A stretch of DNA of 64,000 nt from Macrostomum lignano (lineage: Eukaryota): positions 1 through 64,000 of the forward strand of contig NIVC01002858.1 of assembly GCA_002269645.1 (NCBI GenBank). Direction: 5' to 3'. The stretch's first letter is position 1, and every line of letters starts with the position of its first letter. Below are positions 1 through 64,000 of this stretch, piece by piece. The translations under genes were made by a program, and so were the position numbers. Under the pieces are notes generated by a model. That model saw only the letters and a list, made by a program, of their open reading frames with translations, did no database searches and was not told the origin of the DNA.

Positions 1-748
1 AAAACACAATTTTAAGAAATCTTACAAGAGACATTTCCGATCAATTTTAATTCCGGAAATAATGTTTATTTATATAATAACTTTTCCATTTAAATAAAGG
101 AAAGGGATTAAGTTCGAAAGACTCCGAAAGGATTTTAATTTTAGTGATATTATTTCAATTTTTCTTATTCGAGAGAATACAAAGTTTATAAGGATAGGTA
201 ACATACTAACGAAATGTTACTGAAAAAGTCATTGGAATTTTTATGTATTGATAAAAAATTTAAACCTAGGATCAGAAGAGAGTTACCACTTTGGGAAGAA
301 TATATAAACGTATGCATTAAATAAACTAAACAAACCTGAAAGTTCTACAGTACTTCCTGACGCGCGGACTTTGTAACCCGGTAGCAATAGTTTCCGGTTT
401 GTATTCAATAGTTTCTATCGGAGGAGCTTTGGTTTGTCCAAACGCAATTCTTCAATTCCATATCGGTAAAAGTTTCAACATCCAAATTCTATTTCTATCT
501 TTTAAATATTTTTCATATAACTCAACCGCGTTGATAATTCATGAATAGTTATCTCTCCGTCATCCAATATTTTTTGCACATATAAATATAATTGATTTTT
601 ATATTGTTTTGCAACATCTCTTAAAGATTTATATTTTTCCTTTCTTTTTTAAGATATAATTTAATTGCTAAAAGTATTGATAAGTTCCTGATCAATTCAA
701 AACCTGATATTGAGCCAATTGAAAATACCTAAAAATAATTGAGATAAA

Positions 749-1006
749 TTAAGAGTTGGAATATTGTAAAATACCTAAAACAATTACACATAACATCGAT
801 AAGCTTCCAAATCCAATATTGAAAAAATCCATATTTCTGATATGATTTGAAATTCTTCTTACTTTTTTAGTATATAAATCATAATCATAATTTATTCGAT
901 CAACATTACTCAACATGTGACCCTTGCGTTGGTCGTGCATAGCACGCGAACCTTCGGTTCGGTCAAAATGATCACGTTCCCTTTTATCTGCTTCAGACAC
1001 CGACAT
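749..1006 (-). CDS. Small Polinton protein with C-terminal hydrophobic segment; contains an in-frame double-hairpin module
   Basis: 85-aa ORF with hydrophobic tail FFNIGFGSLSMLCVIVLGIL and AAAATG start context like neighbouring genes. Confidence 0.45.
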   Translation of the reverse strand: MSVSEADKRERDHFDRTEGSRAMHDQRKGHMLSNVDRINYDYDLYTKKVRRISNHIRNMDFFNIGFGSLSMLCVIVLGILQYSNS

Positions 1007-1319
1007 TTTCGTCTATTTTTAATAGCACCAAAATGAATTCCCCGCGCTCTTTGGGTATTTGTCCCGAGCTCAATAGGTATTGTATTGGAGTGATTCTTTC
1101 TTTTTTCTCCCATTTAAATCCTATTTTCCAAAACTCTTGAAGTATAATATGATTTTTTAATAACTTAATTAATTCTTGAAGCTTCTTGTTATCCTGAACA
1201 TTTACAGTACTAAATAAAAATTTGGTATGAGATTTGAATGTTTTTATATTTGATTCTTGTTTAGGAATAGGAATAATAACATTATTTTGCCGCATCGATG
1301 GAGTTCTACTAAAAGCCAT
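993..1319 (-). CDS. Hypothetical Polinton protein (108 aa)
   Basis: ORF in the co-oriented gene cluster with TATAAAATG start context; no recognisable motif. Confidence 0.45.
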   Translation of the reverse strand: MAFSRTPSMRQNNVIIPIPKQESNIKTFKSHTKFLFSTVNVQDNKKLQELIKLLKNHIILQEFWKIGFKWEKKERITPIQYLLSSGQIPKERGEFILVLLKIDENVGV

Positions 1320-1357
1320 TTTATATATAAATATTTAGATTTGTACGGGTGGTTTTT

Positions 1358-3208
1358 CTAAATAAGCGGTAGAAGGAAAAACATAACCAAACGATGTGCT
1401 ACCACAAACGGCTGCGCACGAATAAAATGTGCAGCATCCGATCCTCCAGTTCGAGCACCAAAACCCATAAGGGTTCCAGATTTATCTAAAGTTCCCCAAG
1501 TTCCACTATCATATGTGAAAACGTTCTGTCCAATGAGGGTAAAAGAATCACCAGCAAACATTGTATGACTGTAATCGGTACCAAACCCTTTGATTTAAAA
1601 TATTAATTTCAAATAAATGCCAATCGCCGTTATCAATATTTGCATAATCTACCGTTTGATCTGCGTCAGTATTAACATCCGCGCGGCTTGATCCGTCTGA
1701 TTTTTTATTACTCCATACAACGCCAAATTTATCATGCCACTCACTTGCAAAAACTATCAATCCGGCGTCGGTTGTTAATCCAGTCCCACCTTCACTTGTT
1801 GGGCGTTCGTGACAATATGCATAAAACCAAACCGCATCTGCACCATCTCCTGTAGAATTAGCGACTCGGAAATAGAAAGACGCAGATATATTTTGAAAAT
1901 GTGTGAAATTGAATTGTAATGCCCCACTTACTCCACCAGTTTCACGAGTAATTCTAGCTCCATTTTGATAATCGATATAAGAAGCGTCGCCAATTAAAGA
2001 ACCAACTGGATATATATCTCCAGCGGTTGTTGGATTTTGATATCCAGTCCAATTACAAATTACTGGCTCGAATAATGCGGCATCAATCGCGGGAATATTA
2101 TCCAATTTATTTTTATCACCGGCAGACATTCTACCATTTGAAGTTGGAGTTGCTACCTGATCTACGTACGCTCGCGGGTAGCAGATAGTATTTCATTTGG
2201 CCAATTAAGATCTTGAATTTCAACTCGGTGTTCAAATAATTGTATTAGACGAACCTCGATAGGTTGTGTAGCGGTGCCACCAGTTGGGAATAAAACGCTA
2301 TAATATTTCCAAAAATTAACCGTTAAATTAGTTAACGCAAATGAAGTTGCTTGAATTGGTGATCCCGACGTTCGTAATACCGTCCATGCATCGGTAGCAA
2401 CATTTTTTGCACGAACCGACCATCCCGATGGAATATCAATAGTTGCGCTGCCTGTAATTCTTAATTCATTTATTCTTCGATTATAACCTAAAAATTCAAA
2501 TTGAATTTCCATATTGGTTGTGGTTCCGGTATTTGGTGACCATTGTGTCGCAAGGCTTCCATCTCCAACTCGAAAAGCATCGTTGGTATTTTCGGATGCT
2601 GTAAGAACAACATCTGGATTTGAAGTATTTGATGTAAGCGGCGTGGCAAAAATATCGGCGTCGGTTACATTAGCTCGAGCGTTGACCTGCCCTAAATTGA
2701 CCGAGTCTGTGGCCTCTGTTCCAAATAATAAATTTGTTAATTTAAAATTATTCATATTGATATTGCCGTTACGACTACCAACCTGATTATCGACATAGTT
2801 CTTATCAACTACCGAGTTATTCGTTGTAATTGCAACATTTATAATTCGATTGTTATCCATATCTAAAGTTCCGGTTGCGGTGGCTTGAACATAACGCGAA
2901 TCAGAATCAGTTCGAGAATAAGAATCAGTTATATCTCTTTTTAAATTTAACCCAGTGTCAACCTCTGATTTTGTATATGAATCGCTAATATCTCTTTTAA
3001 GATTTAATGAAGTATCGATTTCAGTTTTGGTATAGGAATCTGCAACATTCCGTTTCAAATTTAGTTTAGTATCAACTTCACTTTTTTTATAACCTTCATC
3101 TTCATTAATATATCGATTATCTCCAAATGTAACACTTATTCCACCAGATGTGCCACCACCACCACTACTTGTTGTTCCGTTCCATGAGGGTGTTCCAGAA
3201 AATATCAT
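1358..3208 (-). pseudogene. Fibre/adhesin-like virion protein with discoidin-like and L-type lectin-like domains, split by two frameshifts
   Basis: ORFs 2162-3208, 1548-2129 and 1358-1561 join into one protein. It has YTKxEVD repeats, a YadA-stalk-like motif (LTNL..GT..TDSVNLGQV), ATRAYVD/MSAGDKNKLDNI fibre motifs across the first shift (2 extra nt near 2170), and a lectin-like GADAVWF...DNGDWH segment. Confidence 0.7.
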
Positions 3209-3245
3209 TTTTTACTGTCTATTTTATAGAGTCTAAAATCGAACC

Positions 3246-3689
3246 TTAGGTTCGCATGCTTTGCATGATAGTCTTAAATACTTTGTGGTTTACACGAGCT
3301 TCATTCGAAATTCGATATAAAAAATATAACGCTGCTTGTCCGCAATAACTTTTATCAAAGGTTTGAAACTGTTCGTGATGATCTCCACATAAACGATTTT
3401 TAGTATGATTAAATTTGTCTTTTATTTCCTGTAACGGAGGAAGCGCGTATGAATCAAAAAAATAAACAAGTTTTGGTTTTGAATAAACTGCTGACCAATG
3501 AACACCGTTTTCTTTTGTTGTTTCAATATTAACAATGAAAGATCCATATTGTGGTAAGTCTTTGATCTCATCTCGCATAACACATCTGAATGGTTTTATT
3601 TTTAACTGCCTCGCCCAATTTGTTAATTCGATATTGCTTGTTGTGTCCGTTCCATATCTTTGTTTAAAATCATCCCACGTCATGGTCAT
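3246..3689 (-). CDS. Adenain-like (C5) cysteine maturation protease
   Basis: Motifs GVHWSAV (His), YFFDSY (Asp) and QFQ....YCG (Gln/Cys) in adenain order, in Polinton context. Confidence 0.9.
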   Translation of the reverse strand: MTMTWDDFKQRYGTDTTSNIELTNWARQLKIKPFRCVMRDEIKDLPQYGSFIVNIETTKENGVHWSAVYSKPKLVYFFDSYALPPLQEIKDKFNHTKNRLCGDHHEQFQTFDKSYCGQAALYFLYRISNEARVNHKVFKTIMQSMRT

Positions 3690-3690
3690 T

Positions 3691-3900
3691 TTATGTTCCT
3701 GAAAAACTCTTGGTTTTAGTTAGTTTCGTAGGTGTGGGTTTTAACAATTCCTTTCTTATTTTATCAGCTTGTAACTGCCTTAATTTTGCTAGTTCTAGTT
3801 CGTAATTATCTTCAGCTTTTTTAACTTTTTCTGATTGTTTTTTTATTAAATTATTATTATTATCGTGCTTTGCACGCGAACATGTTGTTCGATTACCCAT
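3691..3900 (-). CDS. Small basic coiled-coil Polinton protein; contains an in-frame double-hairpin module
   Basis: 69-aa ORF fitted tightly between mCP and protease, with TAAAAATG start. Confidence 0.4.
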   Translation of the reverse strand: MGNRTTCSRAKHDNNNNLIKKQSEKVKKAEDNYELELAKLRQLQADKIRKELLKPTPTKLTKTKSFSGT

Positions 3901-3944
3901 TTTTACTATAGGAAACGGACAAAGTCCTCGAACCTTTGGTTCGG

Positions 3945-4730
3945 CTAAACCTGTTTTATACGTAAAATCACTGTTATTGACTGCCCACCAAAACTTATTA
4001 ATCTATCGCTTTCATCTACAATCCTAATATAAATTGATTGAACATTATATTGATTTAATGGGTAATATATTGGGGTTTGAGGTGATACAATCATTTTCTC
4101 TCCAATTGGAACAGCAAGAAATGGGATTGAATAAATAATTCCACGTTGAACCAAAACTCCGTTATCGTCTGTTATATAACCACCGTTTGAAATGTCGGTT
4201 GTTATATTAATTGTATTTACTCCACCCTCTATATTTCCAACTGTATCACCGGTGCTTGATGTGGTAACTATTCGGGAATTAAATCCAAGTATGGTTCTGA
4301 GTGAATTTGCAATTGTGAAATCAACCTGATATCCGGATCCTAGTGATAGTGTGAATCTGCCAGACGGTAAATCAACACCTATAACAATCGCGCCTGCTAC
4401 CCAATCGCCGTTAGATGTTAATTCTCCTTCTATATAAGCATTCAAATCAGTATAGCTATACGCTCCTGGGTTAACGCTAAATGTTGTCCAATTGGCTCCG
4501 GAATCTTTAGAATATCTAAATTGATTATTTGTTGCATTAATTAATTGAGGCATGTTGAAAACCGAAAATAGTATTAAACCTATTTGATAACTTAGGCTTT
4601 GATCAAGTTGTAATGGATCGCGCAATTGAATCCGTTGCTCGCTGGTTGTCATTATAAACTGTAATGTTGTACTAAATTTTGAATTAGTTCGATCTACCAA
4701 TTGTTTTATAGTATCTAAATTTGTAGTCAT
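3945..4730 (-). CDS. Minor capsid protein (penton-like, single jelly-roll)
   Basis: 261 aa with Polinton mCP-like pattern (NNQFRY, PGAYSYTDLN, C-terminal YYPL..IYIRIVDE..RLISFGG..ITVILRIK). Confidence 0.85.
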   Translation of the reverse strand: MTTNLDTIKQLVDRTNSKFSTTLQFIMTTSEQRIQLRDPLQLDQSLSYQIGLILFSVFNMPQLINATNNQFRYSKDSGANWTTFSVNPGAYSYTDLNAYIEGELTSNGDWVAGAIVIGVDLPSGRFTLSLGSGYQVDFTIANSLRTILGFNSRIVTTSSTGDTVGNIEGGVNTINITTDISNGGYITDDNGVLVQRGIIYSIPFLAVPIGEKMIVSPQTPIYYPLNQYNVQSIYIRIVDESDRLISFGGQSITVILRIKQV

Positions 4731-4828
4731 TTTTATAGTGGGAAATTAATCGGACGAAGTCCGCGTTCCGAAGGAACGATCGAACGAAGTTCGCGACCCT
4801 ATGGGGCGATCGTACAAAGGTACGCGTG

Positions 4829-5628
4829 CTATGCACGATCCTCTTCTTCCTCATTATCTTCTTTTATCAAATTTGTTAAAATTCTATGTTTCCTTTCTAA
4901 CCTCGGATTGATATAAATATGTTTGTATTGGCTATCATCCCAAATTTTTTTACACATACTTTTAAATGGTTTTGCATCCAACCCGGGATTAAATCTAGCG
5001 TGAATATTTTGTAGATCATAGTTATCTAAATCAAACATTACACAACAGCTAGCATTCTTTTTATAATCGATTCTAATTCTCTAAAGGATTGAGTAAGATA
5101 AAAAGCTCCAATTCCATCTCCTCTACCACTAACAAAAATTTCCTTTTGTAATTCTTGATCACCGTCATTAATACAATCATCAAAAATAATTAGTGTTTTA
5201 TCATGTTTTGGAATTTGATCATAGGCTAATCGGGTTGATACTCTAACAGTTGGGGCTCGATCGGACGAAGTCCGCGACCCTTCGGGGCGATCGGTGATGT
5301 TTTCTGGCTGTTGTGCCATTGTTTTACATAAATCCTCAATGTCTGCTAGATTAAATCGCGGTTCGTCATCATCCTCATATTGCTCATATGCTCTTAACAT
5401 TCTAAACAAGACATCTTTTTTTAATTTGTTTTTTAATCCATGTTTAAGAAATTCATAATATTTTATTCTAGGTTTGTTAGTATAAATTATTAAATTATTA
5501 TAGTCTAGCATTCCATCTGTTGTTAATAAATCGTAAACAAAGTGTGTTTTTCCTTTACCCGACCCACCAATTACTAAACAAAGAAAAGGATCATTTGGAA
5601 ATATCTTATCGTGTTTTGCCTTTACCAT
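4829..5628 (-). pseudogene. A32/FtsK-family genome-packaging ATPase, one frameshift
   Basis: Walker A GGSGKGKT, Walker B LIIFDD and GR.....LTQ motif. One extra A in the run near 5060 restores IKKNASCCVMFDL and joins ORF 5038-5628 to ORF 4829-5038. Confidence 0.9.
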
Positions 5629-5679
5629 TTTTAAAGAAATAATTTAAATAGGCGCGACGGTCGGAGACCTGCACTCATT

Positions 5680-7152
5680 TTACAGCGGCGCGTCCCGAAC
5701 AATCGTGCCATCAGCTTTAGCAATTGACATATATTCCTCTAGAAACAATACGTGGGCGTCAAGTGCCTGATTACCGGTTTTATTAATCTCTAACATATAA
5801 TTAAGTCCAATATTGGCTACGTTTTCTTTCTGTGCCGTTAGATCATAAACAACCACTGGATGAATGTTTAGAAACTCTGTGGGTGTGTACTGAGGGACGG
5901 CATACGCTTCATTTTTAGCATAATCTTGATAATATTTTATAAAATCATTAACATTATTATTTGCTATATTTAAATTTAGGGGGTCTTTAACCGGATAATA
6001 TTGATCATCAACCTGCAGGCGGATATTCTGAACATTAAACTCGTTAATTGCAGCAACTGCGTTGTCTGTTGCGGTAGCTGCTTGTGCTGCTATGTCACCC
6101 GATTGAAGCCAATATAAATCCCCATTTGCTCTTTTACTCCTTCTATTTGTTATCTTAAACCAAACAAAAATATATCTCACCCGACGTTTTGATGTCAGTA
6201 TTTGCCACTGGAATGAATCCTGATTGTTATTAATGGTTCGCATAAAGTGTCTACGATTCAAATAAAATATTTCCTGATCATGCGTTAACTGATTATCGAT
6301 GTGTTTTAAAAGCGGAGCTGTTACCTCAATAGTTGGTACGACTAATTGAATTGAATCTATACGAACTGCTATATCGGTTGAAATTGAGGTTCCATAAAGT
6401 ATCCTAGGCTGATATCCACCAGATATTTGCAACTGTATCCCAAATTTTAATCCTTTCCATACCCGATTTGGTGAGAAGAACCCAAATAGCGGGAAGATTG
6501 AAAAGTCCTGCTCATATGCTGTTGCTGTGGTTAAAACCGCGACTGGGAATTTATTCTGACGATCTATAAAACCAGTATTAATATCTTTTGTATTAGTCAT
6601 AGTGGTTACAACTGGAACTATGTTTGTATTAAGGTAAACAATTAGCGCTGCAGTATCTGCACCGGCTGCGTTTTGTACATTAGGGAAAACTACTGCTTGA
6701 CCGTTACCTTTATCCGGCATCCACCCAACATTATCACCAACTTGTTTTGATAAATAAGTATAATTTAAATGTTTCAAAACTCCATTAATCTCTGCGGGGT
6801 TTGATGATGTCTCAACCTCAGCACCATTAACAGTTAGTTGAGCTTGGGAAAAACATTTATAAAACCAATCATTTTCTATTATTATTCCGGATCGATCTGC
6901 GATATCTCCGGCTGCAAGAGCAGTTCCATCATTTCTAGTATACAACCATCTAACGCGGAAAAACGCATTTTTCATATCCAATATAGTGTTGGTTGCGCCG
7001 ATGTCAAAAGTTACCGTTCCAGTAGTAAAGTTATTTGAATTATCACTTGTTGGTAGGGTATAATTTAAATCTCTTGCTCTGACCTCATTAATATACTGTC
7101 GGTGCTTTTTGAAATGAAATTTATCACTCCACATAGTTTTTGTTTCAGCCAT
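5680..7152 (-). CDS. Major capsid protein (double jelly-roll, hexon-like)
   Basis: 490 aa, beta-rich, FSQAQLTVNGAEVE motif; size and position next to the ATPase and mCP are typical of a Polinton MCP. Confidence 0.85.
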   Translation of the reverse strand: MAETKTMWSDKFHFKKHRQYINEVRARDLNYTLPTSDNSNNFTTGTVTFDIGATNTILDMKNAFFRVRWLYTRNDGTALAAGDIADRSGIIIENDWFYKCFSQAQLTVNGAEVETSSNPAEINGVLKHLNYTYLSKQVGDNVGWMPDKGNGQAVVFPNVQNAAGADTAALIVYLNTNIVPVVTTMTNTKDINTGFIDRQNKFPVAVLTTATAYEQDFSIFPLFGFFSPNRVWKGLKFGIQLQISGGYQPRILYGTSISTDIAVRIDSIQLVVPTIEVTAPLLKHIDNQLTHDQEIFYLNRRHFMRTINNNQDSFQWQILTSKRRVRYIFVWFKITNRRSKRANGDLYWLQSGDIAAQAATATDNAVAAINEFNVQNIRLQVDDQYYPVKDPLNLNIANNNVNDFIKYYQDYAKNEAYAVPQYTPTEFLNIHPVVVYDLTAQKENVANIGLNYMLEINKTGNQALDAHVLFLEEYMSIAKADGTIVRDAPL

Positions 7153-7186
7153 TTTTTTAAGTTAAAAAAGTTTTTTATGTTAAAAA

Positions 7187-7858
7187 ATGAGTCAATTTAT
7201 GGACGTTGATGGAGAGTTAGCGATTTATAAAGAGAAGCAAAGATATTCTGATTTTGTTAGAAATTTACAAAAAAGAAAGTTAGGAATACAATTAGCGGGT
7301 GAAAGATTTGCTGCTCCTTTTGTTAATCCTATTACTGGGAAAATTAGTGAACTAGAAAAAACAGATAAAGATCTTCTGGAAAAAATTGCTAAAAATACGG
7401 AGCCAAAAGAGGATGAAATTTTGGATGAGCCGCCAGCTTATGATGTTGATCAAGCTCAATTGAGAGTTGCAGAGATTAGGGCTGCAGAAAGGGGTGGAGT
7501 TGATGAATATCCGAGAGCTGCACCAACTAGTATTGCTGTGACAGATTTAGGTAATAATAATTATCGAATTGGTGGAGTTGATAAAAATCGAAATGAACTA
7601 TATAGAGAATTGGGCGGAGCATATAATATTGTTATGAACCCTAGGGTAAAATTTAACCCTGAATTATATACTAGGGATGAATTAGTAAGTGCAAAAATTT
7701 TTTATGATGAGTTGGGAGTAAGAGCTGCTAAAAATACCAGCTTGTATAAAAGGATTGTTAATTCTATAAATAACAAACCAGCTGTTGGAGAAGGATTTAA
7801 AACACCGCGAAAACTTGTTTTAGCTGCTGCGAAAGCTGCTGGACATACTGGAGTTTAA
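7187..7858 (+). CDS. Hypothetical Polinton protein (223 aa), possibly a virion core protein
   Basis: Clean ORF, TAAAAAATG start, divergent from MCP across a 34-bp AT-rich gap. Confidence 0.6.
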   Translation: MSQFMDVDGELAIYKEKQRYSDFVRNLQKRKLGIQLAGERFAAPFVNPITGKISELEKTDKDLLEKIAKNTEPKEDEILDEPPAYDVDQAQLRVAEIRAAERGGVDEYPRAAPTSIAVTDLGNNNYRIGGVDKNRNELYRELGGAYNIVMNPRVKFNPELYTRDELVSAKIFYDELGVRAAKNTSLYKRIVNSINNKPAVGEGFKTPRKLVLAAAKAAGHTGV

Positions 7859-7885
7859 TTAATTGTTAAATTTATTTTTTATAAA

Positions 7886-8455
7886 ATGGAACCTAAAAAG
7901 ATTTGTATTAAGTGTAAACAAGAAAAACCAATGACGAAAGAATTTTATTTTTGGAGAAATGATTCAAAAAAAATTAGAAATGATTGTCGATCTTGTCATA
8001 ATACCTCATCTACTATTTGGATGAAAAACAATAAAGATAAATTTAATGAATATAGAAAAAACAAGTATCACAATGATGATAATTACAAACATATTGTTTT
8101 AATTAGAAATAGAATAAATTGGGCGTTGAAAAATTTTAATGACAAGGACTATATCTCATATCTTGATTGCACAAAAGAATTCTTTTTTGATTGGTTAAAT
8201 TTCACAAGAAAATATTATGTTTCAAAAGATTATACTGGAAATTTAGATATTGATCATTTCATTCCCGCTTCTTCGTTTAGTTACAAAGATGAAGATCAGA
8301 TGAAAAAGTCTGAACATTGGACAAATAAAAGATACTTAACTAGCGTAGATAATAACTATAAAAAAGTTAAACAACCAACCATTGAAGAGTTTGCAAAACA
8401 ATTGGTGCTTTCATGTATTTTTAAGGCTATTAAAAATGAACCAAATAGTGTTTGA
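7886..8455 (+). CDS. Free-standing HNH endonuclease with N-terminal zinc ribbon
   Basis: CxxC...CxxC (CIKC, CRSC) followed by LDIDHFIPASSF...HWTN...DN..K, the HNH pattern seen in large DNA viruses and phages. Confidence 0.85.
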   Translation: MEPKKICIKCKQEKPMTKEFYFWRNDSKKIRNDCRSCHNTSSTIWMKNNKDKFNEYRKNKYHNDDNYKHIVLIRNRINWALKNFNDKDYISYLDCTKEFFFDWLNFTRKYYVSKDYTGNLDIDHFIPASSFSYKDEDQMKKSEHWTNKRYLTSVDNNYKKVKQPTIEEFAKQLVLSCIFKAIKNEPNSV

Positions 8456-10043
8456 AGGAGGATTGTTAGATGTTCAAAAAGGATTAACAAGCTTACCACC
8501 AATCTTTACTACTGGTAAATATACAGGGGAACTACACCTACCATCAATGAACTTCACAGGTTAACCCGTGGCCTGAGTGAGGAAGGCAATGTCCTTGCTA
8601 GTCACTATTTGTGGCGACATCTCCAAATTGCGTGAAACCCATCATACAGCTTCAAGTACCACTTCAATTGAGAAATCTTTTGAAGGAACAGAGGTAACTC
8701 CTCTTCCCAATCGTGCTTTGCACGCGAACCTATGGTTCGATGGTAACAAGCTTGAAGACACGGTGGCAATGCGCAGCCAAGCTCCTAAGTATTTTAAATA
8801 TAAGGAGAAGGTTCAGAGAGCAGACGGAGATGGGCGGTAATTATCGCCGCTTAAGGTGTGCTCCAGCCTCTTTCGAAAGATTGAGGGTAAACTACCCGGC
8901 ACTCGCTTAGATTTGAGATTAAATCCTGATGACACCCCAAAAGCCGATTCAATTCCCATAAATGGAATTGATTGGTTAGCATACTATCATGACTTAGCAT
9001 ACAGAGATGCTGATAAGAACACACCCGAGGAAGCATTAAGATTAAAACATGAAGCCGATCAAAAAATGATTCAAGGATTAGATAACTTGCAGGGATTATC
9101 GGTAGGTCAAAAATTAACTAGGTGGATGGTTAAAAAGATCTTGCAGTCTAAAGTTAAATTTGGTTTGGGAATTAATTATAATCAACATGGAAATAATTGT
9201 GTTGAGTGTTTGTTGTTAAGTGGTGGTGGGTTAAGTTCTGATGAGGCAAAGATTCTTCATAAAGAATATCGAAAACCGAAATTTTATAGAAAAATCATGA
9301 ACTTCAAAAAGAATGAAATTTGGTATGCTGATTTAATGTCGATGCCGAACGAAAGAGGATATAAATATATCTTAACCATATTAGATGGTTTTACTCGATA
9401 CGCGTGGGCTGTTCCTTTGAAATCCAAAAAAGGAGAGGATGTTGCTGCTGCTTTTAGAAGTCTTGGAGAAAAAAGCGAACGTTTGTGTGTTGACGAAGGA
9501 AAAGAATTTTACAATCCTCATATGCATAAATTATATCATTTTGAAAAAGGACAAGAAAGGAAAAAAGACGCGAATGGGGAGTATATTAATAAAATTTATT
9601 CTATTTATGGAGAAAGCAAAAACGCATTAATAGAAAGATTTAATCGAACTTTAGGTAAGAAATTGTGGTTTCAGTTTAGTCTTAATGGTAACCAAAAATG
9701 GGTAAAAATATTACCAGACGTAGTGAAAGATTATAACAATTCATATCATTCGGCGATAAAGATGACTCCTCAACAAGCTTATAACAATCCTGAAAACGTT
9801 AAAGTTACTTTTGGAAAATTTGAAAAAAATAAAAAGAAATCTTTTAAGGTTGGTGATTCTGTTTATATCTATAAATGGAAAGATAAGTTTGAAAAAGGAA
9901 GAAAAGGATATTGGAAGATAAGTGAGAAATTTACTATCAGTAAAGTTTTAAATACCAATCCTACAACCTATATAATTGCTGATAAGGACGGTGAAGAAAT
10001 ATTGGGTTCGTTTTATGAGAACCAACTAATATCAGCGAACTAA
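8436..10043 (+). CDS. Parvovirus-VP1-type phospholipase A2 (PLA2X-like) fused to rve integrase; two exons, 8436-8561 and 8895-10043, about 424 aa
   Basis: Joining the exons restores HLPSMNFTG|PGTRL (the YxGPG loop), followed by PINGID..AYYHDLAY and HEAD. The integrase triad is WYADL / CVDEGKEF / IERFNRTL, with a C-terminal GSFYENQL. Confidence 0.9.
8562..8894 (+). ncRNA. Group I intron, IC1-like, without an internal homing endonuclease
   Basis: P1 CAGGU/GCCUG with U-G at the 5' splice site; P3 CAUCUCC/GGAGAUG; P AAAUUGCGUGAAA; Q AAUGCGCAGC; R GUUCAGAGAGCA; S AAGGUGUGCUCC. P7 has a bulged A8817 and G8818-C8863 pair. P5abc has a GAAA tetraloop and A-rich bulge. P6, P8 and P9 hairpins all pair. 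Confidence 0.93.
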
Positions 10044-10053
10044 GTTCGAACAG

Positions 10054-10308
10054 TTACTTAAGACAACATGGTAGTAAATTTTTTATTACAAACAAAAACA
10101 ATATTATTACTATTATTGTTACTAATATTATTATTGACATTTGTTCAACTGTTATCAAACTTAAATTTTCATTAAGTTCATTAATTGGAACATTTCCGAT
10201 GTAGGAATAATCGTGCAAAGCACGCGAACCATGGGTTCGATTTACCTTCATTTTTTTATATATATTTTTCATAATAAACGTCGTTTCTGTTATAGAATAA
10301 TAGTTCAT
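10054..10308 (-). CDS. Small Polinton membrane protein; contains an in-frame double-hairpin module
   Basis: 84 aa with strongly hydrophobic C-terminal helix SIIILVTIIVIILFLFVI; TAAAAAATG start. Confidence 0.45.
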   Translation of the reverse strand: MNYYSITETTFIMKNIYKKMKVNRTHGSRALHDYSYIGNVPINELNENLSLITVEQMSIIILVTIIVIILFLFVIKNLLPCCLK

Positions 10309-10324
10309 TTTTTAAATATTTTTT

Positions 10325-10639
10325 TCACATAAAAATTTCACTTTCATTCTCTGAATCACTGGTTTCATATGAACTATTTGTTGATTCGGAATCTGTTGAT
10401 CTAACCTCCCAATCATCCGAATTTAAATAATCTCCAAGTTGAAATATTAACTCACCCTCTTGTTCTAAATCATACATCTCATCTAGCTCTAATGGATAAA
10501 GCTTTAGGTCATGCTTGTCGTCATATTTTAAATAAACTTCATCAATTATTCCATTCAAAATATGTTGTTTTATTATCTCTGCATTTTTAGCAACAGTCTC
10601 AAAAGTATCACTAACAGAAAAGGTGTAAACTCGGGTCAT
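10325..10639 (-). CDS. Small acidic Polinton protein (104 aa)
   Basis: Clean ORF with TAAAAATG start and Ser/Glu-rich tail. Confidence 0.5.
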   Translation of the reverse strand: MTRVYTFSVSDTFETVAKNAEIIKQHILNGIIDEVYLKYDDKHDLKLYPLELDEMYDLEQEGELIFQLGDYLNSDDWEVRSTDSESTNSSYETSDSENESEIFM

Positions 10640-10696
10640 TTTTAGTAACAGAAAAAGACCCTTCGCGCCTGCGGCGCGGGCAAGGGGTTATAGAGT

Positions 10697-10970
10697 AGTA
10701 GTAGGGAAAAAGACGCTTCCAGATCAGACCTTTTTTAATGATCGTTTATAAGGTTCCAGAGGGGGGACACGAGGGGTGTGATAAGATGAGTTGGGGATGG
10801 GTTATATTGATTTTTGGTATTAAGGGGTGTTGTGGGTGATTATGGGTGATTAGATGTGTTAAGGGTGTTTAGATGTGTTTTTTATTTACCCCCCGTGTCC
10901 CCCCTCTAGACCCTTAAAACGGCTGTTAAAAAAGTGCTCTGGGTCTGGAAGCGTCTTTTTCCCTACTACT
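10697..10970. repeat. Polinton right terminus with internal inverted copy (racket-like fold-back)
   Basis: AGTAGTAGGGAAAAAGACGCTTCCAGA...GAGGGGGGACACG (about 10697-10777) is an imperfect inverted repeat of about 10888-10970. Confidence 0.8.
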
Positions 10971-11575
10971 CCTGGCTGTGGGCGGTGCGGAACAAAGAGC
11001 CTATATGCCGCTTCCCACTGTCTGGGCTCTGGGCCCACTGTGAGAGAAGGGAGCTCGGGGAACTCGGAGCTCTCTAAGACTTGTGATCCCTTTGCCATCC
11101 CGATTCTATATGGTCTGTGGGCTTGGGGGATGTCTCGAGAGGTGAACTCTATTGTCCACCCTCCCTGCTGGCTCTGCTGGCTGACTGTATGGTGTTTTTT
11201 ACTGCGATAGCTCCGTGTAATGAACCGAAGTTCCCCTTTGTTCTGGCCAAGATCTTGGAGCCCTCTGGCGCCATTCGAACTGTATTCTTCTTCTTCGCTG
11301 AATTTATTGAGTGAGAATTCTGCTATTCTATGACAAAGCTTTTAGTTTTACTTTAAAGTTTAAACTAAAGGTTAGGAAATACAACTGCACCAATCCCGAA
11401 CAAACTCTGGCTAGTCCACATCAAAGCTCCACAGAGACTCAGGTTTGGATAGAGTTTAGAACTACAAATTTAATAGTTTTAGAAGACTAGATTTAGAAGC
11501 CAAAGTTCAATATGCGCTCGTAGTTGCAGTTTGGAATTTAAAGAAAAACAATAAGTACTTCAATTTTTCTCCATC

Positions 11576-14425
11576 ATGGAGAAGAGAGAAAGAAGTAGAC
11601 GATCGCACCGTAGAGACGCAAAGAAATCTTTGGAAGAATTGTTGCAAGAGACTGCAACGAACCGTAACTGCCGTGTTGCAGAAACACAGGAACAATTGAA
11701 CGAGTTTCAAACTGAACCTGCAGCTACAGCTGCATCCATGAGTTTCCGCTCCCCTGTTCCCCTGGCATCGCATTTGCATCCCAACAGCTTTTCGCCCGGC
11801 CATTCAGATTCCGAGCTTGACACAATCTGTGACGACGAGCCAGAAGTTGTTGACAGAAGCTATTACTACTCAGCCGAAGCTTCAGGTAACTAATTATTGT
11901 TATTTATACTGCTAAGTATAAATTACATGTACGCACTCGCACTCGCACTGCATGTATAGATATAGATATATACATCTATATACTTTATACTATATACTAT
12001 ATACAGTCTGAATCTGAATATTTTAAAAATATTTTAACATACATATATAAATGCAGTGTATTATATATATTAAGTTTAAATTAAACCCTCACCCATAAAC
12101 CATCGCCCATAAACCATAGAACTAATAAAGTTCATACTATACTATAGTACATGCTATATTCATGGGCGAATGGGTTGGTGCATGGGTTTATGGGTGAAGC
12201 CATTTTTCATATATTAGATGTACATACATGTATATATGTAAACTGCATGTATATACGAGCGTATGTTTGCTATTCTTTCATTGATTTTCTCTCCAGAGAG
12301 AAGAAAAGCTCGAATAGAAGATCAAAAAGAACGACGAGACATAGCTCGTAACTAGCTAGCTATACCAGTATGCAATTTAAACATTTTAATTAATTAAATT
12401 TTTAAGGGTATTCGTACGTATTTTTACGAGGTACATGTAGTAGAGCTTCAATTTGAGACTTTGAGTAATCACAGTGACAGGGCTAGGCTGATAATTGGTA
12501 GGCTTTAATGAAGGATAAGAGCACCAGAGATACAGCTTCTCTTTTTGCTACACTGCACTTTCTAAAAATACCCACTCTACCTTCATCACAGACATCGAAT
12601 ATCAAGACGGAGACGATTTAGAAGAAGCTGGTCAACTGGAGTCAAGTGGAGTGCGAAGAATCCTGCATGACTGGGTAGAGGCGAACAACCCAAAAATAAG
12701 CTCAGTCAACGACCTCCTCAAACGCATGTCAGAGATTCACCCGGAGCTTCCCGCAGATGCTCGAACTTTGATGGAGACTCCGAGAGATCTGAATTTGAAA
12801 CGCGTTGAGCCAGGTCACTACTTTCACTTTGGCATAGTAAAAGGGCTAGATTTCATTTTTTCAACTTGTCCTCTGCCGTCAAATGAAGCAATGATGTTTC
12901 ATTTGTTTTTAGATGGTGCTAAGGTTTATAAGAGTTGCAATACCACAATGTGGCCCATATTGGGTCGAGTGAAAGGAATCTCGCATTCTGATTTTGTAAT
13001 TGGAATTTATTGTGGCTCAAAAAAGCCTTTGTCTGCCTCTGATTTTTTGTCGGATAGCATCTCTGAACTCAGTGACTTACTCTCTAATGGCTATATTAAT
13101 TCCGGTGTTACCATCCCATTTGTTCTAGAGATGGTTATGTGTGATGCTCCTGCAAGGCACTTTGTAAAAGGTACGAAAAACTGCACTGGCTATTCTGCTT
13201 GTGACAAGTGCACCGTGCGAGGTCAGTATGTGCATGGAAGAGTTGTTTTCTGCGACACAGATGCACCAATTAGAACTGATGCTGATTTCCGCTTTGCTAG
13301 TTCACCCGAATGTCCTCAAAATCATTTGTACAAACAGCACGTTACATCTGCTAGCTTATTTTGTGCATTGCCAATCGATATGATTTCAACGTTTCCTGTA
13401 GACCCAATGCACCTACTGTACGAAGGAGTTGTTCATAAGTGCTTAAACAACCTAGGCTCAGCTGTTGTGCCTCATCGTGTTGCATCTGCCTCAAAGCGTG
13501 AAATTAACAGCGCACTAGAAGTTGTGGCGCAAGGCATAACCCATGACTTCCCGCGTAAGCCTCGATCATTGGATGTTTTAGGGCAGTGGAAGGCAGTCGA
13601 GTTTCGACTTTTTATTCTGTATTTGGCTCCTGTTGTCCTGCAAGGCCTTGTTTCAGACACGATGTACAGTCTGTTTGTATCCTTACACGTTTTTTCCTTT
13701 CTGCTTTCGAATCCGATCACGAGCAGCATGCACTGCGACTATGCCGAAAGCCTTGCGAAATGGATTCTTCGTTGCTGTCAACGCCTTTGGGGGCAAGAAT
13801 TCATAGTGTACAATTTGCACACCCTCATCCATATCCCTGCTGATGTTCGCCGATTTGGCCCCTTGGAGCAGTTTAGCTGCTTTTGGGGCGAAAATTTTCA
13901 ACGTTTCATTGCTGCCTTTTGCCGTGGTCCCTTCATGGCTCTTCAGCAAGTTGTAAAGCGAGTCTCTGAGAGAGATGTTACGCTCGGTTTTCTTAAAAAG
14001 CATGTCAAAAAAGTACAATTAGCCCAGTTTACTCTGTCCAGGCCCATGCCTCTGCCGACACTATTCTGCCTGTTCGAGTTTCCACAGCTTTTTCTCGCCT
14101 CGACTTACCTTTAAAGTCAACATTTCTATCGGTTTCTAAGCCTGATTGCTATTTTATGACTCGAACTGGGCTCGTGTGTCGAGTTTTTCACATACTTTCC
14201 ACTGTTGATAATTCCTGCTACCTGAATGTTTGTAGTTTTAGGCAAGCAGAGCCTCTTTATGTAACTCCGGTGAACTCTTTTGACACCAATATGATATCCG
14301 TTGTGAGTAAGCTTTCCAGCGGCTACAGTTTATTACGAAAAGAAGATATTTTCTGCAAGGCAATGCTTATCCCTTTAAAAGATAAGCAAGTCGCTTTCCC
14401 ACTACTGCACTCCATGCGAAGCTGA
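11576..14425 (+). pseudogene. CMC/EnSpm (CACTA)-type transposase gene, spliced, with a C-terminal frameshift
   Basis: Main ORF 12651-14114 has FLDG, WPI, CDAPAR..VKG...GYSACDKC, DPMHLLYEGV, WKAVEFR and NLHTLIH..DVRRFGPL...F..EN motifs. It continues in 14156-14425 after a shift near 14115. Plausible upstream exons at 11576-11885 and from 12591 (acceptor TCACAG). Confidence 0.8.
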
Positions 14426-15082
14426 AAAATCTGACTCTTATTCTCAGCCTTCTAATACTTTGTACTTACTTCGCTTTTCACGCTTTTCGAATGTTTAAAA
14501 TGCTGTTTTTAACGTGCAATGTTCTTAGAATCTACTGCTGATTGATTCTGCATGTTTCACGTTTGCTAATCATTCACTCTCACATAACCTTTGTACAACA
14601 CTAAGAAAAGTACATAAATTCAAATCAGAAGAAATAGAAATATGGCAGATAAGATATGAAGACATGGGATCTATCGAGTCTGGATGGTTTGATGAAATCA
14701 GATAGATTGAAGTCATGGCATAAGAAGGTTACAACTTTTACAAGTAATTTTAAATTATTTTTCTTCCTTCCTGTCAATGAAAGGATAAAGATTAAGGAAG
14801 TAATGTCTCCGCGTCATAAATTACTGGCTCTCCAGGTTTCCCCAAGCCCCAAGGCTTAGCTTTATGGTTTCTAAAAAAATTTTTGGTTCCTTAAAGAAGA
14901 TATGACTTTGTCCTATTTATTTTACCAACAATGATCTGCAATACGATGAGCGAATCACTCATATAACGAAGGAACGAAAGAGTTTGAGCAACTGCTCACT
15001 TTATTCACATGGCCTATTGACCCGCCCAGTTGCCCCCCGCCACCCAAATCGAACAGCGCCTGTCTTAGGTGGGCGCCCTGTC

Positions 15083-18000
15083 CAGGGAATCCTAAAGACC
15101 TGGAAGTGACACTGTCCAATGGGGGCGGTCCAACTCAGGCCGATCCTACCTAACCAAACAAGGCAGCCCATGCCATTTTCTATAGGGTTTTCAGTATCAA
15201 CTCGATGATACAGCGCTGAAAAGTCATATCCCCTGAATTTTTTAAAGTCCTTATTGTAACGAAATAAACGAAAGTTTCATGAGGCCTTTTATAAGAAACA
15301 ATTATGCATAAAACTGGTAAACCATAGGCTATATAAACATAAAAAGGGTTTTAATCAAACTTACCAGGGTTGAAGGATCATCGGACATCAAAAAGGCAGT
15401 AATTATGCATCAGGATAAACTGGGAGCTTACTCGTAAATAAAATAATTAGCAGTAACTCGGAATCGTCAAAACAATGAAGCTTATAAAAATATACTATTA
15501 CGAGTACTAAGGATTCAATTTGGCCAGTTTGCGAGAGCAGTCCTCAGTTCTCTTCTGTTCTCCCGATTTCCGTTTGCCTACAACGGATGGGCGGTTAGCT
15601 TCAGAAGAAAGGTTTTTCAGAAAACAGTTTAGGAGTCGGAAAGAAAACTGCCGAATGACTTGTCTAAGTGAATGATTTGAGCAGCGGAAGCGACGAGCCG
15701 AAAATTTTGCACAGTTTTGAGTTTTTACTATCACGACTGATGCGAATGTTTGATGCGGTTTAAAGCTAAGAAGCTTCTGCAGCAGCTGCTTGGAGCCCTT
15801 GATGAGCTCAAACGAATTGAACGCTGTCATGCAGAGAACGAAAGCAGAATCCGATGGACAGCACAGTCCTCCCCGTGATGACTGTCGAACTAGGAAATCA
15901 CGATTAGGAGCATCGTCGAGAGTCACTTCCATTGGAGGGACCTTGTCTTCGCTCACCAAAAATTCTCTACAATCAGCACATCCCTTGCTGATGGACTTTG
16001 AAAGGTAACCTGCTATGTAGAACATCACGTTCAAACAGCCCATCTCGTTACTGCGCAAGGTCATGCATGGCTCATCTGACACATCAGCGAAGATTTCTGC
16101 TGCTCTTAGACTAACGTCAGTGTCTTCCTGCTCAACATCCTTCATGAAAGACTTCTTTAAGCGTAGCAAGTCTATTTCCGAGTGCTTAAGCAATGAAGTC
16201 ATTCTAAGTTTATTCTCGGACTGAACGACCTGCTTTGCACTGATAAAATACAATCCGCCGGACATCTGCCTGTACTTTCCGAACTGCCTTTCAAGAGGAT
16301 CGGACAACAACTTTCCCAGCAGAATGTAGTCAAAGTGGCCAGTAGAAAAAAGTTTCGCACACAATAGTGGAATGGCTGAGCATGTTTGAATGAGGCTGCC
16401 AAATGTCTCGTTTGTCAGACCATCTGCGCCTGTTGATACCGCTCGCCACTTCTTTAGGAAGCCAACAAAGTCAGCAAGGTACTGGAGCTGCCAGTCTTGC
16501 ATATTAGTTAGCGGCTCACTTTCCGGTCTTCTTAATTGTTGACCGGCGAATGGCGTTCGAACATTCAATATTGCCCACAGCTTCCTGATCATGGACAAGA
16601 AATTGGCTGTGCTATTGAACGTTGAAGTGTCTACCTCCGTGCTCTTTGTGCTTGAATACAGTCTGAGTGCAGAAACTGTTGTGTCATCGAACACAGCTGC
16701 AGCCAGTGAAGCACTAGTTCTCTCGACATTAAGAGGACGTAAAACCTTCTCCGACAGACGGAAGGCAATCTTTGACGACTGACCTCTTTCAATTTCAAAA
16801 ATAGCCTCAACATCACTGAACCTTGCCACAAAGTTGCTGCAATTGTCGAACGCTGGACAGTGAAATACACCTCGTCTCTGAAAGTTGTTATACACATTTT
16901 TAATGTTGTGAGTAGTGTCCATCAGCAAGAAGATTTCTTTCTGATCGTCACATGGATGTCGCATAGACAGCCCATGTTCAGGTACAGCTGACATTGAGTA
17001 AAACTTTCGGTTGACAGAGGAGTTGTCACAGGACAATGCAACAATTTCAAATCCACTCTTTGTGACAGCCGCAATCACTTCCTTGGCCATGTTGCATAAG
17101 TCCAGAGCGGTCAAGCAGTTAACAGGAAATAGACCGACAACATCCTGATAGGATGCGCCGACGGACTTGATTAGAAAGGCAAGAATTGAGGAGGTCATTT
17201 TACCGTCACTCGCAAGGCCGTAAGCAGAGTCGCAATTGAACTCGATTCTTTTAGCTGTTGCGACCTCATCAATAATGAGCACAACGTGCTTCTCTCTGCT
17301 AGACAGTGACTCTGTCCTCAACTGCAGGTACATTTCCTCAACCACTCCAGGCTCCTTCGAAAGAACAGCATTTAGCCTGACAAGGCTTCTTACAGATGGT
17401 AGGCAGAGGGCACCATTTTCTAGGATTGCCTTATAGGCGGCACGACTTGTCGAAAAGATCAAGTACGCAAACACAGTTGTTGATGGTGAATATCGTCGAG
17501 CAGATACTTTTTGATGAATCAGTGAGAACTGTTCAGCTAAGAAATTGACATTGCTGCTCAGTTCAGAATCATCACTCAAAGATTCGAGGTAGACTTTTAA
17601 AACGCCTTCAACAAATGCAGACGACACATTTGAATTGCGAGAGTCAACAGCAACAGTAGCCGAAGACTTAATCAAGGCTAACATGTTTTCTAAAGTCGAA
17701 AGCTGACGCACATGTAGCGAGTCATCTTTGAGCAGGTGTTTAAACATGCTATCAGAGCAAGAAAGGCCAGAGATGAAGACTTGGAAGGTAAGGTCCTGCA
17801 GTACTGTCATAGAGGCAAGCAGACAAGGAGCTGAAATCGAGTCAGATCTTGTTATCAAGTAAAACGAGACTGAATCTGCTTCCTTACTTCTGACGAATCC
17901 AGAGGGAATCGTCGCTTGTTCCAGCTTTTGAATCAAATCGCTGAAATCGCACAACTCGTCGGAGCCAAAAAAGTCGCTGATTTCCTCATCTAAGCGGACT

Positions 18001-18778
18001 TGGTCTCCCATGAAGCGCGCAGCGGAAGTGGCATTTTGACTTCTTACCTGCGTAATTGGCTTGCTCAGGTATTTCGGCAAGCCTTCAAATTGAGATGGAA
18101 CTGCATCGTCTTTGAGTCGAATCAGATGCAGCTTTGAATCAGATGCAGAAAAGCGTCGTTTCTTCCGGCGTTGATTCGCATCCGATGAACTCTTCACGAA
18201 ATCTGATTCAGTGAAATGCTTCGAGCAGACGCGTTGAAATTCGGAAGCATTTAAATCAGCATTTGGAATGGCGCGAAGCCAGCGCTGTCGCAAGTTGGTG
18301 TCTTTAGGAAAAGCATAATAGCTCACATTTTCTGTCTTCTGCGACGCGTAGCCAGATTTGCAGCCAAATACACAGCACTTGTAACCCATTATGATGCTTG
18401 CAAATGAGAGGATATTCAGTTTGATTATGAACACACGAAAGCTTACTTAAATGCAGCTCGATAGGGGCATAAGAGTTATGTGTGCATTCAACAGTGCGTC
18501 ATCATGTTTAGAATTCGTACACTCATGTACAATGCGCTCCTTTCATATTGAATCAGTCTTTATTTGGACAGTGATTTTCTCTGCACTCTCTATCCTCTCA
18601 GTCCACTCAACCCCTTCTCTATCCTTCGTTCCTCCCTTTTTCGAGTCGCTTTACTAGCCCCTGCAAGAAAATGTTTTTCCTCTTTGTCCTCTCTCCCAAA
18701 AAAGTTATCGGCCTGGGTTGGACCGGCCTGGAGGGCCTGAATATTGCAGTGTCACTTCCAGGTCTTTAGGATTCCCTG
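15083..18778 (-). mobile_element. P-superfamily (THAP) DNA transposon, apparently complete
   Basis: Perfect 32-bp TIRs CAGGGAATCCTAAAGACCTGGAAGTGACACTG (15083-15114 and 18747-18778), TSD CCCTGTC (15076-15082 and 18779-18785), and a subterminal inverted motif CGGTCCAAC(T/C)CAGGCCGAT. Confidence 0.92.
15507..18389 (-). CDS. THAP-domain P-element-like transposase (960 aa from MGYK)
   Basis: THAP zinc finger (CCVFGC, FP....RQRW, VCSKHF) and catalytic-type motifs LIIDE, SCDN, DTTHNIKN and SDPLERQFG..RQ..G; uninterrupted ORF. Confidence 0.92.
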   Translation of the reverse strand: MGYKCCVFGCKSGYASQKTENVSYYAFPKDTNLRQRWLRAIPNADLNASEFQRVCSKHFTESDFVKSSSDANQRRKKRRFSASDSKLHLIRLKDDAVPSQFEGLPKYLSKPITQVRSQNATSAARFMGDQVRLDEEISDFFGSDELCDFSDLIQKLEQATIPSGFVRSKEADSVSFYLITRSDSISAPCLLASMTVLQDLTFQVFISGLSCSDSMFKHLLKDDSLHVRQLSTLENMLALIKSSATVAVDSRNSNVSSAFVEGVLKVYLESLSDDSELSSNVNFLAEQFSLIHQKVSARRYSPSTTVFAYLIFSTSRAAYKAILENGALCLPSVRSLVRLNAVLSKEPGVVEEMYLQLRTESLSSREKHVVLIIDEVATAKRIEFNCDSAYGLASDGKMTSSILAFLIKSVGASYQDVVGLFPVNCLTALDLCNMAKEVIAAVTKSGFEIVALSCDNSSVNRKFYSMSAVPEHGLSMRHPCDDQKEIFLLMDTTHNIKNVYNNFQRRGVFHCPAFDNCSNFVARFSDVEAIFEIERGQSSKIAFRLSEKVLRPLNVERTSASLAAAVFDDTTVSALRLYSSTKSTEVDTSTFNSTANFLSMIRKLWAILNVRTPFAGQQLRRPESEPLTNMQDWQLQYLADFVGFLKKWRAVSTGADGLTNETFGSLIQTCSAIPLLCAKLFSTGHFDYILLGKLLSDPLERQFGKYRQMSGGLYFISAKQVVQSENKLRMTSLLKHSEIDLLRLKKSFMKDVEQEDTDVSLRAAEIFADVSDEPCMTLRSNEMGCLNVMFYIAGYLSKSISKGCADCREFLVSEDKVPPMEVTLDDAPNRDFLVRQSSRGGLCCPSDSAFVLCMTAFNSFELIKGSKQLLQKLLSFKPHQTFASVVIVKTQNCAKFSARRFRCSNHSLRQVIRQFSFRLLNCFLKNLSSEANRPSVVGKRKSGEQKRTEDCSRKLAKLNP

Positions 18779-19306
18779 CCCTGTCACAGGAGGTTGCTCC
18801 GTTGTCCTAGAAAGGGTCACAGGCGCCAAAAGGTGCTACAAGCGCTAAAAATGGCATTCATCGCATAGGTTCTAACCTGATGCGGCGCCAGGCGCCCCTG
18901 CCTGACAAAAGGCGGCACCCTCACATTTAATTCTCAGCCCCTATGCAAAAACCCTGGATCTGCCGCTGCTGAAAGATACAATTTCAGTACAATTTTGCTT
19001 GTCCAATGTCCAATGTTCAACTGACCAGGTGGTGAGGCCTTATTCCGGGGGCTGCTTCATTTTAATTGGTTGACTGAGGAGTGAAGACTGATGGAAATAT
19101 ACTTAAAAGCCAATATGCAAGTGGTAAATGAGTAAAAAGAAAACTGTTTGTATATTTTGCTTCAGCTAGCTGACTTAATCATATTGACTTCATCTTTTGT
19201 CGTTAGAATATTCTCATCAAATCTAGTTTAAGTGCTTTAGCCTTAGGTGTCATCCTAGCTCCATTTTATTTCATAGAATTAAGAATAGCCAGCTAATCAT
19301 CCGAAA

Positions 19307-21473
19307 ATGTCCCATTTGGAGAAAAAATTTGTGCTGGTCATTTTTGACGATGGCAGCATAGAGCTGACTTTAAACACGTGGTTCGAAAACCCAAATCTTG
19401 TTCGCTGGCCACCAGTATCGGACTATAAGCAAGCCATAAATGGCAGGAAGATGCCGAGTGACAAGTGGTCATTCGAGACAGTGGATATAGTTGGATCTCG
19501 GGGTAAGAAAATTCAATTGAATAGTTAATATTATAAGTATTATTTTCAATATTTGAGGAATTAAATTGCAGTTTTTAAACGTCTGCGTTTAGCTTTAACG
19601 TTAACTTTTTGAATATACAATACCCAATCCCAATTCTAAGACACATAAAGCATGTGTCTTAATACGCGGGCGTGAATTATCACAATACATTATATCAAAT
19701 CAAAATGAATGAAGGCTAAAGTGCCAAATAAAATCATTTCTCTTTGATCTTCACTGCTGCAGACTCTCTGAAGGAAGCTGTTGAATTTCGAAAGCGATTC
19801 GCAAGGAGAGGCACTATAGAGACTAGTGACTCTGATGCTCCGCGGTCTCGGCAGCCGGTAACACGCTTCATCGATGAGACAGACGGACGGGTCATGGGGC
19901 CTGATGACACGACTCGAAGTCGCAGGAAACAACAGCAAAAGGAAAGCTCTCCACCACCGATTCTGCCAATCAGAAATTCACCACCGCCAGAGATGCCAGT
20001 GCAATCGCAAACTCCCCAGTCGACAGGAGCGGCAGCAGCGGCTGATCATTCCAGCATGTTGGCGGCTACTGAGACCGACATTTTCGGCACGCCTACACTG
20101 ACTGTCGCATCAACACCGGCAGCTCATAACAGGGAGCCCAACGTTCTTGCGTTCGGACAAGGGCAGCCAAACGATAGCGTCTCTGCGTCTAACTTGTGCG
20201 CTAAAGTAGAGAAGCTCACAGCAGCTGTTGAGCGGCTTGAGAGTGAGTACATGTGAATTTAGCATAAAATTAAAGTCCCTAAGCCTAATTACTCAATTGA
20301 AAGAGAAAACAAATTCTTGATTAAAAAGAAAAATGCCCCCCGCTTAGAAAAATCTAGCTCTGCAACCCCTGAATCGAAGTAAATATATACTCGTACTTTC
20401 TTACTTGATTTCGACTTCTTATGCTGAACTGAAATAATGCAATTATGCTACTAATTCTATATAATATACTGTATCATTTTATTGCGCAGATGTAGTTCGG
20501 GCTCAGCATACATCAGTGAAAGCTGCATTAACTGATCTGCAGAACAAGATAATGGCTCGTCCAACTAATCTACACGAGAACGACGCTGACAGCTGTGACT
20601 ACCGTCAGCTATTTGAAGCATTGCCATTCAGTGACTTTGCGGCCCTTGAGAGCTGGATTTCGGCCGTGAAGGGAGATAAGAAGGCCGAAAAAGCCACAGT
20701 GAGTGAACGAAGGACGTCACTCGATGTCGATACTTATTACTGATTTAAAGTAGTTATGATAGGAGTAACGCTAATAACAGAGAACAGTCTTACATTTATA
20801 CTGCGAAAAATAATTTATATAGGCCCTGAATTAGATACTACGCACTGCACACATGTAATAAAAGTCAGTATAATCAGCGGATAATTCCCCATCGTCCATT
20901 TTCAGATTGTTCAATTTCGCTCTCTGGGGGGCAGGAGGCTAAATCACCTGATTTCCAACATTCTGCGACAGCTCATGACGGATGACCTTGCAGCACAGTT
21001 TAGCCTGCGAGGGGCTACTCGCCGAGGAGCCGCAAAGAGAAGCTTCGACTCTCTTGGTCTATTTCCTATTATCCGTGGTAAGTAAGATTCCTGTAAATCA
21101 GTTTGGTGCAATTTGCAACGTTATATAGTGTATTAAATCGAATCGACAGAGCTGAGTTAAATATGATCAGCCTTCCACAGTTGTATGCCTCAAAGGTACT
21201 GCTTAAAATATATTTCAAAATTTTGTGTTTTTAGCTGCAGCTTCTGGCGTCTTCCGTGACTGCACAAAAATAACGGCCGAAGCCGCAGTTGGCGAGCATC
21301 TAAGGCACGCAGGCACTCGAATCAGAAAGCAGAGCGAAAGGTTGCTGCTTGTTGGAAACCAGACTGGTTCCGCAGCTGCTGAAGGTTCGACAATTTCGAG
21401 TGATTCTGCTGAGGACGGTGACGCGGACACCGAGGAGGATGGGGATCTTCTATGTGAAATGTATGCAGACTAA
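19307..21473 (+). CDS. Multi-exon DUF4806-like accessory gene, typical partner of animal CMC/EnSpm transposases
   Basis: N-terminal FVLVIFDD...W....WPP......P...W pattern; C-terminal SLGG...I.NILRQLMTDDLAAQFSLRG...K..F and HLRHAG.R. GT-AG exons at about 19307-19501, 19763-20242, 20490-20698, 20907-21077 and 21236-21473. Confidence 0.7.
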
Positions 21474-23630
21474 GCCAGTTATATAACATAAACAACATCC
21501 ACCATCCGTATCAAATAGCTTGTAAAGTATATTGTACTTGCTATGCTCATACAAAAATTATCTATTTAACCATATTAATTCTTCCATCAGAAATGGTCAG
21601 AAACTCAAATTTTTACTGGACGACAAAAACAATTAAACTCTTAACTACTTTTAGTAAGCATGTTTGCAAGCACTACTTTCCCATATGAGCTTATTTTAGC
21701 TACTGCAAAAATTCGGTCAACTAATTAACGAAGTTCAATTTTACGGGCCCACCTGCGTAAGAGCGCATCTTTCTATATAAGTGTTCATGCAGTCTTTTAA
21801 TCTTTCCTACTAAAGTATGCTAGCTTTTAATAAATTATACTTCAAAACATATTAACCAAATTTATACAGGCCGAGTTTCGTTTTATAACATCTATTATCG
21901 ACGTAACCATAAGTTTACTACGCCACTTTAAATAAATGAAATTACAATCAATCTCTTTTGCTAAAAATAAAAGAAAAAGACTCTTTTGTTAATTATTTTC
22001 TGAAACTATAGAGCTATGTCTATAAGTAGTCAGTGGGGCATGTAGCAAAAAGGTTGGTAGACGGTTATTTTTTAATCTAATCCCAACGTTGGCCACCAAC
22101 GTTTAAAAATCTTAAAAAGGCGGGCCAAAAACGACGTTATTTCAACATCCAATAGCAACCTTTTATCAACAATTGAAAAAACATTGTATCAATGTTAATG
22201 GCAGCCCGGGATATAGGCACAGGACACATGCAATTGTACGTAGAATAAGAAAGTGACATAGAATCCTAATTTTCTGAACAAAAAAGCTTAATGAATACCG
22301 ATAGAGCTTATAAGAAGAAAGGCACACAACAATATCAAAAGATGAACACTGGGTCTGCCTCCTATCGAAAGCAATAACGATTTTTGTGTTGAAAAATAAA
22401 CACTTCCTATCTCCGTAGTGTGTTTTTCGGCAAAAAGTGGCCTTCAAAACATATTCCATAGATTTCAAGTGTTGCATCCTTCTACTTTAGTTTTGCTTTA
22501 TTTTTCTTTGCCTTTTGGCGGAAAAGTTTATATTATTTTTGTGCGTACGTTGAAGAGGGTAGAATTCTAGTATAGTACAGTATAGGAGTGTACACGATTT
22601 CAAGGTACGTGTAATTGAGGCGTCGATTTCTCCAATTAATTCCAGTTAATTCATAACCAATTAGTTCACATGGAGGAGTCGCTAATTGACCGATTAGCTA
22701 ATCGTGCAAGGGGGATCTATCGACACACGTAGCCGCGTAAAAAAGAATCGTATTATCGTTACAGACTACTATTGTAGACAGCAAGTACAGTATATGCATA
22801 GAAAAGGTGGGATAAAAAAGTTTCTGCAGCTTATCGCTCTGACAGCTGTGCTCTCATAATGGTCTTAGTCTGGTTGTTGGTCTTGATCAATTAGAAAATA
22901 GTCTTCATGATCCAAGCCTAGCTGCTGCACGGGCTGGTCACCTTTGGCTGATAATCTCACTAATTCAATGTCTAATCTCACTAATTCTCACTAATTAAAT
23001 TTCTATCTATGCCAAATCTCATCGATCAAATGTCTAGTCTCCCTCATTCACTATATGGCCCCATTCTGTAGTTTTAATATGGTCATAATCTTCCCCGTTA
23101 TTAAACATCCACTATTGTCCTTTCGTATAGAGGATAGATTAATTCTAATCTCTCGGTACCACAGGCTTCATAATACGGACGCAACATCAAAGGTGCTAGC
23201 ATCTTTTACAGTGGGCTAATATTGTTAGTTCTAGTGGACAATTAACTAAGCGGACGACGGTTGCTATGGAAACGGCTAATGGATGCTTAGAAACCGTTAT
23301 AGCTAAGAACATGATGTACTTTCTAACTAACTGTTAATTCTAATTTTTGTTAATTATCATTGTCTCCCTGTCAGATCTGAGAGCTTCCAAACCAATCGGA
23401 AATTATGAAAAAAGTAATAAAAACCGGTGTGACGATTGTATGCATAAATTGAATAGTCTAAGTTAAACATAATTTCCTGTCATAAAAACCTGAACAATCA
23501 TTGACCATCACTGACAAAATCATTTTGTTTCTATCAGGCTTGCCAAGATTTTGATAAGTCTATAAAGTCTTTGACAGGATTGTTAAGCTATTGACAAAAT
23601 TATAAAAATTCTGACATGATGATTAAGCAT

Positions 23631-23998
23631 CTGACCAGATCTCCAAGCTTCTGACCAAAACATCAAGCTTCTGACTAAAACATCAAGCTTCTGACCAGAT
23701 CTCCAAGCACTGACCAGAACACCAAGCTTCTGACCAGAACACCAAGCTCCTGACCAGAACATCAAGCTCCTGACCAGAACATCAAGCTTCTGACCAGAAC
23801 ATCAAGCTTCTGACCAGAACACCAAGCTTCTGACCAGAACATCAAGCTCCTGACCAGAACATCAAGCTTCTGACCAGAACATCAAGCTTCTGACCAGAAC
23901 ACTAAGCTTCTGACCAGAACATCAAGCTTCTGACCAGAACACCAAGCTTCTGACCAGAACACCAAGCTTCTGACCAGAACACCACGCTTCTGACCAGA
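23631..23998. repeat. 20-bp minisatellite (CTGACCAGAACATCAAGCTT), about 18 copies
   Basis: Direct inspection. Confidence 0.95.
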
Positions 23999-24758
23999 GC
24001 AAAAAACCTACCGACTAAGACGAAAATGTCATCTCATCGGACCAGACATTTCACCGCCTAATGAATTGGTCAAGTGGTCAACAGCAGCAGCAACAGCAGC
24101 AGCAGCAGAAAGGAATGGAATTTCCACTTGTTTTGTTTACAGTGCGATTTTCTGTTTTAAAAAACACATCTGTTTGCTTTTTTGGAAGCCATATTTTTAC
24201 GTTTCCCTTTTCCACAAGGTAGGCTATGGGCAATTTTACGAGCAAAGTCATAAACTAAAAGAAATTATTGACAGGCGTCTGGGAAGAGAGTGCGGATGCT
24301 GCAGAAGCCCCCCTCCCCCGACCCGATGTAGCAGAGCCCTATTTTACTCCTCTGTCCCACAGCTGCCACAAGCGAGTTTGGTTTCTTTTTGACATCAATT
24401 CTTGCGACAGTTTGTTTACACTTTGGTGGTTTCGCCGTTAAAATCCATTCAGGAAGCTGGCGAGTGCCCAACGCGAGTTCAGGTTTTGAAAATAAAATCA
24501 TCAAGAAAAATAAGCTCTATATATTGAAGCTGCCGATTTTAAAAGGCTTCAAAACTTTTTGAAATTCGAGAATAGGCGGGGACATGGGATATGTTGGGGA
24601 TTCGGACCGATATGATGCAATCAGGCTTTTCCCTACTAGCGGGGACTTGGGATGGAAAGCTGATGAAGCCCCGGCTTTATGCATATGCGCTTCTGGGACG
24701 TCTGGAATACGTATAGGCCTGGACTAGAGAAGCCTTATACAGTATACGGCGTCAAAAA

Positions 24759-25140
24759 GGCGCTAAACTCTTCATTAGGGCGTTAAAAGTAGCGCTAAAA
24801 TATTCCATACGCGCGCTAAAAGTAGCGATAATTAAAATCTTCCACACAGGCGCTAAAAGTGGCGCTAAAATCTTCCACACAGGCGCTAAAAGTGGCGCTA
24901 AAATCTTCCACACGGGCGTAAAAGTGGCGCTAAAATCTTCCACACGGGCGTAAAAGTGGCGCTAAAATCTTCCACACGGCGCTAAAATGTTCCACATGGC
25001 GCTAAAATTGGCGCTAAAATCTTCCACACGGCGCTAAAAGTGGCGCTAAAATCTCCCACATGGCGCTAAAAGTGGCGCTAAAATGTTCCACACGGCGCTA
25101 AAAAAGTGGCGCTACAATCTTCGATATACGGCGCTAAAAA
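24759..25140. repeat. About 32-33-bp minisatellite built from GGCGCTAAAA subunits
   Basis: Repeated GGCGCTAAAAGTGGCGCTAAAATCTTCCACAC. Confidence 0.9.
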
Positions 25141-26785
25141 TTCTTTAATCGTCTGTATTGAACCTTCTCTTTGCAAACTGGTTTTCTAATCCAAATCTAG
25201 GCACAGTAGTCCCTGTCTTTTTATATCTCTCGACACCATCTATCATTTTTTCTCTGACGGTCACAAAAATGATTCCACTGTATATATACACATACACAAC
25301 TAGTTACATATTTTTTCTTGTTATCGCTTTGCTTCTGCTTCTAAAAGCAGCCCAATGTTGCCTGTTTCGCCCCCATGGGGCTCAACCTGCAGCTTTGCTT
25401 ATCAGCCAGTAGAACCGTTTTTAGTTCCTTCCTTGTACAGAATCTGTTTTAAGCTTGACACGCCGTCAATTTTCTTCTGGAAGAAGAAGCTTCAAACGAT
25501 AAGAAATCCCATCTTGCTGTGTTGCAGACAGGCCTAATTATTATGCTAGCTAGTTATCTACAGGTAGGTAGGTAGGTACGTTTGCGGAAATTTTAAAAGT
25601 TTTTTTCCCAGTTGTCGTTGTTTATCAGTAAACGTTAAAAAAACGATTTTATGTCTGAACTCTGAATGACTGATACGTCCAACTTGATTGATTTGTTTAA
25701 GTCAGCCGGTTGGGAGAAATTGAGAAAAGTAAAGAGAGAAGATAATCAGAAGAGAGAGATAGGGTGAGAAATGGAGTGAGAGAGAGAGAGAGAGAAGAGA
25801 GGTCACGGCGTGTTAAATTATTTAATTGAAAGTAGGCTATCGGTTTCAAGCCTCTGGGCTCTTCGTCAGGCCAAAAAGCTGTGTGTAGTGCAATGCAAGT
25901 TGGTCTTTTAAGTATTATTTTTCTTAGTCTGATAAAACTGATGAGAAGTTGTACATATGAGGGATGTACATTTAAAACCCTGTTTTGTCTAGCTCTAACT
26001 TGACCCAGAGGCTTTCCACCATTAATTTTAATCGACAGTATATTTATTATTATATAAAAATTGTGAGTGAGTGAGGGAGAGAGAGAGAGAGAGAGAGAGT
26101 GTGTGTGAGAGATCCAGAGAGGGAGATGCAGAGGCAGAGAGGCTTATACTGAGTGAAGTCGCAAACCGGGCAGCTAACTAATTAAGCCTTGTAATCAATG
26201 CATCATTACGCAGTAAATGACGAGTAAACATCACCCAATTAGCTTGTATTTCAGACATTATCTACCCACCATATGGACAACTATCGCATACATGCGCAAG
26301 GATCATAGATTAGCACAAATACTACTAGCCTATCGTTGCAACAGGTGCCCCCACATGTCCTCCAAGCTGGTTGCCATCGCTAGTTGCACGCGCACACATG
26401 AAACAGGGTGTGGACAGGTAGATAAGTTATAGCACTGCACAAAGACCTTAAATCGATGGACGGGGCTTCGGGGGTGAAGTGAATCTGTTTATACTTCAGT
26501 GTAAACAAAGGATGCCACGCCCAGAACATATACACTCTTAATAAGGAAGCATTGGAATACAAAGACCAGGACAAAGACCATAGGGCACTGTGCTGCATTG
26601 CAACCTATCAGCTTTAACAGATCGGTGTCTGAATGTTAAACACCCAGGAGATCGCAAATCTCTTATCAATGAAAATGAATTGCATAATAATGATAAACAT
26701 TGCCGAAATGTGTTATGCTACGAGATTATTGAATCATTGTTTTGATTCATTTAGTTTTGCTCCAAGAAAGTTGGCACAAGATGTT

Positions 26786-27166
26786 CAGATCCAATATAAG
26801 TATGATACACTCCTCCGATCCAATATGACACCCTCCTCAGATCCAATATGACAGCCTCCTCAGATCCAAAATGACAGCCTCCTCAGATCCAATATGACAC
26901 CCTCCTCAGATCCAATATGACAGCCTCCTCAGATCCAATATGACACCCTCCTCAGATCCAATATGACACCCTCCTCAGATCCAATATGACACCCTCTTCA
27001 GATCCAATATGACACCCTCCTCAGATCCAATATGACACCCTCCTCAGATCCAATATGACACCCTCCTCAGATCCAATATGACACCCTCCTCAGATCCAAT
27101 ATGACACCCTCCTCAGATCCAATATGACACCCTCCTCAGATCCAATATGACACCCTCCTCAGATCC
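26786..27166. repeat. 23-bp minisatellite (CAGATCCAATATGACACCCTCCT), about 16 copies
   Basis: Direct inspection. Confidence 0.95.
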
Positions 27167-27734
27167 ACAGACTTGGCTGCGAAGTTTACAAAAGCACCTG
27201 TTTATGGCTCAAACCGGTATTATATATGCGCAATAAAGACGAACATTTCTTTTTTCTTGAACGTCTTCAAAATGCAACTTTGGGTGCAGGCGAACTTCAC
27301 CCGTGTATAAGAAAATATTGACTGGGACAGAGAAAAAATTTCAGCAGACTAATTATTAATTTATTTTAGACTAGATACGGGAGACAGAGACGACGAGAGA
27401 ATACATCTGCCAATTTCAAAAATTATCCGACCCTGAATTCGGATAGTTGTAGCCCCAAAAAATCGTTAAATTTTTCTTTCTTTCACGAGCAGCTGAAATC
27501 TATTAAAATTTTCAACAGCTTGGGTTGTTATCGACAGGCATGGTTAGTGCCGGCTGTTTTCAATATTTTTGTTGATAAATTGTTCCGATTCTAAGAAACA
27601 GTCAGTTTGAAATTGTGCAGCTTGACTTACTTATCTTACTGAGAGGCACCCGACTTTTCTTGCATACTAAGTCGGTATAAGAATGAGGCAATGCGTTCTA
27701 ATCAAGATACAAATCAAATCATTAACAGGTAGAA

Positions 27735-28271
27735 TAAACAGACTCATACAACTGGGATAAACAGACTCATACAAATGAAATAAACAGACTGATACAACTG
27801 GGAAAAACAGACTCAAACAACTGAGATAAACAGACTCATACAAATGGGATAAACAGACTCATACAACTGGGATAAACAGACTCATACAACTGGGATAAAC
27901 AGACTCAAACAACTGAGATAAACAGACTCATACAACTGAGATAAACAGACTCAAACAACTGGGATAAACAGACTCATACAACTGGGATAAACAGACTCAT
28001 ACAACTGAGATAAACAGACTCATACAACTGAGATAAACGACTCAAACAACTGAGATAAACAGGCTCATACAAATGAAATAAACAGACTCATACAACTGGG
28101 ATAAACAGGCTCATACAACTGGGATAAACAGGCTCATACAACTGTATTCTGATCCCAGTCATCCCAGTTGTATGACTCATACAACTGGGATAAACAGACT
28201 CAAACAACAGGCAGAAACAGACTCATACAAGAGACAGAAACAGACTCATGCAAGAGACAGAAACAGACTCC
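27735..28271. repeat. 23-bp minisatellite (AAACAGACTCATACAACTGGGAT)
   Basis: Direct inspection. Confidence 0.95.
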
Positions 28272-28791
28272 CGAAAGTGTCAGTTTTATTTAGACACCTT
28301 GCCTAAAAAGCTCAAACACTACAGTAGCTATCAAAGTTTATTTTGTCTGTCATTCATTACTGAGAAAATCTTCACGGGTTTTGCAACGCAACTATAAGGC
28401 AATGTTTTTTATAATACAAAATACACTCAACGGACTTAAGTAGGGAATTATGTAGCACCGCGGAATCATATATTTAATCGAACACTTGTAGAATTTGACT
28501 GACAGTTTTATTACTGTGTGTTACGTGGTTATGACTGCGGTAAGAGTTTTATTATCAAATATGCATACACAGGCTTTAAGCAAACAGGTTAGAATTTGCT
28601 TTAACAACTTGTCGCATATCTGGGGGATGAGGGGAGGGGTTTATTTAAAGAGGCTGGCTGCCTCATATTCAGGCTCCTGAGAATTTTTAGGATCTGAGTT
28701 GAAGTCTGAAGTCTGTAATGCATGCATCGTCTGTATAGGGATCTCGCTCACCAAACTAGATGGTTCACAATTCTTTTTGAATTGATCCAAC

Positions 28792-29540
28792 TTAGAAAAT
28801 GGCACTGACTTTTAGAAAATGGCACTGACTTTTAGAAAATGGCACTGACGTTTAGAAAATGGAACTGACTTTAGAAAATGGCACTGACTTTTACAAAGGG
28901 GCGCTGACTTTTAGAAAATGGCACTGACTTTTAGAAAATGGCACTGACTTTTAGAAAATGGCACTGACGTTTAGAAAATGGAACTGACTTTAGAAAATGG
29001 CACTGACTTTTACAAAGGGGCGCTGACTTTTAGAAAATGGCACTGACTTTTAGAAAATGGCACTGACTTTTAGAAAATGGCACTGACTTTTAGAAAAAAT
29101 CACTGACTTTTAGAAAAAATCACTGACTTTTAGAAAATGGCACTGACTTTTAGAAAATGGCACTGAGTTTAAAAAAACGGCACTGAGTTTAGAAAATGGC
29201 ACTGACTTTTACAAAGTGGCGCTGAGTTTTAGAAAATGGCACTGACTTTTAGAAAATGACACTGACTTTTAGAAAATGACACTGACTTTTAGAAAATGGC
29301 ACTGACTTTTAGAAAATGGCACTGACTTTTAGAAAATGGCACTGACTTTAAAAAATGGCACTGACGTTTAGAAACTGGAACTGATTTTAGAAAATGGCAC
29401 TGACTTTTACAAAGTGGCGCTGAGTTTTAGAAAATGGCACTGTCTTTTAGAAAATGGCACTGGCTTTTAGAAAATGGCACTGAGTTTTCGAAAATGTCAC
29501 TGAATTTTAGAAAATGGCACTGAGTTTTTGATAATGGCAT
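28792..29540. repeat. 20-bp minisatellite (TAGAAAATGGCACTGACTTT)
   Basis: Direct inspection. Confidence 0.95.
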
Positions 29541-30219
29541 TTCACCACTGAAAAATGAAATTTTCTCGGTTATCGAATGGCGCTACCCACTATTGGAAAA
29601 TGGACCCTGATTCAATTAGACTCAATTAGAAAGTGGCGTTGTCAAGCAACACATGACTCACATTAAAAACAATTTCTTGCCAATCGAAAAAAATTGAATT
29701 AAATTAGCTCAGCAAAGAATTGAGCAGTCAACCCATATGGCCAAATATCATTATTAGATCTCTAGCTGTGACACAGAGCAGACAGGTATTAGATTTTGAT
29801 CTCGAACTGTCAACTATAGTTTTTTCTCAGAGTCAGTCCAGAACCCACTAATTTTCTCTGGTCTTCTGTCTCAGTCAACTCAACCAGCACGCAATCGAAT
29901 GGAGGAGACGCCCCGGAAGAAGCCAGGGAGGTCTAAAAATTAGAATCTGGATTAGAAAAGATCAAAACTATAATGGGTTGGCAAACATTTTTACCTCAGA
30001 AGCCAGATACAGAACCTAGTTAATAACCCCGGGCCAGATGAGAAAGGAAAGGAGGTCTGGAGAGGGGAGAGAGAAGAGGAGAGAGGAGATGAGAGATGAG
30101 AGATGATAGAAAAGAGAGAGAGAGGAGATCAGATGAGTTATGGGATGAGAGAAGAGAAGAGAGAAAAGAGAAGATAGATAAGATGAGAGATGAGGATTGA
30201 TATTTCTGGGCGCTTTCAC

Positions 30220-31166
30220 AAGACCTAAACTTCATAACAGTACAAGACCTAAACTACACATCAGTACAAGACCTAAACTACACATCAGTACAAGACCTAA
30301 ACTACACATCAGTACAAGACCTAAACTTCTCAACAGTACAAGACCTAAACTTCACAACAGTTCAAGACCTAAACTTCACAACAGTTCAAGACCTAAACTT
30401 CACAACAGTACAAGACCTAAACTACACATCAGTACAAGACCTAAACTACACATCAGTACAAGACCTAAACTACACATCAGTACAAGACCTAAACTTCACA
30501 ACAGTTCAAGACCTAAACTTCACAACAGTTCAAGACCTAAACTTCACAACAGTACAAGACCTAAACTACACATCAGTACAAGACCTAAACTTCACAACAG
30601 TACAAGACCTAAACTTCACAACAGTTCAAGACCTAAACTTCACAACAGTTCAAGACCTAAACTTCACAACAGTACAAGACCTAAACTACACATCAGTACA
30701 AGACCTAAACTTCACAACAGTACAAGACCTAAACTTCACAACAGTTCAAGACCTAAACTTCACAACAGTACAAGACCTAAACTTCACAACAGTACAAGAC
30801 CTAAAATTCACAACAGTTCAAGACCTAAACTTCACATCAGTTCAAGACCTAAACTTCACAACAGTTCAAGACCTAAACTTCACAACAGTTCAAGACCTAA
30901 ACTTCACAACAGTTCAAGACCTAAACTTCACAACAGTTCAAGACCTAAACTTCACAACAGTTCAAGACCTAAACTTCACAACAGTTCAAGACCTAAACTT
31001 CACAACAGTTCAAGACCTAAACTTCACAACAGTTCAAGACCTAAACTTCACAACAGTACAAGACCTAAACTTCACAACAGTTCAAGACCTAAACTTCACA
31101 ACAGTTCAAGACCTAAACTTCACAACAGTTCAAGACCTAAACTTCACAACAGTACAAGACCTAAAC
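30220..31166. repeat. 24-bp minisatellite (ACAAGACCTAAACTTCACAACAGT), about 39 copies, preceded by an AG-rich tract at about 30055-30195
   Basis: Direct inspection. Confidence 0.95.
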
Positions 31167-31654
31167 TTTCAGACGCTTAGAGATTTAAGCCCTCGTTCAC
31201 GAACTCCATGTTAAACTTATTTTTTACTTAACTTCCTGCGCGTGGCAAATAAAAAAAGATCTGCTCAAGCAATCAACACGCAGCTGACTGTACGGCCAAA
31301 AAGAAAGCCGATCTTTATCTTCCAGTCTCCGTGTGCCCACGGACTGAGAGGCGTCATTTAATTGGGCGGAGGTCCCTGTCACGGGGGGGGGGAGAGTCAA
31401 GGACTGCAATCTGATATTCTGGCTATAAAATTATTCTATCAAGATTTCACTTCTCGCTCGTTTTTTTAGGGATTTCCCTTCTCGCCTTCTGTTCGACTAA
31501 TTTTTTTATGAGCAAATCCGCTTTCTGGTACTGCTGCTTTATCTCATTTCAACTTCTCTTTTCTCATCTCTACACTTCTCAAACCTTTCTACACCTCCCT
31601 TTTTTCCATAATTAACCTCAATTTTCTCACTTCCTTGACCTCGGTTCTCACCCC

Positions 31655-32150
31655 TCTCTATGATACCCTCTGTACCCTCTCTATGATACCCTCTGTACCC
31701 TCTCTATGATACCCTCTGTAAATTCTCTATGATACCCTCTGTATTCTCTCTATGATACCCTCTCTACAATCTCTATGATACCATCTGTACATTCTCTATG
31801 ATACCCTCTCTACAATCTCTATGATATCCTCTGTACATTCTCTATGATATCCTCTGTACATTCTCTATGACATCCTCTGTACATCCTCTATGATGCCCTC
31901 TGTACCCTCTCTCTATGATATCCTCTGTACATCCTCTATGATACCCTCTGTACCCTCTCTCTATGATATCCTCTGTCATCCTCTATGATACCCTCTGTAC
32001 CCTCTCTCTATGATACCCTCTGTACCCTCTCTATGATACCCTCTGTACATTCTCTATGGTACCCTATGTAAATTCTCTATGATACCCTCTGTACATTCTC
32101 TATGATACCCTCTCTACCCTCTCTACCCTTTCTACCCTCTCTACCCTCTC
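31655..32150. repeat. 21-23-bp minisatellite (CTCTATGATACCCTCTGTACAT variants)
   Basis: Direct inspection. Confidence 0.9.
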
Positions 32151-32455
32151 TATCCTCTCTCCCTCTAAACCTTCAATACCCTCTATTACCTTCTGTACCC
32201 TAATAAGCAAAGTAAACAATTATTTTATAAAATCGTGCTCTTAGTAAGCGGCTGTAGATTATTTTCTATCTTCCCAACTGATTCCCATCAGGTTCTAGTT
32301 CCCATGCAGGGAGAGGCAGCTCACACTTTCTGTCAATCTGTCTCCCTGTCTCTCTCTTCAAATCCCCAAAAATGTTTCCCTATAGGTCGCTCGCGCCAAG
32401 TCAAACAAAGACCACAACAGTGCCACGCTTCCTGCTCGCTCTTCCAGTTGAGCAC

Positions 32456-32460
<5 letters not shown>

Positions 32461-32542
<82 letters not shown>
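32461..32542. repeat. (TC)n microsatellite
   Basis: Pure dinucleotide run. Confidence 0.98.
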
Positions 32543-32545
<3 letters not shown>

Positions 32546-34375
32546 CCTACGATTATTATTATAAAAAGAATGATTTTGAAATTGTCTCCCAACGCACTGA
32601 CAACGGAAGACTAAAAATCGAACGGAAACTCAACAACAAGAGGAAACAAAACATTGGGATCGGCGGGACAAATCCCCCCCCCCGGGTTGCTGAGCGATCC
32701 ATTTCCTGTTGCCACATGTCTTTGTCTTTCCGCCTTTCTCTCTCTGCCCTATACGTCGGCTGAACAATTTAAAACCTTATTCTGTCCTATTGCATTGCCC
32801 AACCCTCTCTCCCTCTCTCTCTTTATCTACGCACCCCTGTTAATTGGCATCGCATGGCAACTAAGCTTAGGCGAGGAATAGGAGACGAGAGAACGAGGGA
32901 GAGGGGAGGGACTGCTGGCCTGGGTGCCATCCCTGTCAATCAATATTGCGGGTGCTATATACGCATGTGCCGTGTTTTTCAGTCTTTATTCCTCTTGATG
33001 GATCCTTTTTTTGAGGGGTTGAGGCCTCTCAACTTTCGATCTCTAAACGTCTGCCAGAGAGCCTTGATCATTCACAGCCAACAGCCACCTGTGACAGCTT
33101 CGCAGCCTTCGCTGCGTAGTAGCCATGGCTCGTGCCGCGTGCACGCATTCGCTCGCTCTCAACCTATTTTTTCTATTCAATCGGGTTCTTTTTTCTCACT
33201 CTCCGCCGCGTGGCAGCTTCTCCACACATTGGGATCGATCCTTGATTCTTTGTCTTCACATTTGATACGGCTGCCAACCGCCAAAAACACTCTACACTAT
33301 GCGTGTGTGAGCTATGAGATTGCAACAAGTGCCCCCACCCCCGACCAGTTGCATGAGGGGCAGCTGCTGCTGCGGTGGGAACAGCAGGTAAAAATAGGGT
33401 AGGTCTGTTACTACACCGATACGTTACAGACCTCTCTTCTCTCTCCCCTCAGAACTCTTCTCTACTTTCTCCTCTCCTCTCTCCTCTCCTGACCCCACTC
33501 TTCTCTCTTCCCTCTCTTCAGTTCTTTTTTCTTCTATTTTGATTTTTATAGGTAAAGATTTATACCAATCTATCCTCTAATCTCTACTTTTATTTTCTCT
33601 CATCCCAACTCTAGTTCCTCTGCCTTTCCTCCTCAATCTGGCCCGCCGCCGTGAGCCAGATTCTTAATCGAGCACTCGAGGTAAAAAATAAGATATCCCC
33701 AATCCCGTCCCGCATAAATTTATAAGTTTAAACGCCCCCCCCCTCGGGGATTCGCCGCTAGCTTTTAACTCCATCTGTTCTGAATGGACTCCATGATTAT
33801 TTGGCTTGCAACCACTATACTATTAGCTATTGGACAAGCATCGAGAGGGCAAGGCAGACTGGCTAGTCTAGCTGGCTGACTCGATAAGTGTCTTGGGTTG
33901 GGGGGGGGGGGTGACGGGGTTGGAAGCGGAAGAGGCAACCGAGCCGGTTTCTGCCATAGAATATCCGCTGCAGGTGTCCAACGCGCGCCAGGGCACGCTT
34001 TTAGCCTACTGGGGTAGAGATAAAAGGGGGGAAGGGGTGGGACTGACTGGGCTTGACGTTGGGACAAAGAGAGGTGAAAGGTCACCGAATTTCAAGGGTC
34101 AGGACGCGCCGTCCACTCGATTCAGCATCGCACTCAGTATCTTTATACAGTCCCTCATTATATATTAATGCTAGTATTTCAGCTGCTGATATTATTACGA
34201 TTATTGCTGCTAAATTACTTTTGTTATAATACAGAGTAGCTATGCGCAATTTATAAGAAAAATCTTCAAACTTAAAAAGTAGTGGCTTTTAGAAACTCAA
34301 TAAAAGAAATAAAATTATTAATAGTCTAAATTTAGCGTTTAAAGTTTAGAAAACAATTCTTATAAATTCCATTTC

Positions 34376-34600
34376 TACAAAAACACTCTTCTTAGAAGTC
34401 ACATTTCTACGAAAAAACACCTGAAAAATCACGTTTCTAAGAAAACACCTTTCTTAGAAATCAAGTTTCTACGAAAGCGACTTTCTTAGAAATCAAGTTT
34501 TTACGAAACCGACTTTCTTAGAAATCAAGTTTCTAGGTAAGCGACTTTCTTAGAAATCAATTTTCTACGAAAACAGCTTTCTTAGAAATCCCATTTCTAA
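34376..34600. repeat. Degenerate minisatellite of about 32 bp (AAATCAAGTTTCTACGAAA...CTTTCTTAG)
   Basis: Direct inspection. Confidence 0.75.
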
Positions 34601-35384
34601 GGAAGTTCACCAATCAAAAAGATCGATGCGAAAAAATCGGTATTCCATTTTAAGCAATATTTTTCGCTAATTTTTTTATCGAAATCAACAACTTATTTAT
34701 TAATTATGAAAAATCATAGCTAACTCTAAAAGAGCTTAACAACGGTATCTAGGACAGGTAATTCAATCAGTTCACAAAAAACATATTGCAAGAGTCACAA
34801 GACCCAGTGTTTAGCGGGGTCGAACGCACCCTAAAGCTTACCGAAGCGAGGCTAATTAACGTGCGAAAATGGACATTTGCGTTATAGGATATAGAATTAT
34901 AATATCTATATACATATACCAAGTGTTGTCTCGTTAAACCGAGAAAAAAGACTTCAACGGAAATATTGGGTTTCAAATATTTTTTAGCTTGACAACAAGC
35001 AAACAGGCGCAGTGGCATTTATGTTATTGAATGTTGAATTTTATGGTATAGTTGCTTATCATAATGTAATTATAATATTCTAATTTGCTTTGTCATGCGG
35101 TTCTCTCCCTCTTTAAATCTTGGCCTGCCGCTTCTGCCTATTCAACCGTGTACATCTCCGCTCGCGAAAGGTTGCGCAATTTTGCTCAGATACAAACAGA
35201 CAGACAGGACTAACTTTGACCCTTGTTGGGGTTGTCTAGGTATAGCTGAATATAATTTTTACGAATGGATAGATGGATTGCGTCTGCACAATAAGGATAT
35301 CAGGTGTCCCAGGTAAGGGGTAGTTCCCATATGCTATTGACTGGGGTCTGGATTGAAGATGTTCTGGCGCAGTGAATCTGCCTC

Positions 35385-36010
35385 ATTCAGCTGGTGAATC
35401 TACTTCATTCTCTACCTCATTCAGCTGGTGAATCTACTTCATTCTCTACCTCAATCAACTGGTGAATCTACTTCATTCTCTACCTCAATCAACTGGTGAA
35501 TCTACTTCATTCTCTACCTCATTCAACTGGTGAATCTACTTCATTCTCTACCTCAATCAACTGGTGAATCTACTTTATTCTCTGCCTCATTCAACTGGTG
35601 AATCTACTTCATTCTCTACCTCATTCAACTGGTGAATCTACTTCATTCTCTACCTCATTCCACTGGTGAATCTACTTCATTCTCTACCTCATTCAACTGG
35701 TGAATCTACTTCATTCTCTACCTCATTCCACTGGTGAATCTACTTCATTCTCTACCTCATTCCACTGGTGAATCTACTTCATTCTCTACCTCATTCAGCT
35801 GGTGAATCTACTTCATTCTCTACCTCATTCAACTGGTGAATCTACTTCATTCTCTACCTCATTCAACTGGTGAATCTACTTCATTCTCTACCTCATTCAG
35901 CTGGTGAATCTACTTCATTCTCTACCTCATTCAACTGGTGAATCTACTTCATTCTCTACCTCATTTCACTGGCGAATCTACTTCATTCTTTACCTTATTC
36001 AGTTGGTGAA
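35385..36010. repeat. 34-bp minisatellite (CTGGTGAATCTACTTCATTCTCTACCTCATTCAA), about 18 copies
   Basis: Direct inspection; no spacers. Confidence 0.95.
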
Positions 36011-36639
36011 TTTTGCATACAAAAAGCTTAAACCAAAGTTTTGAGTGCCAAAATTTATACAGAATATGAAACTGCGGTGACAATGGCCACCATATCTTGC
36101 CGCTTTCACAATCCTTGTTGATTGATTGATCTCACGAAATCGAGTTAACTCAACTCCGAGGGCATATGTGTAATGATAACTCTCACAACTGTTATTATTT
36201 TATCCAGGGAGTTTTCAGCTCCATATGGTCGATTAAACCAACGGAAAAAAGGTGTCGACATTTGGGATATTTTTATCGCCTCCATTTATTTTAGTCAGGA
36301 AATTGGGCGTTGAGCCCCATTCTGCGTCACACGTAATCTGTAAAGTAACTGGGAGAAAAACCTGTTTAAGTGAGCCACGCGACTGAGGTAACACTTGAAG
36401 TTGACTGTAGAGGTTCTGCTGTAACCGCTTCTCCTCGACAGGTCCGCCCGCCTCCTTAAGCTCGTATCAATCAGTCAACAAAGAGTAGCCTATCTATAAC
36501 TTCTTTTAAGAGTCTTTGTCATCCAATTGGGACTGTTTTTAACACCTTTCGTAACTAGCAAGCAGGTGCGTGACTGCGCCATGTTCTGCTGATGTCTTGC
36601 ATACGAGTGTAGGTTGCTGGCGTATCCGATTCCAATTTT

Positions 36640-38708
36640 GGCGCCCCTAAGCATCGAACTTTGGCGCCCCTAAGCATCGAACTTTGGCGCCCCTAAGCAT
36701 CGAAATTTGGCGCCCCTAAGCATCGAACTTTGGCGCCCCTAAGCATCGAAATTTGGCGCCACTAAGCATCGAACTTTGGCGCCCCTAAGCATCAAAATTA
36801 AGCGCCCCTAAGCATCGAAATTTGGCGCCACTAAGCATCGAACTTTAGCGCCCCTAAGCATCAAAATTAAGCGCCCCTAAGCATCGAACTGTAGTGCCAC
36901 TAAGCATCGAACTTTAGCGCCCCTAAGCATCGAACTTTAGCGCCCTAAGCATCGAACTTTGGCGTCCCTAAGCATCGAACTTTGGCGCCTTTAAGCATCG
37001 AACTTTGGCGTCCCTAAGCATCGAACTTTGGCGCCTTTAAGCATCGAACTTTAGCGCCCCTAAGCATCGAACTTTGGCGCCCTTAAGCATCGAACTTTGG
37101 CGCCTCTAAGCATCGAACTTTGGCGCCACTAAGCATCGAAATTTGGCGCCCCTAAGCATCGAACTTGGCGCCCCTAAGCATCGAACTTTAGCGCCTTTAA
37201 GTATCGAACTTTGGCGCCTTTAAGCATCGAACTTTGGCGTCCCTAAGCATCGAACTTTGGCGCCCCTAAGCATCAAAATTAAGCGCCCCTAAGCATCGAA
37301 CTGTAGTGCCACTAAGCATCAAACTTTAGCGCCACTAAGCATCGAACTTTGGCGCCACTAAGCATTGAACTTTGGCGTCACTAAGCATCGAAATTTGGCG
37401 CCTCTAAGCATCGAAATTTGGCGTCACTAAGCATCGAACTTGGCGCCCCTAAGCATCGAACTTTGGCGCCCCTAAGCATCGAACTTTAGCGCCTTTAAGT
37501 ATCGAACTTTGGCGCCTTTAAGCATCGAACTTTGGCGTCCCTAAGCATCGAACTTTGGCGCCTTTAAGCATCGAGCTTTAGCGCCCCTAAGCATCGAACT
37601 TTGGCGCCACTAAGCATTGAACTTTGGCGTCACTAAGCATCGAAATTTGGCGCCTCTAAGCATCGAAATTTGGCGTCACTAAGCATCGAACTTGGCGCCC
37701 TTAAGCATCGAACTTTAGCGCCTTTAAGTATCGAACTTTAGCGCCTTTAAGTATCGAACTTTGGCGCCCCTAAGCATCGAACTTTGGCGTCCCTAAGCAT
37801 CGAACTTTGGCGCCCCTAAGCATCGAACTTTGGCGTCCCTAAGCATCGAACTTTGGCGCCCCTAAGCATCAAAATTAAGCGCCCCTAAGCATCGAACTGT
37901 AGTGCCACTAAGCATCAAACTTTAGCGCCACTAAGCATCGAACTTTGGCGCCACTAAGCATTGAACTTTGGCGTCACTAAGCATCGAAATTTGGCGCCTC
38001 TAAGCATCGAAATTTGGCGTCACTAAGCATCGAACTTGGCGCCCCTAAGCATCGAACTTTGGCGCCCCTAAGCATCGAACTTTGGCGCCCCTAAGCATCG
38101 AACTTTAGCGCCTTTAAGTATCGAACTTTGGCGCCTTTAAGCATCGAACTTTGGCGTCCCTAAGCATCGAACTTTGGCGCCTTTAAGCATCGAACTTTGG
38201 CGCCTTTAAGCATCGAACTTTGGCGTCCCTAAGCATCGAACTTTGGCGCCTTTAAGCATCGAGCTTTAGCGCCCCTAAGCATCGAACTTTGGCGCCACTA
38301 AGCATTGAACTTTGGCGTCACTAAGCATCGAAATTTGGCGCCTCTAAGCATCGAAATTTGGCGTCACTAAGCATCGAACTTGGCGCCCCTAAGCATCGAA
38401 CTTTGGCGCCCCTAAGCATCGAACTTTGGCGCCCCTAAGCATCGAACTTTAGCGGCTTTAAGTATCGAACCTTAGCGCCTTTAAGTATCGAACTTTGGCG
38501 CCCCTAAGCATCGAACTTTGGCGTCCCTAAGCATCGAACTTTGGCGCCCCTAAGCATCGAACTTTGGCGTCCCTAAGCATCGAACTTTGGCGCCCCTAAG
38601 CATCGAACTTTGGCGCCCCTAAGCATCGAACTTTGGCGCCCCTAAGCATCGAACTTTGGCGCCCCTAAGCATCGAACTTTGGCGCCCCTAAGCATCGAAC
38701 TTTAGCGC
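36640..38708. repeat. 23-bp satellite (GGCGCCCCTAAGCATCGAACTTT), about 90 copies with internal block duplications
   Basis: Direct inspection. Confidence 0.95.
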
Positions 38709-39002
38709 AACTATACCGCAGACTATTGCGCAATGCTACAAGGAAGATACAACCCCCCGTATATGGCATAATAATAATAATAATATGACCAATCAAACCA
38801 CTATTTCATGCTTAATAAAATCCCAACTTATGCCTGTTAACTCTGCCAGCGTCAGCGAAGCGAACTTCAAGTTGCTGGGGCGGTGCTGCATGCGGGCAAG
38901 ATCCTCCCTATTAGCAACTGGCGTCGCGTGTTGCGGTGAGTGACCAGCTCTCCAGATCTCGTCGCCCACTTGTCCCTGGAACTGTGCCAAAAATCTGCGG
39001 AG

Positions 39003-39042
<40 letters not shown>

Positions 39043-39245
39043 CTGTTTGCTAACTGGGTGCCTCAATACACCTCCTTCTCAAAGTAGACAATAGAATTGA
39101 AAACCACGTGCCAAAAAAGAATTTCTCTTCACCTCCACTCCACTGGACGCGGTCTTTGTCGTCAGTCAGAACTCGTCACGGTGCTTCCGATTCACCTGTC
39201 GTGGGGGGGGGGTGGTCTTTGTCTTGCCCGCCCGTCCCTGCGCCT

Positions 39246-39277
<32 letters not shown>

Positions 39278-39667
39278 ACCATAATGAATAATTATGAATT
39301 CATGCAGGATTACTTCCAAAGGCTATGCGTATATTTGCAAAGCAGAATATTGAAACCTGATAGTTAAAGCAGATATACTCCAGTCTGCTTTCGTACTGTA
39401 CCGGGCCCTGGAAGGGTGGGTGCATGTTTAATAAGGAGCGTGCTTAGCAACTATTCTGTAATCCAAAATTATCGAGCCTCCCACTGACTACCTATAAAGC
39501 TACTGGGATTTTTGTAATTCAATCTGCACACGCTCAGTGGGAGAGCCGTGAATTTGGAGAGCCTATAGTGAATATGAGGAGCTGCTTCTCTAAAAATTTT
39601 CGCATGGCTCAACACCTGGAAAAATTTTCTGCCAGCATATGTTTGCACAGGTCATAAATACAATATT

Positions 39668-40086
39668 GCATGGGTCATAGAGACTGCCGCACGGGTCATA
39701 GAGACTGCCGCACGGGTCAAAGAGACTGTACTGAACAGGTCATAGAGACTGTACTGCACGGGTCATAGAGACTGTACCGCACGGGTCATAGAGACTACCA
39801 CACGGGTCATAGACACTGTACCGCATGGTCATAGAGACTACCACACGTGTCATAGACACTGTACCGCACGTGTCATAGAGACTACCACACGGGTCATAGA
39901 CACTGTACCGCACGGGTCATAGAGACTGTACCGCACGGGTCATAGAGACTACCACACGGGTCATAGACACTGTACCGCACGGGTCATAGACTCTGTACCG
40001 CACGGGTCATAGAGACTGTACCGCACGGGTCATAGACACTGTACCACACGGGTCATAGACACTGTACCGCACGGGTCATAGAGACT
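39668..40086. repeat. 20/23-bp minisatellite (CACGGGTCATAGAGACTGTACCG)
   Basis: Direct inspection. Confidence 0.9.
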
Positions 40087-40606
40087 AGCTTCTAAATCTA
40101 CCTAAATCAGCTACACCAGTCAGTTCACAGATATACACAATGTCACAGTGCGTTCTGAAAGTGTTTGTAGCAATTGAAAGAGCTACCAATTGCTGAATTA
40201 TAGAGTCAGAATTAAAAAGGTAAGTTATAATTGAGTACAAGCAGCACCTGCAGATTTCTCCCATTTGTAGATCCCTGCAATAGAGAGTGAAATATTGTGT
40301 ATCAAATTGGGGTTTTTAATGCTTCTTTCTGCCTCATTGTCGGCGGTGTCGAATTTCTGTGTCAAAAAGTCTGGTTAACTATAATTTGGCCATGCAGCAT
40401 TTACAAGTGTATTTTGGTTTGGAGGCCTACAATTCAGCAGTGGCGCCAGCAGCAGCAGAACCTTACCAAACTGGATACATTCTTGCCGCAATTCTTTTAT
40501 GGACGCGGTTTCTGTTCTTTATATTTTTTAATTTTTTTCAACTTTCAATAGCAAAAAATATTTATAAGTGGCTGTTTGCAGACGAGACTGTAACGTTTGC
40601 ACCTGC

Positions 40607-40653
<47 letters not shown>

Positions 40654-40784
40654 GTAAAAGCGCGCAGTTTGTTACAATACACTGTATACAACTCTAATAA
40701 ACACGGGAGCACCTTGACGCGCCCTGAAGCAAGTGCGCAATTTCACTACTGCCATCACCTCTACTCGCTTCCCTAATCCTTCCC

Positions 40785-41530
40785 TCTCCTCTCTCCTCTT
40801 TCCTCTCTCCTCTCTCCTCTCTCCTCTCTCTTTCCTGGCTCCTCTCTCCTCTCTCCTCTCTCCTCTCTCCTCTCTCTTTCCTCTCCCCAGTCCTCTCCTC
40901 TCTCCTCACTCCTCACTCCTCTCTCCTCTCTTCTCTTCTCTTCCCTGTCCTCTCCTCTTTACTCTCCTCTGTTCTCTCCTCTCTCCCCTGTCCTCTCCTC
41001 TCTCCTCTCTCCTCTCTCCGCTCTCCTCTCTCCTCTCTCCCCTCCCCTCACTCCTCTCTCCTCTCCTCTCTTCTCTCCCCTGTCCTCTCCTCTCTCCACT
41101 CTCCTCTCCTCTCTTCTCTCCCCTGTCCTCTCCTCTCTCCACTCTCCTCTCCTCTCTTCTCTCCCCTGTCCTCTCCTCTCTCCTCTCTCCTCTCTCCTCT
41201 CTCCTCTCTCCTCTCTCTTTCCTCTCCCCAGTCCTCTCCTCTCCACTCTCTCCTCTCCTCTCTTCTCTCCCCTGTCCTCTCCTCTCTCCTCTCTCCTCTC
41301 TCCTCTCTCCTCTCTCCTCTCTCCTCACTCCTCTCTCCTCTCCTCTCTTCTCTCCCCTGTCCTCTCCTCTTTCCTCTCTCCTCTCTCCTCTCTCCTCTCT
41401 CCTCTCTACTCTCTCCTCTCATCTCTTCTCTCCCCTGTCCTCTCCTCTCTCCTCTCTCCTCTCTCCTCTCTCTTTCCTCTCCCCAGTCCTCTCCTCTCTC
41501 CACTCTCCTCTCCTCTCCGTTCTCCCCTTC
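40785..41530. repeat. Pyrimidine-rich (CTCTC)n-type low-complexity tract
   Basis: Direct inspection. Confidence 0.95.
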
Positions 41531-44103
41531 CCTCTCTCCCTCTATTTTCTATTCAATTTTCACCGTTTCACACCACAGTCGTGAGTCATTTTTTACAGTT
41601 GAATTTTATATCGAATGATAGAAGCCAACATTAGCAACACAATTTTATACAAAATATGCTGTCTACATTGCGCTAGAAAAACCTTCTTAATTGTTTGTTT
41701 ACGAATTATTAAAGTTTATTTTTAATGCACAAAAGAAAAAATGTAATGCAATATGAAATGGACTACAAAAATAATTCATTCATAATGAATAACTTTTACT
41801 GTAACTGGGTTAACAATACAATGCCTAATAAATTTGTCAGTATTTTGAAAATTGAAGTTACTGAACTATCGAAAAATGTTTCAATAGCAAAAATAAATAG
41901 AAAAAAGAATAACAATTATGAGAGTAAACTGTACAGGACTTGAGTCTTGGTATTCAACTATGATGAAAAAATAGTTTAGTGTACAATTTTTTACACGCAT
42001 TCAAACAAAAATTATTTGTCGTAATGATAATAAGTAAAAGCACAGTCTAATTGGTTTTTAGAGAGTGAAAACTGATTAGAAAAAATTCATAATTAATTCA
42101 TACAACTTTATTTTGTCTGCTTTAGCAGGCAGAGTTTAAATTGTAACAAAGTTCAACTTGTTGCCATGGTCACGGGTAGCGGAGAAAAAAAGAAATTGTT
42201 TTTCGCTATTTTTCTTCGGCCACGGGGAGGCGGTGGTAGCGAAGTTGAGTCCTTCTTCCGTTTCGGTTCCTACCGGGGCGTGACCAGAAAGCTGAAATTA
42301 AAAGGAAACAGAGAAAGTTAAAGAAACAGATAGAATTTAAATTCGTGCCATTTTTGTAATCAACTTATGCGTCTATAGAAGGCAATGATGGGTCTTTGTT
42401 ATAAATATAAACCTGTTGGTCTTCTTTCTTGGACCTGAGCAAGACCGTTTGCCTAAATTTTATTCTCATATTTCACTCAATGCTAGCTGCTTCAAATTTA
42501 TTTTAATAAGTTTCTTATGTTATAAAATATGAGTGAGTAGGCTTAATCTTTAGCATATAAAACAGTGAGTCAAACAGCCTTTGCTGGTCTTTGTTCAATA
42601 TTTAATTTGAAGTGTCAGTGGCCGCTGAGTAGCCTGTGAGTCGGAGCTCAAATGATGGGGTTTGAATGAGCCGGGAGGGACACTTAAGGTCAAATCAAAC
42701 ACGGAACGAAGCAGCAGCTGCAGCAGACTCCTCTCGTGTCTCCCTGCCTGTCTGTCTGCCTGTCGGTTTGGGCCTACATGGGGACCCCGCCTACATCCAT
42801 CTATCTGTCCATATAATCAGTTAGAATCTTTGTTCTTATTGCCTTCAAGTAATATTATATATTGTCAGGCTATAATATAACAAAGTCACAGGATCAAAAA
42901 TTAACTAGGGTATATACTCGGGCCCAATATAACCCCTCGCAACCCCCTGGGGGCCTTCTATTCGGTTCGGTCTCTCGGTTCGTTTGAGCAGCTCCGCAGC
43001 GGGGGGTCAGTTTAAACTGGGCTGGGAGCTGTCACGTGCTCCCACCTCTGCAGTGGCCCCTCCTACAGCTGCTCTTAGATAGATGGTTTTGATGTCAAAT
43101 TTATATGAGATTTGGTTGCGTCATCATTCATCAACACAAGGGATTATAACTGTATTTTGAGACTCTATTAGTAATCAAATTAAAGATTACTTTTAAAGAG
43201 GGCAGCTCTCAGTCTTATATAGGACTCGAAAGATGGTGTGTGCCACCCGCTGGGCTCAAGTGTGGGGTTGTTATTTGTTAAATTAATAAGGGAAAACTTT
43301 GGTGCCTGTTATAGCCGCGGGGTGGGGATGCGAGGAGAGCAGGTGCTGCTGAGACGTGGGAAGGCAACTTCAAACACTTATGGGCCCTCTTTATAGTCTT
43401 TGTTTGTCGATAATGCGCTATTATACCGAGAAAAAAGCTTTAAGAGGCGTCGTATGAGTTGACCAAGTTTTTTAAGGAGGATTACTCTAAGTATAGATGG
43501 CAATTAAAGCTATCCACATTATGTATCCCTTATCCCGATCCCTTATATGTGTGTAAAGTTGTTTACAAACTTTGCAAAAAACACGAACGTGAAGATAAGG
43601 GACACTTGAATAACAAAGACTGCCATGCAGACCAGAAGTTTCCAGCGCGCGTTCGTCATTGGGGGGGGGTCAACAACTTTGAGCAAACACAGTGCACATA
43701 AGCTGCTCAATTAAGGCTTACTAAGAGTCAGTAAAATCTTACTTACACAGTGTAGTATATTCGGCATACACAGAGATATAGCAGTCCCGGAGTCATGCTC
43801 GGGATCGGGAGAAGTCCATTGTACATCAATAACGCATCGATTTTCCACGTTCTGTCAGCGCTTTGGGCGACTGTTTCTTCTGCTGATTGAACATGTCTGA
43901 AGTTTAATTAAAAAACAACGCAAATATGTAGGTGTTAAACGTGCACAAAATCTATTACCATGTTGCCAAATTAAATACACTTTAGGGTCGGATTGTGTTC
44001 TCGTAGATCAACCGATTGGCCTATCGACCAATGAACGAGGACTGAATCAATCAATTTGACTGAAAATTAAGGTGCCTATACAAGTCTACAAATCATTTTG
44101 ATA

Positions 44104-44829
44104 CTAACCAGACACGCGCAGCTGTACAGACGACGTCGACTTGCGCGGTCGCAGTCGAATCAGTCGAGGCGTTGTTGAGCCGCTACCGACGCCGCCGGAG
44201 TTGCCAAGCCGACTTGAGCTGAGGCAGCGCTTAATGATCGGCTGCAGCAGCCTCTGGCGAAGTCGGCCAGCGAAATTCGACGAAGCCGCCGGTGGAGGCG
44301 ACGCGGTCGGCTTGTTTTTCGGCTTCTCCGGTTGCTCCGGTTGGCCCGCCGGATGACGACGCCGTTGGTGGGTCGGCGGCGATGGCGGCGTCGGCGGCGA
44401 TGGCGGCTTCTGTTGATGCAGTCGAAGCCGACTTCGTTTGGGCGTCTCGTCGAGCTCGGACCGGCGGCTGCGTCGCAGAGCGGCAACGCTGCGAAACGCG
44501 ACAACGGAAGCGCCTCGCCTGCTCAAGCGGAACGTAGACACGGACGAAGTCAGAGCAGAGGCGGCAGTAGCGGCGGCCGGGCGTTGACGGCGCGAATAGA
44601 ACGACGGCAACTGCGAGGCCGGTCGCCATTCAAAGGCTCCTTCGTCGCTGTTGGTCGTCATTTCGACATCTTCGACGTCGTTATTGCTAGGGTCAACGAA
44701 TCGCAAGCCGAAAGTGCTCAGCGCTCGTCGCTTATCAGCCTCGATCTGGGCTAGCAGTGAGTGCAGCAGGCATTCGGTTCGGGCTTCGCTGCGCTCGGCG
44801 CTCGGGTACCAGGGCTGGAGGTGGAGCAT
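44104..44829 (-). CDS. Putative Cip/Kip-like cyclin-dependent kinase inhibitor (241 aa, single exon)
   Basis: EGAFEWRPASQLPSFYSRR resembles the p27 segment EGKYEW...SLPEFYYR. It also has a TPKR CDK site, a low-complexity basic tail, and a GC-rich upstream region with GGGCGG and CCAAT-like boxes. No clear RxLF cyclin-binding motif. Confidence 0.45.
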   Translation of the reverse strand: MLHLQPWYPSAERSEARTECLLHSLLAQIEADKRRALSTFGLRFVDPSNNDVEDVEMTTNSDEGAFEWRPASQLPSFYSRRQRPAAATAASALTSSVSTFRLSRRGASVVAFRSVAALRRSRRSELDETPKRSRLRLHQQKPPSPPTPPSPPTHQRRRHPAGQPEQPEKPKNKPTASPPPAASSNFAGRLRQRLLQPIIKRCLSSSRLGNSGGVGSGSTTPRLIRLRPRKSTSSVQLRVSG

Positions 44830-45599
44830 GGCTTAGGCTACCGGATCTTATTGTAAGGCTTGCAGGGTCAATTCGGTGCGATTTTGCCGGCAAGGGGTCA
44901 CGGCTTTCTTGGGCGGGGCAGTGGCGGCCTTTTTGTAGGCCAACCCAAGATGGCGCCCCGCCGGGAGTTGGGTGGGGGAGGGTCCGGCCCAGTTGGGGAG
45001 GCGGGGCGGCACGCGCCCATTGGCTGTCGCGAATTGGTGGCGAGAGGGAGCGGCCTGCTGATAAGAGAAGGGGACCAAACACGCGGCATGGGGCCACGTG
45101 ACTTAGTAAACCGTCTTTAAAGCGTTTGTGTGCGTCTGACGCATCCTTTTTCCTCTACTTGCAGTAGTTCAAATTGCATGCTATGCTAAATTGAGTTTCA
45201 TGGCAATAATCGTTTTGAATTGCCTTCACAAAACATTGCCTTCCTTAGTAAACTGTTTTATTTTAAAGTCAACCAATGTTTATTTGTTTTTACGATTTGT
45301 TAAACACACAAACCATATTTTGCACCTTAAAATACAGCAACTATGCGTTTGTTCCCCAGGTTGATTGACAAGTTTATCAGGCTATGCTCACACGAAAAGC
45401 TAACCGGAGAGCAAATCCTATTTTCTAGACTAGTTTTTCTGATCGGAATTGTCAATGGCGAACCACATTCAACGCTATGTGTGCTCTAGAAAGCATATAT
45501 ATTTACACTATCGATGCGACAGATATACACTATAGACTATGTAGACTATGATGAATTAAATGAAGTTTATGTATATGATATAAGGAGCCATATAATAAG

Positions 45600-46456
45600 C
45601 ATCCGGTTCCCATCCGGTTCCCATCCGGTTCCCATCCGGTTCCCATCCGGTTCCCATCCGGTTCCCATCCGGTTCCCATCCGGTTCCCATCCGGTTCCCA
45701 TCCGGTTCCCATCCGGTTCCCATCCGGTTCCCATCCGGTTCCCATCCGGTTCCCATCCGGTTCCCATCCGGTTCCCATCCGGTTCCCATCCGGTTCCCAT
45801 CCGGTTCCCATCCGGTTCCCATCCGGTTCCCATCCGGTTCCCATCCGGTTCCCATCCGGTTCCCATCCGGTTCCCATCCGGTTCCCATCCGGTTCCCATC
45901 CGGTTCCCATCCGGTTCCCATCCGGTTCCCATCCGGTTCCCATCCGGTTCCCATCCGGTTCCCATCCGGTTCCCATCCGGTTCCCATCCGGTTCCCATCC
46001 GGTTCCCATCCGGTTCCCATCCGGTTCCCATCCGGTTCCCATCCGGTTCCCATCCGGTTCCCATCCGGTTCCCATCCGGTTCCCATCCGGTTCCCATCCG
46101 GTTCCCATCCGGTTCCCATCCGGTTCCCATCCGGTTCCCATCCGGTTCCCATCCGGTTCCCATCCGGTTCCCATCCGGTTCCCATCCGGTTCCCATCCGG
46201 TTCCCATCCGGTTCCCATCCGGTTCCCATCCGGTTCCCATCCGGTTCCCATCCGGTTCCCATCCGGTTCCCATCCGGTTCCCATCCGGTTCCCATCCGGT
46301 TCCCATCCGGTTCCCATCCGGTTCCCATCCGGTTCCCATCCGGTTCCCATCCGGTTCCCATCCGGTTCCCATCCGGTTCCCATCCGGTTCCCATCCGGTT
46401 CCCATCCGGTTCCCATCCGGTTCCCATCCGGTTCCCATCCGGTTCCCATCCGGTTC
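45600..46456. repeat. Perfect 11-bp satellite (CATCCGGTTCC), about 78 copies
   Basis: No variant unit seen by eye. Confidence 0.98.
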
Positions 46457-46467
46457 TTTGCTTGAGT

Positions 46468-47205
46468 TCACACAAACGGATTAACGCACTCGCACAGAGA
46501 CTGGTCAATTCCTGGATAAGAGTCCGTAGAGTCGTCCATAGAGTCCGCGAAGTCAGTCCACATGTCCGCTTTGTTGTAGTCGTCGCCGCTATTCGGCTGC
46601 CCGGCCTTCCACAGCTCCGCCGCAGGCCTGCCAGTACCAGGTGCCGGAGTAGAAGGTGCCGGTCCTGTAACCGCCAAAAAAGTAGGCCCTGCCACCATTG
46701 ACGCTGGTCTTCAGCCAGTGCAGGTAGAGCATCTCGGGCCTATCGATAGCGTCGGCGAATTTAGTGAGCTGACCTGGCTTCGAGTCGCACTGGCTGAGGC
46801 CCAGAGTATAGCTGGCGTTGTTGTAGAACTTGTAGACTGAGCCAAAGTAGCCGCTACCATAGCCGTCTCGGCACAGCTGACCCCTAGGCAAGCCGGGCTG
46901 CTTGCGAAGGTACACCCAGGCGTATTCGAGGCACGGATTCCGGTTGGGCATGTGGCTGCACCTGCTGAACTCAAGAGTCTGACAGGTGCGGTCGGGGCCT
47001 ACAAGCCGAAAGGCCCGACAATCGGAGCCTCGATGGACGCAGGCGACAGCGCAGAGTCGCTCGCTACCAGCTGCGGCGGCTATCTCGTGGAGGTACTCCG
47101 GCTTGAGACAGTCGCGGACGTAGGTTAACTTGAAGTCGTCTTTAGTCACCGAGCAGTACCCGCGGTTGGCAACAGGGCGAGAACGAGGAGCAAAGATACA
47201 ATCAT
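46468..47205 (-). pseudogene. Secreted PAN/apple plus C-type lectin-like protein, two apparent frameshifts
   Basis: TATA-like box at about 47251-47258. Signal peptide MIVSLLLVLALLPTAG joins ORF 46589-47149 if one G is added to a G run. PAN pattern CAVAC....C.AF......C; lectin tail LWKAGQPN...DD......LCE in ORF 46468-46698. Confidence 0.65.
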
Positions 47206-47523
47206 TGTCACTAGAGCTGGAGCTAAAGATGAACTCGGGCGCCGGGTCGCTTATATAGAAACGTCAATTAAGTAGCAGAGGCAGTTGCCATGGCAGACAA
47301 ACATAAACAGTGGATCAGATTACATTGATTGCTTTTCAGTCGGTTTTGTTGTCGGAATTCGATTCAGTTTTAACTGATTGCTAGAAACAAGTTGAATAGG
47401 CTCAACTGTTTGAAGACAGACACGGATTTTTTAAGTGAATTAAAAAAATCAATAATGAGAGATGTGCACTAGGGATGATTGAGTATTCGCGCGTCCCTTG
47501 GGTATAAGCTTGGATGTCAACCC

Positions 47524-47790
47524 TGTTGCGTAGGCTTTGTATTTTATGTTTCGTTGTTAGTTATAGTTGTAGGTCTCATTTTAGTATATCGACGATATGT
47601 ACGTCTCCGGGCCCCGCCCCCCATTATCGCTTAGTGTACATGCAATCTCAGCCCCACCCCAATCTTTTGTGTGTCATTTAGCAGTTAAATATAAAAGGAA
47701 CGATGGCTTGAATTTGTTCGTGAGAGTGCGTTGTGGCAATAGTCAAAAACCTGCCGAGAGTTTGAACAAAAGTTATTTGTCTTTAGAACA
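47524..47790 (+). repeat. 5' LTR
   Basis: Appears identical to 54195-54461. Confidence 0.96.
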
Positions 47791-47796
47791 TAAATC

Positions 47797-47814
47797 TGGT
47801 AGCAGAGCGTGGTT
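47797..47814 (+). promoter_or_regulatory. Primer-binding site, complementary to an initiator tRNA-Met-type 3' end
   Basis: TGGTAGCAGAGCGTGGTT, 6 nt after the 5' LTR. Confidence 0.75.
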
Positions 47815-47824
47815 GTGAAATCGA

Positions 47825-50800
47825 ATGTCATTCGGAGACGAAAAGGCTGCGGATGCAGCAGCGGCAGCAGCAACAGCATCAGCATCTGAGCGAAATCAAG
47901 AGAGATCGGAATCGGAGCAACGAGTGGTGCAACTGAAGGGCAAAAAGGCTGTCGAAAAATGTGCCTTCACTAAGCAGCGAAACAAGCTACTCAAGTACCT
48001 CGACTCGGACGGCGTGACACTGGAGGGCGCGGAGAAGATTGCCGGAGCGCTGGACGAGCAGGCTGAGCGTGTCAGTGCGGTGCTTCAGGACCTACTACAA
48101 GCGGCTGAAGGCAACTTTCTGGTGCAGGCCCAAACGGTGAAGGAGCTAGAAGCACTCGAATGTGAGTACAACGAGACAGTGGCACTGCTTGGTGAATTGC
48201 GAAAGAGGGAGCGCCAGAACGCTATCGAGAGCCTTGAGAGAGATGGTCATCAGAGAGAGCTAGAGGCCGCAAAGTGTCAGAAAGCTGAACTGGAAGAGCG
48301 TCAACAGCGGTTGAGAGAAACATTTGAGGCTAAGCAAAAGGAGTTGGAGTATGAAATGGAGAGGCTAGACAGAGTGGTTGGAGTTCAGCGGCAGCAAGTT
48401 CAGTCGCGAAGTGTACACGAAGCGCGTGAGGAGTCGCAAACTACGGGGGAGGGGTGGCAACCCAAAGAGTGGCCAATCAACAATCCAGGCTGGCGGCCAA
48501 CCCCAATTAGCGAAATGTACACTGCGCGTACTGGCCCGGCTGGAGTTAGCGCAAACGAAAGGCCTAGGCAATTTGAGTCAGAGTGGCGGGCTGGCCTATC
48601 ATTTGGCGGAGCAGGGCAGGCGGCGGCAATGTACGCAGAGGATCAGTCAGCTAGGATTGGACAGGACATGTGGCGACAATTGCAGCGTGTGTCTATTCCT
48701 GTGTTCTCAGGAGACAAGCGGCAGTATGAGGGGTGGAAGGCTGCCTTCTATGCATGTGTGGATGAGTCGCCGGCTTCAGACGCGTACAAGTTGTTGCAGC
48801 TGCGTCAATCCCTGCAAGGGGAGGCACTTAAGCTTATTGTGAATTTAGGGTTCTCGGCTTTCGCCTACCGGTCTGCACTAGAGCGTTTAGAGCGAGAGTA
48901 CGGTGGAGAGAGACGCAGATTAACGTTAGCTCTGGAAGACTTGGACAATTTTCGGCCGATTCAGACGGAGAGTGCAGCGCAGTTAAAAAAGTTAGCAGAC
49001 CTGTTGGATGTGACCGTGAATAATTTGAAGGCGGCTGGGCGTGACGTTGAGCTAAGTAGCAATGGCCTGTTACATTTGCGCGTTCAGCGGAAGCTGCCCG
49101 CAGACACCTTGGCGCGCTATCACCGGTGGGTGGGCGAGAACTCTAAAGTAGATGCGCTGAGTGTGCTCCATCAGTGGTTGTTACAGGAGGCTGAATATCG
49201 GACGATTGCGTGGGAGGCGACGCGAGGAGTGGTACCGGTGAGCGATGGCGGTCGGGAAGCTGGGAAGAAGTGGTCAGGGTCTCGTGAACCACAGCGAACA
49301 CTGTTCACTCACACCGACGCCGCTGAAAGTCGCAGTGTCGAACCAACAGACAACCGTAGGTTATTTCGTCTCTGTGGAGAGCAGCATGGAGTGTGGGCGT
49401 GCCCTAGGTTTGCGCGTATGGCTGTTGAAGCTCGATGGGCAGCGGTACGCGAGTGGAAGCTGTGCTTTGGGTGCTTGGGAAGCAACCACATGAGTTTGTC
49501 GTGCAGACGATTGCGAAGCTGCGGCATCGACGGGTGCAAGGCCAGGCATCACCGGCTGCTCCACCAAGCGCAAAAGAGTGAGTCGATGGCACGCCACGAA
49601 GGGGGGACGCAGAAGGTCCTCAAGGCGCCAAGTTCAGGCCAGAGGCCGAAGGAGACGATGAACAAGCAGCGAGAAGCCTGTACTTTGCTAGTTAGGGAGA
49701 CCGCTGCGGTTGCGCTGCGAACTGTCCCGGTGATCTTGTCCAATGGAGACCGACAGGTGCAAGTCAACGCGCTTCTGGATGATGCGAGCACAAGAACATA
49801 TTTGAACTCGGACGTGGCGGCCGAACTTGGGCTGGAAGAGAAGTTTGAGCAGATGAACGTTAAAGTACTCAACGGACAGGTAAATACCTTCCAGACAGCG
49901 CCGGTTGAAGTGGACTTGAAGAGTCTTGATGGAGCGTTTCGAGCTAGGGTTTTGGCGTACACCACGGAGAAAGTGACGGGTGATATGAAGGCCGTGGATT
50001 GGAGTCAGCTAGCGTCGCAGTGGCATCATTTGCGTGGCATTCCGTTCAGCAGAGTTGAAGGCAATCAGACGGTTAACATGCTCATCGGCATCGATCACGT
50101 TGATCTACACTTCGCCTGCCGTGAGGTCGGGGGTCAACCTGGAGAGCCGACAGCGCGACTGACGCCGATCGGTTGGACGTGTGTGGGACCGATAAGGGAC
50201 TACGGACCGGAAGCTGGACGACAGAGGACTTTCCTATCGATTGCGGATGGAGACTTGGATGGCGTTTTAAAGCGTTTCTGGGAGGTGGATGAGGTCCCCG
50301 ACGGTGGAGCGATGGCCACGTTGTCGATGGGAGAGCAAGAGACCGTTCAATTGACGAAGAGTTCAATGAGGATGGAGGCCGGTCGTTACCAGGTGGCGAT
50401 CCCATGGAAGATGGATCCGACAACGTTTCCAGACAACAAGGATATGGCGCGGCAGCGGCTCGTTAATACGGAGCAACGGCTTAAGAAGAACCCGGAGCTG
50501 GCGCAGGCGTATCAGCGAGTGTTTGATGGACAGCTGGAGAAGGGCTACATTCAAGAAGTCGACGGAGCCGCCGGTCAGGGAAGTTGGTACCTGCCACATT
50601 TTGCAGTAGTGAGAGCGGACAAGGAGACAACAAAGACTCGCATAGTCTTTGACGCGTCTGCTCGCTGTGGCGGTCTCAGCCTTAACGATGCCATCCACAC
50701 CGGACCGAAGCTGCAAAACAATCTCGTCAGCGTGCTGCTAAGATTTCGCAAGCATCCGGTCGCGCTAGTTTGTGATATTGAGGAAATGTATCTTCGAATT

Positions 50801-52345
50801 CGGTTGGCTCCAGATGATCGCCGCTTCTTTCGGTTCTTGTGGCGCGGAATGCAAAAGGAATGTGAGCCAAAAGTATACGAGTTCTGCAGCGTGGTCTTTG
50901 GCGTCAACTGCTCCCCGTTCCTGGCTCAACTAGTGGCACAAGAGAATGCAAGGCAACATCAGGATCAACTGCCTTTGGCGGCAACGACGGTTTTGAGGTC
51001 CACCTACATGGACGACAGTCTCGACTCCATGGAGACAGTTGAGAAAGCAAAGCAGTTGTATGAGCAGCTGATGGAGCTGTGGAAGAGAGCCGGTATGCGA
51101 GCTCGGAAGTGGCTTTCGAACTCTGAGGAAGTCCTGCAATCGATTCCAGTTGAAGACAGGGCAGAACGCGCTGAGCTACTACTGCAGGGTGAATCACCAA
51201 CCGCGAAGGCACTTGGCGTAAGCTGGAACGCACGGATGGATACGCTTTTAGTCAGTATCGATGACGGCAACAGCAAAGGCTTGATTACTACAAAGCGGCA
51301 GATGTTGCGGTGCATCGCGGGGGTGTTTGACCCTTGCGGTTTCGTGGCTCCAGTTGTGACGCAAGGGAAGATTCTGTTGCAGAAGGTGTGGCGCTTAGGT
51401 GTTGGCTGGGACGAAGCGTTGGATCCGGACTTAGTGACAGAAGCAACTGAGTGGTCTAGAAAGCTGTCGGCGGCCAGTGAAATCTCGGTGCCACGCTGTC
51501 TAAGTGACCAAATGCATGATGTAGAGCTACACACATTCGTTGACGCATCGCAGGACGCGTATGGAGCTGTAATTTACCTAAGGAGTGCAGTCAATTCGGA
51601 AGCATCAACCGTGCGGCTCGTAGGAGCAAAGTCTCGAGTAGCCCCTCTGCAGACGGTCAGCGTTCCAAGACTCGAGCTGATGGCAGCGGTGTTGGGCGTA
51701 AAGCTGGCCAAAGTGGTTTCTGAGGCGTTGGAAGTGGAACGGAGCAAGATGGTATTGTGGAGTGACAGCCAAAACGTATTGTGGTGGATCAGAAAGCAAA
51801 GCCGAGTGCTCAAGCCGTTTGTCGCCAACCGAGTCGCGTTCATTCAGCAGGAATTCCGAATTAATCAATGGCGCTACGTGCCCACGAAGCTGAACCCAGC
51901 CGATGTGCTGTCGCGAGGCTGCAACGCGGAGGAGCTGAGCCGCAATGAGCTGTGGATGCACGGACCAGAGTTTCTGATGCGAAGTGAGCAGGTGTGGCCA
52001 GAGAGAGCACTTCCAGCAGAGCCAGCGAAGCCAGAGACGAAATCGACGTGTAGGAACATAAGAACAGTGGACGTTGCATCGGAGGAGAGGTCGTTCTTGA
52101 CGTCAGCCGAGCTAGAGACGTCGGACTGGAGACTGGACCCGGCGCGGTTCTCGAGTTTTCGGAGACTGCAGCGTATTACGGCCTGGGTGTTGCGCTTCAT
52201 TAGAAACTGCCAGCGGACGCAGGTGCTCAGGGTTGATGGGGAGTTGACCGGAGAGGAACTGAATGACGCCGAAGAGCAGCTCGATTGGCGCAAAAGGAAG
52301 GTTTCCGGATGGTTAAGGATCGAGACAAACAGTTGTCGTGCCTGA
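47825..52345 (+). CDS. BEL/Pao Gag-protease-RT-RNase H polyprotein
   Basis: DUF1759-like gag (IPVFSGD...W...F), Cys/His knuckles, protease ALLDDAS, RT YMDD, Pao RNase H FVDASQDAYGAVIYLR and WSDSQ. Confidence 0.95.
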   Translation: MSFGDEKAADAAAAAATASASERNQERSESEQRVVQLKGKKAVEKCAFTKQRNKLLKYLDSDGVTLEGAEKIAGALDEQAERVSAVLQDLLQAAEGNFLVQAQTVKELEALECEYNETVALLGELRKRERQNAIESLERDGHQRELEAAKCQKAELEERQQRLRETFEAKQKELEYEMERLDRVVGVQRQQVQSRSVHEAREESQTTGEGWQPKEWPINNPGWRPTPISEMYTARTGPAGVSANERPRQFESEWRAGLSFGGAGQAAAMYAEDQSARIGQDMWRQLQRVSIPVFSGDKRQYEGWKAAFYACVDESPASDAYKLLQLRQSLQGEALKLIVNLGFSAFAYRSALERLEREYGGERRRLTLALEDLDNFRPIQTESAAQLKKLADLLDVTVNNLKAAGRDVELSSNGLLHLRVQRKLPADTLARYHRWVGENSKVDALSVLHQWLLQEAEYRTIAWEATRGVVPVSDGGREAGKKWSGSREPQRTLFTHTDAAESRSVEPTDNRRLFRLCGEQHGVWACPRFARMAVEARWAAVREWKLCFGCLGSNHMSLSCRRLRSCGIDGCKARHHRLLHQAQKSESMARHEGGTQKVLKAPSSGQRPKETMNKQREACTLLVRETAAVALRTVPVILSNGDRQVQVNALLDDASTRTYLNSDVAAELGLEEKFEQMNVKVLNGQVNTFQTAPVEVDLKSLDGAFRARVLAYTTEKVTGDMKAVDWSQLASQWHHLRGIPFSRVEGNQTVNMLIGIDHVDLHFACREVGGQPGEPTARLTPIGWTCVGPIRDYGPEAGRQRTFLSIADGDLDGVLKRFWEVDEVPDGGAMATLSMGEQETVQLTKSSMRMEAGRYQVAIPWKMDPTTFPDNKDMARQRLVNTEQRLKKNPELAQAYQRVFDGQLEKGYIQEVDGAAGQGSWYLPHFAVVRADKETTKTRIVFDASARCGGLSLNDAIHTGPKLQNNLVSVLLRFRKHPVALVCDIEEMYLRIRLAPDDRRFFRFLWRGMQKECEPKVYEFCSVVFGVNCSPFLAQLVAQENARQHQDQLPLAATTVLRSTYMDDSLDSMETVEKAKQLYEQLMELWKRAGMRARKWLSNSEEVLQSIPVEDRAERAELLLQGESPTAKALGVSWNARMDTLLVSIDDGNSKGLITTKRQMLRCIAGVFDPCGFVAPVVTQGKILLQKVWRLGVGWDEALDPDLVTEATEWSRKLSAASEISVPRCLSDQMHDVELHTFVDASQDAYGAVIYLRSAVNSEASTVRLVGAKSRVAPLQTVSVPRLELMAAVLGVKLAKVVSEALEVERSKMVLWSDSQNVLWWIRKQSRVLKPFVANRVAFIQQEFRINQWRYVPTKLNPADVLSRGCNAEELSRNELWMHGPEFLMRSEQVWPERALPAEPAKPETKSTCRNIRTVDVASEERSFLTSAELETSDWRLDPARFSSFRRLQRITAWVLRFIRNCQRTQVLRVDGELTGEELNDAEEQLDWRKRKVSGWLRIETNSCRA

Positions 52346-53445
52346 AACCCGTGATGGACGCTGCGGGATTGATGCGAGTAGACGGGAGGCTAAAGTTCAG
52401 CCAGCAGATGTCATACGATGCTAGGCACCCCATCATCTTGCCTCGAAGACACTGGATTACGAAGCTGGTGATCAAGCAGCATCACGAGGAGCAGCTGCAT
52501 GGCGGAACCAACCAGACGCTAGCCGCGATCTCGGCCCGGTATTGGATCGTCAGCGCTCGAGAGGCCATTCGCGAGTGGGAACAGGAATGCGCAGTCTGCA
52601 GGAGGAGCAAAGCTAAGCCGATAGACCAGTTGATGGCGCCATTACCCGAAGTACGTCTCGAAGGGTCGTTGAAGGCCTTCACCAACACAGCCGTAGACAT
52701 GGGCGGGCCGTTTCTGACTGTCCAAGGACGAGGCAGGGCGAGACAGAAACGATACATCGCATTGTTTACGTGTCTGGAGACGCGCGCCGTACACCTGGAG
52801 GTGACATTCGGGCTTGATGCAGACTCCTTCCTAAATGCATTTTTTCGAATGATCGGTCGGCGAGGACTACCGAAGCAGATGCATTCAGATAATGGAGGCA
52901 ATTTCGTGAAGGGTGCTGAAGAGCTGCGGAGCTTGGAAGAGTTGAGCAGGTCAAAGGTGCAGCAGGCGGCTTCGAATCACGGAATCAGATGGAACTTCCA
53001 GCCTCCAGCCGCACCGCACTTTGGAGGAGCGCACGAGATCATGGTGCGAGCTGTTAAGCGAGCGCTGCAAGTTGTGCTCAGCAATGCGGAAGTGAACGAC
53101 GAGGAGTTTCAGTCAGCGGTAGTCGGAGTCGAGGCACTGATCAATTCGCGGCCGATCACATACCAGTCAGCCAATCCTAAGGACGAAGTCCCACTGACGC
53201 CTAATCACTTCCTGCACGGACAGGCGGGTGGTCAGTTCGCGCCGGACATCTCAGCTGATGTTGCAAAAGACCCACGTCGACGCTGGCGGCGCGTTCAGGA
53301 GTTGGTCCGGCATGTGTGGCGGCGGTGGATGCAGGAGTGGCTGCCAGGCCTCCAGCGCCGAACCAAGTGGACCAAGTCGCAGCAGGACTTGCAAGCTGGC
53401 GACGTGGTGCTGATCGTGCAAACCGACTCTCCGCGAGGTCACTGA
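52285..53445 (+). pseudogene. BEL/Pao integrase, frameshifted from pol and ending at a premature TGA
   Basis: HHCC (H..QLH...C..C) and DDE (AVDMGGP, SDNGGNF, GAHEIMV) motifs; PRGH*PLGRI where Trp is expected. Confidence 0.9.
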
Positions 53446-54194
53446 CCGCTAGGTCGGATTGTCAACGTCTTCCCCGGCCGGGACGGACGAGTCAGAGTCG
53501 TCAACGTGCAAGTCGGCCAGAAAGTGCTAGTGAGATCGGTAAATAAGCTGTGTCTGCTTGAGAGTCAAGCGGAGCCAGCTGACTGATTTTTGGCCTTGAC
53601 GATGTGACACGTTTTTTCGCGAGGTCGCCTCGCCAGAAAGTGCTAGTGAGATCGGTAAATAAGCTGTGTCTGCTTGAGAGTCAAGCGGAGCCAGCTGACT
53701 GATTTTTGGCCTTGACGATGTGACACGTTTTTTTTTTCGGAGCACAGCAGTTATTTTTAGTCTGTCAGTGTTGTTTTTTCCGGAGCACAGCAGTTATTTT
53801 TGGTCTGCAGTCAGTGTTGCGTGACCTTTTGGTGCTGATAGCGTTTGCGGTCCAGGAGAGTGTAGCAGCTTGAAATTTTGTTTTCACATTTAGTGCTATT
53901 TTTGGTGGAGGGTTTTTTTTCGTTTTCCTTTTGGTTTATGCACTTTGTGCTGGCTATAGACTGTTAAATTTAAGCGGTTTTGAACGCCTTTGGCCATGTG
54001 TTCTTTTTTTTCAATCGTAACACACGCTTTTTTGGTTTTGTAGTAGCCGTTCAGGTTTATTGACATTATTTTTTATTGCATCGGAGGGTTCCTCATTCGA
54101 ATATTTGGTGAATGTGCATTAACGGTTTTTGCTGCGGTGGCGGTGCATCTTCGCGAATTTGATTGCTGATTGTGTTCTATCAGGAAGGGGGGAA

Positions 54195-54461
54195 TGTTGC
54201 GTAGGCTTTGTATTTTATGTTTCGTTGTTAGTTATAGTTGTAGGTCTCATTTTAGTATATCGACGATATGTACGTCTCCGGGCCCCGCCCCCCATTATCG
54301 CTTAGTGTACATGCAATCTCAGCCCCACCCCAATCTTTTGTGTGTCATTTAGCAGTTAAATATAAAAGGAACGATGGCTTGAATTTGTTCGTGAGAGTGC
54401 GTTGTGGCAATAGTCAAAAACCTGCCGAGAGTTTGAACAAAAGTTATTTGTCTTTAGAACA
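54195..54461 (+). repeat. 3' LTR, preceded by a polypurine tract (about 54182-54194)
   Basis: Direct repeat of the 5' LTR. Confidence 0.96.
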
Positions 54462-54656
54462 AACCCATCTCATGCTGTTGGTCTGCATGGCTGTATCTCA
54501 CACGCATAATAATGTATAATAACCAACTGAAACGAGGAGAATGTCTATGCAGACTGGTTATTGAAATGTATCCCACAAGTGCAAGGAGCGGAGAATATTG
54601 ACTAGATTCGCGGAGATTATTAGTATTCTCTGTTCCCTGTATTCGCGGGACACGTT

Positions 54657-55061
54657 TTGTCTATGGTAGAAAGTGTTCAGCCAACCTCACTCTGGCTCAA
54701 GGTGTTAATTTGTGAAGGTCAAAGTTGTGAAGCGTTTTATCTTACACCGCTAAAGAAGCCAACGTCAAGCATCTGGTACCGAGCGCAGCCAATGGGCGTG
54801 CACACCATAGAGACGGTTGTCAAGACTCTGATGGCTGACGATTCTAATCCTACTGTGCGTGTTAGTAACAGTAGTTTGCAACGAACATGCAAAACAAGGC
54901 TAGTCGACGGAGGGATCAGCAAAGAGATTGCTAGTACGAAGACCGGTCGGATTAGTGAAAGAGCAGATAGGGCCTATATTGACGTGAGCTCACATGAAAA
55001 CCAAATGTCCAGAATTCTGTACGGCCATCCGGAACCGTCGCCTGCCAGTGCGAATAATTAA
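54657..55061 (+). pseudogene. Crypton-like/DUF3504 tyrosine-recombinase C-terminal fragment
   Basis: FYLTP...WY..QPMG.HT...VK...SNSSLQRT..TRL...G......TGR.S.....Y matches the DUF3504 layout, with degenerate catalytic positions. Confidence 0.7.
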
Positions 55062-56425
55062 CGAAACAAAGACTTTCTAATCGACAGGCATGTACAATCT
55101 CTATGCTTTAGGGGTTTGGCCCTCTTGGGGGCGAATCACACGACAACCCACCGGCCAATTTTAATGTACCAAAAGCCCCAAATGAATGTGGCTTTTGAAT
55201 TTTTACTCACTTGTTTTGGGATGTGCTGTGAAAGGACTTTGGACAGATTTAGAATGGCAAAATATTATTAGAAAAGTCCGCTTAATCTCTCATTGATATT
55301 TTAATGGGAAATAGCTTTCTTAAAAATACAAATAAACAGCAATATATGATTGGTGTTAGCAGTTTATTTCTGGAGGCAAATGTTAAAATACTAAATAAAT
55401 TGGGTTTATCACTATAATGGCTGATCAACGTACAGATCACAGTCAGTATTAGTAAAAAAATTACGAGCGTAGTGCGTACTCGAGAGTATAAAAAAGAATA
55501 TTGATTTGGTTCACTTTATCGCAAAATTGAAAATATTGAAAGCTTTACCAGTTAGCTTTCGCAGGCTTCGTGATGATTAGTGATAATCGAAAGTTGAATA
55601 TATACGATCGCAGTTGAATATTTCATAGTAAGAAATCAACTAAGCTTAGATAGAAAGTATGAAAAGTAAAGAAGTTAAAATTAATGACGATAAAAATCTT
55701 AAAATAGTTTTTAGATTAGTTTAACATTATTTATTCTGAAATCACACCAACTCTCATGTTAGCTAATCAAAATATAGAAAAAGCATCGCAGATAAACAAA
55801 AAAATAAAAGTACAGTTACTAAAAACTAAACAAATGAATAAATTATTTTCATAAATACTGACAAAAAATCTAACAAAATTTGATAGTACAAAACAAAGCA
55901 AAAAATTATTTAAGATTTTTAATGTAGCGTAAACATATCGAATGAAACCATGACTCTATTTCATTTGCTTTGATTTCATTCCTAGATCTAATTTAAGCGA
56001 ATGACAAAACAGCGGCAGCTATCCCAATGTGTATTGAATTCTATATCAGTCTATCGCAGGCACCATGCACACAACAGGGGGAAATAGTCCCTGATCATAA
56101 GCACTGAACGCTAGAGTTTATAACGCCAAATTAGCGTCGATTTTTGTAACTTTAGGTTGCGAACTTGCGAAGAACACTTTGACCTTCCTAGATGGGTCCC
56201 CTATTTCTGCTAAGCACTAGTTGAGACGTAGGCAGTACATGTATCTACTCCCCATCTTACTGCGAGTCTATCAGCTTTATTGTTTTTAGGACGTCGAAAG
56301 GTCTGTTCGTCATCTAAATGTTGCAGACCTTGACCAATACGCTTGGTAGGAAGCATAATTGTAGCCTTTTGAAAAATAAATAAAAAAGTCTACTGAAGTA
56401 TGTTCAGTCAAGTGCACAGTTTTAG

Positions 56426-59400
56426 CTAGTCACCCCGCTGCGACTCGTCATGATTCGCGCCAGTGGAACCCGGATCCCCATTCCGCTGTCGCATGCTGCG
56501 TCTGGCCCAGCGAAGCACTTTGCTCAGCTTCCTCTGGGCGGCGTCCATCTTCTCCGAGGCGCTGTTTCGAGCCGAACTGTTAAACCGGATGCCGGCGATC
56601 TCGGAGTTGACGAGGCTGGCGCTGCCGAGCAGCTCCTCCTCGATGTCGTCTTCGATTGTCTCGACTCTCTGGCTGCGGATCAGATGGCGCTTCTGTCGAA
56701 ACTGATTCGCCTGTCTAATTAGAAAATCTTCGTGATCCTTGCCCAGGCTTCGCGATACCTGAACATTGCGGCACAGCTGGCATGAAGAGCAGCTTCTTTT
56801 GGGATCCTTAGCTGGATTCCACTTCGAGCATCTGTTAATATCAAAGCATTTCACGTGGTCTTTGGCCTCCTTTTGAGTCTCCTTGTTCTGTCTGCAGTGC
56901 TTGCAGGCAGAGCAGCTATTGTACTGGTGATCCACGTCTAACACAAGTGGCTTTATCCGTTTTGCTTTAAAATGACGCGAAAAGTAAAAGTATAAATTTA
57001 AAATGATGCCAAGGATGTTGAACGGTGGAGGCAATGGATTGAGGCGGCAGAAGTCGAGCAGCAGTTCGTGCCGCATGGCCAGCCAAATCAGCTGCGAGCG
57101 GCGCTCGAATCGGCTGACCGAGTTGCTGAACTTGGCAATCAGCATGTTGAACATGACGAGATTAACTATGAGTAAGAAAACCGGCAGCAGGTATCTAGCA
57201 AAGATTGTTATGCCGAGTGGATAGTAGCAGCCGTCAATGGTTCGTTCACCGTCCTTTGGCTCGCATTCGTACAGCTTCTCCAGCTGTAGCTCACCAAATG
57301 CTGTCAGCAGCGGCCTCGTGTAAATTTCAAACAATGTCTCCAAGCTTCTGTGCTTCGTTTTGCCACCGAATGCGTCTTCAAAGCTGTACTGACCGACTGT
57401 CAAGGTGGCTATGAAGACTGCGCCAAAAGAGAGGATTAGTATGGTCAGTATGATGACAAACGGCAGCAAGTCGCGATAGAAAATCTGAGGCATAATGACC
57501 ACGTTGGTGCCTATTGGACGCGAGTAGCGCAGAGTTTTCATAAATTTGGCACTGGCCAACAGGAGCGCGACTGACATGAGCATCTTGAAGAGGAAGTGAC
57601 CGTAGATGCCGGACTGATTGCCGACTATTGTCGCATCGTCGTCATACATGGTGCCCCTCTCGCGGCCACTATAAAGCTTTACAAAAAAGGCTGCAAGCAA
57701 GAAGATGATATTCAGCTGATCGTAAATATTCCAGGCATCAAAAAAGTACGATCTGTGCCCTTCTCCAGGTGTTGTGTATCGGATTCGCCATTCGTGAAAT
57801 TCCTGTAGAATGAACGAGATCAGGTAAACCACAAGAATAAAGTCTAACGAGCTCCAGTTGACCGATGGCATTACAAGAGAAGCTATGAGCAGTGATATGT
57901 AGAGAAGGGTGGTCGTGGCGTAGCACATCAGGGTACGCTTCGGGCAGGTGACGTATCTTCGGAAGTTCATGCCACACCCTTTGTCACTTTCGCTTGCGGA
58001 ATCCGGTGAAGAATTTGAACGAAGATAATCAAGCTTTTCTTCGAAAATATCGGCTTTCTTGGCGCTCGAGTATTGCGGTCGCTGACGCCAGATCTTTTGC
58101 ACCAGTTCCTGGATGCATTCTGCTCCGTACAGACTCTCCCTTTCGGACTTCCTGATCAGCTCGAGTGTGGAAAACTTTCGCCACTTCGAATCGTTTTTAC
58201 TCCCATTTTGCTTAGTCGTACTTTTAGGTATCAGATGTCTTGAGCTTGGCAGCCGTCCACTAGTTCCGGTACTGTCGACGCCAATCATCTTGCCAAGCAT
58301 GTACGTAAAGACTAAGTCCGCTTCGCTGTCAGTGGAGCCACGGATCAGGGCATCGATGGCATTTAGGGCGATCTTCGATGCAAACGCCTTAATGCCCTTC
58401 AACTCGGCATTGGTATCCCGTATCGGGTAGTAATTAATGAGGCTCTCCTGTTCTATCATACGATTGCAGCGAACAATGGCGGCAAGGGACATTGGGATCA
58501 TGTCAAACTGACGGGTGATCAGCAGCGCTTTAGCCATGCAGGGCCGACCTGTACTGATGGCTACGGCAACCAGCGACAGCTCTTTAAAGTACTTGGTGGG
58601 CTTGCCTAGTTTGCATTGAAAAATTCTACCATTGTCGAGATAGGAGAACAATGGCGTGTCGCAGTATTCTTTTTTCGGAGCGCAGCATGGATCTAATACA
58701 ATGGATAAGTCCCCTTTTAAAATCTGCCAACGGTCTTTCCGTGGTCTTAGAAAGCCTTTGTGAATCTTTTGCTCGGCAATTTCGCAGAAAAACTCGACAA
58801 TTTCAGTGTCGGACAATAGCTCTCCCAGATTTCTTTCCGTTTGAATTTTTGCCGAAAGGGAAGCAGGACGCCCTGACTGGGGGAACTGATCAGTATTTTC
58901 ATTCGGCTTACGCAGTTCCTTGCGCAGAAATGAAGAGTGAAGCAGAGCTCTGTACTGAGTAGCGCTATCGTTTTCAAAGCACATATACATGGCTGCTTTC
59001 ACTGTCATCTTTTTCAGCTGGTCGCATTGCTTTAGAAATGTTTTTTCTTTGTTCTTGAACAGGCGCCACGCCGCCAGGAGCTCTTCGTCAGCCTCCCGCT
59101 CTGTGAGAGCGTCTTGGTGATTTTCGCAGTCGCCGTCGCAGAAGTCCAGAGCACATTTTACACTATCCACACTCCTGGCATACTCTAGCACCCACGACAT
59201 ACCGTTAGGTCCCAAGCCATCGTTTGCGGAGCCAATCTGCTTATAGGCTTGCAAGATTGCATCTCGACTTTGGGGTCGTTCAAATGCCAGATCAGTGCAC
59301 GTCTTGCCGTCCCTAAAAATAACCGATTATTTAGTTAGCATATTATTTTATTGGCTAAGAAATAGATTACAGGCCGTGTAAATAAAGTGAGAATTTGCTT

Positions 59401-61675
59401 ATTAAGAGCATCGCCTGCTCAAATTCTTCGTTTCTGATTGCAATAAAGAAAACTCTTTGAGCAAGAGACCAAAGAATAATAGGAACGATGGATTTGTTCA
59501 CAATTGGTAGGTGTATACGTTTTTAGTAGGAGTTGCATCACAAATTGCAGTTTGCGACAGTACAAGCTACATTCATGTATGCTCAACAACATTAAAAAGT
59601 CGCCACCAATTGAGAGTGCGCAGTAAATTCCAGCTCAGAATTTTTACTTTTGAGTGACGCAGCTTGCGCCACGCGACGCAGAGTTGAGCTGGGTGAGGAG
59701 GGATTGGGAAGAGCAGAGGGCGAAGAATGGATAGATTGAAGCTTCGCCCGGTTTTCATTGTTTTTTTAAAGCATTTTTAATAACAAAATGGTTGGCCAGG
59801 TGAAGGGTGGCGACCTTTCAATGTTGCTGAGTATACACTGTGGTAGAGAAGGACGCATGACGCCTAAAAAGTCAAATAGAAACTCTGTACGCGTAATTAA
59901 TTTTATTTTACTCGTTGTGAATCTGGGCCAAGTCTGGGCCAGTTCTCACTTTATTCGTACCGTCTGAAAAATCAGTAGATCAAACAAAAGTCTCACTTGG
60001 TACAGTCTAGCAGGCTGAACCGCTCTTTCAGCAGGTAGGCGACACTATCTACGTGTCCACCTTTGCAAGCAAAGTGCAAAGCAGTCCACAGGCCGTAGGG
60101 AAACGGTCTCTGGCGCGAACTGCGAGGAGCATCCGGACCGTCGATGGGACCGCCGAGTATTGTCTGCGACGCGAAGGTGGTCCGCTTGTATTTGTACAGC
60201 TCCATGATGCAGCCTTGTCTCTGGACGTACTGCGCAAGGCAATTGTAAAAGCTGTCACTGGCGCCGCTGATGCAGCCAAGCCTGGCACAGATGTGAGCAA
60301 CGTCCATGCCGTATGAGTTTTTTAGTAGCGACCGGAACTTGATACCAAACATTTCGCAATAGAAGCGTAGTTCATCTAGAATAGTCTCGGCAGCTTTAAC
60401 GTCCGGTTCTGCTGTCTCGGAAGTCCAGTGTTGAGCAACCGATTTGATTAACAAGAAGAGCGGTGTATTGTACTTGAAGTCCTCAAGCTGGGCATCCACT
60501 CGAATCTTGTCATCCCTCAGCCTCTTTAGAGCAGTTTCGGCCAAGCAGAATTGCTGACATTTCCCGCAGTACTTGGTTGAACACATCAGGTGAAGTAAAT
60601 TCTGTCTGTTCTCGCTCTTGTGATTTAAAATGTCTTCGCAATGAGTCTTAGAACAGTTATCGAGCAGGAAGTATAGCAAGTGAAAAAATATTTTCTTAGT
60701 TCGTCTCTCAAGAAGGCACTCGGTCGTTTGTTCCTGTTGGCAGAACTTTGCGTTGCACATGCCTGCCGCTCGAAGCAGAGCATTCTCTCTCTGCTTGTTG
60801 CATCTGCTCAGTAGTCTCCGGCATTGCTTACTGGCAGAGTCAGCGTCTAACCCAGCCAGACTGTCTTTGATCTTCTGCGTCAAGGTTTCGACCAAGTCCA
60901 GATGACCCGAACTGATCGCCAGAATCAGCGGTGTGTCGCCGTTCTCGTCGGTCAAATCATCGGTTGCGTCATAGTTTTTTAAGTTCTCGACAGCCTTCGC
61001 CTTTGCTTCCTCGATCATCGCCTTTGCTTCCTCGATCATCGCCTTTGCTTCCTCGATCACATTCGAGTCGGCCTTCTTCTCGGCGTAAATTAGCACCTGC
61101 AGCGAGCTGATTAGATCCTTAGAGTGGGCTGAAATATTCAAAAAAGTTTTCTACTAGTACTCCTTTAGCGTACTACTTGCAATGAGTAGTGCAGTTAGTA
61201 GGTATGCAGTTTCATGAGTATCTAAAAGGTTTAATATATTTTCTAAAAATAAATCATTTTCAGTTTCAGTTTAGAAGCCGGTCACTAGTTCCATAATAAT
61301 TATTTTAAACAATTTACTTCGTAGAATCACTTATATAGAACCATTTATGATTCACAGGGAATCACTGAGTATCACTGATCGAGAATCACAGAGAACCACT
61401 GAGAACAACTGAGACTCACTGAGAATCGTTGAGAATCACAGAGACTCACAGAGACTCACAGAGACTCACCGAGACTCACTGAGACTCACAGAGACTCACA
61501 GAGACTCACCAAGGCTCACAGAGACTCACCGAGACTCACTGACACTCGTTAAGACCCTCTACTTGTACATTAAAAAACCATAATACACGCAGTGCATAGG
61601 ATCAAATCCTAATAATAGTTTGATTATAAACTTACCCAGAATTTTCTGCAGCTTCTCAGACATTTTTCTGGCCAT
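56426..61675 (-). CDS. Ankyrin-repeat plus TRPM-like cation channel; three exons (61636-61675, 59997-61128, 56426-59312), about 1352 aa
   Basis: Both GT-AG introns are phase-compatible, and the second junction restores CTK|DGKTCTDLA. Ankyrin motifs GDTPLILA and WTALHFAC; channel motifs YFFDAWNIYD, pore AFGEL..C...C, S6 VMFNMLIAKFS and TRP box W..MR.ELL.DF....PLPPPFNIL. Confidence 0.85.
61370..61550. repeat. 10-bp intronic minisatellite (GAGACTCACA/T)
   Basis: Direct inspection. Confidence 0.85.
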
Positions 61676-62079
61676 AACTCTACAAATTACAATTACAAAG
61701 TCCGCGAGTGTGCTTGGCTTTTTTCGTAACTCGTTTTTTCTCTTTTCGACTCATTTATATTCATGTCATCGAAAAAGACAGCCATAAAAAGCACGAGTCG
61801 TGAGTTACCCCATAAAACCTATCCAACTTTCTATTGTTCTGGTATAGCTCAACTCAGCACAGCAGCCAAGGCTCTGCCGCATCTCTGACTCTTGCTCGGG
61901 GCATACGAGACGGTGCAGAGCACAGAAATTAGACAGCAAAGTGTGCTTCTTTGAGACAAAAATTGCTACCGACTAATTTAGACTAAGCAAAAAAGCAAAC
62001 AGTTTTATAGTGCATCTATGCGTAAACAAGATGGAATAGACAAACAGTTTTCTCTGCCCTGCATCTCTCAGCTGAATAG

Positions 62080-62145
62080 CGGACTGAGTAAGCCAGTGGT
62101 TAAACGCGTCTCAGAGTGCAGGGGTTCGATTCCGTACGCGGGTTG
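62080..62145 (+). mobile_element. tRNA-derived SINE head (A and B boxes)
   Basis: A-box-like TAAGCCAGTGGTTAA and B box GGTTCGATTCC with tRNA-like spacing, but no complete cloverleaf. Confidence 0.45.
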
Positions 62146-62761
62146 TCGTGCGATTCACAATTCACAGTTTACCACTGACCTCAGCTACCTCGGCTACAAA
62201 CTGTGCACAAGTTGCACTCTAATCAGTCTGGCTAGAGCCTACTGCTAGCCTAGATAGACCAAGCAACAAATGCCTATGAGCTATAGCTAATTGGACAAGA
62301 TTCTGTACTGTCAGTTGCTATGGGCGATGGGGCTTCAGCGTACTGTACACTCATTCCCGAAAATTCCCCAGTTTCCGTTCCGAGCTCATCCCCCCCCTTG
62401 CGTCGAATCTTGACTAGAGTGTTGAAAGGGTAAGCGACTGGGAAGAGACCCTTTCGAGTCCTGTCCTACGCACTGCCCTAATCCCGTCCACCTCCCTTAT
62501 CTCTCATCCTCGAGCCGTCCATCCCACCTCAACTTGGTCCTACGCTCCTACACAGTGAGCAAACTGCAACTTACTTAAGTCTTAGCCCCCCCCCCCTATT
62601 CGCATTGCATTGCTGTGCATAGATCTTGCCGCAATCTGCAATAGTCGTGTCTTTATATAGTTCGATCGAAAAAAAGATATTTTATTCTACGATCAATTAT
62701 TGATTGAGCTCGAGAATGTCTACTGGTGAGTCTGTTTTGTTATAAATAGTATTGCATAACA

Positions 62762-63783
62762 TTCTAGTAGATCAGCTGACTGTTCTAGCTGATCAGCTGA
62801 CTGTTCTAGTAGATCAGCTGACTGTTCTAGTAGATCAGCTGACTGTTCTAGTAGATCAGCTGACTGTTCTAGTAGATCAGCTGCTGTTCTAGTAGATCAG
62901 CTGACTGTTCTAGTAGATCAGCTGACTGTTATAGTAGATCAGCTGACTGTTCTAGTAGATCAGCTGACTGTTATAGTAGATCAGCTGACTGTTCTAGTAG
63001 ATCAGCTGACTGTTCTAGTAGATCAGCTGACTGTTCTAGTAGATCAGCTGACTGTTCTAGTAGATCAGCTGACTGTTATAGTAGATCAGCTGACTGTTCT
63101 AGTAGATCAGCTGACTGTTATAGTAGATCAGCTGACTGTTCTAGTAGATCAGCTGACTGTTATAGTAGATCAGCTGACTGTTCTAGTAGATCAGCTGACT
63201 GTTATAGTAGATCAGCTGACTGTTCTAGCTGATCAGCTGACTGTTCTAGTAGATCAGATTACTGTTCTAGTAGATCAGCTGACTGTTCTAGCGGATCAGC
63301 TGACTGTTATAGTAGATCAGCTGCTGTTCTAGTAGATCAGATTACTGTTCTAGTAGATCAGATTACTGTTCTAGCAGATCAGCTGCTGTTCTAGTAGATC
63401 AGATTACTGTTCTAGTAGATCAGATTACTGTTCTAGTAGATCAAATTACTGTTCTAGTAGATCAGCTGCTGTTCTAGTAGATCAGATTACTGTTCTAGTA
63501 GATCAAATTACTGTTCTAGTAGATCAGCTGACTGTTCTAGTAGATCAGCTGCTGTTCTAGTAGATCAGCTGACTGTTCTAGTAGATCAGCTGGCTGTCCT
63601 AGCAGATCAGCTGCTGTTCTAGTAGATCAGATTACTGTTCTAGTAGATCAGATTACTGTTCTATTGATAGTAGATCAGATTACTGTTCTAGTAGATCAGA
63701 TTACTGTTCTAGTAGATCAGCTGCTGTTCTAGTAGATCAGCTGACTGTTCTAGCAGATCAACTGACTGTTCTAGCAGATCAGA
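62762..63783. repeat. 21-bp minisatellite (TAGTAGATCAGCTGACTGTTC), about 49 copies
   Basis: Direct inspection. Confidence 0.95.
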
Positions 63784-63850
63784 TGCTACACAGACCCGGC
63801 AGAGAGCACAATTAAATCCCCAACAAATTGTCTATGAAACGCAAAAACAG

Positions 63851-64000
63851 GTGGCGAAGACTCAACACTCTGGCAGAAGGTCGGCCCTGTCCAGGAGCTG
63901 GCAACGACCCGTTGCAGACGGCTGTACACCAAGGAGACGGCGAACGATCTGGTGCTGGTGCACTACAAGAACAATTTCTACGCTATGAACGCCTGGTGCC
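63851..64000 (+). CDS. Exon of a Rieske [2Fe-2S]-domain protein, truncated by the window end
   Basis: After the acceptor AACAG the frame reads GEDSTLWQKVGPVQEL...DLVLVHYKNNFYAMNAWC, the run-up to the Rieske CxH motif. Confidence 0.7.

Follow-up and report, generated by a model that had tools for sequence, protein, structure and literature searches.

Can a group I-type intron reside in a protein-coding gene of an animal nuclear genome, and if so, what keeps it there? Group I introns are known from bacteria, phages, viruses and organelles and, in fungi, plants and algae, from nuclear rDNA; even in the mitochondria of early-branching animals they are scarce, according to the accessible part of one review (PMC3984707). 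The question is raised by a 64,000-nucleotide stretch of the Macrostomum lignano assembly (contig NIVC01002858.1, positions 1 to 64,000; hereafter the window), in which a preliminary description had placed such an intron inside the PLA2-integrase gene of a Polinton-like element. We analysed this locus together with its copies and relatives. The main features are listed in Table 1.

Table 1. Features of the intron-bearing gene and its element in the window.
Feature	Position	Strand	Remarks
Polinton-like element, family A, right part	1..10973		Contig begins inside the element
HNH/endonuclease VII-like ORF, free-standing	7886..8455	+	189 aa; PHROG 1035, E 9e-7
Exon 1, PLA2-integrase	8436..8561	+	42 codons; ends NFTG (Gly of the PLA2 loop)
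P1 with U.G pair (8561.8571) at the 5' splice site	8557..8575	+	From pair counts
Group I-type intron, type A	8562..8894	+	333 nt; terminal base A; without internal nuclease gene
P5abc	8650..8757	+	P5a A-rich bulge 8745-8749; P5b GAAA loop 8672-8675; P5c
Double-hairpin insert, 30 nt	8711..8740	+	In 333-nt copies, not in 303-nt copies
P7	8816..8864	+	Strands 8816-8822/8859-8864; bulged A8817; encloses P3 3' strand and P8
Exon 2	8895..10043	+	382 codons from PGT; remaining PLA2-like domain fused to rve integrase
Palindromic element end	10694..10973		Starts AGTAGT; inverted repeats I1, I4; host-like DNA after

Results

The intron splits the PLA2 domain

As first described, the intron opens with an in-frame TAA directly after the NFTG of exon 1, and its removal restores NFTG|PGT within a reading frame of 424 codons (42+382). 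Intron-minus alleles, which the preliminary description had proposed to look for among other copies of the element, do exist: five natural alleles from this one genome (L079-L083) lack exactly the equivalent of 8562-8894 and have Gly adjoining Pro, so that the intron boundaries fall between these two residues (Gly|Pro) of the PLA2 loop. The intron-less L079 matches the PLA2 profile PF08398 with 4.6e-8 over profile positions 2-72, compared with 0.01 over 21-72 for exon 2 alone, and the intron therefore splits a real domain. A PDB sequence search with the intron-less PLA2 gave no useful match. When the genome was searched with each exon separately and the best 150 matches of each were scored, 3 of at least 139 exon 1 rows of family A, the Polinton family of the window element, ran straight into exon 2 with no intron; two intron-less alleles were read in the second family, B. 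Where the intron is present, pN/pS stays below 1 in either exon, with values of 0.37 for exon 1 and 0.06 for the first 50 codons of exon 2 among copies carrying the intron type of the window (type A).

The intron has a group I core with a variant end

A covariance-model search, suggested beforehand as a check, yielded a match to RF00028 at 8552-8885 on the forward strand, over the full model length, with 60.9 bits against a gathering cut-off of 50 (E 6e-15). A fast whole-window gathering scan missed the intron at 8562-8894, and the same kind of miss may be why introns of this sort are skipped by routine annotation. The fold of 8562-8894 has a z-score of -2.97 relative to shuffled sequences, 1 of 100 shuffles being equally good.

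We drew 93 pairs by hand on the window copy (P1, P2, P2.1, P3-P9, P5abc and P9.0) and followed them through 86 loci, which reduce to 54 distinct sequences; 15 loci are repeats of an already sampled place, and L035, L040 and L046 (one exon not located), L084 and L096 were left out. Among the 32 distinct type A sequences, 98.8% of pair cells are kept and 10 pairs have changed on both sides (one P2 variant supplies four of these); over all 54 sequences, 96.3% of cells are paired and 29 pairs have changed two-sidedly, against 38-50% paired in a control with partners slid by 1-3 columns. Since the sequences are akin and the structure was modelled on one of them, that of the window, these percentages are not probabilities.

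The U.G pair of P1 is present in 54 of 54 distinct sequences, and the 5' splice site that it marks is backed by the intron-less alleles. P7 reads GAGCA/UGCUC, exactly as had been claimed, and GACUU/AAGUC in family B; its six pairs are intact in all 32 type A sequences, and three of them are swapped on both sides relative to family B. The guanosine-binding G-C pair that follows the P7 bulge (G8818-C8863 in the window copy) is found in 32/32 type A sequences and 52/54 overall, the two exceptions being rows of a third intron type, C.

By sequence and pair counts, the intron has P5abc with its A-rich bulge and GAAA loop, a P6a/b receptor, P2 and P2.1, which belong to the list of features that we take to mark subgroup IC1; the P5abc elements are named according to the Tetrahymena nomenclature. 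P9.1, P9.2 and P13 are absent from the window intron, which has 8 nt after P9, and it is therefore IC1-like and not full IC1. The IC1-like core at 8562-8894 announced in the preliminary description accordingly stands, short of these three elements, and the terminal A had escaped that description. Motifs related to the 30-nt double-hairpin insert occur elsewhere in the element.

The terminal base, 8894, is A and not the canonical G. Type B introns end with G in 20 of 20 distinct sequences. A terminal A is expected to slow exon ligation; one natural group I intron that does end in A is Cbu.L1917 of Coxiella burnetii, in bacterial rRNA. Near-identical sisters of the window intron, such as that at L012, have a terminal G. 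A ends 25 of the 32 distinct type A sequences and G the other 7, and a 325-aa integrase ORF starts with the ATG at 9066; the terminal-A type A intron could consequently be poor in splicing or dead, its copies either producing just this downstream integrase, beginning with Met 9066, or relying in trans on G-ending or intron-less copies. We consider this unlikely, because the exons and intron of A-ending copies are conserved as in G-ending ones (exon 1 pN/pS 0.37, exon 2 PLA2 start 0.07, intron divergence 4.1% versus 24-31% synonymous) and every P7 pair is intact. Copies with either end are interleaved on a tree built from exon 1 only. The window intron is a genuine group I-type intron, variant by its terminal A.

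Could the host spliceosome simply bypass the intron? Fourteen GT-AG pairs would keep the frame, for example from GT 8560, in the context CAG|GT, to the AG ending at 8910, with deletion of the PLA2 loop. However, each of the 14 would cost the gene either its Gly-Pro loop or the larger part of exon 1, and such splicing would not conserve P3-P9 with compensatory changes, which makes this explanation very improbable. None of the runs recorded as containing the stretch is labelled as RNA. In assembled contigs from 4 of 24 runs (X1, X3 and X8, presumed to be RNA, and X15, of unstated type), no listed joint crosses 8562-8894, 81 loose contig ends falling outside the list, and record 5 of X1 and record 27 of X8 bridge the 3' intron boundary unspliced. 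Because such contigs lose rare forms and the runs may contain DNA, these observations speak neither for nor against splicing.

The element belongs to the animal genome

The window element encodes an rve integrase (PF00665, E 5.9e-8) and a match to the packaging ATPase Pox_A32 that is slightly short of the cut-off (E 1e-4); its capsid and protease genes are candidates by size, order and motifs, with no family match. One of the element termini lies within the window and is palindromic. In five sister copies (C3469, C2506, C826, C2140 and C5207), the pPolB gene (PF03175) is found on the upstream side of exon 1 at a distance of about 9-11 kb, a position beyond the start of the window contig. At least 40 copies of the region were found at 86-100% identity, 40 of 204 candidates having been scored in the 764-Mb genome of 5269 contigs. 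The host is an animal, since intron copies and Wnt genes occur together on C952, where about 23 kb separate them, and on C67 and C506. With PF08398, rve, pPolB in the sisters and Wnt on shared contigs, the original attribution of the gene to a Polinton-like element of an animal genome holds, and the data support a multi-copy element that carries a group I-type intron in the PLA2 part of its PLA2-integrase.

The nearest relatives of the intron among 80 IMG/VR loci occur in giant-virus-like contigs (for example L115, L116, L146 and L167; nhmmer E 3e-20 to 2e-18), in which the host genes, by our own reading of their sequences, appear to be RNA polymerase-like or transcription-factor-like. This closeness would also suit elements whose source was a contaminating or symbiotic protist or giant virus instead of animal chromosomes. 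Such an origin is hardly credible given that copies lie on contigs of up to 1.24 Mb, that copies and Wnt genes are found on common contigs, that the window copy is flanked by THAP and Pao elements, and that the stretch is present in 20 sequencing runs from 7 studies, all of one organism.

Three intron lineages occupy the same site

Three intron lineages, A, B and C, are found at one site across two Polinton families. Type A, the lineage of the window copy, measures 300-333 nt and belongs to family A. Type B (836-895 nt) occupies the same site in family B, which is about 59% identical in PLA2-integrase, and accounts for all 28 scored matches of a genome search with RF00028 (72.7-91 bits). Type C (326-328 nt, 42-43 bits) is again from family A; its core is strongly diverged, and its P1 indicates the same 5' site as in types A and B. 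A fourth type of 744 nt, considered at L096, was rejected: this locus is a truncated family B start plus an intron-less gene copy.

Divergence among type A introns amounts to 4.3% of sites, compared with 24% of synonymous sites in exon 1 and 32% at the start of exon 2, over 465 non-independent pairs from 32 sequences. Intron divergence so far below that of flanking synonymous sites implies purifying selection or recent lateral spread. Distances in exon 1 and exon 2 are mosaic among copies, which means that the copies recombine. A tree of 42 intron cores joins A and B (97/98) and gives no firm placement to type C, to the viral introns or to L219, a metagenome contig; we therefore claim no donor.

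L219 has a PLA2 exon interrupted at the same site by an intron of 80.6 bits with a nuclease inside and a terminal G, and its exon 2 shows 41% amino-acid identity. L219 is an independent case of the whole layout. A search of IMG/VR for relatives of the PLA2-integrase confirmed 0 of 47 stretches, and a metagenome search with the P5abc pattern returned 0.

A predicted restriction-like nuclease lies inside the intron or beside the gene in some copies

The P2.1 loop of type B introns contains an ORF for a predicted PD-(D/E)XK nuclease, which matches Eco47II (PF09553) with E 3.2e-7 and passes the cut-off. Its predicted structure (pLDDT 93.4) is nearest to EcoO109I, with a VIA Z of 9.7 and an rmsd of 3.5 over 155 aligned residues; in Foldseek, EcoO109I scores E 4e-4 with TMq 0.71, and AvaII is among the matches listed. 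The nuclease is 158-228 aa long, with 13-15% identity to the solved EcoO109I structures, and its D..ExK motif is kept at 22 intronic and 16 upstream loci. The PD-(D/E)XK fold and motif are common to this nuclease, Eco47II, EcoO109I and AvaII. Seventeen outside proteins match it at 46-65%, and several of these continue into intron-core-like sequence.

In the accessible parts of two papers, EcoO109I is assigned the site RGGNCCY and AvaII the site GGWCC (PMC12944874), and GGNCC specificity is predicted "without certainty" for an Eco47II homologue (PMC10305163). The modelled fold, together with the motif depletion described below, suggests that the nuclease of this family may recognise GGNCC or a longer site around it. 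No methyltransferase was found among the 12 element proteins scanned, which cover the right part of the element.

In some family A copies, a free-standing homologue, about 67% identical to the intronic nuclease, lies directly upstream of exon 1. This position is a swappable slot: at 35 distinct type A places, obtained by merging repeats of one place by hand, it holds an HNH-like ORF in 26 and an Eco47II-like ORF in 9. In the window copy, the intron has no nuclease gene and the slot is filled by an unrelated HNH gene. We rejected this HNH-like ORF as the partner of the intron, as it is equally present in three of three family A alleles that lack the intron.

The element avoids GGNCC

Between positions 1 and 10973, the element contains 0 GGNCC against 14.2 expected, the strongest depletion among 136 gapped motifs, and Gly-Pro dipeptides are likewise absent from 11 window ORFs (0 versus 5.2 expected). 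The five family B stretches contain 0 each, with 3.5-4.3 expected in each. For comparison, two stretches of host flank have observed-to-expected ratios of 0.74 and 1.18, and two pPolB stretches of other Polintons (6 kb) contain 7 GGNCC against 9.9 expected. Two counts weigh on the other side: further motifs are low in the element (GGCC 3 versus 15 expected, CCNGG 5 versus 14), and giant-virus loci with distant nuclease homologues, at 367 GGNCC versus 496 expected, resemble control loci at 265 versus 345. The window as a whole holds 81 GGNCC, the first at 11031 and all in the 53 kb of flank, so a five-base cutter would cut the host as well.

In all five intron-less alleles, the sole GGNCC of the 1.1-1.4 kb read sits on the insertion site; this coincidence is weak alone because Gly-Pro always spells GGNCC. 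Seventy-seven of 87 intron-bearing loci are free of GGNCC. Among the other ten, the motif lies outside the element in L015/L055, L023, L028, L030 and one instance in L037, and within an insert in L084; in L036, L038, L041 and a second instance in L037, it is within the element or unplaced and is not explained by an outside position.

Discussion

Proposed mechanism

Based on the above data, we propose that Polintons in an animal nuclear genome carry, within their PLA2-integrase gene, a mobile group I intron resembling those of giant-virus genes, and that this intron would splice itself out, spread by means of a GGNCC-type nuclease and mask a Gly-Pro site; we assign this explanation as a whole a probability of about two-thirds. 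When the element is active, the intron RNA would remove itself, possibly with the assistance of proteins. We hold it highly probable that the intron is spliced from the element transcript in this way, restoring the PLA2-integrase fusion. The Eco47II/EcoO109I-like nuclease, recognising GGNCC or a longer site around it, would drive the spread of the intron. The element would have purged GGNCC nearly everywhere, except in the PLA2 loop, whose Gly-Pro can be encoded only as GGN-CCN. By splitting this last GGNCC, the intron would render the copies that bear it immune, and intron-less copies would be cut and would then either disappear or be repaired with an intron-bearing copy as template. The intron thus probably persists by hiding an unavoidable GGNCC from the nuclease of sister copies. 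The sparing of host sites might be ensured by limiting expression to a lytic or cytoplasmic phase, by a longer true site or by nicking. Two stages of collaborative homing would then stand side by side, with the nuclease free-standing in part of family A and intron-borne in family B. The five intron-less alleles are too few for testing whether nuclease and empty site exclude each other.

A functional ribozyme does not by itself imply a homing nuclease. The enzyme might instead be aimed at the DNA of the host or of a competitor, with the avoidance of GGNCC shielding the element from it, or else from a helper giant virus; the intron would then only mask the last GGNCC or would spread as copies recombine in the ordinary way. 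Classical homing calls for rarer sites than five-base ones, the copies do recombine, and intron-endonuclease interference between related viruses has been proposed for Bodo saltans virus, according to the accessible text of PMC5871332. However, the nuclease lies inside the intron (family B, L219) or beside the gene (family A), which are the positions expected of homing genes, and we regard this alternative as rather unlikely. Returning to the homing mechanism proposed above, we see even chances for its fullest form: an active ribozyme in a nuclear-integrated animal virus and a new mode of homing, in which a short-site enzyme is made specific by GGNCC purging and one masked Gly-Pro, with both enzyme stages coexisting and the terminal-A lineage now in the majority.

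Relation to known systems

The preliminary description was not aware of any account of the configuration and called for a literature check. Its view needs to be narrowed: integrated Polinton-like viruses of protists are already in print as carriers of RF00028 introns of about this length (in Rhodomonas elements, 309-376 nt), which too lie inside genes and are restricted to three protist hosts according to the main text, although tables S11-S12 of that paper may bear on the host range (PMC12220804). In the part of the paper available to us, the protist intron interrupts a gene of about 50 aa that precedes the capsid gene, and the annotation includes no endonuclease. The present case differs by its animal host, its location in PLA2-integrase, the intron-less alleles, the nuclease and the avoidance of the target site. 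The animal part of the claim is retained, no animal nuclear group I intron having come up in a literature search that covered journals outside subscription and judged most matches by their listed entries. Nor is such an intron reported for animal elements in the accessible portions of 10.1101/2023.08.22.554363, PMC11296320, PMC8502044 and 10.64898/2026.10.13.758929; in PMC8502044, as far as its available text goes, introns are mentioned only in connection with group II maturases of other viruses.

That same text describes animal Polintons or adintoviruses with PLA2X, which share with the present element a parvovirus-type PLA2, an rve integrase and pPolB (PMC8502044); here, in contrast, the PLA2 is fused to the integrase, as in many relatives. 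Giant viruses have a related ribozyme, as in the IMG/VR loci above, and introns with and without an endonuclease stand side by side in Bodo saltans virus, by the portion of PMC5871332 at hand. Their enzymes are of the HNH or GIY-YIG type, as opposed to the restriction-like enzyme and small integrated carrier found here. In the collaborative homing of phages, as summarised in the part of PMC3984707 at hand, a free-standing endonuclease and the ORF-less intron next to it converge on one site, and the enzyme then enters the intron. The arrangement here is alike, except that both states occur in one animal genome and that the predicted site is of about 5 bp, rare through purging. Group I introns in Polinton-like viruses of protists are hence already known, and intron endonucleases as weapons between giant viruses and collaborative homing are existing concepts. 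What is new is the set of three intron lineages, the GGNCC-type nuclease, the intron-less alleles, the element-wide avoidance of GGNCC and the animal host.

Significance

With well over 100 conserved copies in an animal nuclear assembly, this intron would offer a natural test of whether ribozymes of this kind are able to splice mRNA in animal cells. The natural A-ending and G-ending variants allow the terminal-G rule to be tested on near-identical RNAs. The nuclease-intron pair places both proposed steps of the origin of mobile introns in one genome, with GGNCC as a named, assayable target. Lastly, the finding would be relevant to the site of Polinton transcription and to gene flow linking animal Polintons with giant viruses.

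Small elements and intron variants

The element carries a GC-rich double-hairpin motif dispersed along its length, and one half-motif pattern derived from it matches six times in the 11-kb element versus once in the 53 kb of flank. The motif is present in some copies and absent from others, giving an intron of 333 versus 303 nt, and inserts of it are also present at window position 8439 (sequencing runs X1 and X8). Because it is variably present among copies, it resembles a very small mobile element, or else a signal that marks transcript ends. Its usual position is at gene ends; some examples lie in frame within genes, or within the intron.

Type C introns, the family A lineage with a diverged core (locus L085, positions 211-538, and loci L086 and L092), have P5abc in common with the type A intron of the window, while their P3/P4/P6/P7 core has been replaced. 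Their 3' boundary is ambiguous, and exon 2 starts in the same way in about 25 copies. At one further locus (L084, positions 460-1320), an insert of ~830 nt with repeated ends and six GGNCC sites, the site otherwise avoided by the element, lies within P8 of a type C intron and is probably a host transposon.

Element architecture and surroundings

Family A elements end in a palindrome of ~280 nt versus ~100 nt in family B (locus L025, positions 359-460), and the position of the PLA2-integrase gene relative to the element end is opposite in the two families. The M. lignano assembly holds several additional families of the protein-primed polymerase pPolB (119 matches, on contigs C114, C393, C1131, C1704 and others). 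Homologues of the HNH-like ORF of the window occur in 6 of the 80 intron-bearing IMG/VR viral loci (L176, L143, L160, L140, L098 and L159; tblastn E 1e-9 to 5e-6).

Features of the element and its flank (window coordinates)
Feature	Position	Strand	Region
Double-hairpin motif, 30-36 nt	932-963, 3236-3269, 3862-3943, 4747-4838, 5258-5293, 8708-8743, 10210-10243		element
Terminal palindrome, family A	10694-10973		element
Transposase-like ORF, 462 aa, no family assigned	12726-14114	+	flank
THAP/P-element-type transposase	15507-18389	-	flank
BEL/Pao retrotransposon	47825-53445	+	flank
Ion-channel gene	56426-59200	-	flank
Ankyrin repeats	59993-61039	-	flank

The PLA2 loop in outside relatives

Three gene calls for PLA2-integrase-related proteins from outside (P0011, P0014 and P0029) start exactly at Pro-Gly-Thr, whereas the near-identical P0012 has the entire loop; in another outside protein, P0006, the N-terminal residues match the 3' end of the intron translated in frame. 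These protein sequences give a weak hint that the same intron polymorphism may exist in other Polinton lineages. Three relatives (P0013, P0020 and P0030) have a PLA2 loop with Gly-Ala in place of Gly-Pro; such a loop would be without GGNCC, and no intron would be needed.

Follow-up and report, generated by a model that had tools for sequence, protein, structure and literature searches.

We propose that the group I intron interrupting the PLA2-integrase gene of a Polinton in Macrostomum lignano provides the immunity in a homing or competition system that resembles restriction but has no methylase, and that the HNH nuclease gene lying beside the intron is an interchangeable second homing nuclease. 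We regard this reading as fairly probable. The proposal is based on the position of the intron, on the occupants of the gene slot upstream of PLA2 exon 1 (hereafter the slot) in related copies, and on the depletion of the word GGNCC from the element.

The Polinton and its interrupted gene

The window (the whole stretch of 64,000 nucleotides analysed here) opens with the right part of a Polinton/adintovirus-like element (1..10970), which is AT-rich and contains no GGNCC. The element encodes an A32-like ATPase (5038-5628; detected with Pfam) and probable capsid, protease and minor capsid proteins, the last three assigned from position and size without Pfam confirmation, and its terminal inverted repeat ends with ...CTACTACT near 10970. 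The assignment to Polintons/adintoviruses is based on the rve and A32 genes in the window, the terminal inverted repeats, and the protein-primed polymerase (PF03175), which is carried by sister copies at a position outside the window. The flank beyond 10970 comprises THAP transposase, LTR-retrotransposon and channel-like ORFs. The window element belongs to what we term family 1; family 2 is a sister Polinton family in the same genome, of which the PLA2 exon is about 60% identical to that of family 1. The element copies are near-identical, and assembly duplicates may be among them. No methyltransferase was found among 17 scanned proteins of family-1 and family-2 copies or among the 12 element proteins of the window.

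The PLA2-integrase gene is split into exon 1 (8436..8561, plus strand), delimited by alignment with intron-less copies and comprising 42 codons, the last of which is GGT for Gly, and exon 2 (8895..10043, plus strand), which encodes the remaining PLA2-like domain in-frame with a retroviral-type integrase (rve, E 5.9e-8). The uninterrupted gene of a sister copy matched Phospholip_A2_4 (E 1.9e-8) as well as rve, and dN/dS was 0.05 for the PLA2 and 0.13 for the integrase. In the intron-less copies, the insertion point is found at GGT^CCN in the G-P-G motif of PLA2. As Gly-Pro codons always spell GGNCC, an intron in this motif divides that word. The split site spans 8559..8896, with GGT at 8559-8561 and CC at 8895-8896, and is contiguous in the intron-less alleles. 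No relative of the PLA2-integrase was found in IMG/VR.

The group I intron

The insert at 8562..8894 (plus strand, 333 nt) is a nuclease-free group I intron of what we term type A, and in this copy its terminal base is A. It matched Rfam RF00028 with 60.9 bits (E 5.6e-15; gathering score 50) in a local scan, and a gathering scan of the whole window yielded no match to RF00028, so that the insert was seen only by the local scan. Both boundaries are fixed by the intron-less sister copies L038/L131, L129 and L130. The GC content of the insert is 46.5%, against 26-37% in the neighbouring genes. P1 (8557-8561/8571-8575), P3 (8618-8624/8826-8832), P4 (8628-8633/8771-8776), P7 (8818-8822/8859-8863) and P8 (8833-8838/8843-8848), all on the plus strand, are fully paired, P1 placing a U-G pair at the 5' splice site and P7 keeping the G-C pair of the guanosine pocket, and P10 (8566-8570/8895-8899, plus strand) retains 4 of 5 pairs. 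The folding z-score was -2.97, and P7 shows two compensatory pair swaps between the window intron and that of family 2. The P2.1 stem-loop (8597..8617, plus strand) is the position at which family 2 carries a nuclease gene (see below). Comparison of copies delimited a GC-rich double-hairpin insert of about 30 nt (8710..8741), which is present or absent among copies (introns of about 333 vs 303 nt) and repeats elsewhere in the element. As originally predicted, no nuclease ORF lies within the intron, whose sole ATG ORF (8589-8840, 83 aa) translates the ribozyme core. A spliceosomal reading of the insert was rejected on the grounds that there is no in-frame AG acceptor and that the boundaries are fixed by the intron-less copies.

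Some copies possess intron B, a distinct group I-like sequence at the same 5' site with a compensated guide and an irregular 3' boundary; from type A to type B, the guide sequence changes in step with exon 1. The terminal base of the type-A introns is A in 84 of 113 copies, including the window copy, and the canonical G in 29; G was found in the family-2 introns and in three metagenomic ones (L255, L265 and L296), among those checked. A terminal A is also known from coral mitochondrial introns. Both PLA2 exons appeared to be under purifying selection in the terminal-A copies (dN/dS 0.13 for exon 2 and 0.20 for exon 1, vs 0.07 and 0.22 in the terminal-G copies), a signal that may partly predate the change from G to A. 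The terminal A bears on the competence of a copy, not on its descent as a group I intron. In four of 23 listed contig sets, which were only guessed to derive from RNA, no 8561-8895 joint was found, the unspliced borders were covered, and loose ends lay at 8604; we give this result no weight in either direction.

The HNH gene

The slot of the window element is occupied by a free-standing gene for an HNH (beta-beta-alpha-Me) nuclease of 189 aa (7886..8455, plus strand), recognised from the ORF list, the motif and the predicted fold. The layout given in the original prediction was confirmed in full: the ATG of PLA2 exon 1 lies at 8436 and the two genes therefore overlap by 20 nt, and the HNH stop precedes the insertion site by 106 nt, exon 1 ending at T8561. 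Of 79 slot ORFs that are intact, 65 have the same 106-nt spacing, and about one third of the slot ORFs are broken. The protein bears an N-terminal CxxC...CxxC and a catalytic-type D123-H124...N147...N156, that is, the D-H...N...N catalytic/metal-binding set of HNH nucleases. H124, N147, N156 and K159 were invariant across the 39 homologue rows of the HNH alignment, and D123 was conserved in at least 90% of them.

The window HNH matched PHROG 1035, annotated 'endonuclease VII', with an E-value of 9e-7. A Pfam scan returned no match for it, Endonuclease_7 included, though Endonuclease_7 does match the polymerase insert of the element, and no match was found in a word-indexed homologue search or among PDB sequences. 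We therefore do not assign it to the Endo VII-motif (DHHRN) homing endonucleases, to which F-CphI belongs. Its AF2 model (pLDDT 93) matched predicted structures of viral HNH proteins, giant-virus ones among them, at E-values of 1e-11 to 1e-9, the third of the structural matches being the 'intron encoded endonuclease' of Bodo saltans virus (E 2.6e-9). Against solved chains, the best Z was 4.9 and none reached 5, with several HNH nucleases at Z 3-4.4. We detected 1409 relatives at E-values up to 1e-10, counted as cluster representatives, and only distant ones in IMG/VR (6 loci).

Purifying selection acts on the HNH ORF (dN/dS 0.47), the catalytic core (0.35) evolving more slowly than the N-terminal half (0.54); the dN/dS values for HNH, the second nuclease (see below), PLA2 and the integrase were pooled from pairwise comparisons of distinct, intact sequences (44, 11 and 45 of 73). 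HNH homologues read into related intron cores in the P0012 cluster and at the metagenomic locus L265, where the intron is followed by PLA2 exon 2; the L265 HNH belongs to a clade other than that of the window HNH. The intron-encoded homologues and the selection on the ORF support the earlier proposal that the HNH protein is a homing nuclease at the PLA2 locus. It is an alternative occupant of the slot and probably a second homing nuclease, one that recognises a longer site within the locus or close to it, and the chance that it cuts the intron-less junction is about even. CCNGG was considered as the HNH target on the basis of word depletion and rejected: the intron does not split CCNGG, the flanking bases follow no rule, and the word, though low in family 1 (observed/expected 9/25 and 5/14), is not low in family 2 (16/13 and 14/10) and is never absent.

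Slot occupancy among related copies

The census of family 1 comprised at least 143 loci (17 of 117 pattern matches fall outside those listed, and assembly duplicates are possible). Among the 143 loci listed, the slot contained HNH in 100 and a second nuclease, a PD-(D/E)xK protein resembling Eco47II/EcoO109I, in 37. Intron A was combined with HNH in 81 loci and with the second nuclease in 30, and intron B with HNH in 16 and with the second nuclease in 7. Three loci were intron-less and carried HNH, and six were unclassified or truncated, including L047 with an unrelated slot ORF. In family 2, the 40 loci examined showed no HNH.

The original prediction paired HNH and intron as partners in homing. 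What stands of it is the layout, a nuclease gene beside a nuclease-free intron, and the presence of the intron in 97 of the 100 HNH copies among the loci listed. The co-occurrence proposed as a check on the partnership gave no specific couple: intron type and slot nuclease were independent of each other among the loci listed (81:30 vs 16:7; Fisher p=0.80). Nor was there any excess linkage, the distance correlation between HNH and intron (0.34-0.38) lying within that between HNH and flanks (0.21-0.51) over 73 copies. In a collaborative pair, the nuclease should not be tolerated with an intron-less allele, and nuclease and intron should be inherited jointly. All three intron-less family-1 copies listed possess HNH (3 of the 100 HNH copies), with the ORF and the catalytic residues intact in two of them, and joint inheritance of HNH and the intron was not found.

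Depletion of GGNCC

The window element (1-10970) contains no GGNCC, against 14.1 (Markov-1 background) or 14.6 +/- 3.9 expected, and GGNCC is the only word with zero occurrences among the 256 XYNZW words. Under a Markov-2 background (0/15.4), it was the top-ranked word. The depletion was found in other family-1 copies (observed/expected 0/22.3 in the complete copy C283, 0/15.0 in C13 and 1/13.2 in C757) and in two intron-bearing stretches of family 2 (0/10.3 and 0/8.9). The 134 intron-bearing family-1 loci listed, which are not independent copies, contained 7 GGNCC vs 377 expected, and the 7 sites were confined to L096 and L189, two copies apparently with inserted DNA. As the copies are near-identical and possibly duplicated, these counts amount to evidence from two families, not from hundreds of events. 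The host part of the window had 81 GGNCC vs 114.6 expected, that is, one per about 650 nt. Seven stretches around other pPolB families of the genome, which are of higher GC and include host flanks, had 137/182, and their polymerase ORFs 37/61.

The depletion extends to the proteins: Gly-Pro was absent from 12 family-1 ORFs, against 7.5 expected. In the intron-less alleles, the junction was the GGNCC of the compared region, in family 1 (3 of 3 cases) as in family 2 (12 of 12). Extra GGNCC in intron-less copies amounted to three within a non-homologous insert of one family-1 copy and one in a single family-2 stretch. The word was lost through a Pro-to-Gln codon in 3 of 29 intron-less alleles. 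These results support the suggestion that the contest is over the Gly-Pro codons, but the evidence that the intron protects a site points to the second nuclease (GGNCC) and not to HNH.

The second nuclease

The second nuclease (about 165 aa; not encoded in the window) matched Pfam RE_Eco47II with an E-value of 3.8e-4, the family-1 protein scoring 20.6 bits and thus under the curated cut-off of 25.9, and its homologues matched the same family at E-values down to 4e-7. D65, E76 and K78 are invariant. EcoO109I was the best structural match of its AF2 model (pLDDT 90), with a Z of 9.7 and an rmsd of 3.7 over 166 aligned residues, followed by a match with Z 6.0; in Foldseek, the top row was DdmD, which is not a restriction enzyme, and EcoO109I and AvaII were also present. 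The protein possesses both the PD-(D/E)xK motif and the fold of type II restriction enzymes. EcoO109I cuts RG^GNCCY and AvaII G^GWCC (PMC7337904), a homologue of Eco47II has been assigned GGNCC 'without certainty' (PMC10305163), and PF09553 (Eco47II/Sau96I) is a PD-(D/E)xK family (PMC3045609). The gene has a dN/dS of 0.23 and is intact in 17 of 26 copies.

In family 2, the second nuclease sits in the P2.1 loop of a related intron at the same site and reads on into the ribozyme core. The 28 best RF00028 loci of the genome all contain it as an intron-encoded gene, with exon 1 upstream in 27. By pattern, 29 intron-less alleles were found in the genome (3 in family 1, 25 in family 2 and 1 other). 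None of the 29 shares a contig with the second nuclease, for which 96 matches were listed, as would be expected if nuclease and intron were a collaborative pair. Neither nuclease was found within roughly 1.4-2 kb upstream in 12 intron-less family-2 copies. In family 1 alone, the difference between the second nuclease (0 of 37 intron-less) and HNH (3 of 100) was not significant among the loci listed (p=0.56). The guide sequence avoids GGGCC in the nuclease-linked introns, and GGGCC is present in 2 of 2 external nuclease-free introns.

A pattern scan of metagenomes gave 67 matches, of which 63 were judged to be chance and four proved to be genuine introns followed by a PLA2 P-G-T exon. L296 contains the second nuclease inside the intron, L265 contains a frameshifted HNH that reads into the core and has lost its 5' end, and L255 and L274 have no nuclease within the intron or directly upstream. 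Among public proteins, P0012, an HNH protein of the wider clade of the window HNH, and P0172, an Eco47II-like protein, share a 46-residue end that reads through an intron core, and one intron can therefore carry either nuclease. Both nuclease types are thus passengers of the intron family, which supports HNH as a homing nuclease of the locus. In IMG/VR, no relative of the Eco47II-like nuclease was found, and four contigs contained related intron cores at sites other than that in PLA2; a pattern match in a phage terminase gene was a chance one. Family 1 and family 2 grouped together in the nuclease tree with 74/74 support, and this tree, which is unrooted, does not give the order of the intronic and free-standing states. 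The free-standing Eco47II-like clade lies among intronic rows, and in the window intron the frame of the shared 46-residue read-through is still open for 83 codons, both of which hint weakly that the nuclease may have left the intron to become free-standing.

Proposed mechanism and alternatives

In the proposed mechanism, the second nuclease would cut GGNCC. In a purged relative without the intron, the junction would be nearly the only cut, and repair from the intron-bearing genome would spread the intron, i.e., homing; competitors carrying GGNCC would be damaged by the same enzyme. The intron would shield the one Gly-Pro site kept in the G-P-G motif of PLA2. HNH may have replaced the second nuclease in most of the family-1 copies and may home independently, perhaps at the same junction, without requiring the intron for self-protection in every copy. 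Relatives of the HNH-bearing copies would still harbour GGNCC cutters, and for this reason these copies would retain the intron. As GGNCC occurs about every 650 nt of the host DNA, integrated copies that expressed an enzyme of this kind would do harm, and our guess is that expression may be confined to a lytic or extrachromosomal phase. Chlorovirus restriction enzymes, which degrade host DNA, offer an analogy. The complete scenario would be that animal Polintons possess a methylase-free restriction system with a GGNCC cutter, that the word was purged from their DNA and proteome, that the intron guards the forced site, and that the nuclease left the intron (the reverse of the route proposed for phages) and is now giving way to an HNH protein with the same slot and possibly the same site. 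We hold this complete scenario to be as probable as not.

The original prediction could instead hold in its strict form: HNH would cut the intron-less PLA2 junction, the intron would block cutting and both would spread together, leaving the GGNCC purge as a relic or a side matter. The adjoining, overlapping layout with its prevailing 106-nt spacing, the catalytic-type motif, the purifying selection with a faster N-terminal half, the intron-encoded homologues, the 97 of 100 HNH copies with an intron and the precedent of F-CphI (PMC6083498) all fit this reading. Nevertheless, we consider it unlikely, as HNH is present in all three intron-less family-1 copies listed and intact in two, nuclease type is independent of intron type with no excess linkage between HNH and intron, the HNH of L265 is from a different clade, and the purge, shared by family 2 in which no HNH was seen in 40 loci, is left unexplained.

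It would be rather improbable, in our opinion, that a cutter from outside, such as a co-infecting giant virus or another parasite, maintains both purge and intron. In that case, the slot nucleases would be ordinary homing enzymes with long sites, and HNH would home independently of the intron, its target being, for instance, exon 1 or the allele of the rival nuclease. Three giant-virus contigs with related introns are somewhat GGNCC-poor (3/9.2, 1/6.0 and 3/9.2), so outside pressure is possible. Exchange of the slot nuclease is independent of the intron, PLA2 varies most in exon 1 (p-distance 0.15, with a peak 10-18 nt upstream of the site), and copies with the Eco47II-like gene have one particular exon-1 haplotype more often than the others do (11/32 vs 4/97; p=3e-5, on copies that are not independent). 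Against an outside cutter, the other pPolB families of the same genome are unpurged, and it would have to be a coincidence that the purged word is both the site type of the relatives of the element's own nuclease and the insertion site. A relic, in which terminal-A introns no longer splice, integrated copies only transpose or decay, and recombination between repeats has incidentally produced the mixture of nucleases and introns, seems very improbable to us. The prevalence of the terminal A, which extends to the youngest, near-identical type-A copies, the irregular 3' boundary of type B and the broken third of the slot ORFs would suit decay. The two compensatory swaps in P7 relative to family 2, the covariation of guide and exon 1 between types A and B, and the purifying selection on both PLA2 exons in terminal-A copies, part of which may predate the change, speak against it.

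Relation to known systems

The proposed system, in which the intron protects the site of a restriction-like nuclease, is a variant of homing, possibly with a new principle of self-protection. Like I-Ssp6803I, the second nuclease of family 2 has a restriction-enzyme (PD-(D/E)xK) fold and is placed within a group I intron. Enzymes of the I-Ssp6803I type have long recognition sites and need no genome-wide avoidance of their sites. If our reading is true, homing can proceed without a long site, specificity being provided by a short word purged from the whole element and a ribozyme standing in place of the methyltransferase; a five-base cutter would act as an effective homing or anti-competitor nuclease because the element has purged GGNCC. 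Animal Polintons would then co-infect and compete as viruses.

In cyanophage S-PM2, F-CphI and the psbA intron are a known case of collaborative homing (PMC6083498; PMC3984707). As in that pair, to the extent that the available portions of these papers describe it, a free-standing nuclease gene adjoins a nuclease-free group I intron of a conserved gene, and the intron splits the likely target. Unlike that pair, the present case concerns a eukaryotic Polinton in which either of two unrelated nucleases fills the slot and either of two intron types the site. Intron-less alleles are found with HNH as well, and the better-supported partner, known here from sequence, resembles a 5-bp restriction enzyme and goes with genome-wide purging. 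The second nuclease shares the PD-(D/E)xK motif and fold with Eco47II/Sau96I (PF09553), EcoO109I and AvaII, whose GGNCC-type site is the purged word. In contrast to those type II enzymes, as characterised in the portions of the papers cited above, it is shorter, lies in or beside a group I intron and was accompanied by no methyltransferase among the 17 scanned proteins, protection apparently being achieved through site loss and the intron.

Bodo saltans virus possesses group I introns with HNH or GIY-YIG genes together with nuclease-free 'offspring' introns, for which trans-homing and interference with rival viruses have been proposed (PMC5871332). The co-existence of introns with and without a nuclease in a eukaryotic DNA virus is common to both cases, whereas those introns reside in giant-virus RNA polymerase genes, and the part of that report dealing with them mentions neither an enzyme of the restriction type nor the purging of sites (PMC5871332). 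Polinton-like viruses of protists have group I introns of similar size and free-standing HNH or GIY-YIG genes for putative homing nucleases, but their introns interrupt a short gene lying upstream of that for the capsid protein, and the sections describing them link no nuclease to them (PMC12220804). PLA2X of adintoviruses is a parvovirus-type PLA2 gene, and no intron is mentioned in the corresponding passages (PMC8502044). In the accessible part of a preprint on nematode Polintons, group I introns appear only in a reference (10.1101/2023.08.22.554363), and collaborative homing is raised for Polinton-like elements only as speculation in the portions available (PMC11296320; 10.64898/2026.10.13.758929). 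Our searches of the open-access literature, at the level of main texts, gave no paper that describes an intron in the PLA2 gene of a Polinton or the protection of a purged restriction site by an intron.

Metazoan group I introns are listed only as scarce mitochondrial ones in the relevant part of one review (PMC3984707); here, many group I introns are found in an animal nuclear assembly. With the intron-encoded, free-standing, swapped and intron-less states all present in one genome, the gain and loss of nucleases by introns becomes directly testable.

Introns at the PLA2 site

The type A group I intron of the window shares its 5' site with another group I-like intron, type B, which is distinct from it. 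This intron was identified in 24 copies, namely those at the family-1 loci L057-L065, L134, and L187-L200. The guide of the type B intron is compensated. The start of exon 2 behind this intron deviates from the P-G-T pattern, and the 3' splice site of the type B intron is therefore ambiguous. Among the type A copies, the last intron nucleotide (window 8894) is polymorphic, being A in 84 and G in 29, and an external intron at the same site in a metagenome locus (L274, about 1027) terminates with T. Intron cores akin to that of the window were also detected on four IMG/VR contigs (L228-L231), three of which are 100-209 kb in length; these cores occur in multiple copies on some of the contigs and are located at positions other than the PLA2 site. 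Separately, a third allele type of PLA2 was found in the genome (L325), with three GGNCC words in 2.7 kb.

Inserts in the element and variation in the nuclease slot

GC-rich double-hairpin inserts of ~30 nt each, belonging to one family, are dispersed across the Polinton element (window 932-963, 3236-3269, 3862-3893, 3928-3943, 4747-4838, 5258-5293, 8710-8741, and 10210-10241). The core of the insert matched nine times in the 11 kb of the element versus once in the 53 kb of host sequence, and the insert varies between copies in the intron and at the nuclease/exon-1 overlap. The family looks like a tiny mobile palindrome.

In a few copies (L120, L122, and L134), the HNH reading frame continues into PLA2 exon 1. 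A single copy (L047) carries a 155-aa acidic ORF in the slot instead of the usual nuclease, and the Eco47II-like genes include a third group in the genome, 57% identical (G000 C1063/C1064). The family-1 polymerase (L316:3219-6437) bears an inserted Endonuclease VII domain at residues 236-296 (E 4e-7); nuclease inserts are known in nematode Polinton polymerases as well.

Element end and host flank

The element ends in an internal inverted repeat of 280 nt (window 10694-10973), in which AGTAGTAG... at 10694 mirrors ...CTACTACT at 10970. The host side comprises a transposase-like ORF (12726-14114), a THAP/P-element-type transposase (15507-18389), an LTR retrotransposon with integrase (47819-53445), and a TRP-channel-like ORF (56426-59326), designations that are in part tentative, as well as several tandem-repeat arrays.
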